Of a DNA stretch of 64,000 nucleotides, positions 1 through 64,000 are shown one piece after another; positions within the stretch are counted from its first letter, which is position 1, and every line of letters begins with the position of its first letter. A program made the position numbers and the translations under genes. The stretch spans positions 1,712-65,711 of the forward strand of contig NYZE01000005.1 of NCBI GenBank assembly GCA_002685965.1. Direction: 5' to 3'. Under the pieces are notes generated by a model. That model saw only the letters and a list, made by a program, of their open reading frames with translations, ran no database searches and was not told the DNA's origin. Source of the stretch: Planctomycetota bacterium. Lineage in GTDB: Bacteria; Planctomycetota; UBA1135; GCA-002748355.

Positions 1-1182
1 GGTCTCCTCGAACAGCCGCGCCGTCGCGTCCGTATTTGGCGTGCGGTCTCCGGCCGTCTCGTCGCCGACCAACTCGATGCCTTGCATGAGCCCCTTGCCG
101 CGCACGTCGCCGATCGTCTTGGGGAAGCGTTTCTGTAGTGCTTCGAGACCCTCGTGAAGTCGCGCGCCCTGGATCTCCGCATTCTCGGTCAGGTTCTCGC
201 CCTCGATGACGTCGATGGTCGCGTTCGCCGCGGCGCACGACATCGGGTTGCCGCCAAAGGTCGAGATGGACAGAGCCTGGAAAGCGTCGGCGATTTCGGG
301 CGTGGCGATCGTGACACCGAGCGGCATGCCGTTCGCGACCCCCTTGGCCATCGTCATGATCTCCGGCTCGACGCCCCAGTGCTCGATGCCGAACATCTTG
401 CTGCCGGTGCGGCCAAAGCCAGTCTGCACCTCGTCGCAGATGAACACGCCGCCGTGCTGGCGCACGATGTCGACGGCGATCGAGAAGTATTCTTTCGGTG
501 GCGTCACGAAGCCGCCGACGCCCTGGATCGGCTCGGCGAGGAAGCCGGCGATGTTGCCGGTCGTCGTCGTCTCGATCAGTTCCTTGAGATCGTGTGCGCA
601 CTTGACGTCGCACGACGGGTAGTCGAGCCCGAACGGGCAGCGATAGCAGTAAGGCGCCGGCGCGTGCTTGATGCCCGCAATCTGGGTTGGGATCGCGCGC
701 CAGTTGGAGTGTGCCGTCAGCGACTGCGCGAGGGTCGACCGCCCGGAGTAGCCGTGCCTGAGTGCGATGACCTCGCTGGCTCCCGTAAACACCTGCGCCA
801 GGACGACGGCCGTCTCGTCGGCCTCTGTCCCCGAAGCCGTGAGCATGCTCTTCTGCAGGCGGCCAGGTGTGATCCGAGCCAGCGTCTCACAGAGGTCGAC
901 GATCGGCAGAGTGGGGTAGAGCGTGGACACGTGACCAAGTCGGTCGATCTGTGCCTTCAAGGGCTCGGTCACCCGCGGGTCGCAGTGCCCGATAGAGACC
1001 GTCAGGATGCCACCAAAGAAGTCGAGGTATTCGCGCCCGTCGGTATCGCGGACGTGCGTGCCCTGGCCGCTCTCGAGCACCACGGACTCGGCGTAGTAGT
1101 TGGCGACCGAGGGGAGGAGGTACTTCGCGTGCTTGTTGCGGACCTCACCTGCCAGGTCGACATTTTGGTCGACGTCACTCAT
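1..1182 (-). CDS. Class III PLP aminotransferase (beta-alanine/beta-aminoisobutyrate:pyruvate, AGXT2-like); C-terminus lies outside window
   Basis: Absent from ORF track because no stop falls inside the window. Own translation from ATG at 1182-1180: MSDVDQNVDLAGEVRNKHAKYLLPSVANYYAESVVLESGQGTHVRDTDGREYLDFFGGI... Class III motifs FICDEVQTGFGRTG and MTMAKGVANG (PLP Lys). Start overlaps the stop of the upstream gene as ATGA (1182-1179). Confidence 0.85.
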   Translation of the reverse strand, partial: MSDVDQNVDLAGEVRNKHAKYLLPSVANYYAESVVLESGQGTHVRDTDGREYLDFFGGILTVSIGHCDPRVTEPLKAQIDRLGHVSTLYPTLPIVDLCETLARITPGRLQKSMLTASGTEADETAVVLAQVFTGASEVIALRHGYSGRSTLAQSLTAHSNWRAIPTQIAGIKHAPAPYCYRCPFGLDYPSCDVKCAHDLKELIETTTTGNIAGFLAEPIQGVGGFVTPPKEYFSIAVDIVRQHGGVFICDEVQTGFGRTGSKMFGIEHWGVEPEIMTMAKGVANGMPLGVTIATPEIADAFQALSISTFGGNPMSCAAANATIDVIEGENLTENAEIQGARLHEGLEALQKRFPKTIGDVRGKGLMQGIELVGDETAGDRTPNTDATARLFEET

Positions 1183-2573
1183 GACCACTCCCTCTGCAGT
1201 CGTTTGACGAACTGGCCACTGCCGGCGCGACCGGCAAACTCGCCGTTGTCGACAACGACCGCGCCACGCGATAGCACGGTCTCGCAGGAGCCCTTGACCT
1301 TGCGGCCTTCGTAGGCGCTGTAGTCGACGTTCATGTGGTGGGTGTCGACCGAGATCACGCTCTCCTTCTCGGTGTCGAAGATCACGATGTCGGCGTCGGA
1401 GCCCGGGGCGATCGTGCCCTTCTTCGGGAACAAGCCAAAGATCTTCGCCGGCGATGTCGACGTCAGCTCGACCCAGCGATTCATCGAGATGCGACCGGCC
1501 GCGACGCCGCCGTCGTAGGTCAGCACCATGCGGTGCTCGATTCCTGGTGCGCCGTTGGGGATCTTGGAGAAGTCGTCCTTGCCGAGTTGCTTGCCTTCCT
1601 TGAAGCAGAATGGGCAGTGATCGGTCGAGATCGCCTGCAGGTCGTTGTACTTGAGTCCACGCCAGAGGTCGGCCTGCGTCTCCTTGGCGCGGAGCGGCGG
1701 GCTCATGACGTACTTGGCGCCGCCGAAGTCCGGCTCTTCGTAGTTGTCGTCGCTCAGGAAGAGATACTGCGGGCAGGTCTCGGCGTAGACCGGCACGCCG
1801 CGGCCGCGGGCGCGCCCGACCTCGAGCAGCGCTTCTGCGGCGGAGAGGTGCACGATGTAGACCGGCACGTCGGCCATCTCGGCCAGACAGATCGCCCGGT
1901 GCGTTGCTTCGGCTTCGGCGCGTGGCGGCCGTGTCAGCGCGTGATAGCGCGGCTCGGTGTGCCCGGCTTTCAGCGCCTGCTCGATCAAGACGTCGATGAC
2001 GAGACCGTTCTCGGCGTGCATGCAGATCGTTGCGCCGATCTCCTTGCTGCGCTGCATCGCGCCGAAGATGCCCGCATCATCGACGTAGAAAACGCCGGGG
2101 TAGGCCATGAACAGCTTGAAGCTGGTCACGCCGGTGTCGACCATCGTGCCCATCTCCTTGCGCAAGCCTTCGTTGAACTCGCGCAGGATCATGTGGAAGC
2201 CGTAGTCGATCGCGGCCTTGCCCTCGGCTTTGCCCATCCAGGTGTCCCACGCCTGCTGCATCGGCAGGCCGTGTTCCTGGATCGCGAAGTCGATGACACA
2301 CGTCGTGCCGCCGTGCGCCGCCGCGATCGTTCCCGTCTTGAAGTCGTCGACCGAGAACGAGCCACCGAACGGCATGTCGAGGTGGGTGTGGCAGTCGATG
2401 CCGCCGGGGATCACGTGCTTGCCGGAGGCGTCGATGGTCTTGTCGACGGGCTGCTCGAGCGTTCCTGCCAGGTCGACGCCGACCGCGGCGACCGTTTCGC
2501 CGTCGATCAGAACGTCACCGACGTAGTGGTCCGTTGCGGTGACGATCGTGCCGCCGGTGATGAGCGTTCTCAT
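1179..2573 (-). CDS. Dihydropyrimidinase / D-hydantoinase (cyclic amidohydrolase)
   Basis: 464 aa. N-terminus MRTLITGGTIVTATD... with GGIDCHTHLDMPFGG metal-binding HxH motif, typical of the dihydropyrimidinase family. Sits inside a pyrimidine-catabolic operon. Confidence 0.9.
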   Translation of the reverse strand: MRTLITGGTIVTATDHYVGDVLIDGETVAAVGVDLAGTLEQPVDKTIDASGKHVIPGGIDCHTHLDMPFGGSFSVDDFKTGTIAAAHGGTTCVIDFAIQEHGLPMQQAWDTWMGKAEGKAAIDYGFHMILREFNEGLRKEMGTMVDTGVTSFKLFMAYPGVFYVDDAGIFGAMQRSKEIGATICMHAENGLVIDVLIEQALKAGHTEPRYHALTRPPRAEAEATHRAICLAEMADVPVYIVHLSAAEALLEVGRARGRGVPVYAETCPQYLFLSDDNYEEPDFGGAKYVMSPPLRAKETQADLWRGLKYNDLQAISTDHCPFCFKEGKQLGKDDFSKIPNGAPGIEHRMVLTYDGGVAAGRISMNRWVELTSTSPAKIFGLFPKKGTIAPGSDADIVIFDTEKESVISVDTHHMNVDYSAYEGRKVKGSCETVLSRGAVVVDNGEFAGRAGSGQFVKRLQREWS

Positions 2574-2583
2574 GCCGCGTCCT

Positions 2584-3456
2584 TCATGGCAGCAACTCGG
2601 TCATGTCGTGGTAGGTCTCGGGTCTCCGATCGCGATAGAACTGCCAGACTCGGCGCACCTCCTCGATCACGTCCAGGTCGAGGTCTGCCGTGATGAGCTC
2701 ACTTTCGTCCTCGCTGCCCTCCGCGAGGAACTTGCCGCGCGGATCGACGAAATAGCTCGAGCCGTAGAACTTGCCGAGGTTCCACGGCTCCTCTGTGCCG
2801 ACGCGGTTGATGCAGCCCATGTAGTAGCCGTTGGCGACGGCGTGCGCGGGTTGCTCGAGCTTCCACAGGTACTGCGACAGCCCGGCGACGGTCGCCGACG
2901 GGTTGAACACGACCTCGGCGCCGTTGAGGCCGAGCAGGCGCGCACCTTCCGGGAAGTGGCGGTCGTAGCAGATGTAGACGCCGACCTTGGCGTAGCGCGT
3001 CTCGAACACCGGATAGCCGAGGTTGCCCGGCTTGAAGAAGTACTTCTCCCAGAACCCCGAGGTGTGCGGGATGTGGATCTTGCGGTACTTACCCAGGTAG
3101 CTGCCGTCCGCGTCGATGACGGCGGCGGTGTTGTAGTAGACACCGGCTTGTTCGCGCTCGTAGACCGGCACGACCATGACCATCTCGTGCTTGCGCGCGT
3201 ACGGTTGCAGCGCTTCGAGCGTTGGGCCGGGGACTGGTTCGGCTGCGTCGTACCAGCGTTTGTCCTGTCCCGGGCAGAAGTAGGGACCGTTGAAGATCTC
3301 TTGCAGACACAGTATCTGCACGCCGGCTGCGCCGGCCTCTTCGATCAGCGGCAGGTGCGCTTCGAGCGCCGCTGCCTGGATGTCGGCAACCGGGCACGTC
3401 TCGTCATTGATCGGGTTCGCGCACTGGATCAGGCCGCCTTTGACGGTTCGTGTCAC
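2584..3456 (-). CDS. Beta-ureidopropionase / N-carbamoyl-beta-amino acid amidohydrolase (CN-hydrolase superfamily)
   Basis: 290 aa. Glu-Lys-Cys triad contexts LCLQEIF, YRKIHIP, VYICYDRHFPE. 10-bp gap to the dihydropyrimidinase gene. Confidence 0.85.
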   Translation of the reverse strand: MTRTVKGGLIQCANPINDETCPVADIQAAALEAHLPLIEEAGAAGVQILCLQEIFNGPYFCPGQDKRWYDAAEPVPGPTLEALQPYARKHEMVMVVPVYEREQAGVYYNTAAVIDADGSYLGKYRKIHIPHTSGFWEKYFFKPGNLGYPVFETRYAKVGVYICYDRHFPEGARLLGLNGAEVVFNPSATVAGLSQYLWKLEQPAHAVANGYYMGCINRVGTEEPWNLGKFYGSSYFVDPRGKFLAEGSEDESELITADLDLDVIEEVRRVWQFYRDRRPETYHDMTELLP

Positions 3457-3469
3457 GTTGCTAGTTCTC

Positions 3470-4909
3470 CTACCAGCGAGAGATGACGACCTTGCGGTCG
3501 GTATAGAAGTCGAACGCCTCGCGCCCGTGCGCTTTCAGGTCGCCGAAGAACGACCCCTTGGCGCCACCGAAGCCGAAGAACGACATCGGTGCTGCGACCC
3601 CGATATTGACGCCGGCCATGCTCGCGTCGATCTCGTAGCGGAACTTGCGCGCCGCGCCGCCGCTTTGTGTGAAGATCGAGCTCGCGTTGGCGAGCGGATG
3701 TTGCTTGGCCATGCTGATGGCCTCGTCGAGGTCGGTCGCTGGCATCAGGCAGAGCACCGGGCCGAAGATCTCGTCGTGGCCGACCTTCATGTCGGCGTTG
3801 ACGTTGTCGAACAGCGTCGGGCCGACGAAGTAGCCTTCGTCCGGGCCGTGACCGCGGCCGTCGACAACCAGTTCGGCGCCTTCCTGGACGCCTTGCTCGA
3901 TGTAGCCGAGCACGCGTTCCTTGGCGCCCTGTGAGATCACGGGGCCCATCGACGTGCCAGTGTCGGCGCCGTTGCCGACCTTCATCTGGCTGATGCGCTC
4001 GATCAGTCCGTTGCGGACCTCGTCGTGACAGGCGCCGACCGGGACCACGATGCTCGCGGCCAGGCAGCGCTCGCCAGCGCAGCCGTAGGCCGACTCGGTG
4101 ATCGCATCCAGCGCCGTGTCCATGTCCGCGTCGGGCATGATGAGCATGAAGTTCTTCGCGCCGCCGAGTGCCTGCACGCGCTTGCCCTTCGCGGCCGCGG
4201 TCTTGTAGACGTGCTCGGCGACCGGGCTCGAGCCCACGAACGAGATCCCCTTGATTAGCGGGTGCTCGCACAGCGCGTTGACGGTGTCCACGCCGCCTTG
4301 CACGAGGTTGAGCACGCCGGGCGGAAAGCCCGCTTCGTGCACGAGTTCCCAGACGAGCTTCTGGGTGAACGGCACCTGCTCGGATGGCTTGGAGATGAAG
4401 GTGTTGCCGCAGGCGGCCGCGAACGGGAAGAACCACATCGGCACCATGGCCGGGAAGTTGAACGGTGAGATGCAGGCGAAGACGCCCATCGGCTGGCGCA
4501 CCGACTCGCAGTCGATGCCGGTCGCGATGTCCTCGAGTGCTTGGCCCATGAGCAGTGAGGGTGCACCGCATGCCACTTCGACCATCTGGATGCCGCGGCG
4601 CACGCTGCCGAGTGCTTCCGACAGCGTCTTGCCGTTCTCGCGCGTGACGATCGTGGCGAGCTCCTCGGCGTTGTCCTCGAGCAGGCTCTTGAGCTTGAAG
4701 AGGTGCTGCACGCGGTTTTCCGCCGGCGTCTTACGCCAGGCCGAAAACGCTTCGTGCGCTGCAGTTGCGGCCAGGTCGACCTCGCTGGCGCCCCCGAGCG
4801 GAGTCAGTCCGATGACTTCGCCAGTAGCAGGGTTGCGTACCTCGTGGTGCGCATCGACGTCGACGTTTTGCCATTCGCCGTTGATGTAGTTCTGTAGGCG
4901 TTCGGGCAT
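3470..4909 (-). CDS. mmsA: Methylmalonate-semialdehyde / malonate-semialdehyde dehydrogenase (CoA-acylating)
   Basis: Track ORF 3470-4987. The family-typical N-terminus MPERLQNYINGEW begins at ATG 4909. Motifs FNFPAMVPMW, VGSSPVAEHV and catalytic Cys in GERCLAAS. Confidence 0.85.
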   Translation of the reverse strand: MPERLQNYINGEWQNVDVDAHHEVRNPATGEVIGLTPLGGASEVDLAATAAHEAFSAWRKTPAENRVQHLFKLKSLLEDNAEELATIVTRENGKTLSEALGSVRRGIQMVEVACGAPSLLMGQALEDIATGIDCESVRQPMGVFACISPFNFPAMVPMWFFPFAAACGNTFISKPSEQVPFTQKLVWELVHEAGFPPGVLNLVQGGVDTVNALCEHPLIKGISFVGSSPVAEHVYKTAAAKGKRVQALGGAKNFMLIMPDADMDTALDAITESAYGCAGERCLAASIVVPVGACHDEVRNGLIERISQMKVGNGADTGTSMGPVISQGAKERVLGYIEQGVQEGAELVVDGRGHGPDEGYFVGPTLFDNVNADMKVGHDEIFGPVLCLMPATDLDEAISMAKQHPLANASSIFTQSGGAARKFRYEIDASMAGVNIGVAAPMSFFGFGGAKGSFFGDLKAHGREAFDFYTDRKVVISRW

Positions 4910-5057
4910 CGCCAGTATCCGACACCTTGACGCGTTGCTTGGCAAGGGCTGGCTGTTCTGACGCAGACCCACGCAGGTGGGTCTCATGGGCGCAACGTGG
5001 GTGGGGGGGGATCGCTCGTCCTCGTGCTCGGCGATGGCGCCGGTGTGCAGGTTCGAA

Positions 5058-5086
5058 GCGCAGGATCGATGCGCAGGATCGATGCG
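5058..5086. repeat. Short intergenic tandem duplication, 13-bp unit gcgcaggatcgat x2 plus gcg
   Basis: Read directly: gcgcaggatcgat gcgcaggatcgat gcg, between the mmsA start and the tRNA-Ala 3' end. Confidence 0.9.
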
Positions 5087-5178
5087 TCGCTAGCTGGCCT
5101 TGCGCCCGCAGGCTTGGCTGTCCTCGCGGTCACCCATGGCCCCGAGGAGCGCGAGTCCGATGCCGTGCGAACCCAGGT

Positions 5179-5254
<76 letters not shown>

Positions 5255-5331
5255 ACACGCGGGCGCGCTCGAGCGCGTGGTCGCAGCGGGTCGCGGCATC
5301 CCGGGAAGGATGGTCGCGTCGCAGGCGGAGA

Positions 5332-5359
5332 ACATTAGCCGGGCGGACTTCCGCGTCAA
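5332..5359 (-). promoter_or_regulatory. Candidate sigma70-type promoter for tRNA-Ala (TTGACG-16 nt-TAATGT)
   Basis: Minus strand reads ggTTGACGcggaagtccgcccggcTAATGTtctcc, about 75 nt upstream of the mature tRNA 5' end. Pattern match only. Confidence 0.3.
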
Positions 5360-5699
5360 CCGTGCGAGCGGTGTCGGCGCTGCAACCGCTGTGCTTTACT
5401 CCGGTTGGCGCAAGGGCTAGGCTCAAGACGAACCGTCGGCGGTGGGTCCAGGGAGGATCCGTGCGCCGTCCCTGGGCTTACCGGGGAGCAGGTCGGGGAG
5501 GGCCTGATGGGCGATGAGTTGTCGGCACACGGTGAACGAGGGAAGTCGCTTCGATCCATACCAGGATTGGCGGTGAGCAGCGTTCGGCGGGCGGCAGGCG
5601 TTCGACAAGGCGCTCGGGGTTCCTCCCGGATCATTCAGGATGACGGAGCCGCGGTCGGCCGTCGCAGAGCTTCCGCTCCCAGGAAGGGAGGCAACGAAC

Positions 5700-6575
5700 A
5701 TGGTTAGGAAGAGTTCTTTCTTGGACAAGCTCTTCGGCAAGCGCAAGGACGTGTCCCAGCTGGAGGAGTCCAAGGCCGACGTGGGTGTCCTGTTGGACAA
5801 GCGCGGGCGTCCGACGCACAAACACGGTCGGAAAGCCGATGTCGGACCGGTCGCGAATCCGCCAACGGCCGCAGCCCCTGGCGTCGACCGGACCAAGCCG
5901 ACCAACGGCGGCAGTGGCGGCGGGGTTCCCCCGGGGGGCCAGCCGGCAACGATGCACCTCGGCAAGCGGGAAGCCACGAACGCTCTCGTGGATGGGTTCC
6001 AGGACCTGTCCGCCCTGCTGCGCGGCCTCGATCGTCGCATGGAGCAGCAAGGCCAGCGAACCGGTGACCTCAACGAGAAGTTCACCGAGCTGCCGGCGAT
6101 GGCGCGGGCCCAGGTCGACTTCATGTCGCAAGTGTCGCGACAACTGTCGGACCAGAAGCAGCGCACGGGCGAGCTTCTGTCCAAGCTCACGGGGCTTCCG
6201 GCCTTGTTTGAGGGCATTCACAAGACGCTCGAGCGGCAGGCTGCGACCGAAGAACGCACCGAGAAGAACCTCACGGACTTTCGCCAGACGATGGACCGGA
6301 TCCACGAGTCGATCGGCACGCTCGCCAAGGGCAATCAAAAGGCGATCAAGGACACGACCGAGTCCTTCGAGCGGTCGAGTACGCGCACGACGCGGGCCTT
6401 CGAGGAGACGCAGAAGCAGGCCTACACGAGCTTCGAAAAGACCCAGTCGGCCCAGCTGGGCCAGCTGGGTCAGATGATCGAAAGCTCGACCCGCGTCAAC
6501 CGCTGGATGATCGTGACGATGGTCATCGTTGCGTTCACGCTCGTTGCCCTCTTGGCGACTCTGGTCTCGCGCTAG
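5700..6575 (+). CDS. Hypothetical tail-anchored coiled-coil protein with Gly/Pro-rich linker
   Basis: Track ORF 5640-6575. ATG at 5700 is preceded by a strong SD (GGAAGGGAGG, 8 nt upstream). MVRKSSFLDKLFGKRK..., a long heptad-like Q/E/K/T-rich region, and a single C-terminal TM (WMIVTMVIVAFTLVALLATLV). No family recognised. Confidence 0.6.
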   Translation: MVRKSSFLDKLFGKRKDVSQLEESKADVGVLLDKRGRPTHKHGRKADVGPVANPPTAAAPGVDRTKPTNGGSGGGVPPGGQPATMHLGKREATNALVDGFQDLSALLRGLDRRMEQQGQRTGDLNEKFTELPAMARAQVDFMSQVSRQLSDQKQRTGELLSKLTGLPALFEGIHKTLERQAATEERTEKNLTDFRQTMDRIHESIGTLAKGNQKAIKDTTESFERSSTRTTRAFEETQKQAYTSFEKTQSAQLGQLGQMIESSTRVNRWMIVTMVIVAFTLVALLATLVSR

Positions 6576-6641
6576 TGCACGAACACCGGAGGACCGGCGT
6601 AGACCGGTCCTCGCGGGACGTTCCCGTGGTAAAACGCAGGC

Positions 6642-7994
6642 ATGCTGGCACGCGACCAAGCGAAGACGTTTTGTGAACGCGTCCTAAGCCGCGCCGATGG
6701 CGATGAGATCGAAGTCATCGTCGGCGCGTCTGAAAGCAACGCGCTTCGCATGGCGGAAAGCGCGCCCAGCGAGCAGAACGCGAGCACCCGCGTGCGCTGT
6801 TCGATCCGAGTCGTGCGCGACGGTCGCCACGGGCGCGCCGAGGTAGAGTCGCTCGGCGATGCGGCCATCGATCGCACGATCGCGGCCGCGCGCGCGGCCG
6901 CGGCCGCGACACCGGTGTCGAGCTTGCCGCCGTTCGCCGGTGCGTCGACTGGCGACGACGGTGGGCAGCCCGAGGATGCGGTGCGCGCCGTTGCTGGCCA
7001 TGCGCCCGCCGCCAAGGTGGCCCAAGTGCGGGGCTACCTCGATCGCGTGCGTGCGAGCGGCGCCGTGGCGACCGGTTTCTACGAGACGAAGGGCGAGTCC
7101 GTCACGTATGCGAACACGGCCGGCTGCTTCCGGCATGCCTTCCAGGGTCGCTCGTGGTTTTCGTCGACTGTCCTCGCTGACGACGGTGCCGGTGTCGCAC
7201 ACGCAGGCGCGACCGGTGAGAATCTCGCGCCCGACCGGATCGATGCTGCTGGCCAACGCGCGCTCGACAAGGCGCTCTCTTCGCGCGCGACGCGCAATAT
7301 CGATCCCGGCGACTACCGAGTCCTGCTCGAACCGATCGCCGTTGCCGAGCTCGTCATGTTCGTGTCGTGGACGGGGATGAGCGGGCGACGGCTGCTCGAT
7401 GGTGCATCGTTCCTCTCGGGCAAGATCGGCGAGCGAGTGCTGTCGGAGCAGCTGACGATCAGGGACGACGCCGGCGACGCGCGCTTCCGTTCGCCGCGCT
7501 TCGACTTGGAAGGGCAAGATCGGCGCGCTGTCACGATCGTCGATGCTGGCATCGGCAAGGGCGTCGTCTGGGACCGCGCGACGGCGCTCGAGGGCCAAAC
7601 CGAAACCACTGGCCATGCGATGCCGCAGCCATGTGCGAGCGGCCCCGAGCCGGACAACGTGATCATGGAAGCGGCGAACGGTGTCGAGTCCGACATGCTG
7701 GCGCGACTCGGCAACGGCCTCCTGGTCACCCAGTTTCACTACACGAACGTGATCGATCCGGTTCCCGTCACGGTGACCGGTATGACACGCAACGGTACGT
7801 TCCTGGTCGAGAACGGCGAGATCGTTGGGCCGGTCAAGAACATGCGCTTCACCCAGAGCATCATTGCGGCGCTGACCAACGTGGATGCCGTGGGCGATGA
7901 CTCGTCGCTTGTCGATGTCTTCTTTGGCGGCACATGCCTTGTTCCGTCGCTGTTGTTGCCCGCGTTCCGCTTCACGAGCGCGACGGAGTTTTGA
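6642..7994 (+). CDS. pmbA: PmbA/TldE-like member of the TldD/PmbA metalloprotease family (no HExxxH seen)
   Basis: 450 aa with a family-like C-terminal half (GHAMPQP..., NGTFLVENGEIVGPVKNMRFT). Immediately precedes tldD with a 2-bp gap. Confidence 0.7.
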   Translation: MLARDQAKTFCERVLSRADGDEIEVIVGASESNALRMAESAPSEQNASTRVRCSIRVVRDGRHGRAEVESLGDAAIDRTIAAARAAAAATPVSSLPPFAGASTGDDGGQPEDAVRAVAGHAPAAKVAQVRGYLDRVRASGAVATGFYETKGESVTYANTAGCFRHAFQGRSWFSSTVLADDGAGVAHAGATGENLAPDRIDAAGQRALDKALSSRATRNIDPGDYRVLLEPIAVAELVMFVSWTGMSGRRLLDGASFLSGKIGERVLSEQLTIRDDAGDARFRSPRFDLEGQDRRAVTIVDAGIGKGVVWDRATALEGQTETTGHAMPQPCASGPEPDNVIMEAANGVESDMLARLGNGLLVTQFHYTNVIDPVPVTVTGMTRNGTFLVENGEIVGPVKNMRFTQSIIAALTNVDAVGDDSSLVDVFFGGTCLVPSLLLPAFRFTSATEF

Positions 7995-7996
7995 GC

Positions 7997-9448
7997 ATGC
8001 TCGCCGACCACGAAGCCATGGCCGCACCGGCGCTGGAATGTGCTGAGAACGCGGGAGCCAGCTACGCCGACGTGCGCATCGTCGAGGAACGGGAGCGAAC
8101 GATCGGCGTTCGCCTCGGTGAGGTCGGTCAGATCCGCCAGAGCGAGAGCCTCGGCACCGGCGTGCGGGTGCTCGTCGATGGCGCCTGGGGCTACGCCGCT
8201 GCGCCCGACCCGACGAGTGACAACGTGCTCGCGTTGTGTCAGCGGGCGCTCGCGCAGGCCCGAGCCAGCGCCACCGCGCGTCCAGAGCCGGTCGTACTGG
8301 CACCAAACGTTGCCGCACGCGGCTCCTGGCAGTCGCCGTTCAAAGAAGACCCGTTCGAGATGTCGCTCGACCAGCAGTTCGCGACGTTGTTCGAAGCTGA
8401 TGCGGTCCTGCGCAGGGCGCCCGAGATTCGTTCGACGAGCGGGCAGATGAGCTTCATCCGCGAACGCCAATGCCTGTTCACGAGCGACGGCACGGCCGTC
8501 GAGCAGGATGCGCTGCGTTCCGGCGCAGGCATTGCCGCGACTGCGGTCGGGGCGGGCGAGGTGCAGACCCGCAGCTACCCCGCGGCGTTCGGTGGGCAGT
8601 ACCTGCAAGGCGGCTACGAGGTCGTGCGCTCGTTCGATCTCGTCGGCAATGCGGAGCGCGTGCGCGAGGAGGCGGTCGAGCTGCTCTCGGCACCGCAGTG
8701 CCCGGCCGGAGTCCATGACCTCGTGCTGGGCGGTAGTCAACTCGCGCTACAGATTCACGAGAGCGTCGGCCATCCAAACGAGTTCGACCGCGTGCTCGGC
8801 TTTGAGGCCGACATGGCGGGGCGCAGCTTCGTCACTCCGGAGAAGCGCAACACGTTCGTCTACGGTTCACCGATCGTCAACCTCGTCGCCGACTGCACCT
8901 TGCCAGGCGGGTTGTCGACGTTCGGCTGGGACGATGACGGCGTCGCAGCGCAGCGCTGGCACGTCGTCGAGGATGGTGTGCATCGAAACTACCTGACCAA
9001 CCGCGAGTTCGCGACGCGACTCGGCGACGCTGCCAGCTTTGGCGCCAACCGGGCCCAGGGTTGGGCCTATCCACCGCAGATTCGTATTCCGAACCTGTCA
9101 CTCATGCCGGGCTCGGGTGCCCCGGAGGATCTCGTTGCCGGCATCGCCCACGGATTCTTCCTCGACACGGTCAAGACCTGGTCGATCGATCAGATGCGCC
9201 TCAACTTCCAGTTCACTTGCGAGATCGCGCACGAGATCAAGGACGGTGAGCTCGGCGCGATCTACAAGAACCCGACCTACCAAGGCATTACCCCGGCCTT
9301 CTGGGGTTCCTGTGACGGGATCGCGGGTCCCGAGCACTGGGTTCCATGGGGAGTCCCCAACTGCGGCAAGGGTCAGCCCATGCAGGTCGCGGAGATGAGT
9401 CACGGTTGTGCGCCGGCGCGGTTTCGCGCCGTGACGTTCGTGGCTTGA
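7997..9448 (+). CDS. tldD: TldD-like zinc metalloprotease
   Basis: Track ORF 7934-9448. ATG at 7997 gives MLADHEAMAAPALECAENAGASYADVRIVE. HExxxH motif in LQIHESVGHPNEFD; GWDDDGV and MSHGCAPARF are family-typical. Confidence 0.8.
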   Translation: MLADHEAMAAPALECAENAGASYADVRIVEERERTIGVRLGEVGQIRQSESLGTGVRVLVDGAWGYAAAPDPTSDNVLALCQRALAQARASATARPEPVVLAPNVAARGSWQSPFKEDPFEMSLDQQFATLFEADAVLRRAPEIRSTSGQMSFIRERQCLFTSDGTAVEQDALRSGAGIAATAVGAGEVQTRSYPAAFGGQYLQGGYEVVRSFDLVGNAERVREEAVELLSAPQCPAGVHDLVLGGSQLALQIHESVGHPNEFDRVLGFEADMAGRSFVTPEKRNTFVYGSPIVNLVADCTLPGGLSTFGWDDDGVAAQRWHVVEDGVHRNYLTNREFATRLGDAASFGANRAQGWAYPPQIRIPNLSLMPGSGAPEDLVAGIAHGFFLDTVKTWSIDQMRLNFQFTCEIAHEIKDGELGAIYKNPTYQGITPAFWGSCDGIAGPEHWVPWGVPNCGKGQPMQVAEMSHGCAPARFRAVTFVA

Positions 9449-9640
9449 AGTCGCGCTAACCGCCTGCAGCGCCCCGGCGTCGGCCCCAAAGGCTCGGATT
9501 ACGGCTTCAGAGCGCCGAGTGCTTGAACAGTCTCCCTCGTTTGCACGCTCCGTGCCATTGCGGCTTCCCTGCACCTTCAAGGAAGTGCTTTGCGGTCGGC
9601 CGAAAGAGACTCCGTCGGAACGGTTAGAGACACAGCGTAG

Positions 9641-10345
9641 ATGGCCAAGGAGCACACAAACGACCGGAATGTCCGCGCTCGGCAGCGCGGCTTCACGATG
9701 ATCGAAATGCTGATCGTTGTCAGCGTCATCGTGATCATCGCGACGATTGCTGTGCCGAACTACTTGAGTAGCAAGGTCGTCGCCAACGAGGCGGCCGTCG
9801 TTGCGACTCTCAGGAAGGTCTCGACTGCCGAGGAGTTGTTCCGGAACGGCCGGTACGTCGACCAGGACGGCAACAGCTGGGGCGAGTTCGGATACCTCGG
9901 CGAGCTGTCGGGGATCACGGCGCTGCGCAGCAACGGGAACTACCTGAAACCCGCGGTGCTGAGCCCGTCGTTCGGCTTCATCGACGCCGAGGGTTTCGGC
10001 ATGCGTCACGGCTACACGTTCCGTCTCTACCTGCCCAACGCTGCTGGCCTCGGCGTGCCCGAGAAGCCATCGACCATCGGCACGGTCGATCCGGCGAACG
10101 CAGCTCAGTACTTCAGCTGCATCGCGTGGCCGCGTGTCTACGGCAAGAGCGGCTACCACACGTACTTCATCAACCAGCAGGGTGAGATCGTCAAGACGAT
10201 CGACACTCACTACAGCGGAACAACAGGCGCGCCGATTGCTAACTGCGCGCTGATCGGCGTTCCGGTCGGGGTCATCGCGGGCAACTCGCTTGCGACCGGC
10301 GGAACGATCGGCGTGGATGGCAACAGGTGGATTTCTGTGCAATGA
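9641..10345 (+). CDS. Prepilin-type N-terminal cleavage/methylation domain protein (type IV pilin / T2SS pseudopilin-like), orphan
   Basis: Leader MAKEHTNDRNVRARQRG followed by FTMIEMLIVVSVIVIIATIAVPN (G-1, F+1, E+5 signature). No secretion or pilus machinery genes adjacent. Confidence 0.85.
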   Translation: MAKEHTNDRNVRARQRGFTMIEMLIVVSVIVIIATIAVPNYLSSKVVANEAAVVATLRKVSTAEELFRNGRYVDQDGNSWGEFGYLGELSGITALRSNGNYLKPAVLSPSFGFIDAEGFGMRHGYTFRLYLPNAAGLGVPEKPSTIGTVDPANAAQYFSCIAWPRVYGKSGYHTYFINQQGEIVKTIDTHYSGTTGAPIANCALIGVPVGVIAGNSLATGGTIGVDGNRWISVQ

Positions 10346-10690
10346 GCCTGCACGAGGACATGAAACAAGGACTACTGACACCGCCTTCTTCGGAGGGTAG
10401 GCGTCGCCCGGTGGCAACCGGGGTAGACGAAGGTCGCGCGGGGAAGGGAGCCTTCGTCGACTACCCGCTTGAGGTTTGGGGAAACCTTAGCGTGGTAGAT
10501 TCAGATCGATGCGTTGTCGGGGGGCTCCGCGCGATCTAGGGGGGGCGACGGTTCACGCGCGGCCGTCGCTCGCATCCCTTTCCTGCAGAGGCAGCACAGA
10601 GGGTAACTCTCGTAATCCTTTGCTCTGCGGTGTTGCCTCTGGCGGACCCAATGGTAGCTCTTTGCGCGCCGACCGGGTCTGCTATCGGGC

Positions 10691-12160
10691 ATGGCCTACC
10701 GAGACCTCCGTGACTTCATCGAGCACCTCGAACGTGAGGGCGAGCTGAAGCGCATCAGTGTCGAAGTCGATCCCGAACTGGAGCTGTGCGAGATCGCCGA
10801 CCGCGTCAGCAAGGACATCGGGCCGGCGCTCTTGTTCGAGCAGGTCAAGGGGTCCGCGATGCCCGTGCTCGTCAACGCTGTCGGCAGCATGCGACGGGTG
10901 TGCATGGCGCTCGGGGTCGAGGACATCGAGGAGGTTGCGGCGCGGTTGTCGTCAATCCTCGACCAGAAGACCCCAGAAGGGTTCCTCGAGAAGGTCAAGC
11001 AGCTGCCGAAGTTGCTCGATCTCGCGAAGATGTTCCCCAAGCTCGTGAAGGCTGGGCCGTGCAAGGACGTGATTCTGCGCGGCGACGACATCGACCTGAA
11101 TGCGTTGCCGATCCTCAGGACCTGGCCACAGGACGCCGGGCGCTTCATCACGATGCCGATGGTGTTCACCAAGAGCTCCAGCGGCGTGCGCAACTGCGGC
11201 ATGTATCGACTGCAGGTCGTCGACGAGCGGCGCACGATGTTCCACACCCATGTGCACCACGATGGAGCCAAGAATGCCGAACAAGATGGACGGCGACGCG
11301 TGCCTGCCGCGGTGGCGATCGGCTGCGATCCGACGACGGTGATGGCGGCGGTGTTGCCGGCGCCGCCGGATCTCGACGAGATGCTGCTGTCCGGGTTCTT
11401 GCGCAACAAACCCGTGCCGATGGTCAAGTGCGAGACGCATGACCTGGACGTTCCGGCCGAGTCCGAGATCGTGCTCGAGGGTTGGGTCGATCTCGACGAC
11501 GTGCGCGTCGAGGGACCGTTCGGCGACCACACTGGCTTCTACTCGCTGCAGGATCGCTTCCCGGTGTTCGAGGTCGAGTGTGTGACCATGCGCGAGAACC
11601 CGATCTACATGACGACGATTGTCGGGCAGCCGCCGATGGAGGACTGCTGGATCGGCAAGGCAATCGAACGCATCTTCCTGCCGCTGATGCGCAAGCAACT
11701 GCCGGAGATCGTCGACGTCTGCATGCCGTTCGAGGGCGTGTTCCACAACCTGATGCTGGTGTCGATCGACAAGCGCTACCCAGGCCATGCGCGCAAGGTC
11801 ATGAACGCGATCTGGAGCCTCGGGCAGGCGATGTTCACGAAGGTTGTTGTCGTCGTCGACAAGGACGTTGACGTCCAGAAGCCGGCCGAGGTCGTGTTTC
11901 ACGCGCTGGCCAACATCGATCCGGAGCGTGACCTTCAGTTCACGATGGGGCCTGCCGAACTGCTCGACCACGCGAGCCGGCTCAAGTGCTACGGCAGCAA
12001 GGTCGGCGTGGACGCGACGCGCAAGTGGAAGGACGAGGGCTTCGATCGGTCGTGGCCGGACCTGATTCGCATGGATCCAGGCACGCGGGCTCTGGTCGAT
12101 CAGCGTTGGGATTCCTATGGTCTAGGCCGCTTCCTGCGGTCCCCCAGCGCCAGAGGTTGA
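10691..12160 (+). CDS. UbiD-family (prFMN-dependent) decarboxylase
   Basis: 489 aa. MAYRDLRDFIEHLEREGELKRISVEVDPELELCEIADRV... and GPFGDHTGFYS are typical of the UbiD family. The substrate (quinone pathway or other) cannot be told from sequence. Confidence 0.85.
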   Translation: MAYRDLRDFIEHLEREGELKRISVEVDPELELCEIADRVSKDIGPALLFEQVKGSAMPVLVNAVGSMRRVCMALGVEDIEEVAARLSSILDQKTPEGFLEKVKQLPKLLDLAKMFPKLVKAGPCKDVILRGDDIDLNALPILRTWPQDAGRFITMPMVFTKSSSGVRNCGMYRLQVVDERRTMFHTHVHHDGAKNAEQDGRRRVPAAVAIGCDPTTVMAAVLPAPPDLDEMLLSGFLRNKPVPMVKCETHDLDVPAESEIVLEGWVDLDDVRVEGPFGDHTGFYSLQDRFPVFEVECVTMRENPIYMTTIVGQPPMEDCWIGKAIERIFLPLMRKQLPEIVDVCMPFEGVFHNLMLVSIDKRYPGHARKVMNAIWSLGQAMFTKVVVVVDKDVDVQKPAEVVFHALANIDPERDLQFTMGPAELLDHASRLKCYGSKVGVDATRKWKDEGFDRSWPDLIRMDPGTRALVDQRWDSYGLGRFLRSPSARG

Positions 12161-12163
12161 ACC

Positions 12164-13603
12164 ATGTCTGAGACGGAAAGCCCGAGCACGGATGGTGCGC
12201 AGCCACCTGCGCCTGAGGCCCCATCGACGCCGGCTCCCGAGCCGACAACAACGCCGGCCCCAGGATCCGCTCCCGAGTCGGTCCCCGCGCCGGCAGCCCT
12301 GGAAGAAGTCGCCAGTCCGGCCGATGCATCGACGCCAACGAGCGAGTCAGCGGCCAGTGCTGGCGAGCCCCGCCCCGGTCGCGACCGAGGCGGCCGTGCG
12401 CAGGGAGACCATCCACCCAAGCAGCGCCGCAAGCGGACCAAGAAGCCCAGTGGTGAGGGTGGCTCCGATGGACCTCGTCGTTCACCGACTGAACTCCTGA
12501 CCGAGGCCCTGCAGCGCTTTCGCAACGCCTACCTCGACATTCGTTCGCGCGCGGGTGGCGGCCGGCTGACGGAATCGGGCAACACGGACTCGGTCGAGCT
12601 GGTGTTGTCTGTGCCGTTGGTCACGTCGAACATCGGCGCCGCGGCGGACAAGCTCGTACGGGACTTGCGCGGCGGCCTCGAGAAGCGTGTGCTCGAAGCG
12701 GGCATGCTCGTCCCGGGACGAGCGTGGTGTTTCAGTACGGCCAGTTTCGACAGCGACTACTCGCGCCCCGAAGATCCGCGCCAGGTACTCGTCGGCTACG
12801 GCCTCGAGGGTCGGCCGCGTTACGCCGACCTGGTCACGCTCGCGATCGAGCGCAAGCACGAGTCAGTCGACGAGTTGCTGGCCGGCAAGGAGGGCGCAGT
12901 CAGCTTCGTCGAGGCGGGTGCCGCGGTCACCGAAGGCGTCAAGCCGGCATTTGATCCGGATGCGATTCCGCATCGACTCGTGGCGCAGTCGATCGCCGGA
13001 CTCTTCGCTTCGGCGGAAGAAGGGCGCCGCGTCGCACTGACGATCCAGGTCCTCGCCCACGACGGCGAGGACGGCAAGCTGCGGTTGGTCGTTCACCCGG
13101 TCAGCGCGGTAGACCTCATGGACCTGCCCGACCCGAACCTGCGCCGCATCCTGCGCAGCTTCCAGACCAACCTGATCCAGATCGCCAAGACGATCGATGG
13201 CGAGCGCGCGGCTGGCAAGGAGGTCGACGTGACGGAAGCCGTGCTCGGGCCGCTGCGCGAACTGACGCGGCAGATGTCCGCAGACGCGCGCAACCGCGAG
13301 CGCAAGACGACGCACGCGCGAGAGCGCGGTGGCGAAGGCGATCGGCCGACGCAACTCGCCTTCCCCGAGGCGCGCAGCGCTCACGATCACCACTTGTACA
13401 TCGACAACGAAGAGCAGACCGTCGTCGTGATCGGCAAGAAGGGGCGCGTGCATGTGTTCTCGCCCGACGGCCGTCATGTGACGACGGTCGTGATGCCGCC
13501 GGCGAACGTGCGTCAGCGCGTCAGCGCAGGTCGTTGGCGTCCGGCCGAGCCACCCGAGCGGGGCGCGTTCCGCGACGCGATCGCGGGCAAGAAGGAGTCG
13601 TAG
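12164..13603 (+). CDS. Hypothetical protein; Pro/Ala/Ser-rich disordered N-terminus, basic patch, unrecognised C-terminal domains
   Basis: 479 aa. Starts 3 bp after the ubiD stop and ends 16 bp before the next gene. GAGG SD 8 nt upstream. High GC3 in this frame. No motif recognised. Confidence 0.6.
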   Translation: MSETESPSTDGAQPPAPEAPSTPAPEPTTTPAPGSAPESVPAPAALEEVASPADASTPTSESAASAGEPRPGRDRGGRAQGDHPPKQRRKRTKKPSGEGGSDGPRRSPTELLTEALQRFRNAYLDIRSRAGGGRLTESGNTDSVELVLSVPLVTSNIGAAADKLVRDLRGGLEKRVLEAGMLVPGRAWCFSTASFDSDYSRPEDPRQVLVGYGLEGRPRYADLVTLAIERKHESVDELLAGKEGAVSFVEAGAAVTEGVKPAFDPDAIPHRLVAQSIAGLFASAEEGRRVALTIQVLAHDGEDGKLRLVVHPVSAVDLMDLPDPNLRRILRSFQTNLIQIAKTIDGERAAGKEVDVTEAVLGPLRELTRQMSADARNRERKTTHARERGGEGDRPTQLAFPEARSAHDHHLYIDNEEQTVVVIGKKGRVHVFSPDGRHVTTVVMPPANVRQRVSAGRWRPAEPPERGAFRDAIAGKKES

Positions 13604-13619
13604 GGCACGAGCTCACCCA

Positions 13620-14498
13620 ATGCCTCTGATCGAAGCCCTTCGGCCCCATCAGTGGGTCAAGAACCTGCTCGTGTTTGCGCCGCTGGTGTTCGCGCGCAAG
13701 CTCATCGACCCCGCGGCATGCTTGCACGCGGCCAGCGCTTTCGTTGCTTTCTGTGCCGTTGCGAGCGGGATCTACCTGCTCAATGACCTGAGCGATATCG
13801 ACGCTGACAAGCTTCACCCCGAGAAGAAGTTGCGGCCGTTGCCGTCCGGTCGCCTGTCCGCCGGAACGGCGAAGGTCACTTTGGTGCTGCTTTGGATCGG
13901 TGGGCTGGCGCTCGCGTTCCTCGGCGCGAACTGGTTCCACTGGCCGCTCGGCGTCTACCTCGTCATCAACATCTTCTATTCGTTGAAGCTCAAACAAGTC
14001 GTGCTGCTCGACACGATGTGCATCGCGCTCGGGTTCTTGCTGAGGATCTACTCTGGCGCGGTCGCCATCGGTGAAGAAGCCTCACCATGGTTGGTGTTGT
14101 GCACGTTCTTCGTCGCGCTCCTGCTCGCGTTCGGCAAGCGCCGTCACGAACTCCATCTGCTCGGCGAAGGCTCACTCGAGCACCGCAAGTCACTCGCCGA
14201 ATACTCGTTGCCCTACCTGGATCAGCTCATCGCTCCGCTCGGCGCGCTGACCGTGATGACTTACGCGATGTACACGGTGTCCGAACGCACGGTCACCGAG
14301 GTCACCGACAAGCTGATCTTCACGGTGCCGTTCGTCGTCTACGGGATCTTCCGCTACCTCTACCTCGTGCACATGCGCGCCGAGGGCGGGAATCCGACCA
14401 GGCTGCTGCTCAAGGATCCGCCCATGTTCATCAACATCGTGCTCTGGTTAGGGGTCAGTGTGTGGGCGGTCTATACCGGCGCGGCTGTCCCGCAATGA
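13620..14498 (+). CDS. UbiA-superfamily prenyl-phosphate phosphoribosyltransferase (decaprenyl-phosphate 5-phosphoribosyltransferase, Rv3806c-like)
   Basis: 292 aa. ALRPHQWVKNLLVFAPL, Asp-rich YLLNDLSDIDADKLHPEKKLRPLPSG (NDxxDxxxD), GKRRHEL, HRKSLAEYS and FRYLYL align by eye with mycobacterial DPPR synthase, not with MenA/UbiA/MqnP N-termini. Confidence 0.8.
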   Translation: MPLIEALRPHQWVKNLLVFAPLVFARKLIDPAACLHAASAFVAFCAVASGIYLLNDLSDIDADKLHPEKKLRPLPSGRLSAGTAKVTLVLLWIGGLALAFLGANWFHWPLGVYLVINIFYSLKLKQVVLLDTMCIALGFLLRIYSGAVAIGEEASPWLVLCTFFVALLLAFGKRRHELHLLGEGSLEHRKSLAEYSLPYLDQLIAPLGALTVMTYAMYTVSERTVTEVTDKLIFTVPFVVYGIFRYLYLVHMRAEGGNPTRLLLKDPPMFINIVLWLGVSVWAVYTGAAVPQ

Positions 14499-14508
14499 CG
14501 CGACCCTG

Positions 14509-15834
14509 ATGAAGTCGCATGCGCCCTTGCTCGCCACGGGCGCCGTGCTCGCTGCCGTGGCGGGGGGCCTGCGCCTGGCCCAGGCCTGGCGAGTGCCAGT
14601 GCCGTCGACCGACGGGGCCTCGTATCTATGGATCGCGGAAGCGCTTGCGCGTGGTGACTTCGTGGCGGGGCTGGACCACGTGTTCCACCCGGGTGCGCCG
14701 CTCGCCTGGGCGCCGCTGATCGCCGTCGGCGTCGACGCGCATCTGGCTGCGAAGCTGGTCGGTGTAGTCTGCGGCGCCGTCGCGGCGGTGTTCGTCTGGC
14801 TGGCAGCGCGCGGGATAAGCGATGACCGCAAGGGACTGTGGGCGGCGCTGCTCTTCGCGGGCTGCTTCCTCGCCGTGCGCCTACCGGCGGATGCATACAG
14901 CGAAGCGGTCTACCTCGTGCCCGCGGCCGCGGCGGTGTGTTTCGCCGTGCGCGGCCGGGTGACAGCTATCGGCTTGGCGGCGGGCATCGCCTTCTGGGTG
15001 CGGCCCGAAGCCCTGTGCCTGGTGCCGCTAGTGTTCGTGCGCGGCGTGCGCCGCGGAACCCTGGGTGTTTTCGTCCTCGTTGCGGTCGCCGCGGTCTATC
15101 CGCTTGCCCGATGGCTGTTCGTCGGCGAGTTGGACCTGACGCCGAAGGCCGATTTCATGGCGTCGATGGGGCCATTGGCGGCGCCAGACGTTGCGGGCGT
15201 ATTGCTGGGTCTCGGGCACAACCTGTTACGAGTTCCGCTCGAAGCGATCCCGGCGCTCGACTGGGTCGTGTTCCCGCTTGGCCTCGCCGGCCTCCTGGTG
15301 GGTCAACGGCGTCAGACGCCGTTGACCCACCAGGCGCGGATGCCGCGGCTCGTGCTGGCCGCCCTCGTGCTTGGCTGGTTGGCGATGATCCCGTTCCAGG
15401 TGAAGCCACGCTTCTTCCTGAGTCAGGCGCCGCTGCTCTTGCCGTTCGCGCCGCTGGCCTTCCGGCATGCGCGGTGGCTCCTGTTCGCGGGTCTCGCTTT
15501 GAGCCTGTGGCGCACCGGGAGCGACATCGTGCGGCCGCCACGCACGGAGAAGCGGGCCGAGCGAGTTACCGGCGAGCAGCTTGCTGAGCGCGGTATCGAG
15601 CAGGGACAACTCGCTACGGACCTGCCGCGGATCGCTTACTACGCGGGCTTGCGGCCACCGCTTCCGGTCGTGTGGACCCCTCTGATGCTCACGGACAGGC
15701 TCGACGATCCCGCAGTTCGGTGGGTCGTCTTCGGCGCTCTCCACGAAGGCAGGCGTGCGTTACTCGGGAGCCGCCGCGACTTTCGTTTGCTCGCCCAACC
15801 CGACCGCCGCCTGTTGCTCGCCGAGCGGCGCTGA
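14509..15834 (+). CDS. GT-C-fold integral membrane glycosyltransferase (PMT_2/ArnT-like)
   Basis: Track ORF 14458-15834. ATG at 14509 avoids overlap with the upstream gene. MKSHAPLLATGAVLAAV..., STDGASYLWIAEALARGDF in the first loop, more than 10 predicted TM segments. Confidence 0.6.
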   Translation: MKSHAPLLATGAVLAAVAGGLRLAQAWRVPVPSTDGASYLWIAEALARGDFVAGLDHVFHPGAPLAWAPLIAVGVDAHLAAKLVGVVCGAVAAVFVWLAARGISDDRKGLWAALLFAGCFLAVRLPADAYSEAVYLVPAAAAVCFAVRGRVTAIGLAAGIAFWVRPEALCLVPLVFVRGVRRGTLGVFVLVAVAAVYPLARWLFVGELDLTPKADFMASMGPLAAPDVAGVLLGLGHNLLRVPLEAIPALDWVVFPLGLAGLLVGQRRQTPLTHQARMPRLVLAALVLGWLAMIPFQVKPRFFLSQAPLLLPFAPLAFRHARWLLFAGLALSLWRTGSDIVRPPRTEKRAERVTGEQLAERGIEQGQLATDLPRIAYYAGLRPPLPVVWTPLMLTDRLDDPAVRWVVFGALHEGRRALLGSRRDFRLLAQPDRRLLLAERR

Positions 15835-17055
15835 CGTGGCGCGGAGGCAGACCACCCAGACCCAAAGAGCACCGAAGGTCACGACGTAGAGCGACTGCAG
15901 GACCTCCTTGCCCTGCCGCCCGATCAGCCAGGGTGCCAGCGCGACACAGGCGACGAAGTAGAGCGCCAGGCCGACCGAGACCGAGCGACGGCGCAGCGCC
16001 AACATCGCGAAGAAGGCCGGGAAGAGCTGCACGTGGTAGGACTTCCATGTGATCGGTGACAACAACAGCGTCAGACAGATGATCGCCGCCACGCCGCCGA
16101 TCTCGACCCACGCGGATGTCGCGCGGCGGCGGCGCCACAGCAACATGGCGGTCACTCCGACGAGCAGCACGCTGGCGAGGAGTCGGATCCCGCCGATCGC
16201 AGCCGTGCCCATGCCGATCCCTTGGAAGAACAGTGGGTTCACCAGCACGAACTCATCCGGCACGGTGCCGCAGTAGCGCGCCAAGCAATAACGCAACGAC
16301 TGGTGCATCCAACTGAAGCGCGGAAACGACAGCGCCGGATCCGCGAACAAGTCGGGTTGCGTTGCGAACCGCCATACGCCTTCGATCCAGCGTGTCTCGA
16401 CGGCCCACCAGCTTTCGGCGCCGAGCGTCAGCATCGGACTCATGTGCAGCGCCACTGCGGTCGCGATGGCCACCGCGAACGACCGGTGTCTGCCGCGCAA
16501 CCAAAGCCAGCCCAGGAACAACACCGGTGTCGGCTTTGCGGCAAGCACGATGCCGAGCAGGGCGCCGCGCCATGGATGTCGATCCTCGCCCGGCGCCTCG
16601 CCCGGCCTGAGGCACGCCATTGCGACGAGAGCGCCGAACACGAGGTTGCCGCCGCCACCGGCAGTGTCGCGCCAGAGGTAACGAGCTACTAGCGCGAACG
16701 CACCGGCCACGAGCCACAGCGGCGGGTCGGTGCCTCCGCTCATGGAACGAAACCAGGACAGGCACAGGACGACCAGCCCGGCCAAGGCGATGACCTGGAG
16801 CACGGCCCACAGCGCACGTGCCGCAGCGAGCGGCAGCACGCTGAGTGGTGCCATGATGATGCCGTAGGACGGCGGATACGGCACGTGCAGGTTGCGCGGA
16901 TCGTCCACCGTGTAAGGGTCGACGCCGTGGGCGACCTTGTCGGCGAACAGCCAGGTGCGTCGCATCGAGCCGCCTTGGCTGCGAGTTGCCCGCGGCACGA
17001 GCACCGCTGCGAGGATCACGGCGGCAACGAGCATGATCCAGCGGTCGCGCGTCAC
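15760..17055 (-). CDS. GT87 / DUF2029-family polyprenyl-phosphate-sugar-dependent glycosyltransferase (PimE-like)
   Basis: 431 aa polytopic protein. N-terminal loop GVDPYTVDDPRNLHVPYPPSYG matches the DUF2029 pattern. Start overlaps the upstream gene's stop by 4 bp. Confidence 0.6.
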   Translation of the reverse strand: MTRDRWIMLVAAVILAAVLVPRATRSQGGSMRRTWLFADKVAHGVDPYTVDDPRNLHVPYPPSYGIIMAPLSVLPLAAARALWAVLQVIALAGLVVLCLSWFRSMSGGTDPPLWLVAGAFALVARYLWRDTAGGGGNLVFGALVAMACLRPGEAPGEDRHPWRGALLGIVLAAKPTPVLFLGWLWLRGRHRSFAVAIATAVALHMSPMLTLGAESWWAVETRWIEGVWRFATQPDLFADPALSFPRFSWMHQSLRYCLARYCGTVPDEFVLVNPLFFQGIGMGTAAIGGIRLLASVLLVGVTAMLLWRRRRATSAWVEIGGVAAIICLTLLLSPITWKSYHVQLFPAFFAMLALRRRSVSVGLALYFVACVALAPWLIGRQGKEVLQSLYVVTFGALWVWVVCLRATSAPLGEQQAAVGLGEQTKVAAAPE

Positions 17056-17699
17056 CCGGCGGCCCCGTAGCGCTCGCGGTCGTGCCGCATGAGCCGCCGG
17101 TCCTTGTCGCGCAGTCGCCGGGAACTACTCGCGCGCAAGTCCGGTTGATCGAGCAGGGTCAGCATGGACGCGTCGTCGGTGCCATGCGTCGGGATCAAGA
17201 TGTTGCGATACTTGGCGCCGAGCAGCACCAGGCCGCGCTCGTGCACGCGGCGCACGAGTTCATCAGCGGCATCGAGGGCTGCCCCAGCATTCTTGGGGCG
17301 ATCGGCGAGCCAACGCACCAGGTCGGTGTGGCCGGCGACCTCTTCGGTGATCAGGACGGCCAGCTTCGGCATTACCAGGCCGCGTGCAGCGCCGGACGCG
17401 ATCAGCTCTGGCGTGCGAAACCCGTGCTGTCGTAGCGTCGTCAATGCCTTTGCTTCGCGCTTGATCGGTGAGCCGCGGAAGGCGTAGCTGGGCCAGCGCG
17501 ACGGGTGCAGCCGTGCCCGTCGCAGGTCCTGCACCTTGATCCAGAACACGCGCTCCCCGAGAGGCAGCCTCGCCAGTCGTCGCGTGCGCGATCGGTCAAC
17601 GATCTCGCCGGTCTCTGCTTCCGCGAACTGTTCGAGGGTCTCGAGTTCGGCGACGCGGAACAACTCGCGTGCTTCCTCGTCGCGCCAGACGACACTCAT
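17052..17699 (-). CDS. Lipopolysaccharide kinase (Kdo/WaaP/InaA) family protein, probably catalytically inactive
   Basis: Track ORF 17052-17780. ATG at 17699 makes an ATGA overlap with the methyltransferase stop. Family-like FWIKVQD..., REAKALTTLRQHGFRTPELIA, LITEEVAG. The HxDLxxxN catalytic loop reads LLGAKYRNIL (His to Leu, Asp to Gly). Confidence 0.6.
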   Translation of the reverse strand: MSVVWRDEEARELFRVAELETLEQFAEAETGEIVDRSRTRRLARLPLGERVFWIKVQDLRRARLHPSRWPSYAFRGSPIKREAKALTTLRQHGFRTPELIASGAARGLVMPKLAVLITEEVAGHTDLVRWLADRPKNAGAALDAADELVRRVHERGLVLLGAKYRNILIPTHGTDDASMLTLLDQPDLRASSSRRLRDKDRRLMRHDRERYGAAG

Positions 17700-18370
17700 T
17701 TGGCGGGCTTCAGCACCGCCACGCTCTGGCCGGAGAAGAGGCCGGACAGGGATCGCGTCGAGACGAGTTCCCAGCCGCATTCGCCGGCGAGCGCTTCGAG
17801 ATCACCGCGCGTCAGCACGGTGCGACGGTTGTCGACGTGTGACAGCGCCCTGCGCTGCGCGTGCACCCACTGCTTGGGCGTCGACGCATCCAGCCAGGTC
17901 AAGACCAGCGGGCCGCGCACGACGCGGCGGAACTCTCGCAGGATCTGTCGCTGCTCGTCCGCGTTGCGAAAGTGGTGGATCAACCGCAAGCAGCAGGCGA
18001 TGTCGAACGCGCCATCGTCGAAGGGCATGTCGCGAGCGTCGGCCTGTTGGAAGTGGGCTATCCGGTCACCAACGACCTCACGGCAAATAGCCAGCATGTG
18101 CGGCGAGTGATCGGCGCCGACGTAGGTATTTGCGTGCTTGACCAGGAGCGGTGCAAAGCGGCCGGCGCCACATGGCAGGTCGAGCAGCACCGGCGAGTTC
18201 GGCGCTCGCAGCACGTCGGGCAGCAGGCCGAGTGCTTCCTTGACAGCCCGGTCCACAAGCGCCCGCTCGCGCCAAGCGCTGAGTCGTCGCGTCCAGCTCT
18301 TCTCGAACTTGTGCCGATATTGCAGCGCTTCGGCAGGGTCGAGATGGCGTTGGCAGTAGGCCTCGCTCAC
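17696..18370 (-). CDS. Class I SAM-dependent methyltransferase
   Basis: 224 aa. Motif I VLLDLPCGAGRFAPLL, then MPFDDGAFDIACCLRLIHHF. Confidence 0.8.
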   Translation of the reverse strand: MSEAYCQRHLDPAEALQYRHKFEKSWTRRLSAWRERALVDRAVKEALGLLPDVLRAPNSPVLLDLPCGAGRFAPLLVKHANTYVGADHSPHMLAICREVVGDRIAHFQQADARDMPFDDGAFDIACCLRLIHHFRNADEQRQILREFRRVVRGPLVLTWLDASTPKQWVHAQRRALSHVDNRRTVLTRGDLEALAGECGWELVSTRSLSGLFSGQSVAVLKPAK

Positions 18371-18409
18371 CCGGGCGAACTTAGCGCCATCCCCGAGGCC
18401 GGAGTAGAC

Positions 18410-19717
18410 CTACCGGGTGCCGGTTCCGATCCCGAAGTAAGTGAAGCCGGCTTCGTCCATCTTGTCGGCGGCGAAGATGTTGCGGCCGTCGAAGATGACC
18501 GGTGCGCTCAGGCGCTGCTTGAGCTCGTCGAGATCCGGGTGGCGGAACTCACTCCACTCGGTGATCACGAGCAGTGCGTCGGCACCGTCGACCGCTTCCA
18601 TGGGCTTCTTGGCGTATTCGATGCGATCGCCGAGCACGCGCCTGGTTTCCTCGATGGCCTCGGGGTCATTGGCGACGATCGTCGCGCCGCGCTCGAGCAA
18701 GGCTGGGATGATGGTCAGACTCGGCGCCTCACGCATGTCGTCGGTACGCGGCTTGAACGAGAGTCCCCACACCGCGAAACGCTTGCCGCGGAGGTCCTCG
18801 CCGTAGTGACCGACGATCTTCTCGACCAGGTACGACTTCTGCGCCGCGTTGACGTTTTCGACAGCCTGTACGATCTTGAAGTCGTAACCGTTCGATTCCG
18901 AGGTGCGCATGATGGCGCGCACGTCCTTCGGGAAGCACGAACCACCGTAGCCGACACCGGCGAACAGGAAGGCTGATCCGAGTCGAGCATCCGTGCCGAC
19001 GCCCTTGCGCACGTGCGAGAAGTTGGCACCGACCTTGTCGCAGAGGCGCGCGATCTCGTTCATGAACGAAATCCTCGTCGCGAGCAGCGCGTTGGCCGCG
19101 TACTTGGTCAGCTCCGCGCTCTCCGGATCCATCACGAGGATCGGCTTGCCGGTGTGCACGAAAGGCCCGTAGAGTTCCTTCATGATCTCGGCTGCGCGTG
19201 AGTCGTTGGCGCCGATGACGACGCGATCCGGCTTCATGAAGTCGTCAATCGCCGTACCTTCCTTCAAGAACTCGGGATTGGACACGACGTCGAACGGTTG
19301 GTTGGTGCGGGACTTGATCATTTCGGCGACCTTGCGCGAGGTGCCGACGGGAACCGTCGACTTGTCGACGATGACCCGGTAGCCGTCCATGTTGTCGCCA
19401 ATCGTCTCGGCGACCTTCAACACGTAGTTGAGATCGGCCGAGCCGTCCTCGTCCATCGGTGTGCCGACCGCGATGAAGATCACGGTCGCGTCCTTGACCG
19501 CTTGCGCGACGTCGGTCGTGAAGGACAGGCGGTCCTCCGAACAATTGCGTCGGATGAGCTCCTCGAGGCCGGGTTCGTAGATCGGGACGCCGCCTGCTTG
19601 CAACATCGCGACCTTTTCGGTGTCGATGTCGGCGCAAACAACGGTGTTACCCGTTTCGGCGAAACAGGTGCCGACGACGAGGCCGACGTAGCCGGTGCCG
19701 ATGACGGAGATTTTCAT
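18410..19717 (-). CDS. ugd: UDP-glucose 6-dehydrogenase
   Basis: 435 aa. MKISVIGTGYVGLVVGTCFAETGN (Rossmann GxGxxG); catalytic Cys context GYGGSCFPKD. Confidence 0.9.
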   Translation of the reverse strand: MKISVIGTGYVGLVVGTCFAETGNTVVCADIDTEKVAMLQAGGVPIYEPGLEELIRRNCSEDRLSFTTDVAQAVKDATVIFIAVGTPMDEDGSADLNYVLKVAETIGDNMDGYRVIVDKSTVPVGTSRKVAEMIKSRTNQPFDVVSNPEFLKEGTAIDDFMKPDRVVIGANDSRAAEIMKELYGPFVHTGKPILVMDPESAELTKYAANALLATRISFMNEIARLCDKVGANFSHVRKGVGTDARLGSAFLFAGVGYGGSCFPKDVRAIMRTSESNGYDFKIVQAVENVNAAQKSYLVEKIVGHYGEDLRGKRFAVWGLSFKPRTDDMREAPSLTIIPALLERGATIVANDPEAIEETRRVLGDRIEYAKKPMEAVDGADALLVITEWSEFRHPDLDELKQRLSAPVIFDGRNIFAADKMDEAGFTYFGIGTGTR

Positions 19718-19823
19718 GTTCGTAGAGCTGGGGGTCCGAGGTCGAAAGGGGCGCCAAGTAGACCCACCACGGGATCCGACGCCAAAGACCTAGTCGGCAC
19801 AAACCGTGGCGAGACTCCAGAAA

Positions 19824-20975
19824 CTACCGATGCTGTGGGATCTTCTCGGCTTTTTGGGCCTGCTGCGCCTTCTTCTCTGCCTCGCGCCGCTTGCGCGCCT
19901 TCCGCTTGAACACATTCCAGCCGAGCCGCGAGGCCCAGGCCAAGAGCTTTTGCTGTGGGGAAGTGTGCAGGCGTGGCGGGTCGAACACGATGCCAGCGGC
20001 GGCCAGGTTCTTCGGGGTCGGAACGCGCTGCGCCTCGAACGAGCCGGTGCCCGGCTTCTCCTGGTTCATGGCGATCCGTAGCAGGCGGCCCGACTCCTCG
20101 ACTACGGTCATCTCGATGCGCCCGGCGTCCCCGAGGAAGAGCCTGCGGGCGTCCGGGCGCGAGCGCCGCTGGCTATGCTTGCGGTGCCAGCCTCGCTTCT
20201 TGCGCTTGGGCCTCTCTTCTTCGACCTCTGTCTGGAGGCGGTACGAGCCGCCCAGCGTTACCGTCGCGCCCGCCGCGGTGTCCGCGCGACCGACGACCTT
20301 CACGTCCAGTTCGTCGAGCAACACTTCGAGGAAGGGCTTGAGTTCGGTGTAGTTCATCACTGGAGCCAGTGCCGTGAGCTCGACTATTTCCGGGCTCTTC
20401 AGCGGTACTTCCATCGCAGGTCCGGTCGGCGACTTGATCCAGAGCACCTTGCCGTCGGAACCCAACTCGGTTGGCCCCCAGTCGCCCTTGTCGAGACGCT
20501 GCCAGTGGAAGCGACGATTTGGCGCGAGCGCGGCCCGCCACCGAGTGTCCCAGCGCCCAATCATCGTGATCTCGTAGACGTGCACGCCTTGGTCGTGCTC
20601 GCGCACGGCGTTCTCGAGCAGCGTCTCGGCGTATGCCGGTGTCCACTTGCGCCACGACGACCAGGCGAGCCAGCTGCCGAGCAGCACGACCGCAGCTGCG
20701 GCCGCGGCTGCGGCGACCATGGGCGCTAGGCGCCGCGGACGCGGTGCTTGCCGCGATGTGTGCACGGTCTTCTCGCCCTCGATGCTGGCCATGACGGCGC
20801 GGATGCGTGCGTCGCCGTGAGACCTCGCGCCGGTCCGGTTCGCGCCGCGTTCGTGCAGCAGCAGACCGTGCACGAACAGCTCGTGCGCGCGCTCTTTGAC
20901 ATCACGATCACGCGCTACGGTGGCGTCGAACTCGCCCGACGCGGGGGGGAAGTCAGTGTGTGCGTCGTCACGCAT
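19824..20975 (-). CDS. Putative membrane-anchored anti-sigma / sigma-partner protein
   Basis: 383 aa, 9 bp downstream of the ECF sigma gene. One TM (MVAAAAAAAAVVLLGSWLAW), a periplasmic domain and a Lys/Arg-rich tail. No ZAS motif; role inferred from position only. Confidence 0.4.
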   Translation of the reverse strand: MRDDAHTDFPPASGEFDATVARDRDVKERAHELFVHGLLLHERGANRTGARSHGDARIRAVMASIEGEKTVHTSRQAPRPRRLAPMVAAAAAAAAVVLLGSWLAWSSWRKWTPAYAETLLENAVREHDQGVHVYEITMIGRWDTRWRAALAPNRRFHWQRLDKGDWGPTELGSDGKVLWIKSPTGPAMEVPLKSPEIVELTALAPVMNYTELKPFLEVLLDELDVKVVGRADTAAGATVTLGGSYRLQTEVEEERPKRKKRGWHRKHSQRRSRPDARRLFLGDAGRIEMTVVEESGRLLRIAMNQEKPGTGSFEAQRVPTPKNLAAAGIVFDPPRLHTSPQQKLLAWASRLGWNVFKRKARKRREAEKKAQQAQKAEKIPQHR

Positions 20976-20984
20976 GCGAATCTC

Positions 20985-21563
20985 CTATGCCCCTCCCTGC
21001 AGGGCCGTGATGCGTTGCTCTATGCAGCGACCGAGCCAGGCCCTGCTCCGTTGCAGCAGCTTCTTGATTGACTCACGCGTGCGTCCCTGACGGTCCGCGA
21101 TCGCATTGCAGCCGAGGTCCTCCTCGTAGTGCAGCCGCAGCACGTCGCGCTGGTGCTCGGGCAGCCCAACGAGGCACTTGCGCAGCGAAACCAGCTGTTC
21201 GTCGAGCGTGTCGCCACTGGCAGTGTCGAGCAGGGCGTAGAGATCTTGCAGATGATCAACGACCGCTTCCTCGACGAAGGTCACCCGCTGGTCTGAGACG
21301 TGGCGGTAGTGGGCGAAGCAAAGGCGGCGGCCAATGCCGCGCAACCAGGGGCCGAACGGCTTGCCACGGTCGTAGCGGTAGAGATTGCGCCAGGCCACGA
21401 GGAACGACTCCTGGACCACGTCGTCGACGCCGGCCGGGTCGCGCACGAGGCTGTTCACGAAGGCCCGGAGCCGGGGCTCGTGTTCGCGTACGAGGATCTC
21501 GAACAGCTCGTGCGGCTGCACGAACGGCTCCTCCAGGGGGGCGAGGCTGGGGCTTTCCGACAT
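20985..21563 (-). CDS. ECF-type RNA polymerase sigma-70 family factor
   Basis: Track ORF 20985-21584 begins at a GTG; ATG at 21563 gives MSESPSLAPLEE. Region 2 DDVVQESFLVAWRNLYRYD; region 4 LPEHQRDVLRLHYEEDLGCNAIADRQGRTRESIKKLLQRSR. Confidence 0.85.
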   Translation of the reverse strand: MSESPSLAPLEEPFVQPHELFEILVREHEPRLRAFVNSLVRDPAGVDDVVQESFLVAWRNLYRYDRGKPFGPWLRGIGRRLCFAHYRHVSDQRVTFVEEAVVDHLQDLYALLDTASGDTLDEQLVSLRKCLVGLPEHQRDVLRLHYEEDLGCNAIADRQGRTRESIKKLLQRSRAWLGRCIEQRITALQGGA

Positions 21564-21628
21564 GTCTCGAAGAGTATTGTGCACCAGGACCTTCAGGGGA
21601 CGTGGATTTAGAGGCCAACGGACCGCTT

Positions 21629-23356
21629 ATGGCGGCCGATGATGAGGGTGTGAGCGACCCGATGCCCAGGCCGAGGCAGGACTCTGACCGAGCCGTGGCA
21701 TGGCGCCTTTTCGGGCTCCTGTTCCTGGTGTTCGGGCTGCTGTCGCAGGGTCACATCGTCAACACCGACGCCGAGGTCGAGTTCCAGTCGGCGCGCTCTC
21801 TCTGGCTGCGGGGGAGTCCGGGGCTGTCGGACAAGCACGCTGACGCCTCGCTGGCCGAGACCTGGATCGCCTCGAATGCCGCCTCGGGGAATAAGCTGCC
21901 GGCGGTCGTCGAGGGTCTCGATGGCGACTACTACACCTGGTTCGGGATCGGCCACACGCTGACGATGGCCCCGTTCTATGCGGTCGGGCGCGAACTCGGG
22001 AAGCTGTTCGCGTCGACCGAAGACGCGCTCGGGCGGTCGTTCGCCGCCGACCCACAGGGGATCGGCGCGGCGATGGGGGACGAGTTCTTCGCGCGGTTGG
22101 CGGTCAGCTTCCATGCGCCGCTGTTCGGGGCGCTGACAGGAGTCGTGCTCTTCCTGCTGCTGGGTTGGTTCGGCTTTTCGACCCGGCACCGCATCATCGC
22201 CGTGTTGCTGGCGGCGTCCACGACGCAGTTCGGACCCGGCACGAAGGAATGCATGAGCAACGTCGTGGACGGTTGCTTCCTGTTACTCGCGGTCGAGCGT
22301 GCCCTCGCCTGGTCGCGCAACGGCAAGCACGTCGCGCTGCTCGCGGCCGGAATCGCGGCCGGCTTTGCGGTCTTGTGCCGCAACGCGCACGCAGTGACGG
22401 TCATCGGTCTGTTCGTCTACGTGGCCTGGATCGCTTGGCGGCGCTCACGCATCGTCGACCTGCGTTGGTTCATCGCCGGTGGAGCGTTGTTCGCAGTGTT
22501 CTTGCTGTGGTTCAACTACGCGCGCTTTGGCAGCGTTACCAAGACCGGCTACCACACGCTGACGAACTACTGGAGCTTCAACCCGTTGTTCGGCTTCCCT
22601 CTGCTCGCGCTGAGTCCAGGCAAGGGGATGCTGTGGTTTTCGCCGCTTTTGTGGCTCGTACCTCTCGGTTTGCGCAGGCTAGGCGCACCGCGCGCCGACA
22701 TGCTCCTCTTGGTTTGGGTGTTGGCTTCGGCGTGGGTGCTCAACTCCTTCACGTCTGGTTGGCACTCGAGCCAGGCATGGGGCTGCCGCTATTTGACCAC
22801 CGGTGTCGTGCTGCTGGTTGCGGTCACGGTGGCGAGTTTGCTGCGCGCCGGGGGCGGGTCGGGCAAGCGGCTGCGTCTACTTGTCGTCGTGGCCACGCTT
22901 GGCGGCCTCGTCACGCTCGGCGGTTGGCTTGCTCCCTATCGTGGCTACTACGAGCTCGGGCACCGTGCGATCGCAGCCAAGTGGCCGCAGGTCCCTGTCG
23001 AGCACCACATCCAGTACCTGGTCTCGGAGCCGCGCATGACGCCGATCTTCGGGCATTGGGCGTATGCGTGGCTGTCGCTCGACGGGGCGATCCCCGATGG
23101 CCCATCGGAGGTCGTCCACGGCCTGATGTTCGGTCGTTCCGAGCAGCTCGAGACCAGGATCACCTGGCCCGAGGACACGGGGTTTCGCCACGTTTGGCCG
23201 ATCGGGCTGTGGCGGCGCCTCGATTCGTCCATGCCGCTGGTCATCGCCGGGCTGCTGGCGGGGCTGGCCGCCCTGCTCGCGTTCAGCGTTGCCGCGGCCG
23301 CGCGTGCACCACGTATGTCGGATCCTGAAAGCTCCCATCCACGTTCGTCAACGTGA
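21629..23356 (+). CDS. Polytopic membrane protein, GT-C-like putative glycosyltransferase
   Basis: Track ORF 21068-23356. Its first 187 codons are antisense to the sigma gene; ATG at 21629 (MAADDEGVSDP...) is in frame. First loop HIVNTDAEVEFQSARSL carries an acidic motif; more than 10 TM segments. Confidence 0.5.
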   Translation: MAADDEGVSDPMPRPRQDSDRAVAWRLFGLLFLVFGLLSQGHIVNTDAEVEFQSARSLWLRGSPGLSDKHADASLAETWIASNAASGNKLPAVVEGLDGDYYTWFGIGHTLTMAPFYAVGRELGKLFASTEDALGRSFAADPQGIGAAMGDEFFARLAVSFHAPLFGALTGVVLFLLLGWFGFSTRHRIIAVLLAASTTQFGPGTKECMSNVVDGCFLLLAVERALAWSRNGKHVALLAAGIAAGFAVLCRNAHAVTVIGLFVYVAWIAWRRSRIVDLRWFIAGGALFAVFLLWFNYARFGSVTKTGYHTLTNYWSFNPLFGFPLLALSPGKGMLWFSPLLWLVPLGLRRLGAPRADMLLLVWVLASAWVLNSFTSGWHSSQAWGCRYLTTGVVLLVAVTVASLLRAGGGSGKRLRLLVVVATLGGLVTLGGWLAPYRGYYELGHRAIAAKWPQVPVEHHIQYLVSEPRMTPIFGHWAYAWLSLDGAIPDGPSEVVHGLMFGRSEQLETRITWPEDTGFRHVWPIGLWRRLDSSMPLVIAGLLAGLAALLAFSVAAAARAPRMSDPESSHPRSST

Positions 23357-24059
23357 ACGTGTTGCGTTCGTCGAGGACCTCGAGGTCGCAGCACTTGAGG
23401 ATCCGGTCGAGGCAGCGAGGGCTCATCTGCCACCAGTTGCACTGATCCCAGTCGCCGACAAAGCGGGCGAGCGAGTCGTCGGTGTCGGGCAACGTCATCG
23501 CGATCGTGACCGTCATGCGACCTGTCGGCTTGAGCACCGATCGCATCGCCTGAATCCCGAGGATCGGATCACGCACGTGCATGAGCATCGAACCGCAGAA
23601 GACGTAGTCGAACATGCCGACCGTCTCTGGTGACAGCTCGTAGATCTGCGCTTCGTGCTTGCGCACGTTCTTGCAGCCCATCGATTCGACCACGAGGTCG
23701 AAGCCGGCGCGCATGGTGATGTCGTCGATGTAGGCTCGCTCTTCGGCCGACTTGCTCTCGAAGTCCGCCCGATACCGTGGTGTCCAATCGTGGTCGCCCC
23801 AGCCGGGCAGGTCGAGCGCGACGACTTCCGCAGCGCCGCGCCGATCCATCTCGCACGCGAAGAAGCCACTGCTGGCACCGACATCGAGCACGCGCTGGCC
23901 GTCGAGCTGGTCAGGAATCCCATACTCCGGCAGGAAGCTCTTCACTTGGAAGACCCCCGGCGTCATGACGCCGTCGCCCAGGTCAATCGCGTGGTACCAG
24001 CTCGTCACCTTGGCGACGCGCTTCTTCAGTGCTTCGATCTGCTCGGAGGAGCGTGACAT
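23283..24059 (-). CDS. Class I SAM-dependent methyltransferase (CmoB C-terminal / DUF1698-like)
   Basis: 258 aa. WYHAIDLGDGVMTPG..., QRVLDVGASSGFFACEMDRRGAAEVVALD motif I. Confidence 0.75.
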   Translation of the reverse strand: MSRSSEQIEALKKRVAKVTSWYHAIDLGDGVMTPGVFQVKSFLPEYGIPDQLDGQRVLDVGASSGFFACEMDRRGAAEVVALDLPGWGDHDWTPRYRADFESKSAEERAYIDDITMRAGFDLVVESMGCKNVRKHEAQIYELSPETVGMFDYVFCGSMLMHVRDPILGIQAMRSVLKPTGRMTVTIAMTLPDTDDSLARFVGDWDQCNWWQMSPRCLDRILKCCDLEVLDERNTFTLTNVDGSFQDPTYVVHARPRQR

Positions 24060-24118
24060 GTCCGTGCTTGAGGGGTGAGGGCCAAAGCTGGGCTGCCCGA
24101 AGTGGGTTCCCCGCGTTC

Positions 24119-25738
24119 TCAGGGTCTGCGGCGAGTGAAGAGCATGCGGCGAGCACGGCGGGTGCTGACGCGGACGCCAGTGATTCGATCGGCATCATCG
24201 CGTTCAAACTCGAGCAAGCCACCGCGGATCGTGAACATCAGATCGCGGGTGAGCGGCTGGTGGGCGACGCCGTCGAAGGCCAGGGCGGCCTTGCGCCGGC
24301 GGACCTGGATGGTCCGATCGAGTTCGACGCTGTGGTATTGGCCTTCGTAGTCCTTCCAGGTCCTGGCCGGCATCGTGAACGGCGGCAGCGCGGTGAATCG
24401 ACGCGCGTTCTCGTTGGCGACCTGCAGCTTCAGTCCGGACACCGAGCCGTTGGCTGCGCGCAGGACTTCGCCTGCGACGGGTAGGGCCGTGCCGATCGAA
24501 CGCAACTTGTCGCCCTTGTTACTCACGAGGTCGATCTGCCAGGAGAGGGTGACTAGGCGCATCCGGTCTCGTTGTGGCGCCAGCCGCGCCAGGTCGCCGC
24601 TGTCGTCATCCACGAGGAGGGCCGGTGCATCGATCGGCTGCTTGCCGGCCGGTGCCTTCGCGGGTGGCTGGAGCCTGTCGCCGAGGAATACGGCCGCTGT
24701 CGCCATGGCGAGCCGTGACGCGTCGATGTTCGCCGCGTTGCCGAGCAACGCGACGCAGAGCCCTTGGTCAGGGAAGAAGGCACTGTGGGCGCGGAAGCCG
24801 AACGAGCTGCCCGCGTGCTGGACTACACGCACGCCGCGGTATCGCCCGACCCTGAGCCCGGCGGCGTAGTCGCCGGTCCGCGGACTGCGGCGTTGTGACC
24901 CGTCGAGCTTGGGTGCTGTCAGCATGCGGCGCACGAACGAATCGCTCGCTCCCTTCGCCTGCATGCTCTCGAGCCAGCGCAAGAGGTCCATGACGGATAT
25001 GAACAGACCTCCCGAACCCACCATGGCGAAGCGCGTGCGGTGTGGCACATACCGCTTGCCGCGTCGTTGGTGCCCGACCGCCGCCTGCGGCACGTCGTGA
25101 TCGGAGCTGTCCTTGAACACCGAGTTCTTCATGCCGTGCGGTTCGAACAGCGCCTTCGTCGCATACTCGCGCAACGAGCTCTTCGTGAGCCTGCCGATGA
25201 TGACGCCAAGCAGGAAGTAGCCGCTGTTGCAGTAGAGATAGTCCGAGCCCGGCGCGAAGTTGAGGTCACGCTGTTTGGCGAGCAACGCGACCACGTCGTC
25301 GGCGCTTTGATCGCGATCGAAGTCGAGCTTCGCGAACCTTCCCAGCTCGAAGTAGTCACGCAGCCCGCTGCGGTGATGCACGAGGTCGCCGATCGAAATG
25401 CCTCCACCAACTGCAGTGAACTCCGTCAAGTGCGTTTGCAGCGAGTCACTCCACTTCAGCTTGCCTTCTGCTTCCAGCATGACGGCGCACGCGGCGACGA
25501 ACTGCTTTGACACCGACGCTGCGTAGAAACGTGTCGTCTTGGTGATCGATCCACCCTTCTCGACGTCTGCCAAGCCGTAGCAGCCGACGTGCAAGAGCTT
25601 GCCGCCCCTGGACAGGGCGACTGCAACGCCAGGGGTCTTCTCGTTCCAGCTGGCAAAGAGCGCGTCCACCTTGGCCTCGTGCGGATCCTGCGCCGGGGCC
25701 GCGAGGGCGAGGGCGAGGGCGAGGATTGCGGTTTGCAT
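24119..25738 (-). CDS. Secreted serine hydrolase of the beta-lactamase / penicillin-binding (class C-like) family
   Basis: Track ORF to 25780; signal peptide begins at MQTAILALALALAAPAQDP (ATG 25738). SxxK motif in FYAASVSKQF. C-terminal extension of about 180 aa. Confidence 0.75.
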   Translation of the reverse strand: MQTAILALALALAAPAQDPHEAKVDALFASWNEKTPGVAVALSRGGKLLHVGCYGLADVEKGGSITKTTRFYAASVSKQFVAACAVMLEAEGKLKWSDSLQTHLTEFTAVGGGISIGDLVHHRSGLRDYFELGRFAKLDFDRDQSADDVVALLAKQRDLNFAPGSDYLYCNSGYFLLGVIIGRLTKSSLREYATKALFEPHGMKNSVFKDSSDHDVPQAAVGHQRRGKRYVPHRTRFAMVGSGGLFISVMDLLRWLESMQAKGASDSFVRRMLTAPKLDGSQRRSPRTGDYAAGLRVGRYRGVRVVQHAGSSFGFRAHSAFFPDQGLCVALLGNAANIDASRLAMATAAVFLGDRLQPPAKAPAGKQPIDAPALLVDDDSGDLARLAPQRDRMRLVTLSWQIDLVSNKGDKLRSIGTALPVAGEVLRAANGSVSGLKLQVANENARRFTALPPFTMPARTWKDYEGQYHSVELDRTIQVRRRKAALAFDGVAHQPLTRDLMFTIRGGLLEFERDDADRITGVRVSTRRARRMLFTRRRP

Positions 25739-25826
25739 CGTGCTCAACTTACCCACGCTGGAATACCGCAACTCGAACATCTCGCTTGACGAACGGAGGT
25801 TCCCGCACGAGTCTCACTGGAGGTCG

Positions 25827-25903
25827 GGGCGATTAGCTCAGCTGGTTAGAGCACCTGCTTTACACGCAGGAAGTCGGCGGTTCGAGTCCGTCATCGCCCA
25901 CCA
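25827..25903 (+). tRNA. tRNA-Val (anticodon TAC)
   Basis: GGGCGATTAGCTCAGCTGGTTAGAGCACCTGCTTTACACGCAGGAAGTCGGCGGTTCGAGTCCGTCATCGCCCACCA. Acceptor GGGCGAT/ATCGCCC, anticodon loop TT-TAC-AC, encoded CCA. Confidence 0.95.
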
Positions 25904-25905
25904 CT
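25893..25905 (+). repeat. Direct repeat copy 1 (candidate attL): ATCGCCCACCACT, last 11 nt of tRNA-Val plus 2 nt
   Basis: Exact 13-mer recurs at 28989-29001 in the same orientation. Confidence 0.7.
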
Positions 25906-26086
25906 AGACCTTTGTCGATTCCGACTTTACGGAAACCCGCTCGAGGCGAGCGGCGCGACACACACCGGAGGCGATGGACTTGGTCCACTTCCAGGAGCGT
26001 GACGCGATGAGCAAGACGAAGAAGAAGAGCAGCAACGACGACGTGCCCGAGCTGCGCGTGAAACGACGGCCGCCCAATAAGAAGAC

Positions 26087-26680
26087 GTGCGAGAACCGCG
26101 ACACCTGCTACGCCACTTCAACGGCATCAAGGTCTGGTTCGGGAGAGCAGACGATCCCGGAACCAGGAAGACCTTCGACGCCTACCTGGCGCGGTGGCTC
26201 GCGAACGATCGCCGCTCGCTCGAGGAGCACGAAGACGACGAGCACCTCACAGTCGAGGAGCTCGTCGACCGCTTCCAGGCGTGGGCCGATGCCTACTACG
26301 TCAAGGACGGCGAGCCGACCCGCGAAGCCAGCATCATCGAGTTCGCATGCAAGCCGCTGACCATGCTCTATGGCACGGAATCCGCGGCGACGTTCGGGCC
26401 CCAAGCACTACGCGCGGTCCGCGAGGACATGATCCGGCGCAAGTGGTCCCGCAAGAACATCAACCGACAGGTCGGCCGCGTGCGACGGGTCTTCAAGTGG
26501 GCCGTCGAACGTGAGCTGGTTCCGCCGAGCATCTCGCACGCACTCGCGTGCGTTGCCCCACTCAAGCGAGGACGAACCGAAGCCAAAGAGCGCAAGCCGG
26601 TCGCGCCGATCGCGTGGGCCGACGTGGAAGCGGTGTTGCCCTGCGTCTCGAACGAGGTCCGCGCCATCGAGCTGGGGTAG
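26087..26680 (+). pseudogene. Tyrosine recombinase / phage integrase, N-terminal (arm plus core-binding) half only; catalytic domain missing
   Basis: 197 codons from GTG: REPRHLLRHFNGIKVWFGRADDPGTRKTFDAYLARWLAN... AYYVKDGEPT ... VGRVRRVFKWAVERELVPPS ... VRAIELG, then stop. The ORF ends where the catalytic domain (LTGxRxxE, R-H-R-Y residues) should begin, 9 bp from the convergent astacin stop. Upstream frame (MSKTKKKSSNDDVPELRVKRRPPNKK, from about 26007) may be a frameshifted leader. Confidence 0.7.
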
Positions 26681-26688
26681 TGCGCGAC

Positions 26689-28929
26689 TCATCGCGCGAT
26701 CGTCAACGGCGCCGCGTTGGTCGCGAACTGGAGACCGGCACCGAGCACCGCGAACGAGTGGTAGAGAGTCAACGGTCGCACGGCCTGGGCAACCGTGAGC
26801 GGCATCGACCATGTCGCCGTTGCGCGTCCGAGGCTGTCGAGGCGCGGGATCGCGGGGTTCAGCAGAGCGCCGGGCGCCGCGAGCAGCAGGCTCGTGTACG
26901 CGTCGAACTGCACCGGCAAGCGGACCTTGCCCGCCAGGACACCTGGACGCGTGCCGGTAAAGCTGCCGAGCAGGACGGCGAAGCCTCCGGCATGGACAGC
27001 ACCGGCCTCGATCTTCATCTGCACGGTCGACCAACTGCGCGTTCGATCCAAGACGAGGCTCGGCGCGAGCGCCGGTCGCCCCGAGATCAGATGCACTGCG
27101 CCCGCATCACTGGCTGCCCCTGCTGCGCCAACGGCGAAGTCCGGGGTGCCATCGCCGTTCCCATCACCACACCCAGCGACGGTGCCGCCGAACTCGCCCT
27201 TGTCTGCGATGCCGGTGAAGCGCGCCAGGGTGTAACCGTCCCGACTGGAAAAGACGTAGGCGATGCCGCGGTGCCCGGTGGCGACATTGGCGCGCGGTGC
27301 GCCGACCACCAAGTCGGGCCGGCCATCGCCATCGCTGTCGGCAATCCCACCGACACTGGTGCCGAACCGATCGCCGAGGCTTTCGCCCTCCAGGAGCAAC
27401 AGCTCCGTCAGGTCCTTGCCCGACAACAAACGTGCCCGACCCCGACCTGCGGTCTGTGGCGCGCCAGCGATCACGTCATCGACGCCATCGTTGTTGGCGT
27501 CGCCGGCGTTGGCGATCGAAGTGCCGAGCGAGTCCCCGATCGCAGCACCACGGCGGCGCCGCAGCACCGTACCGTCGCGCCCGGATAACAGATACACCGA
27601 GCCGTCAGCGGCGAGGGCACGCCCGGGTTCGCCCGCTGCGACATCGGGCACGCCGTCGGTATTGCCATCCCCGATGATCGCGACTCCGGTGCCGAGTTCG
27701 AACAGGGAGACACCGGTCCGGCGCCACAACTCGGCGCCGGTCTTCCCCGAGTAGGCGATGACCCGGCCCGCGCTGGGAAAGTTGCCGACCGCGAGCGGCG
27801 CGCCGACCACGACGTCGGGCACCTTGTCGGCATCGAGGTCCACGCCACCGGCGGCCGCGTGACCGAAGCTCGGCCCGCTGGCGGCGTCGCGCAGCGTGCG
27901 CAGCACTCGTGGCCCTGACGCGTCGCGCAGCCACTTGCCCGAGACGACCTCGACCAATCCGTTGCCGCCCACCAGAAGGTCGTCGATCGAGTCGCCGTTG
28001 ACGTCGCCTGCACTCGCCAATGCCACGCCGAGGCCGTTGCCAGCCGCTGCGCCGGTGAAGCATCTGAGCGCCGCACCGTTGGCCCCTGACCAGACCGTGA
28101 CACGGCCGGCGTCCTTGCCGCCGCCGTCGTCACCGGGAGCGCCGCCCGCGAAGTCCGGCACCTTGTCGCCGTCCACGTCGTGCAGTCCCACCACCGCCGC
28201 ACCCAGCTGATCCCCGATGCTTGCGCGGCCATGCTCGAACAACTGACCGACCTGGGGCCTGGGGTACAGGACGTTCATCCGTCGCACGTCGAGCGCGCTC
28301 AAATAGATGCGCTGGCCGAGCAGCGGCGTGTACTTCTTGTCCCACGGTGGCCGCACCGTCATCGTCGGCTGGGCGTTGCTCGAACACTGGAAGCGGTGGT
28401 AGTGCATGATCGACTCGAAGTCGTACGGCACGTCGAACAGCTCCACATTCGTCAAGATCCTGTACTGGCTCGCGCAGTTGATGTTGGCGCTGTGCACCTG
28501 GATGTAGGTGTCGCGATCGGCACGCATGTGCTCGTGCCAGAACCCGACCGCGTGACAGATCTCGTGCATGATCGTGTACTTGCGTTCCCAGTTCGCGATG
28601 TTGATGAACTGCTGACCGCCTGTGCGTCCGATCGAAGAGCTGTTGTTGCCGGAGTTGCGGATGTGGATGTAGGCCGCCTCGGTCGTGCGCGGGATGAAGC
28701 GCAGCCCCGACACCTTCTCCCACGATCGCATCGAGTGCAGCGACCGGGCGTGGTTCTGCGGGTTGACGGCCGGATCGATGACGAAGTGCACGATGCCGTT
28801 GGGCCAGGGCCTGCCCGCCCACGTCGCGGGGCCGGGGTCGATGTGGATGCAGCCATCGACGCATCTGGCGCCCTGTGCCGGCACCGTGACTGGCAGAAGG
28901 GCCAGGACCAGCAGGGAGAGAGGGCGCAT
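26689..28929 (-). CDS. Secreted astacin-family (M12A) zinc metalloprotease fused to FG-GAP / integrin-alpha-like repeats
   Basis: 746 aa. Signal peptide MRPLSLLVLALLPVTVPAQG. Full astacin signature HEICHAVGFWHEHMRADRD and Met-turn SIMHY. At least six FG-GAP/Ca-binding units follow (DVDGDKVPDFAGGAPG, GDVNGDSIDDLLVGG, DLDADKVPDVVVGAP, GDGNTDGVPDVAAGEPG, GDANNDGVDDVIAGAP, DSDGDGRPDLVVGAP, GDGNGDGTPDFAVGAAG), then a C-terminal domain of about 130 aa. Confidence 0.85.
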   Translation of the reverse strand: MRPLSLLVLALLPVTVPAQGARCVDGCIHIDPGPATWAGRPWPNGIVHFVIDPAVNPQNHARSLHSMRSWEKVSGLRFIPRTTEAAYIHIRNSGNNSSSIGRTGGQQFINIANWERKYTIMHEICHAVGFWHEHMRADRDTYIQVHSANINCASQYRILTNVELFDVPYDFESIMHYHRFQCSSNAQPTMTVRPPWDKKYTPLLGQRIYLSALDVRRMNVLYPRPQVGQLFEHGRASIGDQLGAAVVGLHDVDGDKVPDFAGGAPGDDGGGKDAGRVTVWSGANGAALRCFTGAAAGNGLGVALASAGDVNGDSIDDLLVGGNGLVEVVSGKWLRDASGPRVLRTLRDAASGPSFGHAAAGGVDLDADKVPDVVVGAPLAVGNFPSAGRVIAYSGKTGAELWRRTGVSLFELGTGVAIIGDGNTDGVPDVAAGEPGRALAADGSVYLLSGRDGTVLRRRRGAAIGDSLGTSIANAGDANNDGVDDVIAGAPQTAGRGRARLLSGKDLTELLLLEGESLGDRFGTSVGGIADSDGDGRPDLVVGAPRANVATGHRGIAYVFSSRDGYTLARFTGIADKGEFGGTVAGCGDGNGDGTPDFAVGAAGAASDAGAVHLISGRPALAPSLVLDRTRSWSTVQMKIEAGAVHAGGFAVLLGSFTGTRPGVLAGKVRLPVQFDAYTSLLLAAPGALLNPAIPRLDSLGRATATWSMPLTVAQAVRPLTLYHSFAVLGAGLQFATNAAPLTIAR

Positions 28930-28988
28930 CCGCCCATCATAGACGGGTTACTGCACGAGGATGTCCAGCGCATCGCCGGCGCTTCCAG

Positions 28989-29001
28989 TATCGCCCACCA
29001 C
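28989..29001 (+). repeat. Direct repeat copy 2 (candidate attR): ATCGCCCACCACT
   Basis: Exact copy of 25893-25905. Lies in the 193-bp spacer between the astacin start (28929) and the HIT start (29123). Confidence 0.7.
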
Positions 29002-29122
29002 TCGGTGCGAATCCGACATCGCGCGAGTTGCGCGCAGCGTGAGGGAGGTGGTCAGGGTTTTTCGAGAGCTGCCCACCGGGGTGGGTGTGTGGCGTTCCAT
29101 GTGGCGGTCCTATGCTGACCAT

Positions 29123-29509
29123 ATGGCCAGCATCTTTGCGCGTATCGTTGCCGGTGAGATCCCCTGCCACAGGGTGTGGGAGGATGAGGATCACCTCGCC
29201 TTTCTCGATCTCAATCCGATCCAGCCCGGGCACACGCTGGTGATCCCGAAGGTGGAGGTCGCCTACCTCTTCGATCTGGAAGCGGAGGCGTTTGCGGCGC
29301 TGTGGGGGGCGGTCCGGGCTGTCGAGGCCAAGGTGCGCGCTGCGACGGCGGCGAAGCGAGTCGTCGTGGAGGTCGTTGGGTACGAGGTTCCGCACGTCCA
29401 CGTGCACCTGATCCCGACGAGGCAGCTCTCGGACTATCCGGTGCCGCCGCGCGGGAAGATGGCCGACGAGGAGCTCGCGGCGATGGCTGCGGGGATGCGC
29501 GAGGCGTAG
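29123..29509 (+). CDS. HIT-family (histidine triad) nucleotide hydrolase/transferase
   Basis: Track ORF 28961-29509. Family N-terminus MASIFARIVAGEIPCHRVWEDEDHLAFLD begins at ATG 29123. Histidine triad VPHVHVHLIP. Confidence 0.85.
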   Translation: MASIFARIVAGEIPCHRVWEDEDHLAFLDLNPIQPGHTLVIPKVEVAYLFDLEAEAFAALWGAVRAVEAKVRAATAAKRVVVEVVGYEVPHVHVHLIPTRQLSDYPVPPRGKMADEELAAMAAGMREA

Positions 29510-29878
29510 GGCGGCGTTGGCACGGAGTTCAGCCGGAGGGTGAGCTCCTGTCGAAGGCCTCGGCCCACACCGAGCTCCTCGGTGGTCGATCTGGCGGCAG
29601 GTGCCGACCCATCCTCGAAGCGGGGCCGGAAGCGGACAAGGGCTGATCTTGGCCGGTCGCCCCGGAGTTGGCCCAGAGCCCGGCGAGAAAAGCCAGTGGG
29701 ATAACCCGATTGGCGGCCCGGGCTTGCGTTTGCGCGGGCGGCCGATTGCAAGAACGTGGATTACTCGGGAGACCGGAGCCGCCCACGCCCGTTATCCTGC
29801 CCCCCCAATTCTCTGAGCGGATCCTCGCCCGACGATCCGGGGAATCTCGTCTTTCGTTAGTGAGTAAGGAGTGCCGTA

Positions 29879-30076
29879 ATGGCCAAAGGAACGATCAAGA
29901 AGTTAGTTTCCGACAAAGGGTTCGGTTTCATCGAAGGTGATGGAGTTGAGCTCTTCTTCCACAGCTCGGCCTTGCAGAACTGCAGGTTCGACGAGCTCCG
30001 TGAGGGGCAGGCCGTGGAGTACACGGCAGGCGACGGCCCCAAGGGTCCGCGCGCCGAGAGCGTCGAAATCGTCTAA
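29879..30076 (+). CDS. Cold-shock domain protein (CspA family)
   Basis: 65 aa. MAKGTIKKLVSDKGFGFIEGDG (RNP1 KGFGFI), LFFHSS (RNP2-like). AAGGAG SD 8 nt upstream. 369-bp upstream non-coding leader. Confidence 0.9.
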   Translation: MAKGTIKKLVSDKGFGFIEGDGVELFFHSSALQNCRFDELREGQAVEYTAGDGPKGPRAESVEIV

Positions 30077-30171
30077 GTAACGCCCTGGCGGCCCCACCCA
30101 CCCGTGCGATGGGGGCCACCAACGACTGGGCACGGTTTTGCACGGAACGCCCGGCGTATGTCGGAGCGCTG

Positions 30172-30200
30172 CCAACAAACGAGCCTGGCTCGTTTGTTGG
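30172..30200. terminator. Perfect hairpin between convergent csp and GDSL genes (12-bp stem after opening a 5-nt loop); no U-tract
   Basis: ccaacaaacgagcc t ggctcgtttgttgg read directly, 96 nt after the csp stop. Candidate bidirectional terminator or RNA-stability element. Confidence 0.4.
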
Positions 30201-30218
30201 TGACAACCATGAGTGAGT

Positions 30219-30252
30219 TACCGGGTCAGATTGTGTACCGGGTCAGATTGCG
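30219..30252. repeat. Short intergenic tandem duplication, 17-bp unit taccgggtcagattg(t/c)g x2
   Basis: Read directly; 16/17 identity between copies. Lies between the convergent csp and GDSL genes. Confidence 0.9.
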
Positions 30253-30303
30253 CCGAGAGCAGAGCGCGGGCGCACACGTCGGCCAGCTTCTCCCATGGCA
30301 GCT

Positions 30304-31275
30304 TTACTTCGCGAGCTTGGTGCGCAGCCAAGCGACGACTTCCCTTGCTAGCTCGAGGTGTCCCGCGGCGTTCGGATGTGGATCGCTCGGAGCAACTGCA
30401 TAGCGGGCCATGTAGTCAGTGTGGTCGATAAACGCCTCGATGTGCGGGATGCCGCGCGTGCGCGTCGCTTCGGCGATGCCCGGTGCAGCGGGCTTGCCCT
30501 TCTCGCCGATCGTGTCGATCAGCGCGAACTGGATGTCGCCACACAGCGTCTTGAACAGCTCGAGGACGTCGGCGACGTGTTTCACGCCGCTCGCAGTCAG
30601 GTCGTGTCCGATCCAGTATTCCGGCCGAACGCGGCGCCATCGGTCCAGTCCGGTCTGCGCGAAACGGCCGAGGTACGCCGTGCGAACCCACGACGGCAGC
30701 AGGACGCGCCGCTCTGTGGCCTCGGCCAGTTTGTCGACAGCGGGCACGTCGTTGTTGACCAAGGTCAGGAGTACCAGGTCCGGCTGGAAAGCCAGGCCGC
30801 GCTCCTTGAGGAAGAGGTAGCTGTTGACGAGGTTCCAGCCGGGGACGCCGGCGTTGATGACTTCGACTCGCGGATGGCCAGCGCGCAGCGTGTGATCGCG
30901 CAACTGCCGCTCCACGACACGAGGAAAGGCGTCTTTCTCGGCGACGCCGAAGCCGAATGCGATCGAATCCCCGAGCACGAGGATCCGGTACGTGTCCGGC
31001 GGCTTGGCGATGGGTGTCTCACGGTTGCGCATGCCGTGACTGCCGATGACGATCTCGTGGCCGAGGTAGCTCGCGCGTCCACCCGGCACGAGTTCGAGGC
31101 CGGCCTTGCCATTGCGGATGACCTTGCCCGCGAGCGCTTCGCGCTGCGCGACATCCTCGGCGCCGAGCGGGTCGAGCGCGCGTAGCAAGACCTCAGCCAA
31201 CGCTAGCGCGACGAACGTCGCGATTGTCGCCGCGAGCAAACGCTTCAGCAGGCGCTTGGTCTTCCCGGTCGCCAC
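30304..31275 (-). CDS. SGNH/GDSL-family hydrolase (esterase / acyl-hydrolase), membrane-anchored or secreted
   Basis: 323 aa. N-terminal TM/signal LLAATIATFVALALAEVLL; block I ILVLGDSIAFGFG. Confidence 0.75.
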   Translation of the reverse strand: MATGKTKRLLKRLLAATIATFVALALAEVLLRALDPLGAEDVAQREALAGKVIRNGKAGLELVPGGRASYLGHEIVIGSHGMRNRETPIAKPPDTYRILVLGDSIAFGFGVAEKDAFPRVVERQLRDHTLRAGHPRVEVINAGVPGWNLVNSYLFLKERGLAFQPDLVLLTLVNNDVPAVDKLAEATERRVLLPSWVRTAYLGRFAQTGLDRWRRVRPEYWIGHDLTASGVKHVADVLELFKTLCGDIQFALIDTIGEKGKPAAPGIAEATRTRGIPHIEAFIDHTDYMARYAVAPSDPHPNAAGHLELAREVVAWLRTKLAK

Positions 31276-31362
31276 TCAATGAGCCTAGTGGCGTGAGCCA
31301 GGAGTACGCCACAGATCTTTCGCGCCGAGCGCGCGGATCGTGTTCCAGCTACCCTGGCAGAC

Positions 31363-32067
31363 GTGACCGATGCGGCGCGTCATCTGGTATCGCTGAGCTT
31401 CGACGACGGCTTCCGCGCCTCGAGCATCCGCACCGCTGAGATCTTCGAGCGTCGCGGGCTCGCCGCGAGCTTCAACGTGATCGCGACGGGTCACCACGCG
31501 GACTTCTCTTCGCCGGATGCCTACCAGGACGCGATCGAGAAGGGGGACTTCGGTCTGTGGCGCGACCTCGCCGAGCGCGGCCACGAGATCATGCCGCACG
31601 GCTATCGGCACGCGAACAAGGGCGAGCTACCGTTCGCCGAAGCCCGAGACCTGGTCGAGCGCTGTCTCGAGGTGTTCGCCGCCGAGTTGCCCGCGTTTCG
31701 CGCCGAGGAGGCCGTACTGGGGCTGCCCTACAACGCGGCCAGTGACGAGCTCGCTGCCTGGCTGCCCTCTGTCGTTCGCGCTTACCGCGTCGGCGGCGAT
31801 GGCATCAACGACATGCCCGACGCGACGCTGGTGCGTTTGTCGTCTACGGTCTTCGGTCCGCGCAACGGTAACGAGGCTCACTTCTTCGCCAAGATCGATG
31901 AGCTCACCGCACGCGAGTCGGGTTGGCTCGTGTACCTGCTGCACGGCCTCGGCGAAGAAGGCTATGGCCCGGTTAGCGAGGACTTCCTCGAGGAGATGCT
32001 CGACGCCCTGTGTGAGATCGACAGCGTGGACCTCGTCACGCCGGCGCGCGCGCTCGCCCGAGCGTGA
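31363..32067 (+). CDS. Polysaccharide deacetylase (NodB-homology / CE4-like) family protein
   Basis: 234 aa. LVSLSFDDGFRASS (DD motif), IMPHGYRHANKG (His motif). Confidence 0.7.
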   Translation: MTDAARHLVSLSFDDGFRASSIRTAEIFERRGLAASFNVIATGHHADFSSPDAYQDAIEKGDFGLWRDLAERGHEIMPHGYRHANKGELPFAEARDLVERCLEVFAAELPAFRAEEAVLGLPYNAASDELAAWLPSVVRAYRVGGDGINDMPDATLVRLSSTVFGPRNGNEAHFFAKIDELTARESGWLVYLLHGLGEEGYGPVSEDFLEEMLDALCEIDSVDLVTPARALARA

Positions 32068-33415
32068 CGGCGACAACGATGCCAGCGACGAGCCCGATGC
32101 TGGAGCCAATGCCCGGGTTCCCGCCGTTGAGCCCGGTGAAGTGCATGCCGAAGTGGATCGTCAGTGCAGTCGTGGCGCTGCAGAATGCGGCGAGCGCCGA
32201 GAGGCGGCCGCGCAGATAGAGGCCGGCCACGAGCGGTCCACCAGACGCGGCGATGAGTGCGAAGATGCCTATCTGGGCGGAGATCTGCACGAGCTCCGGT
32301 GGATGGAGTGCGAGCACGGCGGTCGCGATGGCGATGAGCGTAAGCACGATGCGATTCGTCGAGACGGTCGCGCGTTTGCCGATCAGATCACCTGAAAGGG
32401 ATGCCGACAGCGCCACGATCAGTCCGTCGAGGGTGGACATCGAGGCGGCGAGGATCGTGACAGTGACTGCGGCGCCCACAGGCGCCGAGAGGAACGCCGT
32501 CGCGTAGTAGCGCGAAGCGGCTTGGTCCTGTGGAACCACCTCGTCGAGCCCGAGGCGAGCGTAGGCGCCCGCGAACAGCACCAGTGTGTAGACGGCCACG
32601 GCGGCGATCGCCGTCAGGAGCATGATGCCGACGTGCTTGCGCCCGTCGACATAGAGTGCCTTCGACAAGAGTTGCGGTTGCGTGCAAAAACCGATGACCA
32701 TGATGGTCTGTACGATCCAGACTTCGGCGTGGGTCGAGAAGAGTTGCGATTCGGGCGCCACGAGGCCGGTCGAGGCAAGGTCTTTCCAGAGGCTGCCGTC
32801 GAGCCACCATTCGATGCCGGACGCGAAGATCACGATTGCAAGGACCAGCATGATCGCGCCCTGCAACGAGTTCGTCAGCGCGTGTGCCCACGCACCACCG
32901 AAACCCGTATAGCCGAACACGAACACGACGATCAGCACGACACTCATCTGGTAGCTGATGCCGAGCGAGTCGCGCATGACGTAGCCGCAGCCGACGACGA
33001 CGAGCACCAGGTAGGAGATCTGCAGCAGTCCGAGCCCAGCGAACACGCGGCGCAGTAGCGGGCTCCGGTAGCGCTCTCCGATCCAGTGAGGCACCGTCAG
33101 TGCGCCAACGTCGGCACCGATCTCCTGGAACCGTGGGGCGAAGACCCAGAAGCCGAGACTGAGTCCGACGATCAACGAAACCCCGAAGCCGAGCAGCGCT
33201 GGCAGTCCGTCGGCGTAGACCCAGCCCGGCATGATCACGAACAACGAACTCGATGCCGTGCATGCGCCGAGCGTCAGCCCGGCCATCCATGGGTTCATAC
33301 GCCCGGAGCCGATCGCAAAGCTCTGAGTGCTCGTCGTCTTGCGGCCACCGTGCCAGGCGAGCAACGCCGTCACGAACAGGTAGACCCCGAATAGCGACCA
33401 GGCCCAAGCGAGCAC
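32036..33415 (-). CDS. Sodium:solute symporter (SSS) family transporter
   Basis: 459 aa with about 12-13 TM. N-terminus LLAWHGGRKTTSTQSFAIGSGRMNPWMAGLTLGACTASSSLF fits the SSS pattern. Begins 2 bp after the stop of the upstream GT-C gene. Confidence 0.7.
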   Translation of the reverse strand: MLAWAWSLFGVYLFVTALLAWHGGRKTTSTQSFAIGSGRMNPWMAGLTLGACTASSSLFVIMPGWVYADGLPALLGFGVSLIVGLSLGFWVFAPRFQEIGADVGALTVPHWIGERYRSPLLRRVFAGLGLLQISYLVLVVVGCGYVMRDSLGISYQMSVVLIVVFVFGYTGFGGAWAHALTNSLQGAIMLVLAIVIFASGIEWWLDGSLWKDLASTGLVAPESQLFSTHAEVWIVQTIMVIGFCTQPQLLSKALYVDGRKHVGIMLLTAIAAVAVYTLVLFAGAYARLGLDEVVPQDQAASRYYATAFLSAPVGAAVTVTILAASMSTLDGLIVALSASLSGDLIGKRATVSTNRIVLTLIAIATAVLALHPPELVQISAQIGIFALIAASGGPLVAGLYLRGRLSALAAFCSATTALTIHFGMHFTGLNGGNPGIGSSIGLVAGIVVAVTLGRARAPA

Positions 33416-33417
33416 GA

Positions 33418-34881
33418 CTACTTCTTCTTCCTGCGCATCAACAGCAATCGCTTGAGCGGGTCCGGGTGCGAACGCTCTTCGAAGAGCTCATACTTGGCGT
33501 GGAAGTCCGTCAGGGAAGCGACCGCAAGTTCGGGGCCGCGCCAGAAGGGGTTGTGGAACAGCACGAAGTCGGGCTCGGTCTCGCGGAACCACCAGGCAAA
33601 GTCGCCGCGCGACATGGCGTCGACGCCACCTTTGGTCACCAATCCCCACATGTCGATGATGCGCCAGTTCTCGAGTTCGTAGCCGAGCACGCCGATCTCG
33701 GCACACGCGATCGACGCGCCTTCGGGAAAGCGTTCGCGCAGCGACTTCGCGAGACTCGCGTAGTGTGGGTAGTAGGACACCGACTTGTAGTGCAGCGCGT
33801 TGGCGTCGCGCACGACGATCGGGCTCGGTGCGACGGGGTAGAGGTAGCCGATCACGAGGCAAGCGGCCACCGTGCGTGCCACGGCGCGCTGGTGCCATAG
33901 AACCTCGACGATCACCGCGATGCCGAGGGTCAGCGTCAGGTTGAGCGGTATGTAGTACCAGAGGTAGTTGGGCAGGTTGAGCACGGCGTAGAGCGTTGAC
34001 TGCCCGAGACCGAAGACGACCAGCGGCCAGCAAGGGTGGCGCCGTGCCAGCGCCACCGCAGAGCCGACTGCGCCAAGCGAAATGAAGCCGACTTGCCAGA
34101 CCGTGTTCCATGGCTTGTCGAGCCGGATGTTCGCGAAGTTGCCGAGCTGGCCGACGACGTTCTTGACGAAGATCCAGCCTTCGCCGTGCAGGCCGGACTC
34201 GGTCTGTGCGAGCTTGGCGCCGAGGGTCTTCGGCACGAAAGAGCCGAACAGGGACCATGAGATCGTCGCCCAGGTCAGCAGCGGGACGACGAACAGCAAC
34301 AGGGCGAACCCGAACTCGCGCCACTGCGACTTCGGCTGCGTCCAGAGATAGTGCACGCAGATCGTTGTCGCCAGGACGACGCCATCACCTCGCGTCAGGC
34401 AGAGCGCCGCGAGCAAGATGGCGCATAGCTTGAATCGCCGGCGGGTGTAGCACCACGTCGCGGCGGTCGCGAAGCCGAGGATCAGCGGCGCGTCCATGCC
34501 GATCAGCCAATAGAGATACGGCAGGGACATGACGCACGCGCATGCGACGATCGCCGCGACCCACCCGCGCGCGCTGAACAGCAGGAAGGTGAACGTCCCG
34601 GTGGCGCCGACACCGAGGCCGAAGAGCAGGACTTGCGCAAGCTCGTAGCGGCCGCCGCTGAGCCACGACGCGAGTGTCAGCAGCAGCGTGTTGCCGGTCG
34701 AGGTTGCGCCGTCGACCCATTCACCCGGGTTGTAGACCCAGCCGCGTCCCTCGAGCAGGTTGCGCGCATAGCGCAGGTAGATCATCGAGTCGTCGACCTG
34801 GCACGGTTGCTTGAGCCATGCGAGGTACAGTGCGGCCCCTGTCGTCAGCGCTACGAGGGCTACTAGGCGTCGCACGGCCAC
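33418..34881 (-). CDS. GT-C-like polytopic membrane glycosyltransferase (arabinofuranosyl/mannosyl-transferase-like N-terminal motif)
   Basis: 487 aa. CQVDDSMIYLRYARNLLEGRGWVYNPGEWVDGATSTGNTLLL (DD motif plus conserved loop seen in uncharacterised GT-C proteins), about 11 TM, soluble C-terminal domain. Confidence 0.55.
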   Translation of the reverse strand: MAVRRLVALVALTTGAALYLAWLKQPCQVDDSMIYLRYARNLLEGRGWVYNPGEWVDGATSTGNTLLLTLASWLSGGRYELAQVLLFGLGVGATGTFTFLLFSARGWVAAIVACACVMSLPYLYWLIGMDAPLILGFATAATWCYTRRRFKLCAILLAALCLTRGDGVVLATTICVHYLWTQPKSQWREFGFALLLFVVPLLTWATISWSLFGSFVPKTLGAKLAQTESGLHGEGWIFVKNVVGQLGNFANIRLDKPWNTVWQVGFISLGAVGSAVALARRHPCWPLVVFGLGQSTLYAVLNLPNYLWYYIPLNLTLTLGIAVIVEVLWHQRAVARTVAACLVIGYLYPVAPSPIVVRDANALHYKSVSYYPHYASLAKSLRERFPEGASIACAEIGVLGYELENWRIIDMWGLVTKGGVDAMSRGDFAWWFRETEPDFVLFHNPFWRGPELAVASLTDFHAKYELFEERSHPDPLKRLLLMRRKKK

Positions 34882-35120
34882 CCTGTCGGTGCGTTGACGG
34901 GACCGACGATCCGGTAGCGTGCGACGACGACTGTACCGGGAACGGAGCGGGTTTTGGGTGCCAAGGCGGAGCGAGACTAATCGCCGGTCGGCCTCGCTGC
35001 CAGCGCCAGGACCCAGCGGCCTGTGTCCGGCCGATGACAGCGGCGGAGATTCTGGCCGAGATCAGCGACAACTCAGGCCTGGCATCGCGGGCTCCTCTGC
35101 GGGGGCCGGTAGCTTCGACC

Positions 35121-35154
35121 CGTCAGAAGCGATACGTCAGAAGCGATACGTCAG
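35121..35154. repeat. Short tandem duplication, 14-bp unit cgtcagaagcgata x2.4, overlapping the radical-SAM stop codon
   Basis: Read directly: cgtcagaagcgata cgtcagaagcgata cgtcag. The last partial copy contains the TGA (35153-35151, minus strand). Confidence 0.9.
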
Positions 35155-36809
35155 GCTGCCGCTTCTTCTGTCTTCTTCTTCTTCCCGCTGAACCATCCCT
35201 TGATGTTCACCCGCACCTTCCTGCGGATGTCGATCAGGAAGGTCTCCATCTTGCGGGTCTCCTTGCCGACGAGCGAGTTCCACAGTGTCGAGACGAGCCG
35301 CCACGGCCGCACTCCATAGGAAACAGCGTAGAAGTTGAGCAACGTCCAGACGCGCCAGCGTGAGAGCTGTTTGGCGGTCATGGTGTAGCTGTAGTTGTTG
35401 TCCTCACGCACGCCGCCTTCGTTGGCGAAGATCGGCGTCAACAGGAAGTCGTCGTTGAGCGTGATGTGCCCTTCGGCCTTGAGCTGGTCGTAGAGTTCGG
35501 TGTTCGGAATCGGGAAGAAGAAGCCGAACGCCATGTCGGTGATGCCGAGCCAGGCGAGCTTGCGCGCGAGTCGGACCGTCTGCTTGAGATCCTTGGGCGT
35601 GTCCTCGGGGAAGCCGGCGATGAAGAACGCAGCGACGACGAGCTTGTGCTTGGATGCCGCCCTGACCGCGCGGACCAGCGACTCCTCTTTCATCTGCTTC
35701 TTGACCCGCTTGCGAGTCTCGGCGCTGCCGCTCTCAGGCGCGTAGTTGAGCGACTTGCCGTTGGTCTTGGCCAGCCACATGGCGACTTCGTCGTCGATGA
35801 CCTCGACGCGGGTGCCCGACGGTAGCTGCCAGATGATCTTCTCGTGCAGGCCGCGGTCGTAGAGCTCCTTGCAGAAATCGATGATCCACTGCTTCTTGAG
35901 GATTGCGGTCAGGTCGTGGAACGGGAAGTTGTTGGCCCCGTACTTCGCGTGCATGTGCTCGATCTCGTCACACACATCGACGGGGTCGCGGGCATACCAC
36001 CGGGTCGTCCACATCCTGGGCGAGGAGCAATACGTGCACTGGTAGGGGCAGCCGCGCGTCGCCATCAGCGGCACGGTCATCCCGTAGTGGATGCCGGTAA
36101 CGAGGCGTCGCTCGTCGTAGGTCTTGATGTCGAAGAGGTCCCACGCTGGCCACGGCAGTTCGTCGACCGCTTTGGTGCGGTCGCGAGCCTTCAAGCTCTT
36201 GGTGGGCATGCCGTTGGCATCGCGGTACCAGATGCCTTCGACGTTCGCCCACTTGGCATCGTTGCCGCTTCGTACCAAATCCTCGAGGGCCGCGAACAAC
36301 TCGACCGCGCCTTCTTCGCCCTCGCCTAGCACGATGTAGTCGATCGGAGACTCGGCCATCGAGTAGTCGGGCAGTCCGGTGAAGTGCTCGCCGCCGCACA
36401 CGATCGGCGTGTCCGGGAAGCGCTCTTTCATCTTGATGATGATCTCGCGCACGATCGGCCACGAGAACGACCACATGTTGGTCACGCCGAACGCTTCGGC
36501 TTCCGGGTCGAGGCGGTCGACGAGCTGGTCGGGTGTCAGGCCGAGCGCCGAGATCTGTTTGCGCAACCCGGGCGTGACCTGGTCGGGTGCTTCGCCGACC
36601 GCATCGGCGACGGACACATCATGTCCGGCCTTCTGCAAAGCAGCCGCGATGTATGCCAGTCCGAGAGGCAGGCTCGGACGCAAGGCGGTCATCGCGTAGA
36701 CATTCAGGTAGACCGGCGGATGGATCAGTTGGATCTTCACGTACGGCTCAGGATGTGGCTGTCTCTGGTGGCGCTTCGATCGGGTAGATCGAAGGTGGTG
36801 AGGCGGCAT
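35151..36809 (-). CDS. B12-binding-domain radical SAM enzyme (class B rSAM; substrate unknown)
   Basis: 552 aa. N-terminal cobalamin-binding-like domain (IQLIHPP..., LGLAYIAAALQKAGHDVSV); rSAM cluster motif ATRGCPYQCTYCSSP (CxxxCxxC). Confidence 0.8.
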   Translation of the reverse strand: MPPHHLRSTRSKRHQRQPHPEPYVKIQLIHPPVYLNVYAMTALRPSLPLGLAYIAAALQKAGHDVSVADAVGEAPDQVTPGLRKQISALGLTPDQLVDRLDPEAEAFGVTNMWSFSWPIVREIIIKMKERFPDTPIVCGGEHFTGLPDYSMAESPIDYIVLGEGEEGAVELFAALEDLVRSGNDAKWANVEGIWYRDANGMPTKSLKARDRTKAVDELPWPAWDLFDIKTYDERRLVTGIHYGMTVPLMATRGCPYQCTYCSSPRMWTTRWYARDPVDVCDEIEHMHAKYGANNFPFHDLTAILKKQWIIDFCKELYDRGLHEKIIWQLPSGTRVEVIDDEVAMWLAKTNGKSLNYAPESGSAETRKRVKKQMKEESLVRAVRAASKHKLVVAAFFIAGFPEDTPKDLKQTVRLARKLAWLGITDMAFGFFFPIPNTELYDQLKAEGHITLNDDFLLTPIFANEGGVREDNNYSYTMTAKQLSRWRVWTLLNFYAVSYGVRPWRLVSTLWNSLVGKETRKMETFLIDIRRKVRVNIKGWFSGKKKKTEEAAA

Positions 36810-36979
36810 GAACTCCGGATGGTGCAGGCTCCCCCCGACTCGAAGGCAAGTCTACCTCGAAAAGCGCCCACGGGGCGATGCAAGCGGGCTATTGCCGCAC
36901 CGTTGCCCAAGACTCCGGCGCAGGCGAGAGTCCGGCGCACTCGCCCCAGCCAGACTACGCCGAGGACCTGGACTCAGCT

Positions 36980-38095
36980 TCATCTTGCGAGGGCGTCTCG
37001 TAGTGCGGTGACGACGCGGCGGACGGAGGTCTCGCGGGCGCCGTGACCCATGAGGCCGATGCGCCACACCTTGCCCTTGAGGGTGCCGAGCCCGCCGCCG
37101 ACCTCGATGTGGTGTGCACTGCGCAGGTGTTTCTGCACGGCGCCGGGGTCGACGCCGTCGGGTACGACGACGGATGTCAGCATGGGCGTGCGCAGGTTTT
37201 CCGGGACGAGGCACGATAGGCCGATGGTCTCGAGTTCGGTGTACAGTGACTGCGCGGCCGCACGGTGTCGTTCGAAGCGCGCTTCCATTCCCTCGTCGAA
37301 CACGTCGTCGAGGCCGGCGGCGAGGCCGTAGATCGAGCTGATAGGTGCCGTGTGGTGGTAGACCCGGTCGCTGCCCCAGTAAGACGACAGCAGGTTCACG
37401 TCCAGGTACCACGACGTTGGCTTGTTCTTGCGGTTGCGCGCCTTCTCGAGCGCTGCTTCCGAGAAGCTCACCGGCGATAGACCTGGTGGGACACCGAGGC
37501 ACTTCTGCGTTCCCGAGTACGCCGCGTCGACTCCCCATTCGTCGAGTGCGACGCGCGTGCCGCCGAGGCTCGTGACGCAGTCCATGAGTACTAGCGCGCC
37601 GGCGCCCTTGGCTGCGGCGCAGATCGGCTCGGGTGGTTGCAGCACACCGGTCGACGTCTCGGCGTGCACGAAGCAGACGAGCTTGGTGTCGCCGTTGGCG
37701 ATCGCCTGCGCCATCGCCGCAGAGTCGAGCGCCGTGCCGTAGTCGGCCCTTACCTCGATGGCGTTGCCGCCCTGGCGCTGGACGAGGTCCTTCATCCGCT
37801 CGCCGAACACGCCGTGGATGCCGACAACGACGCGGTCGCCCGGCTCGACAAGGTTGACGATGCACGCCTCCATGCCGGCGCTGCCGGTCGCCGAGATCGG
37901 CAGCGTGAAGTCGTTCTCGGTCGAGAACAGCGCGCGCAGGTCCGCCTTGACCCGGTCCATCAAGCCGAGGAATTCGGGGTCGAGGTGCCCGAGCACGGGT
38001 GCGGACTGGGCGGCGAGCACGCGATGCGACACGGGCGAGGGCCCCGGTCCGAGCAGTAGCACTTCGGTCGGATGGAACGGTGCTCTCTCGGTCAT
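36980..38095 (-). CDS. Class V aminotransferase (alanine-glyoxylate / serine-pyruvate aminotransferase-like)
   Basis: 371 aa. LLLGPGPSPVSHRVL..., PLP-Lys context YSGTQKCLGVPPGLS. Confidence 0.8.
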   Translation of the reverse strand: MTERAPFHPTEVLLLGPGPSPVSHRVLAAQSAPVLGHLDPEFLGLMDRVKADLRALFSTENDFTLPISATGSAGMEACIVNLVEPGDRVVVGIHGVFGERMKDLVQRQGGNAIEVRADYGTALDSAAMAQAIANGDTKLVCFVHAETSTGVLQPPEPICAAAKGAGALVLMDCVTSLGGTRVALDEWGVDAAYSGTQKCLGVPPGLSPVSFSEAALEKARNRKNKPTSWYLDVNLLSSYWGSDRVYHHTAPISSIYGLAAGLDDVFDEGMEARFERHRAAAQSLYTELETIGLSCLVPENLRTPMLTSVVVPDGVDPGAVQKHLRSAHHIEVGGGLGTLKGKVWRIGLMGHGARETSVRRVVTALRDALAR

Positions 38096-38192
38096 GGCAG
38101 GGAGGATAGCGTCACTTGTTGTCAGCTAGCCAGTCGTCATTGCCGGGGGCCGCGACGCTCGGTGATGGTGGCGACTACCTCCGCCCACGACA

Positions 38193-40310
38193 TCAGATGT
38201 AGCGCACGTACCTGCCGCCGCTCTCCTTGGCCAGCTGCTTCAACAGCTCGCTGTCGTGACCGAACGAGATCGTGTGAATGACAATGCGGCGTTCGTGGTT
38301 CCAGCGGCGGACCGCGTCGCCGAGCGCGCGGGGTTGGATGATCTTGCCGACGCTGGGACGGCCGTCGGACAGCAAGTAAATCGTGTCAACGCCGACGTCA
38401 TCGAAGGCGCGACGTAGGGCGTCATGGATGTTGGTGCCCCCGGCCGCCACGAGATTGCGGACGAAGGCCTTCGCCTCTTCCTTGTTTGTCTTGCTCGCTT
38501 CCTTGAGGGACCTGACCCAGGACCGCGTGCCATCGCTGAACGGAATCACGTTGAACCAGAGGTCGGGGGAGCAAGCGGTGATGACCTGCTCCAGGGCCTT
38601 CTTGACGGAGTAGAGCTTGGTCGAGCGCGCCGTGCCGATGCGTTGTCTCATGCTGCCCGAGACATCGACGACAAAGCACGCGCGGTTGGTCAGAATGGGG
38701 ATGCCGTAGTAGGTGACGACGCCGCGCCTGCGCGCCGCCTTCTCTGACTCGTCGCCCCTCCCCTTCCTTTTTCCCGTTCGCTTCCTGGACGCTTTCGCCA
38801 GCCTCGGCAGCTCGAACGTCTCGCCCGCCGTGGACCACCAGCTTTTCCAGTACTCGTGCGCGGGATACGTGCGGTCGGTTAGCGCGACGAGCGTGCCGAG
38901 GACTTCGCCTTCGAGCCGCCCGCTCTCGTGCTCGAGGGCGGTGATCAGTACGGGCACCGAACTCTTGTGGCGGACTCGACGCAGGTAGCCGTAGGCCGCC
39001 GAACGCACCTGGAAGTCCTGCGACGAGCACAGCGCTTGCACGTGCGGTAGCGCCTGCGCATATCCCAGGTCCTTCAACAGGTCGACCGCGCGACAACGGA
39101 TCCCGATCTTCGGCGAATCCAGGAGCTTGAGGAGGTGCTTTGGCCAGCTCGAGTCCTTCTTTCGGAACCCGTGCATCGCCCACATGGCTTCGAGGCGTAG
39201 CTCCGGGTGGCGGCCTTCGAATAACTTGCGCAGGCGGGGCAGCCCTTGTTTGAGGCGGCGCCGCGACACTGGACCGATGGCGGCGAGCACGACCGCCGTC
39301 GAATGGTCGCCGAGCGCCTTCACGAGGGCTTGGTTTGCTTCCGGTGTCTTGAAGTGGCCCAACAGCTCGACCGCGGTCAGCCGTTCGACGGCTCCTTCGA
39401 GCTCGTCGAGGGCGGCGTGGAGTTTCCTGATCAGCCGCGCAGCGTGCTTGGGCAGGCGGCCGATCTGTATCATCGCGAGACGCACCACCTGGTTGCCCTG
39501 CATCGCCAGGCCGAGCAGAACGGGCAGCGTGTCCGCATCCGGGATCGATGCCAGCGCGAACAGGGTTGCGTTGCGCATCCCGGGCGGTTTGAGTGCCGAC
39601 TCGTCTGCCGCGATCGTGAGCAACTTGGCCTTCATGCCCTTGTAGGCAGCGCTGCCGAGCTGGCGCAGCGCTTCAGCGCGGATCTTATGATTGGGATCGA
39701 CGAGAAGTTCGACGAGGGAATCCAGGAGTGGCGCTGTCTTCTTGACCGTGGTCAACGCGCGCAGCGCCTGCTCGCGTTGACGCCCGGTCAGATGCTTCAA
39801 GGCATCGGCGAGGGCACGGGCCGCGTGCTTCTCGGTGGGTGCGGCGCCGCACAGGGCCGGCAGGACAGCGGCCTGAAGGCTGTCGTTGCCGCTGCGCAGC
39901 GCCCGCACGAGCACCTGGATACCGGGCCGCTTCTGCGTCGCCAGGCCGAAGGCCGCCGAGCGGCGCATGCCGTTGTTGGGCGTCGTCAGTAGCACGTTAC
40001 GCATGACGGCGAACACAGCTGGGTTGGCGTGGCGGGTCAGTAACTGCAAGACAGTGGCGCGGATGCGCGTATCGGTCTCGTCTCCCCAGAGGTCTAGCAG
40101 TAAGCGCCGTACCTGCGGATTGACCACGGCGTGCAGCCGCTTCAGCGTGCGGATGCGTTGCTGCGCCGGTCGTCCCTTCTCGTTCTCGATCTGCCGGCGC
40201 AGTGCAGTGAAGTCGATCTTCTTCTTCTGCGCAGTAGCGGGCGTGACTGGCCCGGCTACGAGCGCGCTGAGAAGCAAGGTGAGGATTCGCACCTTCATCA
40301 CCGGCTCCAT
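38193..40310 (-). CDS. Secreted HEAT/ARM-repeat protein with C-terminal von Willebrand factor A domain
   Basis: 705 aa. Signal MKVRILTLLLSALVAGPVTPATAQ; long repetitive helical region; VWA MIDAS motif CFVVDVSGSMRQ (DxSxS), later GGTNIHDAL and LLSDGRPS. Confidence 0.75.
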   Translation of the reverse strand: MEPVMKVRILTLLLSALVAGPVTPATAQKKKIDFTALRRQIENEKGRPAQQRIRTLKRLHAVVNPQVRRLLLDLWGDETDTRIRATVLQLLTRHANPAVFAVMRNVLLTTPNNGMRRSAAFGLATQKRPGIQVLVRALRSGNDSLQAAVLPALCGAAPTEKHAARALADALKHLTGRQREQALRALTTVKKTAPLLDSLVELLVDPNHKIRAEALRQLGSAAYKGMKAKLLTIAADESALKPPGMRNATLFALASIPDADTLPVLLGLAMQGNQVVRLAMIQIGRLPKHAARLIRKLHAALDELEGAVERLTAVELLGHFKTPEANQALVKALGDHSTAVVLAAIGPVSRRRLKQGLPRLRKLFEGRHPELRLEAMWAMHGFRKKDSSWPKHLLKLLDSPKIGIRCRAVDLLKDLGYAQALPHVQALCSSQDFQVRSAAYGYLRRVRHKSSVPVLITALEHESGRLEGEVLGTLVALTDRTYPAHEYWKSWWSTAGETFELPRLAKASRKRTGKRKGRGDESEKAARRRGVVTYYGIPILTNRACFVVDVSGSMRQRIGTARSTKLYSVKKALEQVITACSPDLWFNVIPFSDGTRSWVRSLKEASKTNKEEAKAFVRNLVAAGGTNIHDALRRAFDDVGVDTIYLLSDGRPSVGKIIQPRALGDAVRRWNHERRIVIHTISFGHDSELLKQLAKESGGRYVRYI

Positions 40311-40441
40311 GTTAGCACGGCCCCTTCCTGGGGAGGGTCGTCAGGGCCGAACTGACCACCACCAGCGCCTTCGTGCTGCGCACGAAGAAGAAGAGCAAGC
40401 TCAACATCATGGTCGTCTAGATCGTCGATCGTCCCCCGAGC

Positions 40442-42160
40442 TCACGAACGAAGTTTCGATAACAGCGCCTGACCCTCGCGATGGTCAGGCGCTCTTTCGA
40501 GGAGCTTCCGCAAGGCCGCGCGTGCCTTCGGCTTGTCGGAGGCACGTAACCAGTGCTGGGCAAGCTCGAACCACGCATCGTCTTGGCCACCGGCTGCGGC
40601 AGTCTCGAGGTGGCGCACAGCTGCCGTGGTGTCTCCGAGCCGGGAGCAAATCCCGCCCATGAGCAGCGACGCGTTCGGGTGCTTCGGAATGGCTGCCAGC
40701 AACTTGGCGAGCTCGGCGCGCGCCTCGACGAAGCGGCCTCGTGCGGCAGACCCATCGCCGCGCTCTGCGGCGGCTTGACCGGCCCGGACAAGCGCTCTGG
40801 CTGCGTTGAGCCGCACCTCGGGCTTGTCCGGTGCCAGGTCGGCGGCGACTCGGTAGGCTTCCGCGGCATCGGTGAGTTGCCCGAGCCTCGTGTGCGCTTG
40901 AGCAAGTCCGCAGCGCAGGAAGCCATCGTTGGGGTGGAGCCGCGTGACCTGTTGCCAGTAAGTCACGTCGTCGTGCCACACGTAGCACTGGGCAAACGCC
41001 AGTGCCCCCAAGGCGATCGTCGACGCAAGGGATGCGGTCAGCCACATGCTGGCGCGACGTCCAGACAGTAGCCGCGCGAGGCCGGCCGCTGCGAGCGCCG
41101 TCAGCGGGATTAGCGACAGGTATGCGTAGCGGTCTGCGGTGATCTGTCTGCCACTCTGCAAGAGGCCCAACACTGGCGATACGATGACGACGTAGCTCGC
41201 CCACGCTGCCCAGACCCCACTGTGCTTGCGTCGCAGCAAGAACGTCATCAACGTCACCGCGATGACTCCCGCTGCGCAGGCCAGGTACAGGGGGTCGGCC
41301 CACGACAGGCTGTGGTCGCCCAGCTGGTACAGCGGTGAAAGGTCGAGGGGGAACAGCGTCTTCCACGGGTAGAACACGAGAGCGAAGCTCGCCTGCGCGA
41401 GTCGCGCCGGTAGCGGATGTTGCTCGATCGTCATCGCCGCCTGCTCACTCTGCGCAAAGGCCGCGAGAATGGCGGTGACGGCCGACAAGGCGAGGAAGGG
41501 CAGTAGCTCCGCGGCGCGACGTTGCCAGCTTGCGCGGTGCCGTAGGACGTAGACGTCGACCAGCACGAGCACGACCGGCAGCGTGATGCCCCAAGCCTTG
41601 GCGGCGAGGGAGGCCGTGTAGCTGATCAGGGCCAACTTGTAGAAGCGACTCGGACTGTCCGTCCCGGACCGCGAGCGAACCCAGAACAACAGAGTTAGTA
41701 GCCAGAAGACGCCCGACAAGACGTCGCGTCGCTCGGTGACCCAGGCGACCGACTCGACCCGTAGCGGATGGACCGCGAACCAGAGCGCGCCGACGGCGGC
41801 CGCTGTCATCGCAGGTGGCGACTTGCCCAATAACGCAAGAAGGAGGCGAAAGCAGAGCGTGGCTGCGACGGCATGCAGCACGACGTTCGTCAGGTGATAG
41901 CCGAATGGCGTCAGGCCCCAGACCGCGTGGTCGACGGCGAAGCTCAGCCAGGTCAGCGGGTGGAAGTGGCCGCCCCGAGGATCGAACCACGCTGCGAGGT
42001 TGGCCAACGACAACCCGTGCACGTGCTGATTGCCGGTGACGTTGAGCTCATCGTCGACCGACACGATGAAGTCTGCCGACAGCGCTGGAGCGAAGGCCAG
42101 GAACGCGGCAGCGGCGACGGCGGCCGATAGCCAGAGTTCTAGCCGTGGCTGCCGGTTCAC
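40442..42160 (-). CDS. TMTC-like GT-C O-glycosyltransferase with C-terminal TPR repeats
   Basis: Track ORF extends to 42997, but its first 279 codons are antisense to the amidase gene. In-frame GTG at 42160 forms a GTGA overlap with the amidase stop (42159-42157). N-terminus VNRQPRLELWLSAAVAAAAFLAF, loop motif FIVSVDDELNVTGNQHV (DD motif), about 11 TM, then TPR-like C-terminus. Confidence 0.7.
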   Translation of the reverse strand: MNRQPRLELWLSAAVAAAAFLAFAPALSADFIVSVDDELNVTGNQHVHGLSLANLAAWFDPRGGHFHPLTWLSFAVDHAVWGLTPFGYHLTNVVLHAVAATLCFRLLLALLGKSPPAMTAAAVGALWFAVHPLRVESVAWVTERRDVLSGVFWLLTLLFWVRSRSGTDSPSRFYKLALISYTASLAAKAWGITLPVVLVLVDVYVLRHRASWQRRAAELLPFLALSAVTAILAAFAQSEQAAMTIEQHPLPARLAQASFALVFYPWKTLFPLDLSPLYQLGDHSLSWADPLYLACAAGVIAVTLMTFLLRRKHSGVWAAWASYVVIVSPVLGLLQSGRQITADRYAYLSLIPLTALAAAGLARLLSGRRASMWLTASLASTIALGALAFAQCYVWHDDVTYWQQVTRLHPNDGFLRCGLAQAHTRLGQLTDAAEAYRVAADLAPDKPEVRLNAARALVRAGQAAAERGDGSAARGRFVEARAELAKLLAAIPKHPNASLLMGGICSRLGDTTAAVRHLETAAAGGQDDAWFELAQHWLRASDKPKARAALRKLLERAPDHREGQALLSKLRS

Positions 42161-43800
42161 AGGTCCGGGTGACGGTGGTGGTGCTTCGTCTGTGCTTGCC
42201 AGGTTGCTGCGATTGCTAGCAGGCGCGCGTCGTCGTCGAGTTGCCCGGTCAAGCAGATCGAACGCGGCGGGCCGTTCGGTCGGAAGCCGGACGGCGCGAT
42301 GAATGTCGGATGTCCAGTGAGGTTGGTGAGCGCGAGGATGCCGCCGGCGAACGGTGGATGGACCAGCACGTCGATGTTGCGCATCACCTTGTCGAAGTCG
42401 CGCATCAGCCGTGTACGCAGGCGGTTGGCCTGGATGTACTCGACGGCAGGGATCAGGCGTGCGGCGCGGAAGACGTTCGGCCACGCTTGTGCGACCTGGC
42501 GCACGAGTTCGTCGTCGCGATTGGACCGCGTGAACTCGTCGAACGCTGCCGCTGCTTCGGCATTGAGCACGAACATCATGTCCCCGGTCGGATAGCTTGG
42601 CAGTTCGACCTCGACCAGTTCGCAGCCGAGCGCGCTCAGGTTGTCGAGCACCTTCTGACCCGGCTCGTTGTTGCGGAACGCGCTCTCCCAGTAGCCAACG
42701 CGCAACCCCTTCATGTTGGCGGTCTTGGCCATCGCGAACGGTTTGGTGCGTGCGCTCGGGTCCTTGCCGTCGGCGCCGTGAATTGCCGCCATGACGAATG
42801 CGCAGTCGGTGGCTGAGCGGCAGATCGGGCCCAGCTTGTCGAGGGACCACGAGAGTGTCATCGCGCCGTGTCGGCTGATGCGACCGAAAGTCGGGCGCAG
42901 TCCCGTCGTGCCGCACCGGGATGACGGCGACACGATCGACCCGTAGGTCTCCGAGCCGATCGCGAATGGCACGCCACCGGCGGCCGTCGCTGAGCACGGC
43001 CCGGCCGAAGAACCCGACGAACCCTGTTGCGGGTTCCAGGGGTTGCGCGTCTTACCTCCGAACCACACATCACCCCAGGCGAGCGCACCGAGCGTGAGCT
43101 TGGCGATCAGCACCGCGCCCGCTTGCTCCAGCCTCTGTACGACGGTCGCGTCGTAGTCGAGCATTTGATTCTCGAACGGCTTCGCGCCCCAGGTCGTGCG
43201 CGTGCCGCGCGCCGCGAGGAGATCCTTGGCGCCGTAAGGAATCCCGTGCAGCGGACCGCGATACTTACCGGCGGCGATCTCTTGGTCGAGTTGGCGCGCG
43301 GTCTTGAGCGCGCGCTTCTCGGTCAGCGTGATGACGCAATGCAGAGACTTGTCGAGGCGAGTGAGCCGTTTCAAGAACATCTGCGTCAGCTCGACGCAGC
43401 TGACTCGCTTGGACTTGATCAGACTAGCGAGAGTCTCGATGTCCGCGAACGCGAGCGCTTTGAGATCGTCCGGTCGCTCGCGAGTCGGCAGCGCGAGCTC
43501 GCGCGCCGGTAACGCCACCGATCGATCCACGATCCCCGGCAGAAAGGGATTGAAGGCTAGCGCCGGGTAGAGCTCGTTCGGCAGGACCTCACGGCGCAGC
43601 CGTTTGAACGAGCGCAAGTTGGCGCCGACCTTGCGCATCATCAGCTCGAGCTCCGCATCAGTGAACTGGAGACCGATCAACCGAGCCGCGGCGTCCGCTT
43701 GCGTCTTGCGCTCACCTTGAGCTTCAAGCCGTCCATTCACGGTGAGCGCCACGCCAAGGAGAAGGGGAACCGACGTTGCTTGTAGCCACACATGCCCCAT
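42157..43800 (-). CDS. Amidase-signature (AS) family amidase, probably exported
   Basis: Track ORF to 43863. ATG at 43800 gives a signal-like MGHVWLQATSVPLLLGVALTV. AS motifs GSSGSSAG and GSETYGSIVSPSS. The alternative start at 43863 would place a perfect 12-bp inverted repeat inside coding sequence. Confidence 0.75.
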   Translation of the reverse strand: MGHVWLQATSVPLLLGVALTVNGRLEAQGERKTQADAAARLIGLQFTDAELELMMRKVGANLRSFKRLRREVLPNELYPALAFNPFLPGIVDRSVALPARELALPTRERPDDLKALAFADIETLASLIKSKRVSCVELTQMFLKRLTRLDKSLHCVITLTEKRALKTARQLDQEIAAGKYRGPLHGIPYGAKDLLAARGTRTTWGAKPFENQMLDYDATVVQRLEQAGAVLIAKLTLGALAWGDVWFGGKTRNPWNPQQGSSGSSAGPCSATAAGGVPFAIGSETYGSIVSPSSRCGTTGLRPTFGRISRHGAMTLSWSLDKLGPICRSATDCAFVMAAIHGADGKDPSARTKPFAMAKTANMKGLRVGYWESAFRNNEPGQKVLDNLSALGCELVEVELPSYPTGDMMFVLNAEAAAAFDEFTRSNRDDELVRQVAQAWPNVFRAARLIPAVEYIQANRLRTRLMRDFDKVMRNIDVLVHPPFAGGILALTNLTGHPTFIAPSGFRPNGPPRSICLTGQLDDDARLLAIAATWQAQTKHHHRHPDL

Positions 43801-43837
43801 GTGAGCACTTTGGCCCTCATGCCCGAAGTGCTCACAT
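43799..43837. promoter_or_regulatory. Perfect inverted repeat ATGTGAGCACTT-N15-AAGTGCTCACAT overlapping the amidase start codon
   Basis: Arms 43799-43810 and 43826-43837 are exact reverse complements. The A and T of the ATG at 43800 lie in one arm. Either an operator or an mRNA hairpin that occludes the start. Confidence 0.55.
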
Positions 43838-43880
43838 GAGCAAAAGTTCCTGTGCCGGTCCATTCTCGCTCTGGCTAACC

Positions 43881-43897
43881 TACTACAAAGTGTAGTA
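43881..43897. promoter_or_regulatory. Perfect palindrome TACTACA-AAG-TGTAGTA (TACA/TGTA core), candidate BlaI/MecI/CopY-family operator
   Basis: AT-rich 17-mer in a GC-rich spacer, 25 bp upstream of the BlaI-family gene's ATG and between the divergent genes. The TACA...TGTA dyad is the known core of this repressor family's operators. Confidence 0.6.
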
Positions 43898-43922
43898 GTA
43901 CCGCCCCCGGGAGACTTCGCGC

Positions 43923-44366
43923 ATGAGTCCGCTCTGCCGATCGATCAGCGACACCGAACTCGCAGTCCTCAAGGCGCTCTGGGAGGTCGGCGAGGCGACT
44001 GTGCGTGACCTGCAAGAGCACTTGAGCGTCGCAGGTTTCAACTGGGCCTACACGACCGTGCAGACGCTGCTCAATCGTCTGGAGCAAAAGGAATGCGTCG
44101 CCAGCACCAAGCACGGTCGCGCGTTCCGCTTCTGCGTCACGACTACCCGTGACGACCTGCTCCACCGCGAACTCGGCGACTTGGCCGAGCGTGTCTGCGG
44201 CGGCGCGGCGCTGCCGCTTGTCATGAGCCTCGTGGAGCACACGCGTTTCTCCAAGGTGGAGATCAAGCGTCTCCGTGACCTGCTCGATGACCTCGAGCAA
44301 CCATCGAAGAAGAAAAGCAAGCGCAAGCCGCGGACTCACTCATTGGCGAGGCGAAGCGCGAGATAG
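43923..44366 (+). CDS. BlaI/MecI/CopY-family winged-helix transcriptional repressor (no adjacent BlaR1/M56 sensor)
   Basis: 147 aa. ISDTELAVLKALWEVGEATVRDLQEHL...WAYTTVQTLLNRLEQKECV...GRAFRF is family-typical. GGGAGA SD 9 nt upstream. Confidence 0.85.
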   Translation: MSPLCRSISDTELAVLKALWEVGEATVRDLQEHLSVAGFNWAYTTVQTLLNRLEQKECVASTKHGRAFRFCVTTTRDDLLHRELGDLAERVCGGAALPLVMSLVEHTRFSKVEIKRLRDLLDDLEQPSKKKSKRKPRTHSLARRSAR

Positions 44367-45718
44367 GCGATGGCGGCGGCACCGAGCGCGAGTTCGCGCG
44401 GGTGCACGGCGTCGATCGTGTCACGCTTGGAGTGGTGGTAGTCGAAGTAGCGGTTCCATGCCGGCAGTAGGCCGAACAGCGGCACGCCCTGTAGACCGAG
44501 CGGGCCGATGTCGGCGCCACCGCCGCCGGGGATCAGCACGCCCATGCCGAACGGCCGCAGGTCGTCGACGATCGCCTTGTAGCGAGCGAACGCGTCCCCT
44601 CTGGCCGAACTCGTGAAGCCCTTCGGCTCGAAGCCGCCGCGGTCCGACTCGATGGCGGCGACGTGCTTGTGGTTGGCGTGGTCCTTGGCGTAGGCAAGCG
44701 CGCCGCGCAGACCGTTCTCTTCGTTCATGAAGAAGACGACACGGATCGTTCGCTTTGGGCGTAGCCCAGCCGCGATCAGCAAGCGTGCGGCCTCGAGGCA
44801 TTCGATCGAACCCGAGCCGTCGTCGTGCGCACCCTGCCCGACGTCCCAACAGTCGAGGTGGCCGCCGATCACGACGACTTCGTCCGGCTTTTCACTGCCG
44901 ACGATCTCGCCAATGACGTTGGACGACTCGACGTCGGCGAGCATCCTGCACGATGCGCGTACGCGCACCCAAGTCGGCCCGGCCTTGGCCATCTTCGCGA
45001 GTTCCTCTGCCGCCATCGTGCTGACTGCGAGCGCCGGGATCTTTGGCACGTCGGGGGCGTAACGCATCCCGCCCGTGTGCGGCACATCGTCGATGCGTGT
45101 TGTCATCGACCGCACCAGGGCTGCGATCGCGCCATGCTTGGCTGCTCGCGATGCGCCACTGACGCGTTGCGGAACGGAAGCGCCGTAGGCAGCGAACGTA
45201 TTGCGCAGGGCGCGCGGCATCGGGCGATTGAACAGGACGATCTTGCCCCTGACGGCAGTGCCGAGCGCCTCGAGTTGGCTCGACGTGCGCACGACGACGA
45301 TCTCTCCTTCGACGCCTGCGGCGGGGGTGCCGACGCTGCCGCCGAGCGCCAGGCACGCGAGGGCGTGTGCTGGCGCTGGTTTGAGCACGCGGACTTGTTC
45401 GGGTGCACCGCGTTCCCAGCGGGGCACCATGCATCTGTGCAGTCGCACGTTGGCGAGGCCGAGTCTCTGCATCGTTGCTTGCGCCCATGTCACTGCGCGG
45501 GCGGCGCCATCCGAGCCTGACAATCGGTGCGGTGCTTGGGTGACGAGTTCGCGCAGCAGTTCGTACGCGCGTCCTTCGGATAGAGATAGGTCGACGATGT
45601 GGGCGGCGAGTCCCCGTTCGGATTCGCGCGACGGGTCGGCCTTGGCATCCCGGGTTCGTTCCGTTCCCGTGCAACTGGCAATGAGTAGGAGTATCCAGGG
45701 CGCGGGGAGGGCTCTCAT
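44336..45718 (-). CDS. M28-family aminopeptidase lipoprotein
   Basis: Track ORF to 45877. ATG at 45718 gives MRALPAPWILLLIASCTG (lipobox IASC). Metal-binding contexts VVVIGGHLDCWDVGQGAHDDGSG and FFMNEENG. Confidence 0.8.
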   Translation of the reverse strand: MRALPAPWILLLIASCTGTERTRDAKADPSRESERGLAAHIVDLSLSEGRAYELLRELVTQAPHRLSGSDGAARAVTWAQATMQRLGLANVRLHRCMVPRWERGAPEQVRVLKPAPAHALACLALGGSVGTPAAGVEGEIVVVRTSSQLEALGTAVRGKIVLFNRPMPRALRNTFAAYGASVPQRVSGASRAAKHGAIAALVRSMTTRIDDVPHTGGMRYAPDVPKIPALAVSTMAAEELAKMAKAGPTWVRVRASCRMLADVESSNVIGEIVGSEKPDEVVVIGGHLDCWDVGQGAHDDGSGSIECLEAARLLIAAGLRPKRTIRVVFFMNEENGLRGALAYAKDHANHKHVAAIESDRGGFEPKGFTSSARGDAFARYKAIVDDLRPFGMGVLIPGGGGADIGPLGLQGVPLFGLLPAWNRYFDYHHSKRDTIDAVHPRELALGAAAIAYLALRLANE

Positions 45719-45755
45719 TCTTGCATCTTCCGGCGCAGGTCTTATGCCTGCACGC

Positions 45756-46940
45756 ATGAACCGAATCGGCGCGGCACTATCAACGGATTCCAGTGTGGAT
45801 GCGGCGGTCGTCGACTGCGCGGAACGAGCCATGGAGCAGCTCGGTGGCGAGACGCCGCACGTAGGACTCCTGTTCACGACGCCGCACCACGCGTCGCAGT
45901 CGATCGCCAGCGACGTCGCCCGCCGTACCGGACTGGGTCACCTGTTTGGTTGCTCTGGGGAGAGCATTGTCGGGGCGGACAAGGAGGTGGAGGGAACACC
46001 GGGGATGGTGCTCTGGCTCGCGCACCTCCCGGACGCCGTGGTCTCGCCGTTCCGGCTCGGGGTTGTCCGTAATGACGAGGGCGGAGTCGAGGTGCAAGGC
46101 ATGCCCGGGATCGGGCAGCGCACGGCCGAGCAGTTTGTTGCCGATGGCGCCGCGATGTTCATCGTCGGTGATCCCTTCTCCTTCCCCGTGGACGCGTGGG
46201 TTCGCGACATGAACGAGCACTTCGAGGGATTGCCGGTGCTCGGTGGCATCGCCAGCGGCGGGCATGCTCCGGGGCAGAGTCGGCTCTACTACGGCGACCA
46301 CGTCGTGGATGATGGCGCGGTCGGAGTGCTGCTCGAAGGCGCGCGTATCGAGACGATCGTGTCCCGGGGATGCCGCCCGATCGGCAAGCCAATGGTGATC
46401 ACGAAAGCGCATGAGAACGTGATCGAGGAAGTCGCCGGCCGGCCACCGCTGGCGCAGTTGCAGTCGTTCTTCGACGAAGCTGACGAAGCTGAGAAGGCGT
46501 TGATCCAGCGTGCTGCCCAAGGCGGTTTGCAGGTTGGGCAGGTGGTGGATGAGCACATCAGCAGTCCGAGTGGCGGTGACTATCTCGTGCGTAACGTCAT
46601 GGGCGCCGACCAGGAGACCGGGTCGATGCTGATCAGTGACTACGCCCGCGTCGGGCGTACGGTGTGCTTTCACGTCAGGGATGCCGAGGCCGCCGATGAG
46701 GACCTCAAGGAGATGCTCGCCGAGGTGTCGGCCGAGGGTGCGGCCGGCGCACTGATGTTCTCGTGCAACGGTCGCGGCTCGCGTCTGTTCGATGCTCCTG
46801 ACCACGACGTTGGCTGCATGCGCGACCGCTTTGGTGACCTGCCGCTCGCCGGGTTTTTTGCCGCGGGCGAGATCGGCCCCGTCGGTAGCAAGAACTTCCT
46901 GCACGGCTTCACGGCTTCGATTGCGCTCTTCCTCGAGTGA
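45756..46940 (+). CDS. Stand-alone FIST-domain (FIST_N plus FIST_C) sensory protein
   Basis: Track ORF 45201-46940; upstream part is antisense to the M28 gene. ATG at 45756 gives MNRIGAALSTDSSVDAAVV... FIST_C-like ending ALMFSCNGRGSRLF...LAGFFAAGEIGPVG. Confidence 0.7.
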   Translation: MNRIGAALSTDSSVDAAVVDCAERAMEQLGGETPHVGLLFTTPHHASQSIASDVARRTGLGHLFGCSGESIVGADKEVEGTPGMVLWLAHLPDAVVSPFRLGVVRNDEGGVEVQGMPGIGQRTAEQFVADGAAMFIVGDPFSFPVDAWVRDMNEHFEGLPVLGGIASGGHAPGQSRLYYGDHVVDDGAVGVLLEGARIETIVSRGCRPIGKPMVITKAHENVIEEVAGRPPLAQLQSFFDEADEAEKALIQRAAQGGLQVGQVVDEHISSPSGGDYLVRNVMGADQETGSMLISDYARVGRTVCFHVRDAEAADEDLKEMLAEVSAEGAAGALMFSCNGRGSRLFDAPDHDVGCMRDRFGDLPLAGFFAAGEIGPVGSKNFLHGFTASIALFLE

Positions 46941-47056
46941 GGTTGCGATGAACCTCAACCACCGGCACGTGCACGCCACTGACCTCGACTAGCACCGCGT
47001 CTTTGTCGACCTGGGTGGTCGCGCCGCCTGCAGCGTCGGCAGGAGCGCTGGCGCGA

Positions 47057-47716
47057 TCATCGGACGATCATGGATTGCTCGAGCTGTTTACGGACGATCG
47101 CGGCCTCGGGCACGACGCAGTCGTCGCTCGGGTAGCCGACGGGGATCAGCAGGAAGGGGCGTTCATTGTCCGGGCGGTCGAGGATGCTGCACAGGAAGCG
47201 CATCGGACTCGGCGTGTGCGTCACCGTGGCGAGGCCGGCGGTGTGCGCGGCCGCGAGCAGCAGGCCACACGCCAGCCCGACCGATTCGTCGGTGTAGTAG
47301 ACCTGCGAGCCATCGTCGCCGTGCGCCAGCTTGAACACGACGATTAGCCACGGCGCGATCTCGAGGAAGTCCTTGTGCTCGTCGGTGCCGAGCGGTGCGA
47401 GGTCTTCGAGCCACTTGCTATTGGCGCGCCGGTAGTAGAACGAGCGCTCTTCCTCCTCGGCGCCGAGCCGGATCTCGCGCTTGAGCGCGGGGTCCTGGAC
47501 GCACACGAAACGCCATGGCTGCTTGTTGGCGCCGGATGGCGCGGAGCAGGCCGTGCGCACGAGCCACTCGATCGTCTCCAACGACACCGCCGTGTCCGCG
47601 AACATGCGCACCGTGCGTCGAGAACTCATGGTCTTGTAGAAACCTTGCGCCGCTTGTTCCGGTGTGGTGCCCGGATCGAAGCGCGGTGGCAGTGGTACGA
47701 AACTTGGCTTGCCCAT
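47057..47716 (-). CDS. Nitroreductase-superfamily flavoprotein of the iodotyrosine deiodinase (IYD) subclass
   Basis: 219 aa. Aligns by eye along its whole length with human IYD: RRTVRMF, SAPSGANKQPWRFVCV, EEEERSFYYRR..WLEDL, HKDFLEIAPWLIVVFK, VYYTDESVG, LLIPVGYPS..VVP...VRK. Confidence 0.75.
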   Translation of the reverse strand: MGKPSFVPLPPRFDPGTTPEQAAQGFYKTMSSRRTVRMFADTAVSLETIEWLVRTACSAPSGANKQPWRFVCVQDPALKREIRLGAEEEERSFYYRRANSKWLEDLAPLGTDEHKDFLEIAPWLIVVFKLAHGDDGSQVYYTDESVGLACGLLLAAAHTAGLATVTHTPSPMRFLCSILDRPDNERPFLLIPVGYPSDDCVVPEAAIVRKQLEQSMIVR

Positions 47717-48513
47717 CAGACTCGGATCACACCTTCGAGATAGGGGACGACGTTGCCGGTCAGCATCACGCGGTCATCCATGTGCTCGCAGTAGACGTCA
47801 CCGCCGCGCTGCGACAGCTGGCGTGCGTGCAGGGTTGTCTTCTCGAGTTTTCTGGACCAGTAAGGAACCAACGTGCAATGAGCGGCGCCGGTCACCGGAT
47901 CCTCGGGCACGCCGACCGCGGGTGCGAAGTACCGCGACACGAAGTCGACCTCGTCGCCGGGCGCCGTGACCGAGACACCTTCTTTGGGCAGCTGTTCGAG
48001 CAGCCCGAGGTTTGGCTCGAACTCACGCACCGCGGCTTCGTTCTCGAGCTCGACGACAAAGCGGCGGTGGTCGCTGACGACGGTGACGAGCGAGGTGTTC
48101 TCGCCGAGGCAGGCGAGCAGGTCTTCCGGGTGCTCGCAGGGGTCCGGGCGACTCGCCGGCAGATTGATCGCGTAAAGGTCGTCCGACCGTTCGACCGCGA
48201 TCTGGCCGCTTTGTGTCGCGAAGAGGATCTGATCGCGCTCTGGCTCGCGATGAAACACGACCCAGCCGGCAGCAAGCGTCGCGTGACCGCACAGCGGGAC
48301 CTCCACGCGAGGGGTGAACCAGCGGAGCGCATACTCGTGGGCTTCTGGCACGTAGAAGGCCGTCTCCGAGAGGTTGTTCTCGGCCGCGATCTGTTGCAGC
48401 ACCTCGTCCGGCAGCCACTGGTAGAGCGGGCACACGGCAGCGGGGTTGCCGGCGAATGGCTGGTCCGTGAACGCATTCACCTGGTAGATCGGGATCTCTA
48501 CGGGCATGCCCAC
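47716..48513 (-). CDS. PhzF-family isomerase/epimerase-like protein
   Basis: 265 aa. IYQVNAFTDQPFAGNPAAV and catalytic Glu context NLSETAFYV. Its stop overlaps the start of the IYD-like gene by 1 nt (TGATG). Confidence 0.8.
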   Translation of the reverse strand: MGMPVEIPIYQVNAFTDQPFAGNPAAVCPLYQWLPDEVLQQIAAENNLSETAFYVPEAHEYALRWFTPRVEVPLCGHATLAAGWVVFHREPERDQILFATQSGQIAVERSDDLYAINLPASRPDPCEHPEDLLACLGENTSLVTVVSDHRRFVVELENEAAVREFEPNLGLLEQLPKEGVSVTAPGDEVDFVSRYFAPAVGVPEDPVTGAAHCTLVPYWSRKLEKTTLHARQLSQRGGDVYCEHMDDRVMLTGNVVPYLEGVIRV

Positions 48514-48706
48514 ATGGTAGAGCGACCTGGCGCCTGCGCTCGCCTCCCGAACGCTGGCGCTTCTCTCTGCAACCGTCGATGCCCAGTCGCCGATGTGGCG
48601 GGGTCCTCTCGGGCCCTGGGTCCTCCTGCCTGGACCCGCCTGGTGAGCGGGTCTTGTCGAAGTGGCCCGCCACCTTGTCCTGGCCGTTGTTGCTGCGCGC
48701 GCTGTC

Positions 48707-48734
48707 TTGCCTCAGAAAGGGCCAGACCTATACT
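48707..48734 (+). promoter_or_regulatory. Candidate sigma70-type promoter for tRNA-Asp (TTGCCT-16 nt-TATACT)
   Basis: cTTGCCTcagaaagggccagaccTATACTccgg. The -10 ends 16 nt before the mature tRNA 5' end. Pattern match only. Confidence 0.4.
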
Positions 48735-48750
48735 CCGGCGCCCTCCGCGT

Positions 48751-48827
48751 GGGGACGTAGCTCAACTGGTTAGAGTACTGGACTGTCGATCCAGTGGTTG
48801 CGGGTTCGAGTCCCGTCGTCCTCGCCA
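48751..48827 (+). tRNA. tRNA-Asp (anticodon GTC)
   Basis: GGGGACGTAGCTCAACTGGTTAGAGTACTGGACTGTCGATCCAGTGGTTGCGGGTTCGAGTCCCGTCGTCCTCGCCA. Acceptor GGGGACG/CGTCCTC (one G:U), anticodon loop CT-GTC-GA, encoded CCA. Confidence 0.9.
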
Positions 48828-49092
48828 AGAAGGCCGTAGCTCGTAGCGAGTTGCGGCCTTGTCCATGTACCGGCCACTTGGCCGGGCGCCCAGAATCCCG
48901 CGATTCGCGCGCTATCCGATCAAGCCAGGCCAGAACCTCGCCAGCCTGTCGAAGCGGGTGCGGGATGGTCGACGGGTCGATACCTGCAAGGACACGTGGC
49001 ACTGCTTGCGGCCGGTGCCCGAGGCGGTCACCGCGTATCTGGCGGCGGTCGACCGGGGCGAGGGTCGCCAGCGTGCCGCCTTGGTTGCATTG

Positions 49093-50898
49093 CTACTTCG
49101 GCAACAGGGTGATCCTGAACGGACCTGTCTTGCTGGTGACCCTGTCGATTCGCGTTAGCTTCTCCGCCGCGTTCGGGCCGGCCGCGTCCGGCTGTGCGAC
49201 CAGGTCGAGGTTGCCAGAGGCTTCGTAGCACCAGACGGAGAACTTCCCGTCCGCGCCGGTCTTCGTCGATGTCGGGTACTTGTCAGCCGGGAAGTCGGTC
49301 TTCTTGAACTCCTCGACAATGAAGTCCGACCAGTCGGACGAGCCGCTGGAATCGGTTGCGCCAGCAGGGAGGATCGAGACCTTGACGCCGCTCGCCGGCT
49401 TGCCGTTGGCAGACTGGACCGTGCCCGAGATCAACCGCATCTTGCGCAGCGTCAGCGCCTCGAGCTGTGTCATGCGCTGCCGTGGGTCGTTCTTGTAGTC
49501 GAACGCCTTGCGCACGTAGCCGTAGGTCTTCGAGTAGCCCGCGATCATGTAAGCCCCCTCGTCGAGGCAGTCACTGATCCAGGTCCCCTTCTTCGTCTCG
49601 ACGAACGGGCGCCAACGCATCATGTCGGCGGCGCGACGCGGGCCCCAAATGCGCACGGAGAGATCGGCGGGTCGGCCGTCGGCGAACTGCAGCGACAACT
49701 CGATTCGATTGCTACCGATGCGGAAGTTGCCGAGGTCTTTCTTGCCGTCGAGCGGTCGCACGTGCGCGATGACCTGCTGCTCTGCGTTGGGGCGAACCAC
49801 TCGAATCACGTAGAGCGTGGATGGGTCCAACGTCGTGAACGTATACCTACCGTCCGCCCCGGTACGGGTTGCCTGCGACGTGTGCTGCGGATGGACGCCG
49901 GTCATGTGCACCAACCCAGTGGCCAGCACCGCCGCGCGTTTCATGGGCGTGCCGCGGGGATCGGTGACCACGCCCGTAATGGAACGCCCTGCCGGGACGA
50001 CGACGGTCACCTGCGGTGCCGGGCTATCCGGTGAGTGGCCTGGCGGAGTGACGAGGACACGGTAAGCGTGTCCGGTCGGCTGAATGAGGATGCGCTGTCC
50101 TGGGCCTACTTCGCCGCCAGGAAGCCGAAAGCGACCGGTCATGTCCGAGACGGTGGAATAGAAGTGCCGGTGGTCGATGAGCTCGATTCGTGCGTTGGTC
50201 ACGGGGGGGCCCGCCGGTCCGTCCTCTGGTCCCATGACGCGGACCTGGCAGTCGAGTGTGATGGCCGGCAACAGGTTGATTTGCTTCGGGCCCTTGCCGT
50301 CGCCGAACACCGCTGGCTCCTTCATGCGCCAGTCGCCAGCTTGGATCTCGAGTTGCCATAGGCCGGGCGGCAACTTGTCAAAGCGCAACTCGCCGTTCAC
50401 GCCCGTAGTTGCTTCGAATCGGACTGACACCCCATGCTTCTCCGGGGTGATGCGCTCGAGGCGCGTCTTGTGTCCAGCGATCCCCTTGCCGTTGGCGACG
50501 AGGCGCGTCGCTACTCTGGTAGTGGCCTCGAGCACGATCGAGACTCCTCCGACGGGCGCCATGAGATCGTCAACAAACTTGCTGGCCTGGTCGCCCTTGG
50601 TCGCATACACGCTCGCGTAGCGCCACGGCGGGGCGACAGCTGAGAATCGCCCGTCCGCGCCTGTCTTGACCGTGTGGTGTTCGGTCTCGTGGGACATGTC
50701 GGTCGTGCCATTCCACAACGGCGCACGCTGGCGCAGGATGTGAAGGGTGGCCCCGGCGACTGGGCCGGAGGCGTCCGTGACGATCCCGCTCAGTGTCACG
50801 GGTGGGGTCACCGAGGTGCCGAGGTCAGGAAGCGGACCGGGCCCCTGGGCCGACAGGGACGTGAGCAGTGGGAGGACGGCAAGAAGAGGGCGCGTCAT
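49093..50898 (-). CDS. Secreted protein built from repeated carboxypeptidase-regulatory-like (CarboxypepD_reg) beta-sandwich domains
   Basis: Track ORF to 51156. ATG at 50898 gives signal MTRPLLAVLPLLTSLSAQG. Recurrent G(I/V/T)V.D..G.P..GA.V units (GIVTDASGPVAGATLHIL, GVVTDPRGTPMKRAAVLA, GTVQSANGKPASGVKVSIL). Confidence 0.6.
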   Translation of the reverse strand: MTRPLLAVLPLLTSLSAQGPGPLPDLGTSVTPPVTLSGIVTDASGPVAGATLHILRQRAPLWNGTTDMSHETEHHTVKTGADGRFSAVAPPWRYASVYATKGDQASKFVDDLMAPVGGVSIVLEATTRVATRLVANGKGIAGHKTRLERITPEKHGVSVRFEATTGVNGELRFDKLPPGLWQLEIQAGDWRMKEPAVFGDGKGPKQINLLPAITLDCQVRVMGPEDGPAGPPVTNARIELIDHRHFYSTVSDMTGRFRLPGGEVGPGQRILIQPTGHAYRVLVTPPGHSPDSPAPQVTVVVPAGRSITGVVTDPRGTPMKRAAVLATGLVHMTGVHPQHTSQATRTGADGRYTFTTLDPSTLYVIRVVRPNAEQQVIAHVRPLDGKKDLGNFRIGSNRIELSLQFADGRPADLSVRIWGPRRAADMMRWRPFVETKKGTWISDCLDEGAYMIAGYSKTYGYVRKAFDYKNDPRQRMTQLEALTLRKMRLISGTVQSANGKPASGVKVSILPAGATDSSGSSDWSDFIVEEFKKTDFPADKYPTSTKTGADGKFSVWCYEASGNLDLVAQPDAAGPNAAEKLTRIDRVTSKTGPFRITLLPK

Positions 50899-51046
50899 TT
50901 CTCGGATTGGAGGGATTTTGCGGTGGGTGAGGTCATGCCTGCCGTGGCCGAGAGGGCGGCGGGGCCGACACGGTAGGAAACTTATCGACCAAACGGCCAG
51001 CAGGCGGCGGGATTCCCGAAAAGTCCCCCCTACTCTGGTTTGCCGC

Positions 51047-52204
51047 ATGGCGCGCAAGACCCCCAAGCCCCAGTTCGTCGACTCACCCCAAGGGCTGAGT
51101 GACTTCCTTGGGCACATCGACGGGGAGCCCGGTCTGGCGGTCGACACCGAGGCCAACCCGATGTTCGCCTATCGCGAGCGCCTGTGTCTGATCCAGGTTG
51201 CGGCCGGCAGGCGCATCTGGCTGATCGATCCGCTCGCGGAGTTGGACCTGACTCCTTTTCTCGATGTCCTCGCCGACCCGGACGTGACCAAGGTCTTCCA
51301 CGACGCCGAGTTCGACATCGTCCAGGTGGGGCGATGCTTCGGGACGCGTGTTCTCGGGTTGTTCGATACCAAGGTGGCTGCCGTTGCGTGCGGTGAGAAG
51401 TCCGTCGGGCTCGCTGGCCTATGCGAACGCCATTTCGGCATCGAGCTCGACAAGAGCCAGCAGCGCAGCGATTGGGGCCGCCGGCCGTTGGATGCGCGCC
51501 AGCTCGAGTATGCCGGTCTCGACGTGCACTACCTGCTGCCGCTTGCCGAGGTGTGCAAGAAGAACCTGGCGCGACTCGATCCGATCGTATCGCTGGAAGT
51601 GGGAGCGGAACTGCAGAGGCTCGAGAAGCTGGACACGGCAGAGCCCGAGCGAGACCCGTTCCCGTGGCGTCGCATCAAGGGTTCGTCGCGCCTCGACCCA
51701 AAGGGGATGCGTGTGATCAGTAAACTCTGGTCCTGGCGCGAGGGTGAAGCGGAGCGCCGCGATCTGCCGCCGTTCAAGGTGCTCGCCAGCCCCGTGATCC
51801 TGACGCTTGCGCAACGACGACCGAAGTCGATGTCGGCGATTGCCGAACTCGTGCCCCGCGCGATTGCAAACCGCCACGCGAAAGCCCTGCTCGGAGTGTT
51901 GCAAGAAGCTGCTGAGATGTCCGGCCTGACGCTGCCACGCGGCACCACCCTGCCGAGGGAGGAACGCAAGCGCGCCGAAGAGGACCACCGTCTGCTCGAC
52001 CGCCTCAAGCGCTGGCGCAAGCGCGTTGCCGAGAGTCGTCCGACCGATCCTTCACTGATTCTCAACCGCGACATCATGGAAGAGCTCTCCCAGGTGTGCC
52101 CGCGTCCGACCAACCGGGCTGAGCTGGCGGCTACTGGTCTTCTCGAGAGCTGGCGCCTCGACGCCCACTGCGAAGAGTTGCTGTCGGCCATGAGGAAGCG
52201 CTGA
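51047..52204 (+). CDS. rnd: Ribonuclease D (DEDD 3'-5' exonuclease plus HRDC domain)
   Basis: Track ORF 50747-52204; ATG at 51047 gives MARKTPKPQFVDSPQGLSDFL. ExoI LAVDTEANPMFAYRERLCLIQV, KVFHDAEFD, YAGLDVHYLL. Confidence 0.85.
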   Translation: MARKTPKPQFVDSPQGLSDFLGHIDGEPGLAVDTEANPMFAYRERLCLIQVAAGRRIWLIDPLAELDLTPFLDVLADPDVTKVFHDAEFDIVQVGRCFGTRVLGLFDTKVAAVACGEKSVGLAGLCERHFGIELDKSQQRSDWGRRPLDARQLEYAGLDVHYLLPLAEVCKKNLARLDPIVSLEVGAELQRLEKLDTAEPERDPFPWRRIKGSSRLDPKGMRVISKLWSWREGEAERRDLPPFKVLASPVILTLAQRRPKSMSAIAELVPRAIANRHAKALLGVLQEAAEMSGLTLPRGTTLPREERKRAEEDHRLLDRLKRWRKRVAESRPTDPSLILNRDIMEELSQVCPRPTNRAELAATGLLESWRLDAHCEELLSAMRKR

Positions 52205-52222
52205 GAGCAAGCCGGGCGCTGG

Positions 52223-53362
52223 CTAGGGCGCGAGGTTTGCTCTGCCTGCCGCAGCATCGTTGTAGAGCTGTCGATACCGCTCAACGGTATTGGCCAGCGG
52301 ATAGGTCCGGGCCACGTGATCGTGGTTGGCATGCCCCAGGCGGTCGCGCAGGACAGGGTCGCGTAGTAGCTCGTGCATGCGGTCGCGGTAGAGGTCCTCG
52401 TGGTCCACGGGCACGACGCAGCTGCTGCTCTCGGGTGGGAGCATGGCGGCGACGTCGCCGACTGCAGTGCTGAGCACCGGGAGGCGCATCGCCATGGCCT
52501 CGAGGATCGACATGGGCATTTGCTCTGTCTTCGAGGAGAGGGCGAACACGTCGAGCGTACTGTAGGCCACTTGGACGTCCTCGGTGTGGCCGGGAAAGTG
52601 GACGCGGTCGCGGATGCCGAGTTGGTCTGCTGCCGTGACGAGTTCTTTCTTGTCGGGGCCGTCGCCGAAGAAGACCAGGTGCGGGCAGTCGGGCGCGCTG
52701 GCGAATGCACGCAGGAGAGTCATGTAGCTCTTCTCGCCACGGAGTCCGCCGACGCTGCCGATGATCATGGCGTCCTGTGGTAGGTCAAAGCGTTCGCGCG
52801 CCGTGGTCTTGGCGATGGGCTGGAAGCGGTCGACGTCGATGCCGTTGGGCACGAAGTGCACCAGCTTGCGGGGGACGCGCCAGCTCTCGAGCGCAGTGCG
52901 TTCGAGGCGTTGCGACGGTACGACGAGCGCATGAACCGACTTGAGTAGCACGCGGCGAGCGAGCACACGGCGGCGCTTCTGTGCGACCATCTCGTCGGGG
53001 CGGAAGCCTTCCTCGTGGTGAATGACGCCGCGGATCTTGGCGAGCCACGCACCGAGCACTGCCTCGATCGCGCCCCAGTTATAAGTCAGCACGATGTCAG
53101 GTTTCTTCGACTCGATGAAGCTGCCCAGTCGTCGCGCGATGAGTAGGCCCTTCTTGAGGTCGACCGGTCCGCATTCGCGGACGAGCTCGCACGGTAATCG
53201 GCTCGCATACCCCGTGCGCCCGTCCATCGCGAACACGCTGTGCTCGAAGCCGTCCCCTAGCTCGGCGATCAGCTGCGCGGTGCGGACCTGCGGTCCACCC
53301 GCGTCGAAGGTCGCGAACACATGGCAGCAGTGAAGCGTCTTGGTCATGACGGCGTCCATCAC
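52223..53362 (-). CDS. GT4-family (GT-B fold) glycosyltransferase
   Basis: 379 aa. C-terminal E..... E region FALSSKTEQMPMSILEAMAMRLPVLSTAVGD. N-terminal half resembles the PEP-CTERM/EpsH1-associated sugar transferase pattern from memory (unverified). Confidence 0.75.
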   Translation of the reverse strand: MMDAVMTKTLHCCHVFATFDAGGPQVRTAQLIAELGDGFEHSVFAMDGRTGYASRLPCELVRECGPVDLKKGLLIARRLGSFIESKKPDIVLTYNWGAIEAVLGAWLAKIRGVIHHEEGFRPDEMVAQKRRRVLARRVLLKSVHALVVPSQRLERTALESWRVPRKLVHFVPNGIDVDRFQPIAKTTARERFDLPQDAMIIGSVGGLRGEKSYMTLLRAFASAPDCPHLVFFGDGPDKKELVTAADQLGIRDRVHFPGHTEDVQVAYSTLDVFALSSKTEQMPMSILEAMAMRLPVLSTAVGDVAAMLPPESSSCVVPVDHEDLYRDRMHELLRDPVLRDRLGHANHDHVARTYPLANTVERYRQLYNDAAAGRANLAP

Positions 53363-53429
53363 CCGTCACCTATCGGTCGTGCGGGGCGTGGGGTTACAGT
53401 GACAGTCGCAACCGCCCACTCTCAACGCC

Positions 53430-53711
53430 ATGCCGAAACAGCGAAAACCCGCCCTGACCGTCGTCTGCCCGCACTGCGGCACGACCTTCGATCCAGAGCG
53501 GCTGGCCTGTCCAGAGTGTGGCAGCGACGAGCGGACCGGCTGGAAGTCGGCCGAAGAGATCGACTATCAATCGCTCGACCTGCCCGAAGGCGACGAACTA
53601 GGCACCGGGCGGCGCATGCCGCGTTGGATGTTCGTGCTGATCGTGATCCTGCTCTTGTGGGCCATGTTGGAGTCGGTTGGCGCAGGGCCGTTAGCGTGGC
53701 TGGTCAGCTGA
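53430..53711 (+). CDS. Small zinc-ribbon protein with C-terminal TM helix (hypothetical)
   Basis: 93 aa. CPHCGTTF...CPECGS (CxxC-N12-CxxC), then WMFVLIVILLLWAML. Confidence 0.5.
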   Translation: MPKQRKPALTVVCPHCGTTFDPERLACPECGSDERTGWKSAEEIDYQSLDLPEGDELGTGRRMPRWMFVLIVILLLWAMLESVGAGPLAWLVS

Positions 53712-54501
53712 GGTGACGCAGGCGTCCGCGCGGATCCAGGAGCGCGCTGCGGAGCCAGACGACCGCGATCCCCGACCCGAGGGCTGTGCTGCCAGCCAAC
53801 AGGAACATGATCAGGATCTGGTAGCGGACCGCGAGTTCGGGCGGCGAGCCGCCGAGGATCTGACCGGTCATCATGCCGGGCAGTGAGACGAGACCGACGA
53901 CGGTCATCGCGTTGAGCATCGGCGTCATGCCGGTGCGAATGCCGTCCTTGGTGAGGGAGTGCACGGCTTCGGCCGGAGTCGCGCCGAGGCACAGTAGGGC
54001 GTCGACTTCGCGCCGCCGTTCGAGCATCGCGTTCGTGAAGCGGTCCATGGCCAGCGAGATCGCGGTGAGGCTGTTGCCGAGCACCATGCCACCGATCGGG
54101 ATCAGGTAGGCGGGGTCCGACCAGTCCGGCGGCTGGATGACGACGAACACCGCATAGGTCAGCATCAGGAAGCACGGCACCAGGATCGATCCCGTCGCGA
54201 TCCAGCGCACGCCACGGAAGCGTCGCTTCATGCGACCGACCGTGGCCTGACCGGCGAGCAGACTCATGCCGGTCAAGATGGCCACGACGAGCCACGGCGA
54301 TCCGATCGCAAACACGTGGTGCAAGACGTAGCCGATCAACAGCAACTGGACCAGCGTCCGCAAGCTCGCGATCAGAAGCTCGCCTTCCATGCGCAGGCGG
54401 AACCAGAGGGACAGCGCAGCGTTGACCAGGACGCACAGCGAGATCAGCGTCAGGTCGAACCAATCGAGTGCGACCGGGCCAGCTTGCAAGAGAGCCATCA
54501 T
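53704..54501 (-). CDS. fetB: ABC transporter permease, YbbM/FetB (UPF0014) family
   Basis: 265 aa with about 7 TM. LIASLRTLVQLLLIGYVLHHVF and GMMTGQILGG are family-like. ATGA overlap with the upstream ATPase gene. Confidence 0.7.
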   Translation of the reverse strand: MMALLQAGPVALDWFDLTLISLCVLVNAALSLWFRLRMEGELLIASLRTLVQLLLIGYVLHHVFAIGSPWLVVAILTGMSLLAGQATVGRMKRRFRGVRWIATGSILVPCFLMLTYAVFVVIQPPDWSDPAYLIPIGGMVLGNSLTAISLAMDRFTNAMLERRREVDALLCLGATPAEAVHSLTKDGIRTGMTPMLNAMTVVGLVSLPGMMTGQILGGSPPELAVRYQILIMFLLAGSTALGSGIAVVWLRSALLDPRGRLRHLS

Positions 54502-55130
54502 GCCGCCTTGACCTCGAACGTCTGCGCGTCGTCGTACGTGCCACCATCGTATGTCACCCAGACAACCGCGGTGCCGTTGGCTCGGCGATCGGCGATGATG
54601 CGGTTGACTATCCCCATACGCTGTTCATCGAGCCCGCTCGTTGGTTCGTCGAGCAACAGCACCTCCGGTGACAGCTGCAATGCGTTGACGAGGGCCACGC
54701 GTCGGTTCTCGCCGCCGGAGTACTCCAACATCGGTCGATCGACGACGTCTGTGAGGTCGAGTGCATCGAGCCAGCTTTGGAGTGCGGCACGCGGCGCGAC
54801 GTGGTCGCGGTTGCCGAGCAGTTGCCGCACGCGTTCGATGAGCTCTTGCCCGGTTCCCTCGAAGCGCACCGGATCTTGCGGCATGTACGTGACACGGCGG
54901 CGTAGCTCGGCACACGGGATGTCGCTGACAGCCGTGCCGCGAAAGCGGATATCACCGACCGGTTCCGGGTCCAGGTCGATCATGCGTCGCAGTAGGCGCG
55001 ACTTGCCGGCGCCCGACTTACCTCGAACGACGATCATCTCGCCGGGGCCGAGTCGCAGCACGCCGTCGCCGTGTGGCCCGCAGAGGCCCGGGTAGTCCCC
55101 GATGGTCAGAAGTGGCGTGTCAGACGTCAT
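54498..55130 (-). CDS. fetA: ABC transporter ATP-binding protein, YbbL/FetA-like
   Basis: Track ORF to 55541; ATG at 55130 gives MTSDTPLLTIGD. Walker A GKSGAGKS, signature YSGGENRR, Walker B LLLDEPTSGLD. Start lies 11 nt inside the end of hpnE. Confidence 0.8.
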   Translation of the reverse strand: MTSDTPLLTIGDYPGLCGPHGDGVLRLGPGEMIVVRGKSGAGKSRLLRRMIDLDPEPVGDIRFRGTAVSDIPCAELRRRVTYMPQDPVRFEGTGQELIERVRQLLGNRDHVAPRAALQSWLDALDLTDVVDRPMLEYSGGENRRVALVNALQLSPEVLLLDEPTSGLDEQRMGIVNRIIADRRANGTAVVWVTYDGGTYDDAQTFEVKAA

Positions 55131-56457
55131 TGGTGACTTGTCCGAGAGGATCCAGGGAGCTGCGCGCCGCGCCCTCGAGCGTCGAGGGGAGGCCTGTGGC
55201 GGTCCAATCACCGGCGAGCCAGAGTCCTTCGATGTGGGTTGGGCCTGGCGTCGGGCGCAGGTCGTCGATGCTCGGGCGGGGCGCGATCGTTGCGCGTGGT
55301 TCGCGGACCACGAGCGCCGAGGCGTGCGTTTCCTCGGGCCAGGGAGCCGTACGACCGAGGTGGTTGGCGAGCTGCCCGAGTGCGAGCGAGACGATGCGCG
55401 CCGCCGGCATGCCATCGAGATCGGTAGCGCCGCCGGCGAGCAGGCTCGCTGGGACGTCGGCCCGCACTGCGCCATCCAACCGTGGTCGCCGACACAGGAA
55501 ATGAAAGGGCTGGCCGCCGAGCAGCGCGACGATCGGATCATCGAACGGCACAGCTGTGGGCGGTAAGGCGACGTGCACCGTCACGAGGGGTGAGTTCGGT
55601 ATCCGGTCTGCGGCCGGCGCCACGGCGAAGCGCTTGGTGAGTGAGTGAGCGCTGCGCCAATCCAGGGCGACCACGAGTCGATCATGGTCAGCGAGCAGCG
55701 TGCCGTCGTCGAGGCGCACGGATGGCGCCGGTCGCCGGGCTTCGAGTGTGGTTGCGCGGTGGCCGAGTAGCACACGGTGCCCGTGCCGACCGAGCCAATC
55801 GCGGGCCGGTTTATCCAGGATGGCGTCCCAAGGCTCAACGGGAATCCACATCGCGCTGTGCGCGCGGTTACCCGCGAATGCCTCGCGCAGGGTCCCAACG
55901 AACAGCCCTGCATCGCACTGGTCTGGCTCGGCGTTCATGACCGCGCGGCACAACGGATCGAAGAGATACGTGCGCGCAGTTCCGTCGAAGCCGGCGTGGC
56001 GCAGCCATGTGGCGACAGTCACGCCACCCCGCGGCAATGGCAGAAACGGGGCAAGGCCTGCCAGCAGCAACTCGAAGCGTTGGGTCAGCTCGAGGCCACG
56101 GATGCCGAGAAAGCCGGCGACGAGGTGCAGCGGCGCTGGCAAGCGCTTCCCCGTCATTCGTTCGACTCTGCCCCCCTTGGAGAGCCAGGTCAGTTGGAGC
56201 GCGTCGGGGCGATGGAAGCTCTGCTCGGCGCCAAGCGCCCGCAGCACGCGACGGAATGCGCGGTAGCAGCCGAGCAGAACGTGGGGCCCGTTGTCGATTT
56301 TTTGACCGAGCCGACGCGCTGCCAGGGAGAACGCCCGTCCGCCGAGGTGGCGTCGTGCTTCGACCAGGGTGATGCGGAACCCAAGCTCGTGATGCCCGAC
56401 CGCCGCTGCGATTCCCGCAACGCCGCCGCCGAGTACGACGACACTGCGCTGGCTCAT
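55120..56457 (-). CDS. hpnE: Hydroxysqualene dehydroxylase (FAD-dependent amine-oxidase-like), HpnE
   Basis: Track ORF to 56781; ATG at 56457 gives MSQRSVVVLGGGVAGIAAAVG (GxGxxG), ...EARRHLGGRAFS. ATGA overlap with the hpnD stop. Adjacent to two squalene/phytoene-synthase paralogues. Confidence 0.75.
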   Translation of the reverse strand: MSQRSVVVLGGGVAGIAAAVGHHELGFRITLVEARRHLGGRAFSLAARRLGQKIDNGPHVLLGCYRAFRRVLRALGAEQSFHRPDALQLTWLSKGGRVERMTGKRLPAPLHLVAGFLGIRGLELTQRFELLLAGLAPFLPLPRGGVTVATWLRHAGFDGTARTYLFDPLCRAVMNAEPDQCDAGLFVGTLREAFAGNRAHSAMWIPVEPWDAILDKPARDWLGRHGHRVLLGHRATTLEARRPAPSVRLDDGTLLADHDRLVVALDWRSAHSLTKRFAVAPAADRIPNSPLVTVHVALPPTAVPFDDPIVALLGGQPFHFLCRRPRLDGAVRADVPASLLAGGATDLDGMPAARIVSLALGQLANHLGRTAPWPEETHASALVVREPRATIAPRPSIDDLRPTPGPTHIEGLWLAGDWTATGLPSTLEGAARSSLDPLGQVTNDV

Positions 56458-57311
56458 ATGCCGAACAGCGCCAAGTAAACCTTTCGCCACAACGGCACAC
56501 GCACGGGTGGCTGGACGAGTGATTGCGCACCGCGTGCTTCGACGCGTCTTCGCAGGTCGCGGTAGATCGTGCCCATGATGCGCGCCGGGCGTAGCGCACC
56601 CCGGTCGGCTTGGGGCAACAACTCTGCTGCCTCGTCGTAGAGTCGGTCGGCGCGCTGGTGTTCCGCGGCGAGCAGCTTCTCGATCGGCCCGCCGTCGGCT
56701 ATCGCGTGGCCAGGCGGCGTGCTGCACAGCCAAGATGGGTCGACGTTGTGTTCCTGCAGCGCGTCGAGCGGTAGGTAGCAACGTCCGTTGTCACAGTCTT
56801 CGCCGATGTCGCGCAGGATGTTCGTGTACTGCAACGCGATGCCCAGGCGCTCGGCGTAGCCGCGTGAGCGCTCACGGTCGGCGCCGAACACCGGGAGGCA
56901 GGCAACGCCGACCGCGGAGGCGACCCGTCGCATGTACGACTCGAGCTCGGCAAACGTGGCGTAGGTGCGGTCAGCGAGATCCATGCGTACGCCGGCGCAG
57001 ACCTCGTCGAACGGCTCGCGATCGAGGCCGAACTGCGCTGCGGCGCGATGCAGGGCGTAGCCGAGGGGAGTCTGCGGTGTGGCCGCGAACGCGGCTTCGA
57101 GCTCATTCTCCCAGAACACGAGATGTTCGTTTGCCTGGTCTCGGTCGCCGAGATCGACCGCATCGTCGACGACCCGGCAGAAGCCATAGACTGCGAGCAG
57201 AGCCCGCCGCCGTCCCGGCGACAGGAAGGCGAACGAGATCAGGAAATTCGAGCCGGCCGCTCGTGCGATTTCGAGCGGGCTGCGTTTGGCTGCGACGGGG
57301 ACTACAGGCAT
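56454..57311 (-). CDS. hpnD: Presqualene diphosphate synthase, HpnD (squalene/phytoene synthase family)
   Basis: Track ORF to 57542; ATG at 57311 gives MPVVPVAAKRSPLEIARAAGSNFLISFAFLSPGRRRALLAVYGFCRVVDDAVD (first Asp-rich motif). YTNILRDIGEDCDNGRCYLP (second). Confidence 0.75.
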   Translation of the reverse strand: MPVVPVAAKRSPLEIARAAGSNFLISFAFLSPGRRRALLAVYGFCRVVDDAVDLGDRDQANEHLVFWENELEAAFAATPQTPLGYALHRAAAQFGLDREPFDEVCAGVRMDLADRTYATFAELESYMRRVASAVGVACLPVFGADRERSRGYAERLGIALQYTNILRDIGEDCDNGRCYLPLDALQEHNVDPSWLCSTPPGHAIADGGPIEKLLAAEHQRADRLYDEAAELLPQADRGALRPARIMGTIYRDLRRRVEARGAQSLVQPPVRVPLWRKVYLALFGI

Positions 57312-57401
57312 CGGTTCGTCAGGGTACACGAGTCTGATCGCCACTTCGATTGATGCGAAGCCTCGATATGCTGCTGTGTTCCCGGATGCGAGCTCACCGA
57401 C

Positions 57402-58238
57402 ATGACGACGGCTTGCCCAATCTGCACGAGCGACACGGTTTCCCTTTGGAAGACCGACGAGGCGGATTATCGGCGTTGCCCGAAGTGTGACTACCTGAAG
57501 CCCTGTGCCACGGGGCTCAAGCCCCTCGAGCTCAACGTCCAAATCTACACCGAGAAGTTCGACGAACGGCTCAGCACCGTGTCGGTCGTCGATCCCAAAC
57601 GCGCGCGCAAGTATGGCCGGCTACTCGCCGCGGTCGCGTCCAGGCGGAGCACCGGGAACTTCCTCGACATCGGTTGCGGCGCGGGTCGCCTGCTGCAGGT
57701 CGCCGCAGCGCGGCAGTGGCAAGCGTTCGGCGCCGACCCGGCTATGACGAATGCAGCGAGTCAGAAACGGGATGGCATCACCATTGTCCCGCGCGTGCTG
57801 CAGGAGTGCGGCTTCGAGGACGGCTTCTTCGATGTCGTCCACGCCAACGAGGTCGCCGAGCACGTGCCTGACGTGTCCGACTTGGTCGGCGAAATCGCAC
57901 GCATTCTTCGGCCCGGTGGCGTCGTGGTCTTTCGTACGCCCCACTACCGCAGCTGGTCCGCACGACTCGTCGGGTCACGTTGGCGCCAGTACGGCCTCTG
58001 GGGCAAGGGACACGTCGGCTTCCTGTCGGTGAAGACCTTTCGCTACCTATTCAGTCAACACTCGCTGCGGCTCAATCGAGTCGAGACGCAACACTTCTCG
58101 GTGCGTGACTGGTGGGGTGAGAAGCGAAGCCCGTTGCGCAGGATCGTGCACAGAGTCTGTCGCCTCGTCGAGCCAATCGTGCGCCTGACGCACAATGGCG
58201 AGAGGCTGACGGTGTGGGGCGAGAAGCCTTCCGCCTGA
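57402..58238 (+). CDS. Class I SAM-dependent methyltransferase with N-terminal zinc ribbon
   Basis: 278 aa. CPICTS...CPKCDY (CxxC-N17-CxxC), motif I FLDIGCGAGRLLQV, VVHANEVAEHVPD, LRPGGVVVFRTP. Confidence 0.8.
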   Translation: MTTACPICTSDTVSLWKTDEADYRRCPKCDYLKPCATGLKPLELNVQIYTEKFDERLSTVSVVDPKRARKYGRLLAAVASRRSTGNFLDIGCGAGRLLQVAAARQWQAFGADPAMTNAASQKRDGITIVPRVLQECGFEDGFFDVVHANEVAEHVPDVSDLVGEIARILRPGGVVVFRTPHYRSWSARLVGSRWRQYGLWGKGHVGFLSVKTFRYLFSQHSLRLNRVETQHFSVRDWWGEKRSPLRRIVHRVCRLVEPIVRLTHNGERLTVWGEKPSA

Positions 58239-59078
58239 TCAAAGCCGCGGCTTCCAGGGCAACAGCGTGCGCAGCAAGAGCTCCGGTGCATCGGCCTTGT
58301 GAATCGTCGGTCGCCGGCGTGCTACGTCGTAGTTCATGGTCCGCATGCGGTCCACGATGACACAGGCGGCCTGAAGGACCGCACGGATCTCGAGACCGGA
58401 GCGGCCACCGAGGCGTCGCGGCAACTCGAACCCCTCCGCGAAACGCGCGGCACAATCGTCGACCAGTTCGGCGACGACACGTTGGAGGCCGCGCGATGTA
58501 GTGTCCGCAGCGAGGTCGTCCACGCTCACGCCGAAGTGGAGCATGCGGTCGGCGGGCAAGTAGACGCGGTCACGTTCCAGGTAGTCGGAGCGAACGTCCT
58601 GACAGTGGTTGAGGATCTGCAGGCCCGTGCAAATGCGATCCGAGAGGTGTTCGTTGACGGCGTCGGCGCGTCGGAACAGGTGCAGCATCAGGCGCCCGAC
58701 AGGATCGGCGCTGTCGCGGCAATAGGAGAGCAGGTCGTCCATGTCGGTGTAGCGACCCTGGGCGAGGTCACGCTCGAACGCATCGAGCAACCGAAACAGC
58801 AGTGTTTCGGGCAGCGCGAACTCGCGCACGGTGCTCGCCAGGTTGACCAGTAGCTGAATCGACGGGCGTCCGTCGAGTGCATCGCGCGTGGCACTGCGCC
58901 ACTCGTGCAAGGCGGCGAGGTCGCCCGCTTCATCGACGAGGTCGTCCGCGACGCGTGCGAAGGCATAGAGACGGTGCACGTGCGGCCGCAGCGCTTTCGG
59001 TAGGAATCGAGAGCCCACCGGGAAGTTCTCGTAGTGCTCCTGTGCGAGCCTGGTTGCGTTGTCGACGTCTGATCCCAT
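58239..59078 (-). CDS. hpnC: Hydroxysqualene synthase, HpnC (squalene/phytoene synthase family)
   Basis: Track ORF to 59183; ATG at 59078 gives MGSDVDNATRLAQEHYENFPVGSRFLPKALRPHVHRLYAFARVADDLVDE (HYENFPV is HpnC-typical). ILNHCQDVRSDYLERDRVYLP. Confidence 0.75.
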   Translation of the reverse strand: MGSDVDNATRLAQEHYENFPVGSRFLPKALRPHVHRLYAFARVADDLVDEAGDLAALHEWRSATRDALDGRPSIQLLVNLASTVREFALPETLLFRLLDAFERDLAQGRYTDMDDLLSYCRDSADPVGRLMLHLFRRADAVNEHLSDRICTGLQILNHCQDVRSDYLERDRVYLPADRMLHFGVSVDDLAADTTSRGLQRVVAELVDDCAARFAEGFELPRRLGGRSGLEIRAVLQAACVIVDRMRTMNYDVARRRPTIHKADAPELLLRTLLPWKPRL

Positions 59079-59173
59079 GGCGGTCCGCCCCGAAGTTACC
59101 GGGTGGACGGCATCACGTCGCCGTTCAGCGCCGTCGGAAGAGAACCTTGAGCTCACTGAGCTGGTCGCGGCCG

Positions 59174-59215
59174 ACAGAGTCACTCAAGAACAGAGTCACT
59201 CAAGAACAGAGTCAC
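59174..59215. repeat. Short intergenic tandem repeat, 16-bp unit acagagtcactcaaga x2.6
   Basis: Read directly. Lies 96-137 bp upstream of the hpnC start (minus strand) and downstream of the C-methyltransferase-like gene. Confidence 0.9.
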
Positions 59216-59328
59216 GGGGAACTCGGCTGTCAGGAGTGTGCGCAGACCGATGTCAGCCCTCAGCGTTTCTGGCGTGATCCCGTGCGCACCTAGGCACAGG
59301 GCTGCCGCCGTCCAATGGCCGCGTGCTG

Positions 59329-60483
59329 CTACACGGCGACGATCTCGGCCTCGAGCCCTAGCTGTGCGCACTCTGCCTCGATCTCGGCACTGTAGATAGG
59401 GTTCATGACGACGATGCGATCGGGCCGAACAGGCAACGCACCCTCGGGCCCCGTCACCTCCTGCCCCGTGCCGGGCACGAAGCGCCCTTGCTTGCGTGGG
59501 TTCTTGTCGATCACGCACGCGATTTCGCTACCACCCTGCACGACATTGAGGAAGGTCACGCCCTTGGAGCCCGCACCCCAGATCGCAACCTTGTGCCCCT
59601 GCTCGCGCCAGTCCGCGAGGCGCTCACCCCAAACGCGTTGCCGCTCCGCGAACCTCTCGCCGAAGACCTCGCACAGGGCGGCGACTTCGCGCACCGCCTC
59701 GTCGGCCACGTCGGGTGGTTCGGGCACGGCCGTCGGACGCGCATCGATACAGAGGAACTGCTCGTCGTAGGCTGTCCAGACAGCGTCGACTTTGAAGCCA
59801 CATGCGACGAACAACCGCGTCAGTGACGCGGGCGTGTAGTAGGCGACGTGCTCGTAGATCACGTCCCAGACACCGAGGTCGCGCAGGGTCCAGAGCCCGT
59901 TCGGTACCTCGAAGTAGAGCGGCGTCGCGCCGGGTAGGGCGGCGTCGTGGATCTGCCCCAGGAAGTCGCGCGGGGCGGACACGTGCTCGAGCACGTGCTG
60001 CGACACGATCAGGTCGGCGTGCTGACTTCTGTCGTCGGCGCTGAAACGCTCCTTCACGATCGTGGTCGCCGTGCTCGCCGGGTCACCGACGAAGCTCTCG
60101 TCGAAGCCGATCCCCGTGTTTTGGCCCGCCTCGCACAGCATGGCGAGGAACTCGCCCTTGCCCGAACCGACCTCGATGACTGTCTTCTCGGTCAGGGCGT
60201 GTTTCTCGACCAGTCGTTGCACGAGCGTTCGCGCGTAGTCGAGGAAGGTGTCGGAGAAGTGCAGCGACGTTTCATAGTCGGGTGAGTAGCGGACGAGCTC
60301 TTCGTCGAAAGCGCTGTTCCACACGAGCCCGCTCAGCGGGCAGTAGCCGAGCTCGATGTCGCCGCGCGGCGCTTCCAGTGCATGCTCACGGGTCGGCCAC
60401 AGCACGTTGCAATAGACCGGCACGCGTGCGAGCCAGAAGAACGGGATCAGGTCGACGTCGGAGAAGATCGGTGAAGCGGTCAC
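59329..60483 (-). CDS. Three-domain SAM-dependent methyltransferase resembling NDP-hexose C-methyltransferases (TylCIII-like), Zn-binding Cys pairs degenerate
   Basis: 384 aa. Motif I VIEVGSGKGEFLAML; C-terminal Rossmann-like VAIWGAGSKGVTFLN. The N-terminal region that normally carries CxxC...CxxC reads PIFSDV...VYCNVLW...LGYCPLSGLVW. Confidence 0.65.
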   Translation of the reverse strand: MTASPIFSDVDLIPFFWLARVPVYCNVLWPTREHALEAPRGDIELGYCPLSGLVWNSAFDEELVRYSPDYETSLHFSDTFLDYARTLVQRLVEKHALTEKTVIEVGSGKGEFLAMLCEAGQNTGIGFDESFVGDPASTATTIVKERFSADDRSQHADLIVSQHVLEHVSAPRDFLGQIHDAALPGATPLYFEVPNGLWTLRDLGVWDVIYEHVAYYTPASLTRLFVACGFKVDAVWTAYDEQFLCIDARPTAVPEPPDVADEAVREVAALCEVFGERFAERQRVWGERLADWREQGHKVAIWGAGSKGVTFLNVVQGGSEIACVIDKNPRKQGRFVPGTGQEVTGPEGALPVRPDRIVVMNPIYSAEIEAECAQLGLEAEIVAV

Positions 60484-60601
60484 TTATTTGGACCAGCGGC
60501 TCTTGGTCAGAGCCCGGATGTGCTGCGAGGCGCGCTGGTCGTATTGCATCGTCCGCAGCGCAGGGTCGGCGTACAGCGCGTCCACCCTGCCCACAGCGGG
60601 G

Positions 60602-61462
60602 CTACCGGCGGCCGCGTCGACGGTCGCCGATGCGCGTTGCCTTCTCGTCGCGAACCGGCAGCTTGGCGCGGTCCAGTAGCTTCTTCTCGGCCTTGAGCAG
60701 CTTCTTTTCCAGCGCGACGAGGGCGGCGGTGTCCTTGTCGAGCTTGGCCTTCTTTGCGACCGGAATCGTCCCTTTCTTGGCCAAGCGCGCCATCTTGTTC
60801 TGCAGTGTCCTCTGCTTGCCTTCGTACAGCATGTAGTCGTTGAGGAAGTTGCGGTACTGCTTCACGAACTTGGGCAGCTGCACCTTGCCCTTGGCGAAGG
60901 TCTTGGCGGCGCGTGTGACCAGTGCGACCAACACCCTCGGCTTGCCCTTGTAACCCTTCATCGAGGCATTGCCCGCGACCTTGCCCTTCTCGTTGAACGC
61001 TACGAACATCGGCGACTTCTTGCCGAACATGCCGCGAGCCATTTCGTCTTGTGAAAGGTCGACTCGGCCACACTTGTAGTAGCGGAGCGCGATGGCGATG
61101 TTCGATGGCGCGCGGAACATGAGGCTCTCAAAGTTCTCGTGCTTGCGCTTGTCGGTGCGCGGGTCGAACAGGTAGAGCAGCGACAGATGCCCATCCTTGC
61201 TGGCGCTCTTGACGAGCGTCGTTTCGGCCAGGCCGTTCATGCCTTTGAAGAGCATCTGTTCTGACAGCGTGACGTCGACGAAGTAGGTCCCCATCCGGCC
61301 CAGGATGGCCTCAGATGGGCCGAAGCCGCGGCCACCGCCTGGACCGCCCTGCGCGCCCTGCCCGCCGGCCCCGCCGCGCTGGGCCGGCAGGGCGATGCAC
61401 GAGAGCAGAGCTACCAGAGCCCAAGACAACGGGGAGCGGGGGAGGTTCGTCATCGGTGACAC
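60602..61462 (-). CDS. Hypothetical secreted protein; Gly-rich linker, unrecognised globular domain, Lys-rich C-terminal helix
   Basis: 286 aa. Signal LSWALVALLSCIALPAQ, then GGAGGQGAQGGPGGGRGFG. C-terminus KKAKLDKDTAALVALEKKLLKAEKKLLDRAK. High GC3 in frame. Confidence 0.55.
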   Translation of the reverse strand: MSPMTNLPRSPLSWALVALLSCIALPAQRGGAGGQGAQGGPGGGRGFGPSEAILGRMGTYFVDVTLSEQMLFKGMNGLAETTLVKSASKDGHLSLLYLFDPRTDKRKHENFESLMFRAPSNIAIALRYYKCGRVDLSQDEMARGMFGKKSPMFVAFNEKGKVAGNASMKGYKGKPRVLVALVTRAAKTFAKGKVQLPKFVKQYRNFLNDYMLYEGKQRTLQNKMARLAKKGTIPVAKKAKLDKDTAALVALEKKLLKAEKKLLDRAKLPVRDEKATRIGDRRRGRR

Positions 61463-61779
61463 TCCGGAATAGGACGACTGCGATGGCCCCCCTTATACGT
61501 GCTGATCCTTGCGTTGGTCAGTAGTTCGAGCCTGTTGATACATCGCGGAAATAGCCTCCGGTGGCTCCCGGGGACAGAGACAGGTTGACCCTCGAGCGAG
61601 GTCTACACGAGCAGAGACCTCGCTGTCAGGCGTCGGATAAGTGCTCCAATGGGGTCGCTGTTGCGCCGCTGGCCAGCGCGGGGTGAGTTGGTTGTGTGCC
61701 CTTGGGTTGGCCGTAAGATCTAGGTTCGCGACTCGATCTACTGCAAATCGCCTCGTCGCTCCTGGCCCTTGGAGACTCC

Positions 61780-64000
61780 ATGACCATGTTCCGCTCTCTC
61801 GCCGTTGTGGCCGCTGTGACCACGCTCCTTCCAAGTCCCTGCGCGTTGGCCCAAGGCCCGATCGACGCGGGACCACCTCGCACGGTCGTCATCCCCATCG
61901 AGCCGGCGCGGCCTGCCGGAAAAGACGCCTACCTTCCTCAGGCGCCGGCGTCGTTGCTCGAGGAGATGAAGTTCAACAAGCACAAGCACCGAGTCGTTCC
62001 CGAAGGGCAAGGCGGCTTACCGCTTCCCAATAGCGCGGAGGTCCAGCCGGCCGAGCACTCTCCACAGGCGGGTCCCGGAGACTTCAGGTACTTCCTGAAC
62101 GAGCCCGTACAGCCCGCGGGGGCCGGAATCAGCGGCTCTCTCGTCGAGCCCGCCGGCGCGGTCAACCGCGATGTCGTTCTCTACACCGGCAACACGTTCG
62201 CTGCGCTGTCCAAGGACTCCGGCAAGTCATGGACCCACATCAACCCGAGCACGCGCTTCCCCGCTCCCGACGGGCCGATGTGCTGTGACCAGCGTGTCAT
62301 CCACGTGCCGAGCCCGAACATGACGCTGTGGCTCCTCGAGTATCGCTACAGTTCGTCCAAGGGCACCGGGAGCCTCCGCATTGCCTTTGCGAAGGGTCGG
62401 GACGAGCTAAGAAAGAACGTGTTCGCCTCGTTCGTCGTCAACCCGAAGACCTTCGGCTTCGGCAACGGGTTCTTCCTCGACTACAGCGACCTCACGTACG
62501 GCTCCAAGCACCTGTACGGCTCCGCCATCGTCGCCCCCGGTGGCACGACGGGGAGCATCTCCTACGTCCTGTGGCGCGCGGCTCTCACCGATGTCTACGA
62601 CGGTGGCAATGTGGCCATCTCGTACTACACGGCGGCCGCCCTCGGCGGCTACGGCAACTACCGCTTCGCCCAGGGCTCGACCTCGAACATGTACTGGGCC
62701 GCCCACGAGAGCACGACCATCCTGCGCGTCTACAAGTGGAACGAGACCTCGGGCAACGCGTCGATCTTCCGCAAGACCATCAGCAAGTGGAGCGCGACGC
62801 CCACGCCGGCGCCGGGCCCCGATGCGCGGGACTGGACGGGGTTCCGCTGGACGAACAACTGCGTGCTCGGGGGTTACGCCAACTCGTCGGAGGTCGGGTT
62901 CCTCTGGACCTCCGGCAGCGTGAGTGGGCGGCCGCGGAACTTCGTCCGCGTTGCGCGGTTCAACCCGACCACCCTTGCGCTGATCGGCCAACGGGACATC
63001 CACAGCGCGAACGTTGCCTACCACTTCCCCTATGCCGCGACCAACAGCAGCGGCCACATCGGGGTGACGATCTGCTTCGGCGGGGGGAAGTGGTACCCCT
63101 CGGCCGGCGCGTTCATCATCGACAACTACACCTCCTGGGCGGGTCTATCCGCGGTGGAGACGATGCGCACGGGCAAGGCGGGTCCGCCGAGCAACCGTTG
63201 GGGGGACTACTTCCACTGCTGGCGCAACTCCAATCTCACGTCGACCTGGAGCGGGATGGGGTTCACGAAACAATCGGCGACCGGCTCCGGAGAGCCCCGC
63301 TACGTCTGGTTCGGTCGTGAGGTAAACCAGCCGACCTGGGTCAACCTCTACGTGCAGTCGACGCCTGCCACCGGCGTCAAGATCACCCTGCCCCAACTCG
63401 ATCGCTTAGGGCGCGGGGATGGTCTGACAAACTTCTCGCGCAGCTACGCTCCCAACCAAGGCTACGAGTTGACCGCGCCGCTCACGCATCTCGTGGGTCG
63501 CACCACATACGCCTTCGAGCGGTGGTTGCTGCGGACGGCACCGACCGCGGGCTTCGTCAATCAACCCATCGGGAAACTTGACCTCTCGGTTTCGAACATC
63601 GTGTCGCTCGACGACACGGCAATCGCGCGCTACGTAATCCGACGTGTGTTGAACGTTCGCTCGCTCTACGCGAGCAACGTGCCGATCACGGTCAGCGTCA
63701 CCGACATCAACGGGAAGAAGAACGGCGCGACGAACTTCACGCGTTTCTATCGCAACGCCCAGGCGCTCACGCTTACGGCACCGGCCATCGTCGGCGGGCG
63801 GCGCTTCTACCGCTGGCGTTTGAACAACGCCAACCAACCCGCGGGCAACAAGACGCTGTCCGTGTCGATGACCGCCACCCACACCGCCGATGCGGTCTAC
63901 GGGTACCAGACCGTGGGGACCTACGCGAGCTTCGGCGTGGGCTGCGCCGGCAGCAACGGGACTCCCAGCCAGAAGGCCTCCGGAACCCCGGAGGTCGGGT
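61780..64000 (+). CDS. Large secreted protein with BNR/Asp-box (sialidase-like propeller?) N-terminal region; continues beyond window
   Basis: Not in ORF track (no stop in window). Own translation from ATG 61780: MTMFRSLAVVAAVTTLLPSPCALAQGP... with no stop through 63999. Asp-box ALSKDSGKSW (SxDxGxxW). High GC3 in this frame. The track ORF 62328-63320 is in a different frame. Confidence 0.75.
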   Translation, partial: MTMFRSLAVVAAVTTLLPSPCALAQGPIDAGPPRTVVIPIEPARPAGKDAYLPQAPASLLEEMKFNKHKHRVVPEGQGGLPLPNSAEVQPAEHSPQAGPGDFRYFLNEPVQPAGAGISGSLVEPAGAVNRDVVLYTGNTFAALSKDSGKSWTHINPSTRFPAPDGPMCCDQRVIHVPSPNMTLWLLEYRYSSSKGTGSLRIAFAKGRDELRKNVFASFVVNPKTFGFGNGFFLDYSDLTYGSKHLYGSAIVAPGGTTGSISYVLWRAALTDVYDGGNVAISYYTAAALGGYGNYRFAQGSTSNMYWAAHESTTILRVYKWNETSGNASIFRKTISKWSATPTPAPGPDARDWTGFRWTNNCVLGGYANSSEVGFLWTSGSVSGRPRNFVRVARFNPTTLALIGQRDIHSANVAYHFPYAATNSSGHIGVTICFGGGKWYPSAGAFIIDNYTSWAGLSAVETMRTGKAGPPSNRWGDYFHCWRNSNLTSTWSGMGFTKQSATGSGEPRYVWFGREVNQPTWVNLYVQSTPATGVKITLPQLDRLGRGDGLTNFSRSYAPNQGYELTAPLTHLVGRTTYAFERWLLRTAPTAGFVNQPIGKLDLSVSNIVSLDDTAIARYVIRRVLNVRSLYASNVPITVSVTDINGKKNGATNFTRFYRNAQALTLTAPAIVGGRRFYRWRLNNANQPAGNKTLSVSMTATHTADAVYGYQTVGTYASFGVGCAGSNGTPSQKASGTPEVG

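Follow-up and report, generated by a model that had tools for sequence, protein, structure and literature searches.

A predicted BlaI-family operator and a species-restricted inverted repeat in the divergent amidase-blaI region of a planctomycete

Described systems and the features of the locus

The TACA/TGTA core is the documented operator of the BlaI, MecI and CopY repressors (PMC1935004; PMC7253601). The locus described here lies in a 64 kb stretch of planctomycete DNA, which was analysed as a whole and is called the window below. It shares with the bla and mec divergons of S. aureus and B. licheniformis a Penicillinase_R winged-helix repressor, a TACA/TGTA dyad (PMC1935004; the mecA half-site also reads CTACA) and a predicted operator placed within a divergent promoter region, the promoter of the repressor itself included. 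Two operators are present in the bla system (PMC7253601), and the planctomycete relatives often have two as well. However, TACA and TGTA are separated by 3 nt here and clade-wide compared to 2 nt in TACANNTGTA, the core is flanked by CTMC/GKAG, and the divergent gene encodes an amidase-signature enzyme instead of a beta-lactamase or PBP2a. Unlike in the divergons, the repressor gene has no BlaR1/MecR1 gene beside it (64 kb covered), and the window protein scored far under the cut-offs of both NCBIfam BlaI and NCBIfam MecI.

The CopY/CopR cop box (KACANNTGTM within RNYKACANNYGTMRNY) shows the same half-site degeneracy, K-ACA / TGT-M. CopY/TcrY was the best NCBIfam match of the window protein with 74.5 bits, although this is below the cut-off of 121.95 (TIGR02698), and CopR (2k4b) was its best PDB match. 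Unlike CopY/TcrY, the window protein has one conserved Cys (C92) and no C-terminal CxCxxxxCxC metal motif; the cop box spacer is 2 nt instead of 3 nt, and no copper ATPase or chaperone gene was found nearby in the window. BlaI of M. tuberculosis regulates genes besides beta-lactamase (PMC12565901). As a BlaI homologue of a GC-rich non-Firmicute (Rv1846c, 2g9w), it aligned with the window protein over residues 7-125, although at low sequence identity. Rv1846c is presumably partnered with the BlaR homologue Rv1845c, and a motif for this repressor was reportedly published by Sala et al. in 2009 (as cited in PMC8265638).

The features of the locus are collected in Table 1. A first-pass annotation had called a BlaI-family repressor gene and a divergent amidase gene on the two sides of a 122-bp spacer, and this was borne out. 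The spacer between the two start codons runs from 43801 to 43922, the blaI-like ORF product matched Penicillinase_R (PF03965, E = 1.5e-29) over residues 8-122 with 114 of the 115 profile positions, and the minus-strand ORF matched Amidase (PF01425, E = 3.5e-73). The amidase scored under every cut-off of the NCBIfam equivalogs. The closest solved structures for the repressor were CopR (2k4b), M. tuberculosis BlaI (2g9w) and MecI/BlaI (1sd6/1okr, 1sd4). Overall, the explanation proposed here with moderate confidence is that the spacer combines a BlaI-controlled divergent promoter region with an amidase leader hairpin.

Table 1. Coordinates of the features of the amidase-blaI region in the window.
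Feature	Position	Strand	Description
Palindrome 1	43880..43898		Predicted 19-bp BlaI-family operator, CTACTACA-AAG-TGTAGTAG; 8-bp perfect arms, 3-nt spacer
Palindrome 2	43798..43838	-	Inverted repeat; 13-bp perfect arms at 43798-43810 and 43826-43838, 15 nt between them
blaI-like gene	43923..44366	+	147 aa; BlaI/MecI/CopY-family winged-helix repressor; no adjacent BlaR1 gene
Amidase-signature gene	42157..43800	-	547 aa from ATG 43800; signal-peptide-like N-terminus; divergent from blaI
TPR-protein gene	40442..42160	-	572 aa; C-terminal TPR repeats; start overlaps amidase stop by 4 bp
TGGCTA, -35-like	43872..43877	+	2 nt upstream of the operator, at the position of the relatives' TTGACA; degenerate, 3/6 matches
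TAGTAC, -10-like	43896..43901	+	Putative; from operator position 17, at the position of the relatives' TAnnnT (TAGGAT, TAGAAT); final T missing
GGGAGA, Shine-Dalgarno-like	43909..43914	+	GGAG core at 43910-43913 ends 9 nt before the blaI ATG

The predicted operator and its family in relatives

The dyad TACTACA-AAG-TGTAGTA that had been described at 43881-43897 is present in the sequence, with its TACA-AAG-TGTA core at 43884-43894, and was found to be part of a longer dyad with perfect 8-bp arms (palindrome 1). The distance to the blaI ATG (43923) was 25 nt from the end of the 17-mer, as had been noted, and 24 nt from the end of the 19-mer. Both dyads of the spacer had been judged unlikely to be chance, and neither is; for palindrome 2 this was true of the repeat by itself. 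An 8-bp dyad alone is not rare (probability of ~0.025 per 140 nt by resampling), and palindrome 1 is significant because of its sequence-specific match to the family operator and not because of its length. It was the sole site within 3 mismatches in the 64 kb, and a scan of the 64 kb with the family PWM placed it at the top with 31.8 bits, the runner-up having 13.0 bits. A candidate second BlaI site, TTCGTACAGCATGTAGTCG at 60821, reached 13 bits only, lies inside overlapping long ORFs (none identified as a gene) and is probably a chance match.

In 57 independent Planctomycetota-type loci, the 19-bp dyad CTMC-KACA-N3-TGTM-GKAG was found immediately ahead of a blaI homologue, and it was almost absent from the rest of these loci. 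At least one site of at least 17 bits was present in these 57 loci, 24 of which had two sites with a start-to-start spacing of 15-31 bp, mostly 21-28 bp. Sites of at least 14 bits numbered 97 in 20.6 kb of upstream sequence compared to 2 in the other 498 kb. The loci scored were those from which the PWM had been built, a circularity that the elsewhere and spacer controls lessen and do not remove. A control independent of the PWM, KACA-N3-TGTM, gave 82 upstream sites and 6 elsewhere, while spacers of 0-2 and 4-7 nt gave 0-2 upstream sites each (2 for N2) compared to the 82 for N3. By these counts, the spacer of the predicted operator is strictly 3 nt throughout the planctomycete clade. Of 80 loci, 28 had the perfect TACA-N3-TGTA core with the same extended flanks in the 300 nt before blaI. 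The closest relative (locus L007, BlaI 68% identical) carries CTACTACA-ACG-TGTAGTAG, and the 19-mer of a Gemmataceae locus (L063) is identical to palindrome 1. A search of a literature library for planctomycete BlaI operators or leaderless transcription found nothing relevant.

The relatives also suggest where the promoter lies. Of the 57 loci, 30 have TTGAC ahead of the promoter-distal operator (29 at a distance of 1-2 nt and one at 4 nt), 26 have a TAnnnT hexamer whose first base is operator position 17, and 25 have both elements. A dyad with a TTGACA -35 box on one side and a TAnnnT -10 box on the other is consistent with autorepression through promoter occlusion. The window's own hexamers at these positions, TGGCTA and TAGTAC, are degenerate, which counts against a blaI promoter placed as in the relatives, and a consensus scan found no sigma-70-type promoter. 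The mirror hexamer of TAGTAC on the minus strand is TAGGTT, from 43882 down to 43877.

The comparative evidence for the earlier assignment of palindrome 1 to the BlaI/MecI/CopY type of operator with a TACA/TGTA core is strong, and palindrome 1 is very probably the operator bound by the adjacent BlaI-family repressor. Judged by its relatives, the predicted operator is an ordinary one, the standard site that planctomycete BlaI-type repressors carry in their own promoters. A BlaI-family dimer would bind the 19-bp dyad and occlude RNA polymerase at the blaI promoter, which would produce autorepression of blaI; occlusion is expected because the site of the relatives lies between the -35 and -10 boxes.

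The orphan repressor and the divergent amidase

The recognition-helix motif WAYTTVQTLLNRL of the window BlaI is conserved in the clade. In the protein database, the identity of BlaI drops from 99% straight to 68%, so that there are no informative intermediates. The earlier description of the repressor as an orphan held locally, within the 64 kb: a tblastn search with three M56 domains found no BlaR1/M56 gene in the 64 kb, and no M56-like ORF was present in the window. A BlaR1/M56 gene is immediately downstream of blaI in 60 of 74 related loci, and the BlaR1-like sensors of the relatives have TPR repeats instead of a penicillin-binding domain; the gene downstream of blaI in the window encodes a convergent M28 peptidase. 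The MecI segment 'lvlNFve', with N101-F102, which we take to be the site cleaved by BlaR1/MecR1, aligned to 'lvmSLve' of the window protein. L103 is invariant in the clade, and the residue before it is S, N, T or A across the clade, BlaR1-partnered proteins included. In most relatives, the gene directly downstream encodes a BlaR1-like M56 protease with a TPR sensor, which would release repression; since no M56 gene is present in the 64 kb, release here would depend on a ligand or on a sensor whose gene lies elsewhere.

The amidase is intact and highly conserved, with ~59-63% identity to the aligned homologues and all catalytic blocks present; some homologues are fused to a beta-lactamase-family domain. 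The genes of the amidase and the 572-aa TPR protein probably form one operon because of their start/stop overlap. The TPR protein was considered as a detached BlaR1 sensor domain and rejected, as it showed no significant similarity to the BlaR1-like proteins of two relatives, loci L007 and L009. A divergent amidase also stands beside blaI in these two loci (62% identical in L009; 45% and fragmented in L007), which makes co-repression of the amidase operon plausible. From the shared position and the conserved synteny, we infer that BlaI also controls the amidase, a role that appears reasonably likely, and the divergent amidase/TPR operon would probably be repressed together with blaI because the region is shared. 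An amidase-based search of metagenome contigs returned one locus (L011, 56% identity) in which the amidase follows a same-strand 271-aa ORF and not blaI, and which was uninformative.

The inverted repeat at the amidase start

Palindrome 2 had been described as ATGTGAGCACTT-N15-AAGTGCTCACAT at 43799-43837. The repeat is present as described, but its perfect arms are 13 bp (CATGTGAGCACTT / AAGTGCTCACATG) and not 12 bp, and they reach 16 nt with one mismatch and a 9-nt loop. An arm does overlap the amidase start codon, as had been reported, but it covers all three bases (43800-43798, minus strand) and not the A and T alone. When the 140-nt region was resampled 20,000 times with a first-order Markov model, no resample had perfect 13-bp arms around a loop of 3-25 nt, and the chance of arms of at least 12 bp in the region was ~5e-5 in the same resampling. 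The minus-strand RNA is predicted to fold into a hairpin in which the amidase AUG sits at the foot of the stem on its 3' side. In silico folding agreed with the earlier expectation of a very stable RNA hairpin (47 nt, -30.6 kcal/mol, z = -7.7, 0 of 200 shuffles as good). Among 42,636 windows of 47 nt taken by sliding along the two strands of the 64 kb, this fold ranked 8th, and only six distinct perfect hairpins with arms of at least 10 bp were found in the window. Another AUG (43820) in the loop opens a 27-codon out-of-frame upstream ORF.

The repeat was found in 8 same-species contigs from different samples that were 100% identical over the spacer; all eight being invariant, no covariation was readable. 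No counterpart was found in the orthologous amidase-blaI loci L007 and L009, and the amidase start of L009 showed no inverted repeat and an unstructured leader that folded worse than its shuffles (z = +1.55). There were no copies in 85 loci outside the species, and a search of the 64 kb for further copies, which the first-pass annotation had proposed, returned no more matches within 2 mismatches than expected by chance. Among the loci compared, only those of this species have palindrome 2. A repeated or mobile element was rejected for want of copies in the window or the loci, and four viral-contig matches to a relaxed pattern were unrelated hairpins in a number close to the chance expectation. 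Rfam 15 covariance models gave no match with E ≤1 on either strand of 43500-44200. An intrinsic terminator was also rejected, with no terminator-like site at 43600-44100 and no T run after the stem on either strand. Upstream of blaI homologues, non-operator hairpins showed no meaningful enrichment beyond operator pairs. Finally, an inversion of the spacer relative to L007 (GTGCTCACGGGCATG on the blaI side there, GTGCTCACATGGGGCATG on the amidase side here) was rejected since the flank alignment was not significant (best p ~0.06).

Our best guess for palindrome 2, a tentative one, is a 5'-leader hairpin that would mask the start codon. By direct reading, the minus strand has no TA dinucleotide from 43877 to 43800, which places all TAnnnT candidates upstream of the hairpin. 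Apart from the operator edge, GAGAAT is the best -10-like hexamer for the amidase, and it overlaps the ATG at 43863. Palindrome 2 would most likely be transcribed in the amidase 5' leader because it is downstream of every TAnnnT -10-like hexamer on the amidase strand, and a hairpin of ~-30 kcal/mol would bury AUG 43800, leading to low basal translation or to a stabilised mRNA. RNA thermometers and the MS2 replicase hairpin likewise include the initiation codon of the downstream gene in a stem. However, RNA thermometers and translational operators generally need marginal stability, and palindrome 2, with -30.6 kcal/mol and 13 perfect pairs, is far too stable for physiological melting; unlike described start-codon-sequestering leaders, it has no Rfam match and is unconserved. 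A stem of -30 kcal/mol over an AUG with no Shine-Dalgarno element would also nearly abolish translation, which speaks against the leader hairpin. A weak leaderless-type arrangement, TGAGCA-N17-CAAAGT-N6-ATG, is readable inside palindrome 2; if it were used, the mRNA would not contain the 5' arm of the hairpin.

Rather unlikely, and less so than the alternatives that follow, is that palindrome 2 is functionless, a recent neutral or slightly deleterious inverted duplication around the amidase start that was fixed in one clonal marine population. Its restriction to one species-level population, with 8 identical contigs from different samples, and its absence from the nearest relatives are consistent with such an origin. 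A partial direct repeat in the region (CATGCCCCATGTGAGCAC / CATGCCCGAAGTGCTCAC) and a 14-nt inverted copy of the blaI start region suggest local duplication or rearrangement, and the loss here of the BlaR1 gene of the relatives points to a rearranged locus. However, a 13-bp stem over the start of an intact, conserved amidase would be costly if it merely blocked translation, and the arms have stayed perfect, while symmetry in the intervening 15 nt is limited to a 3-bp extension.

A DNA operator for a second transcription factor at the amidase core promoter or start, with two-repressor control, is improbable. The perfect 13-bp symmetry, the site between the BlaI operator and the amidase start, and arms that are each nearly palindromic by themselves (GTGAGCAC / GTGCTCAC) would suit it, and the weak TGAGCA/CAAAGT reading would put the arms over a -35 box and a -10/+1 region. 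The arms also resemble half-sites of CIRCE/HrcA (TTAGCACTC-N9-GAGTGCTAA), an element that acts as DNA and as an mRNA hairpin: TGAGCACTT matched TTAGCACTC at 7/9 positions and the arms hold GAGCACTT / AAGTGCTC, 7/9 per arm. CRP-like TGTGA / TCACA pentamers are present in the arms as well. Both identities were rejected on spacing: the nonamers are 15 nt apart compared to 9 nt in CIRCE, and TGTGA and TCACA are 27 nt apart compared to 6 nt for CRP. No canonical CIRCE was found within 3 mismatches in the window, and the amidase is not a chaperone gene. The 13-bp arms are 27 bp apart centre to centre, which is atypical for a dimeric regulator, and blaI is the only regulator gene in the immediate neighbourhood. 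No regulon is visible, as copies were absent from the 85 other loci and did not exceed chance in the 64 kb, and the repeat is unconserved in the two orthologous loci, so the earlier proposal of a second operator with different specificity was not sustained. The layered control that the two dyads were said to imply is a hypothesis and not an implication.

It is highly doubtful that the amidase starts at ATG 43863. Palindrome 2 would then belong to the coding sequence as codons 9-22, and the intergenic spacer would shrink to 59 bp with the BlaI operator at its centre. The reading frame is open from this ATG (568 aa), which is outside the hairpin. However, none of 14 homologues has a match to the 21-residue extension MDRHRNFCSCEHFGHEGQSAH, as their N-termini start at the hydrophobic signal-peptide-like segment; all public gene calls are at 43800, and the -10-like GAGAAT overlaps the upstream ATG.

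A B. licheniformis BlaI is reportedly released by a peptidoglycan-derived dipeptide (PMC3305447). A two-tier arrangement could accordingly be imagined, although it is a long shot, in which the orphan BlaI without BlaR1 would repress the secreted amidase operon by occlusion that a small ligand, and not proteolysis, relieves as the first tier, with a species-specific hairpin gate on the AUG as the second; opening this gate would require a trans-acting factor or translation of the upstream ORF (AUG 43820).

If functional, the leader hairpin of palindrome 2 would be a translational gating layered on BlaI control; as matters stand, it is a curiosity of one marine population. The orphan repressor raises the question of how repression is relieved without a cognate protease, and a secreted amidase-signature enzyme is nominated here as a BlaI target. 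By sequence comparison, palindrome 1 and its repressor are a member of the known BlaI/MecI/CopY repressor-operator kind. The textbook BlaI/MecI logic of a repressor on its own promoter would thus extend across numerous uncharacterised BlaI-BlaR1-like modules of Planctomycetota and neighbouring phyla, and the operator model (CTMC-KACA-N3-TGTM-GKAG, its spacer strictly 3 nt, the whole dyad sited between the -35 and -10 boxes) may allow regulon prediction where sensor signals and targets are obscure.

Gene content of the repressor locus

The amidase ORF extends open upstream to an in-frame ATG at 43863. Public gene calls chose ATG 43800 as the start, and 14 amidase homologues start right at the hydrophobic signal-peptide-like segment after it, so that the spacer between the two start codons is 122 bp. 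The divergent spacer with BlaI-family and amidase flanks described in the first-pass annotation was confirmed, and its term amidase operon is reasonable because the TPR-protein gene overlaps the amidase stop. Marine metagenome contigs, some of them from Tara Oceans samples, matched the window sequence with 100% identity. The nearest distinct BlaI proteins showed 57-68% identity to the window BlaI.

Features of the divergent locus and other repeats in the window
Feature	Coordinates	Strand	Details
blaI-like gene	43923-44366	+	147 aa; Penicillinase_R PF03965, E = 1.5e-29
Amidase-signature enzyme gene	42157-43800	-	547 aa from ATG 43800; PF01425, E = 3.5e-73
TPR-protein gene			572 aa, C-terminal TPR repeats; 4-bp overlap with amidase stop (gene calls)
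M28 peptidase gene, overlap with blaI 3' end	44336-44366		31 nt; convergent to blaI; PA domain
Palindrome 1	43880-43898		CTACTACA-AAG-TGTAGTAG; 8-bp perfect arms
Palindrome 2	43798-43810 / 43826-43838		CATGTGAGCACTT / AAGTGCTCACATG; 13-bp perfect arms
TGGCTA		+	2 nt upstream of operator; expected TTGACA position; degenerate
TAGTAC		+	expected -10 box position; degenerate
GGGAGA		+	downstream of TAGTAC; GGAG core ends 9 nt before blaI ATG
27-codon ORF	43737-43820	-	begins in hairpin loop; overlaps amidase start out of frame
19-codon ORF	43836-43895	+	MSKSSCAGPFSLWLTYYKV; ends within BlaI operator
41-bp perfect palindrome	15294-15334		CCTGGTGGGTCAACGGCGTC-A-GACGCCGTTGACCCACCAGG; 20-bp arms; fold -40.8 kcal/mol
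Perfect palindrome	30172-30200		CCAACAAACGAGCC-T-GGCTCGTTTGTTGG; 14-bp arms; intergenic
Tandem repeat	30219-30252		two copies of TACCGGGTCAGATTG

No M56 (BlaR1-type) sequence was detectable anywhere in the 64 kb. Of the related loci, 74 reached far enough downstream, and 60 of these had an M56 gene directly after blaI; the repressor is thus an orphan within 64 kb, as proposed. The downstream sensor of the relative loci L007, L008 and L009 joined an M56 domain to TPR repeats. In the window, the M28 peptidase gene occupies the place of the BlaR1-like gene in relatives, which would fit loss of the sensor by rearrangement. The repressor itself appears without sign of decay: it keeps all clade-invariant residues and has S-L at the position aligned with the MecI cleavage site, as does sensor-bearing L008. 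Release of repression would have to come from a sensor gene at another site or from a small-molecule effector; a peptidoglycan dipeptide effector was reported for B. licheniformis BlaI (PMC3305447).

The system would work like a BlaI/MecI divergon, and its protein belongs to the family by Pfam domain and by fold. However, the protein fell below all NCBIfam cut-offs for the BlaI, MecI and CopY equivalogs and has no CxC metal site as in CopY, so by sequence it is not an equivalog of any of the three. It also differs from the BlaI-BlaR1 module in having no adjacent BlaR1 in 64 kb.

Palindrome 1 as the probable operator of a BlaI clade

Palindrome 1 is real, and the 17-mer first reported at 43881-43897 is the core of a 19-bp dyad. 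An 8-bp dyad of this kind is itself only mildly unusual (chance approximately 0.025 by Markov resampling of a 140-nt region); what makes it significant is its recurrence at other loci. Searching species-representative genomes for the conserved recognition-helix peptide WAYTT[VL]QTL produced 80 loci, mostly from Planctomycetota-labelled genomes, besides several from Hydrogenedentota and a few under other labels. Upstream of blaI, L007 (BlaI 68% identical) carried CTACTACA-ACG-TGTAGTAG, L008 (64%) a tandem pair of CTCCTACA-N3-TGTAGGAG, and L009 (Phycisphaerales, 64%) a degenerate copy, GTCCTACAAACTGTCGGAG, while the 19-mer of L063 (Gemmataceae) was identical to palindrome 1. In 28 of the 80 loci, a perfect TACA-N3-TGTA core lay no more than 300 nt from the blaI start, with the same flanks every time.

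A symmetrised position weight matrix (PWM), built from the loci that it scores, found 97 sites of at least 14 bits in 20.6 kb of upstream sequence and 2 in the remaining 498 kb, both of these lying barely beyond the upstream window used (-289 and -293). After removal of near-duplicates, 57 loci had at least one site of at least 17 bits, and 24 of these had two sites with a start-to-start spacing of 15-31 bp, mostly 21-28 bp. In a PWM-independent control, 82 upstream copies of KACA-N3-TGTM stood against 6 elsewhere, whereas spacers of 0, 1, 2, 4, 5, 6 and 7 nt gave 0-2 upstream occurrences; this control agrees with the PWM result and sets the predicted operator geometry at 3 nt. Palindrome 1 was the sole such site of the window (31.8 bits), the runner-up (13.0 bits, 60821) being inside overlapping long ORFs among which no gene was identified. 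The dyad shared upstream of blaI homologues bears out the proposed BlaI/MecI/CopY-type operator, and palindrome 1 is very probably the BlaI operator of this clade, explained and ordinary.

Alignment of the 57 loci on the operator showed a promoter pattern. TTGAC stood just 5' of the promoter-distal operator in 30 loci (gap of 1-2 nt in 29 and 4 nt in one), a TAnnnT hexamer (TAGGAT, TAGAAT and similar) began at operator position 17 in 26, and 25 had both, with the operator occupying the 17-18-nt spacer between them. Bound BlaI would therefore cover the core promoter, as in the classical BlaI/MecI/CopY mechanism. The proximal operator ended 4-11 nt short of the predicted start codon in 9 of the 24 two-site loci, which places its terminal GGAG where it could serve as a Shine-Dalgarno element. 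At two-site promoters, one repressor could block the start of transcription as well as the leader on the DNA template.

Many Planctomycetota-type loci showed a compact blaI-blaR1 promoter layout of TTGACA, 1-2 nt, the distal operator with its right end as the -10 box (TAGGAT or TAGAAT), and a second operator, 21-28 bp downstream in most. These were L008, L019, L029, L030, L038, L042, L046, L052, L055, L056, L058, L060, L063, L064, L066, L067, L070, L079, L084, L088 and L091, with the layout upstream of blaI at locus position ~3400-3500 in most. The window had one operator only, of the distal type. Because its hexamers are degenerate and a consensus scan found no sigma-70-type promoter, the promoter positions there are inferred. 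On the amidase strand, the mirror hexamer TAGGTT was a better -10 match than TAGTAC.

Palindrome 2 over the amidase start

Palindrome 2 was found as described except that its perfect arms are 13 bp, not 12, and that the left arm holds the whole CAT of the amidase start (43798-43800) and not only the A and T. With one mismatch it has 16-nt arms and a 9-nt loop. Internal statistics placed it beyond chance, as had been claimed: none of 20,000 Markov resamples of the region (140 nt) gave a 13-bp perfect arm (approximately 5e-5 for arms of at least 12 bp), and the 47-nt RNA folded at -30.6 kcal/mol (z = -7.7), ranking 8th of the 42,636 sliding windows across the 64 kb. It was one of six distinct perfect hairpins in the window with arms of at least 10 bp.

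The strongest hairpin of the window (15294-15334) lies apparently within a long ORF (14458-15834, +, no Pfam match) beside a GT87 glycosyltransferase gene. The palindrome at 30172-30200, downstream of a GDSL-lipase gene, is followed by a tandem repeat, and neither has terminator features. In L055 (contig labelled Nitrospiraceae), a 76-nt perfect hairpin at 3316-3391 (32-bp arms, 12-nt loop), not operator-related, lies 185 nt upstream of the blaI homologue.

Palindrome 2 was invariant in eight same-species contigs. It had no counterpart in L007 or L009, no further copy in the window or fetched loci, no Rfam match and no terminator features; the L009 amidase leader was less structured than shuffled sequence, and hairpins other than the operators were not generally present upstream of blaI in the related loci examined. 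Overall, palindrome 2 is real and lineage-specific, the comparative tests being all negative or uninformative.

The reading placed first, tentatively, is a leader hairpin. The amidase strand has no TA dinucleotide from 43877 to 43800; every TAnnnT-type -10 candidate (TACACT and TAGGTT, in or at the edge of the operator) and a GAGAAT hexamer (43867-43862) lie upstream of palindrome 2, so that transcription from a conventional promoter would take in the whole hairpin as 5' leader. The predicted fold was the very stable hairpin expected. Its stem ends in the three paired bases of AUG 43800, ahead of which stands no Shine-Dalgarno element, and this would strongly inhibit the start of amidase translation. 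TGAGCA-N17-CAAAGT-N6-ATG, a weak leaderless-type arrangement, is also legible; were it used, any action of palindrome 2 would be at the DNA level, over the core promoter.

The loop AUG at 43820 opens the 27-codon ORF; the putative starts of this and the 19-codon ORF are ATGs from the loop and terminal CATG motifs of palindrome 2. Between the loop and right arm (CTCATGCCCGAAGT, 43816-43829) and the start region of blaI (ACTTCGCGCATGAG, 43914-43927), 13 of 14 positions are complementary, and the amidase leader thus holds a near copy of the sequence at which blaI translation starts, AUG 43820 included. Positions 43791-43808 and 43818-43835 form a partial direct repeat. At borderline significance, near copy and repeat may reflect local duplication or a shared binding element.

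A neutral inverted duplication is a somewhat unlikely second reading. An operator of a second factor, as first proposed, is improbable: no further copy was found in the window or fetched loci and no counterpart in L007 or L009, and the resemblances to CIRCE (7/9 positions per arm, but spacing 15 vs 9 nt; no CIRCE in the window) and to CRP half-sites (27 vs 6 nt) fail on spacing. Least likely is coding sequence of a longer amidase, which the ORF open to ATG 43863 would allow but the gene calls and 14 homologues disfavour.

Proposed control of the amidase, and the operator family

Divergent amidase-blaI synteny was kept in three lineages. The amidase of L009 adjoins blaI (62% identity to the window amidase), and that of L007 (45% over residues 37-404) is split into two called genes on a contig of low coverage. 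The operator was the only conserved spacer element, spacer alignment tests showing nothing else significant. Synteny and shared operator support BlaI co-regulation of the amidase, short of proof; layered control of the operon by two palindromes is a hypothesis.

Some close amidase homologues (58-63% identity) carry a fused PF00144 domain of the beta-lactamase family (serine hydrolase), and one a fused PF19780; the proteins concerned are P0126, P0194 and P0123. The core operator of the BlaI/MecI/CopY family is TACANNTGTA (PMC1935004; PMC7253601), and the planctomycete operator differs from the Firmicute consensus by its strict 3-nt spacer. No description of this 3-nt-spacer operator was found in the searchable literature; it extends known biology in an expected way. 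Finally, the domain fusions hint at cell-wall-like or beta-lactam-like substrates for the amidase family, which would fit BlaI control.

Follow-up and report, generated by a model that had tools for sequence, protein, structure and literature searches.

What does an ABC exporter have to do with squalene synthesis? This question is raised by a locus of a marine Planctomycetota metagenome-assembled genome (MAG; NCBI proteins MAE75400-75405), in which two exporter genes follow hpnD and hpnE through overlapping codons. The DNA analysed is a 64,000-nt stretch, called the window here, and an earlier note on it took the arrangement to suggest a dedicated exporter or flippase for squalene or a derived lipid.

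Organization of the squalene-exporter locus

The features of the locus, with positions in the window, are as follows.

58239-59078, minus strand: hpnC, hydroxysqualene synthase, 279 aa (TIGR03464 and Pfam SQS_PSY)
57402-58238, plus strand: SAM-dependent methyltransferase, 278 aa, with an N-terminal Cys4 zinc ribbon (Methyltransf_23/Methyltransf_11)
57312-57401, no strand: divergent intergenic gap between the methyltransferase gene and hpnD, 90 nt, putative promoter position
56454-57311, minus strand: hpnD, presqualene diphosphate synthase, 285 aa (TIGR03465 best match)
55120-56457, minus strand: hpnE, FAD-dependent hydroxysqualene dehydroxylase, 445 aa (TIGR03467)
54498-55130, minus strand: FetA/YbbL-like ABC ATPase, 210 aa (Pfam ABC_tran)
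53704-54501, minus strand: ABC permease of the UPF0014 (FetB/YbbM/STAR2) family, 265 aa (PF03649)
53430-53711, plus strand: small zinc-ribbon protein, 93 aa, convergent with the permease (Zn_ribbon_3)

Inspection of the sequence placed the three minus-strand junctions exactly where the earlier note had read them. The hpnD stop and hpnE start codons share an ATGA (56457-56454, 4-nt overlap), the ATPase gene begins with an ATG at 55130 and the hpnE stop codon ends at 55120 (11-nt overlap), and the ATPase stop and permease start codons share a second ATGA (54501-54498, 4-nt overlap). With these same-strand overlaps of 4, 11 and 4 nt, and with no terminator-like sites found across 53000-59600, the proposal that hpnD, hpnE and the ATPase and permease genes form a translationally coupled unit was borne out, and the four genes are probably co-transcribed. 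Because the methyltransferase gene lies on the opposite strand between hpnC and hpnD, hpnC is outside the coupled unit in the window genome and hpnD should have a promoter of its own at 57312-57401. We infer that this promoter serves all four genes; a consensus scan found no sigma-70-like site inside the gap. The window genome has many same-strand junctions that are tight or overlapping. In the first-start ORF list of the window, the pair at 15760-17055/17052-17780 overlaps by 4 nt and the pair at 47057-47716/47716-48513 by 1 nt. Thus, overlap marks an operon and is not exceptional in itself. The base composition of all cluster genes is typical for the window.

The plus-strand methyltransferase gene (57402-58238) had been overlooked in the earlier note. 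Its product matched Pfam Methyltransf_23 (87.1 bits) and Methyltransf_11 (65.6 bits). The gene is missing at the hpnC-hpnD junction in five related lineages (L001, L003, L009, L173 and L175), and tblastn found it only in L091, which belongs to the same population as the window. The zinc-ribbon ORF at the other end of the cluster overlaps the 3′ end of the permease gene by 8 nt. Its product (Pfam Zn_ribbon_3, 27.5 bits) is 50% identical to that of an ORF at the same position in L009, and L003, L175 and L095 have homologues downstream of the cluster, making it a conserved neighbour.

Identity of the squalene enzymes

Profile searches showed that the genes had been named correctly. HpnC and HpnE scored above their equivalog cutoffs (TIGR03464, 270.1 bits versus 250.45; TIGR03467, 304.5 bits versus 283.05), the runner-up families being HpnD for HpnC (148.5 bits) and zeta-carotene desaturase for HpnE (51 bits); the respective Pfam matches were SQS_PSY (195.8 bits) and Amino_oxidase (125.3 bits). 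The UPF0014 assignment of the permease was confirmed as well. HpnD is the one protein that fell short, scoring 255.8 bits with TIGR03465 against a cutoff of 278.6. The other families trail at 125.7 (CrtB) and 123.1 (HpnC), and Pfam SQS_PSY gave 225.8 bits. We treat the protein as a probable divergent HpnD, given that its score is twice that of any other family and that its gene lies directly upstream of hpnE, as is canonical. In NCBI, an identical HpnC protein is labelled 'squalene synthase HpnC' (MAE75405.1) and the exact HpnD protein 'squalene/phytoene synthase family protein' (MDP6424406.1); MAE75403.1 (296 aa), in the 90% cluster of HpnD, is named 'squalene synthase HpnD'. The large ORFs of the window that were scanned contained no squalene-hopene cyclase domain, in agreement with the earlier note.

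The window thus has the HpnC, HpnD and HpnE of canonical hpnCDE operons (FPP to PSPP to hydroxysqualene to squalene), although its hpnC is split off by the opposite-strand methyltransferase gene. Planctomycetes, whose hpnCDE operons feed hopanoids and C30 carotenoids, have been reported to rely on HpnCDE only (PMC7306690, PMC9907078); the word 'transporter' does not occur in the main text of either paper.

The exporter belongs to the UPF0014 family but is distant from FetAB

The permease matched PF03649 over residues 14-250 of 265 with 273.1 bits (gathering score, 22.6), placing it in the family. In contrast, its score with the NCBIfam FetB profile (TIGR00245) was 130.6 bits against an equivalog cutoff of 410. 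Its identity to E. coli FetB is 27%, and in a neighbour-joining tree computed without support values the E. coli protein has a long branch of its own. Similarly, the ATPase (Pfam ABC_tran, 83.9 bits) had FetA (NF007601) as its best NCBIfam match, with a score of 115.1 bits (cutoff, 292) and 33% identity to E. coli FetA. Both transport genes gave only UPF0014, ABC_tran and generic AAA domains, and an HpnN-type RND/MMPL membrane domain was absent from them.

E. coli FetA/FetB (YbbL/YbbM), a putative iron exporter, has the same two-gene layout, in which the gene for a small soluble ATPase overlaps a UPF0014 permease gene downstream (fetA, 515919-516596; fetB, 516583-517362). However, fetAB does not adjoin isoprenoid genes, whereas the window pair starts inside hpnE without a spacer of its own. 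Iron export is only indirectly supported even for E. coli FetAB. Given the low identity and profile score of the window permease, an iron function is equally unproven for it, and because it lies below the FetB cutoff the 'family-typical substrate' is itself undefined. Rice STAR1/STAR2 and Arabidopsis AtSTAR1/ALS3, ABC pairs of bacterial type placed in the family from the literature and compared by description only, are likewise split into an ATPase and a UPF0014 permease, but they are eukaryotic, have a reported nucleotide-sugar substrate and lack a triterpenoid link. These plant pairs are linked to aluminium tolerance, and Huang and colleagues reportedly described, in 2009, UDP-glucose efflux for a STAR1/STAR2-type pair.

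An AF2 model of the permease has nine helical segments (mean pLDDT 78.6). It matched no solved fold, the best Foldseek E-value being 0.096, and a sequence search against solved folds found nothing. Across the family, 52 alignment columns reach at least 90% conservation; the window permease keeps every one of them, and most are common to E. coli FetB. Conserved polar residues in the predicted helices include R48, Q52, R90, N143, R189 and Y227-Q228, and the polar transmembrane core common to FetB and the window permease is unchanged.

The linkage recurs within one clade and is probably inherited

The hpnDE-ABC adjacency is not peculiar to one genome. It recurs in six further lineages of the same clade of uncultivated marine and sediment Planctomycetota, and hpnE overlaps the ATPase gene by 4-11 nt in every one of the seven linked lineages, namely the window, L092, L001, L003, L009, L173 and L175. 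At the same loci, the distances from hpnC to hpnD and from hpnD to hpnE vary between −25 and +76 nt. The hpnE-ATPase junction is therefore the most strictly conserved in the operon, which fits a functional coupling tighter than mere co-residence. The link holds at permease identities of 54-76%. In neighbour-joining trees, again without support values, the linked loci form one clade by HpnE, its sister group holding L006 and L095, and the close clade is monophyletic by permease, with linked subgroups that match those of the HpnE tree. This agreement would fit a single origin followed by co-inheritance.

The linkage has also been lost or rearranged repeatedly within the clade. L005, L007, L171, L172 and the sister lineage L174 carry the ABC pair without the hpn link, and the unlinked L172 permease is 68-70% identical to the window permease. 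In L006 the pair lies two genes from hpnE, a near-neighbour after a two-gene insertion, and in L095 hpnCDE, the zinc-ribbon gene and RNase D are retained while exactly the ABC pair is missing. The flanks are syntenic among linked genomes as well, with ArgRS-PRTase-sigma70-M19 upstream and RNase D and CarboxypepD_reg downstream. As this synteny is also well conserved, the hpnE-ABC adjacency may not rise above background: the linked lineages amount to a single clade with syntenic flanks, in which at least four members, as well as the sister lineage, are unlinked.

Unlinked clade members have other genes beside the ABC pair. A Usp gene overlaps the ATPase gene in L174, a protein with a faint TRASH-domain match and Fer4 proteins are encoded nearby in L172, and a SEC-C motif protein in L006 and L008. 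These neighbours have a stress or metal flavour, an anecdotal observation that includes some faint Pfam matches.

Outside the clade the adjacency did not recur. In other taxa, among them Burkholderia that produce hopanoids, 79 UPF0014 loci were surveyed and none had hpn genes within 10 kb; the neighbours of these loci were otherwise highly variable. Conversely, among 80 metagenomic hpnE loci an ABC pair lay near hpnE only in clade members and in none of the roughly 70 loci outside it. The earlier note had not known of such an arrangement, and we likewise found no description of it in the literature searched.

A co-expressed exporter or a triterpenoid transporter?

On balance we lean towards a clade-specific inherited operon in which a family-typical exporter is co-expressed with hpnDE and is not a squalene pump. 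In the clade ancestor, a two-gene UPF0014-type ABC exporter would have been placed directly downstream of hpn(C)DE and would then have lost its own spacer and promoter. In the window genome, a single promoter ahead of hpnD would now drive hpnD, hpnE and the ATPase and permease genes, whose translation would be coupled via the overlapping stop and start codons. Most likely the exporter keeps the generic, ill-defined task of its family, exporting some small polar solute, of which the iron proposed in the case of E. coli FetAB would be an example. Its co-expression with squalene synthesis might reflect a programme of membrane or oxidative-stress protection, or neutral capture. Gene identities, overlaps, recurrence, phylogenetic distribution and the absence of sequence specialization are observations; co-transcription, the promoter position, the substrate class and the physiological logic are inferred.

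The alternative proposed in the earlier note is a dedicated triterpenoid transporter, in which the pair would act on squalene, hydroxysqualene or a derived lipid (a hopanoid or C30 carotenoid, for example) by flipping, extraction or export, with translational coupling fixing its stoichiometry with HpnE. In favour of this reading, the hpnE-ATPase overlap is conserved in all seven linked lineages and is closer than the spacings within the pathway, and the link has persisted through considerable permease divergence and, as a near-neighbour, through the insertion in L006. The distance from FetB leaves the iron annotation with little weight, and a family that has neither a solved structure nor a fold match leaves the substrate range open. 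Genes for hopanoid traffic have been recognized by microsynteny with triterpenoid biosynthesis genes, namely the RND protein HpnN and the Mla-like or lipocalin-like candidates HpnM, HpnS and HpnT (PMC12324291); the searched literature has these alone for hopanoid traffic and describes no Planctomycetota equivalent. They belong to other protein families than the window pair and are found around shc and hpnN, not hpnE; that survey contains no UPF0014 or ABC exporter, and FetB, UPF0014, YbbM and permease are not in its main text.

Several observations nevertheless make a dedicated triterpenoid transporter unlikely. About half of the ABC pairs in the clade are unlinked, and linked and unlinked permeases cannot be told apart at any alignment column; both keep every polar residue conserved family-wide. 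These polar and charged helix residues are the same in FetB-like proteins of taxa without hpn linkage. The same hpnCDE block does without the pair in L095, the association is missing from Burkholderia and other hopanoid producers, and the flanking synteny would put the adjacency within background. Squalene itself is an uncharged hydrocarbon, and the enzymes that use it up are associated with the inner membrane; the known pathways therefore do not require an export step. The proposal of a dedicated squalene or lipid exporter was drawn from adjacency alone and is not supported: the unlinked copies, the absence in L095, the unchanged polar core and the 79 other loci count against it. That the UPF0014 pair acts across the clade as a triterpenoid-handling transporter, made in step with HpnE and able to flip squalene, hydroxysqualene or a hopanoid or C30 carotenoid derived from squalene, or to extract it from the cytoplasmic membrane, is distinctly unlikely.

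The ATPase raises another possibility. Its Walker A (GKSGAGKS), Q-loop (PQD), signature (YSGGE) and Walker B (LLLDEP) motifs are all intact, but it departs from a canonical ABC ATPase in that the H-loop His is replaced by Tyr (codon TAC, 54551-54549). The window protein reads VVWVTYDGG where 13 homologues, including E. coli FetA and all other examined clade members, have WV[ST]H, and the Tyr is fixed in population variants occurring on 8, 5 and 1 contigs. Because this Tyr takes the place of the catalytic His in an expected homodimeric nucleotide-binding domain, the pair in the window species may be decaying or altered, a slow, regulatory or non-transporting remnant carried passively on the hpnDE transcript. 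We regard this as very doubtful, since the other ATPase motifs and every family-wide conserved permease position are kept, neither gene has frameshifts or stops, and GC3 is typical of the window's expressed genes. H-loop substitutions are also tolerated in some ABC proteins.

Finally, we give virtually no credence to an artefact in which a chimeric MAG contig or wrong start codons mimic the fusion: nothing was found in its favour, even though the window does derive from a MAG, and the cluster proteins occur together on 6 to 15 independent contigs of up to 83 kb (NCBI, JGI, ENA and Logan assemblies), a metagenome contig of 3.9 kb matches at 100% identity from the methyltransferase gene through hpnD, hpnE and the ATPase gene to the permease gene, independent gene callers give the same overlapping layout in the six other lineages, and the position of Walker A at residues 37-44 of the 210-aa ATPase is as expected for a start at 55130.

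Implications for UPF0014 exporters and Planctomycetota

From these data we conclude that the hpnDE-ABC link genuinely exists and is passed on within a single small group of Planctomycetota. The UPF0014 family (FetB/YbbM/STAR2/ALS3) is widespread in bacteria and plants; none of its structures has been solved, and its substrates have been assigned only indirectly. Because its neighbours were so variable over the 79 loci from other taxa, a conserved, codon-overlapping squalene operon is one of the few strong context clues available. If the favoured reading of inherited co-expression is all there is to it, the locus counsels caution, since translational coupling and recurrence in one clade do not establish a shared substrate. 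If instead the link is functional, it would reveal an unrecognised ABC step in Planctomycetota triterpenoid handling and provide a candidate squalene exporter for metabolic engineering. Should the triterpenoid reading be true, it would give the FetB/STAR2 family its first lipid substrate and triterpenoids a non-RND route.

Gene organization and reality of the hpn-ABC locus

Profile searches assigned five genes to the minus strand of 53704-59078: hpnC, hpnD, hpnE, an ABC ATPase gene and a UPF0014 permease gene. The HpnC, HpnD, HpnE and UPF0014 identities proposed in the earlier note were thereby upheld; HpnD fell below the cutoff of its family, but that family was its top match, with a score twice that of any other. 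The locus and its closest neighbors are as follows.

Genes of the hpn-ABC locus, with profile scores and cutoffs
58239-59078, minus strand: hpnC (TIGR03464, 270.1 bits against a cutoff of 250.45)
57402-58238, plus strand: SAM methyltransferase (Methyltransf_23/11) with an N-terminal CxxC...CxxC zinc ribbon, between hpnC and hpnD
56454-57311, minus strand: hpnD (TIGR03465, 255.8 bits, just under the cutoff of 278.6)
55120-56457, minus strand: hpnE (TIGR03467, 304.5 bits against 283.05)
54498-55130, minus strand: ABC ATPase, 210 aa (Pfam ABC_tran; best NCBIfam match FetA, 115.1 bits against a cutoff of 292)
53704-54501, minus strand: UPF0014 permease, 265 aa (Pfam, 273.1 bits; NCBIfam FetB, 130.6 against 410)
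53430-53711, plus strand: zinc-ribbon protein of about 90 aa with a hydrophobic C-terminal tail, convergent and just downstream of the cluster

Direct reading of the junction sequences bore out the three overlaps claimed previously. The hpnD/hpnE junction is an ATGA at 56457-56454, the ATPase ATG at 55130 lies 11 nt within hpnE, whose stop codon ends at 55120, and the ATPase/permease junction is an ATGA at 54501-54498. The proposal of a four-gene coupled unit holds for these overlapping genes, but the intervening methyltransferase had been missed. Because this plus-strand gene separates hpnC from hpnD, the coupled unit here is hpnD-hpnE-ATPase-permease, with hpnC outside it. The methyltransferase gene, which was found in the window species only, is convergent with hpnC, their stops abutting at 58238/58239, and divergent from hpnD. 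The promoter of the four-gene unit is presumably located in the 90-nt divergent gap at 57312-57401. A consensus scan of 53000-59600 returned a single weak promoter-like site, which is within the methyltransferase gene, and a terminator scan of the same interval found none. Since same-strand genes elsewhere in the window often abut closely or overlap, overlap marks an operon and is not unusual here.

The proteins match MAE75400-MAE75405 exactly; these belong to a marine 'Planctomycetes bacterium' MAG (locus tags CMJ85_*). In the NCBI annotation the permease is labeled 'iron export ABC transporter permease subunit FetB' and HpnE is a 'hypothetical protein'. Across NCBI, JGI, ENA and Logan, 6-15 independent contigs, as long as 83 kb, carry the same proteins, and a 3.9-kb metagenome contig is 100% identical over the methyltransferase, hpnD, hpnE, ATPase and permease genes. 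We therefore rejected an assembly artefact, as the locus recurs across independent assemblies. No signal of horizontal transfer was found, the GC and GC3 of all six genes being typical of the window.

Sugar-modification genes flank the unit at 52223-53362 and 59329-60483, both on the minus strand. One encodes a GT4 glycosyltransferase (best NCBIfam match PEP-CTERM/XrtA-associated stp2, 176.6 bits, below the cutoff of 409) and the other a two-domain C-methyltransferase (Methyltransf_23 + Methyltransf_14). Neither is found at the corresponding positions of related loci.

Conservation and history of the link

Neighborhoods were retrieved for the close clade of the permease, a group of uncultivated Planctomycetota, and both GTDB genomes and metagenomes were scanned. 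Close relatives of the permease share 54-99% identity; beyond the clade, in cyanobacteria, Burkholderiaceae, Myxococcota, other Planctomycetota and others, identity is at most about 50%. The arrangements are listed below, L numbers denoting related or comparison loci.

Arrangement of hpn genes and the ATPase-permease (ABC) pair
hpnE straight into the ATPase gene: window (-11 nt), L092 (-4), L001 (-4), L003 (-4), L009 (-8), L173 (-4), L175 (-4)
ABC pair two genes (1.7 kb) downstream of hpnDE: L006
ABC pair elsewhere, without hpn genes nearby: L005, L007, L171, L172 and the sister locus L174
hpnCDE present, ABC pair absent: L095
Contig ends too early to score the link: L008, L010

The earlier note had named an adjacency unique to this genome as a ground for refuting its reading; the neighborhood survey showed seven directly linked lineages, the window included. 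The hpnE-ATPase junction overlaps in all seven, and their hpnC-hpnD and hpnD-hpnE spacings range from -25 to +76 nt. The permease of the unlinked locus L172 is 68-70% identical to that of the window. At L095 (Ga0256830_1006884, 1130-6133), hpnC-hpnD-hpnE is immediately followed by the zinc-ribbon gene, another gene and RNase D, which is the syntenic block of the window and L003 minus exactly the ABC pair. Outside the clade, none of 79 loci, including those of hopanoid-producing Burkholderia and Paraburkholderia and of Pirellulales and Planctomycetaceae MAGs, had hpnC, hpnD or hpnE within 10 kb of the UPF0014 pair. Conversely, among 80 metagenomic hpnE loci an ABC pair was nearby in clade members only.

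In neighbor-joining trees, both without support values, linked loci formed one HpnE clade with L006 and L095 as its sister group, and the close permease clade was monophyletic with linked and unlinked members interleaved; the linked subgroups were identical in the two trees. The simplest history would be a single fusion of the hpn genes and the ABC pair in the ancestor of the clade, followed by vertical co-inheritance and several later disruptions.

The surroundings are also shared. An upstream ArgRS-phosphoribosyltransferase-sigma70-...-peptidase M19 arrangement recurs at L001, L003, L009, L173 and L175. On the downstream side the window, L001 and L003 share RNase D and CarboxypepD_reg proteins, and peptidase M19 is still near the ABC pair at L174. 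The convergent zinc-ribbon gene, which overlaps the permease 3′ end by 8 nt in the window, is kept at L009 (10896-11156), L003 (12327-12518), L175 (9954-10178) and L095 (4241-4546), where it overlaps the end of hpnE rather than the permease; the encoded proteins share 48-55% identity. Because flanking synteny is also well kept among the linked genomes, the hpn-ABC adjacency does not clearly exceed this background and is thus weaker as evidence of selection.

Sequence features of the permease and ATPase

In the alignment, no column was found that is invariant among linked permeases and carries another residue in unlinked ones. Across 105 family members, 52 columns reach at least 90% conservation, and the window permease keeps every one of them. 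Among them are polar positions of predicted helices such as R48, Q52, R90, N143, R189, the SLPGMMTGQ motif and Y227-Q228. The GTDB loci were recovered using two of these motifs as search patterns; most of the 52 columns are common to E. coli FetB, which is independent of that search. Judging from sequence, the polar core would fit a hydrophilic substrate path better than pure hydrocarbon handling.

In the window ATPase, the H-loop (switch) histidine is replaced by Tyr at residue 194 (54549-54551, minus strand, TAC; VVWVTYDGG). All 13 homologs compared, among them E. coli FetA and every further clade member inspected, have His at this position, and the Tyr is fixed in the window species, being present in all population variants. 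Decay is not evident, since neither the permease core nor any other ATPase motif is disrupted.

These results bear on the reading of the earlier note, in which the gene overlaps pointed to a dedicated exporter or flippase for squalene or a derived lipid. We consider this reading, a squalene or triterpenoid transporter, possible but unlikely: the strictly conserved hpnE-ATPase overlap, together with how little is known of UPF0014 substrates, supports it best, but the distribution of the link is patchy, sequence specialization is absent, and L095 has hpnCDE without the ABC pair.

Neighbors of UPF0014 pairs elsewhere

A Pfam scan of 144 genes flanking UPF0014 pairs at the 79 loci outside the clade revealed no isoprenoid or other common theme. 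The sole recurrent neighbor was an AsmA-family (AsmA/DUF748/YhdP) gene, present at 11 loci about 1 kb upstream of the ATPase gene on the opposite strand and divergent from it; CobW occurred at 3. AsmA-like proteins have been linked to the movement of phospholipids between membranes. All 11 loci (L023, L042, L045, L048, L051, L056, L058, L060, L061, L071 and L087) are from Burkholderia, Paraburkholderia or Caballeronia, so this neighbor is one family-level inherited synteny of low weight.

Within the clade, a universal stress protein gene overlaps the ATPase gene by 4 nt at the unlinked locus L174 (7303-8801), the unlinked L172 (593-3010) has a faint TRASH-domain match and Fer4/ferredoxin-like proteins, and the gene for a SEC-C motif protein overlaps that of the ATPase at L006 (8878-10840) and also at L008. 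These neighbors hint weakly at a stress or metal context.

Other content of the window

In agreement with the earlier note, no squalene-hopene cyclase turned up: the scanned large ORFs of the window contained no SHC domain and no other hopanoid-specific genes. A 552-aa B12-binding radical SAM protein (35151-36809) was rejected as HpnJ (91 against 578) or HpnR (58 against 650), its scores being far below the cutoffs; its top NCBIfam matches, likewise far short, were BchE (156 against 481) and a ladderane-type lipid rSAM (108 against 360). A class-V aminotransferase adjoins it, the two lying within 35151-38095 on the minus strand, with pyridoxamine--pyruvate transaminase (200.4 bits) and PhnW-AepZ (195.9 bits) as top NCBIfam matches, both below cutoff.

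A cluster at 10691-19717 and 33418-34881 suggests polyprenyl-phosphate-linked glycan synthesis, which is unexpected in a Planctomycete. It includes a menaquinone (futalosine-type) UbiD decarboxylase, a UbiA-family protein (decaprenyl-phosphate phosphoribosyltransferase, 275.6 against a cutoff of 234), a GT87 glycosyltransferase, a Kdo/WaaP-type kinase, a methyltransferase and UDP-glucose 6-dehydrogenase, with a weak arabinofuranosyltransferase-like protein further on. Several long high-GC3 ORFs matched no Pfam or NCBIfam family at the thresholds applied:
61717-63999, plus strand
60602-61462, minus strand
12164-13603, plus strand
14458-15834, plus strand
19824-20975, minus strand
One of these ORFs continues past the end of the window and encodes 761 aa or more.

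Interpretation

Most likely the four genes constitute a clade-specific inherited operon. Its modules are known families, HpnC/HpnD/HpnE and a UPF0014/ABC pair of the kind represented by FetAB in E. coli and by STAR1/STAR2 and ALS3 in plants. The window permease and ATPase both fall short of the NCBI FetB/FetA equivalog cutoffs, and identity between the permease and E. coli FetB is only 27%; the pair should not be filed as iron exporters. A family-typical UPF0014 exporter has no spacer of its own left and presumably lacks a separate promoter, such that it would now be expressed only with hpnDE. We lean slightly toward the exporter having kept its generic family function, co-expression reflecting either stress-protection logic or neutral capture. 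Under stress-protection logic, membrane protection by triterpenoids or carotenoids would be paired with removal of a harmful solute, which could be iron, as proposed for FetAB.

HpnCDE evolution in Planctomycetes and other bacteria was the subject of two studies (PMC7306690, PMC9907078), and a 2025 microsynteny survey put forward HpnM, HpnS and HpnT, encoded around shc and hpnN, as new factors in hopanoid transport (PMC12324291). The literature searched, including these three papers, made no mention of an hpn-UPF0014 link. What is new here is the operon architecture joining two known modules, an association that is real, recurrent and undescribed in that literature. Confined to one uncultivated clade, it offers an orphan transporter family a hypothesis that can be tested.
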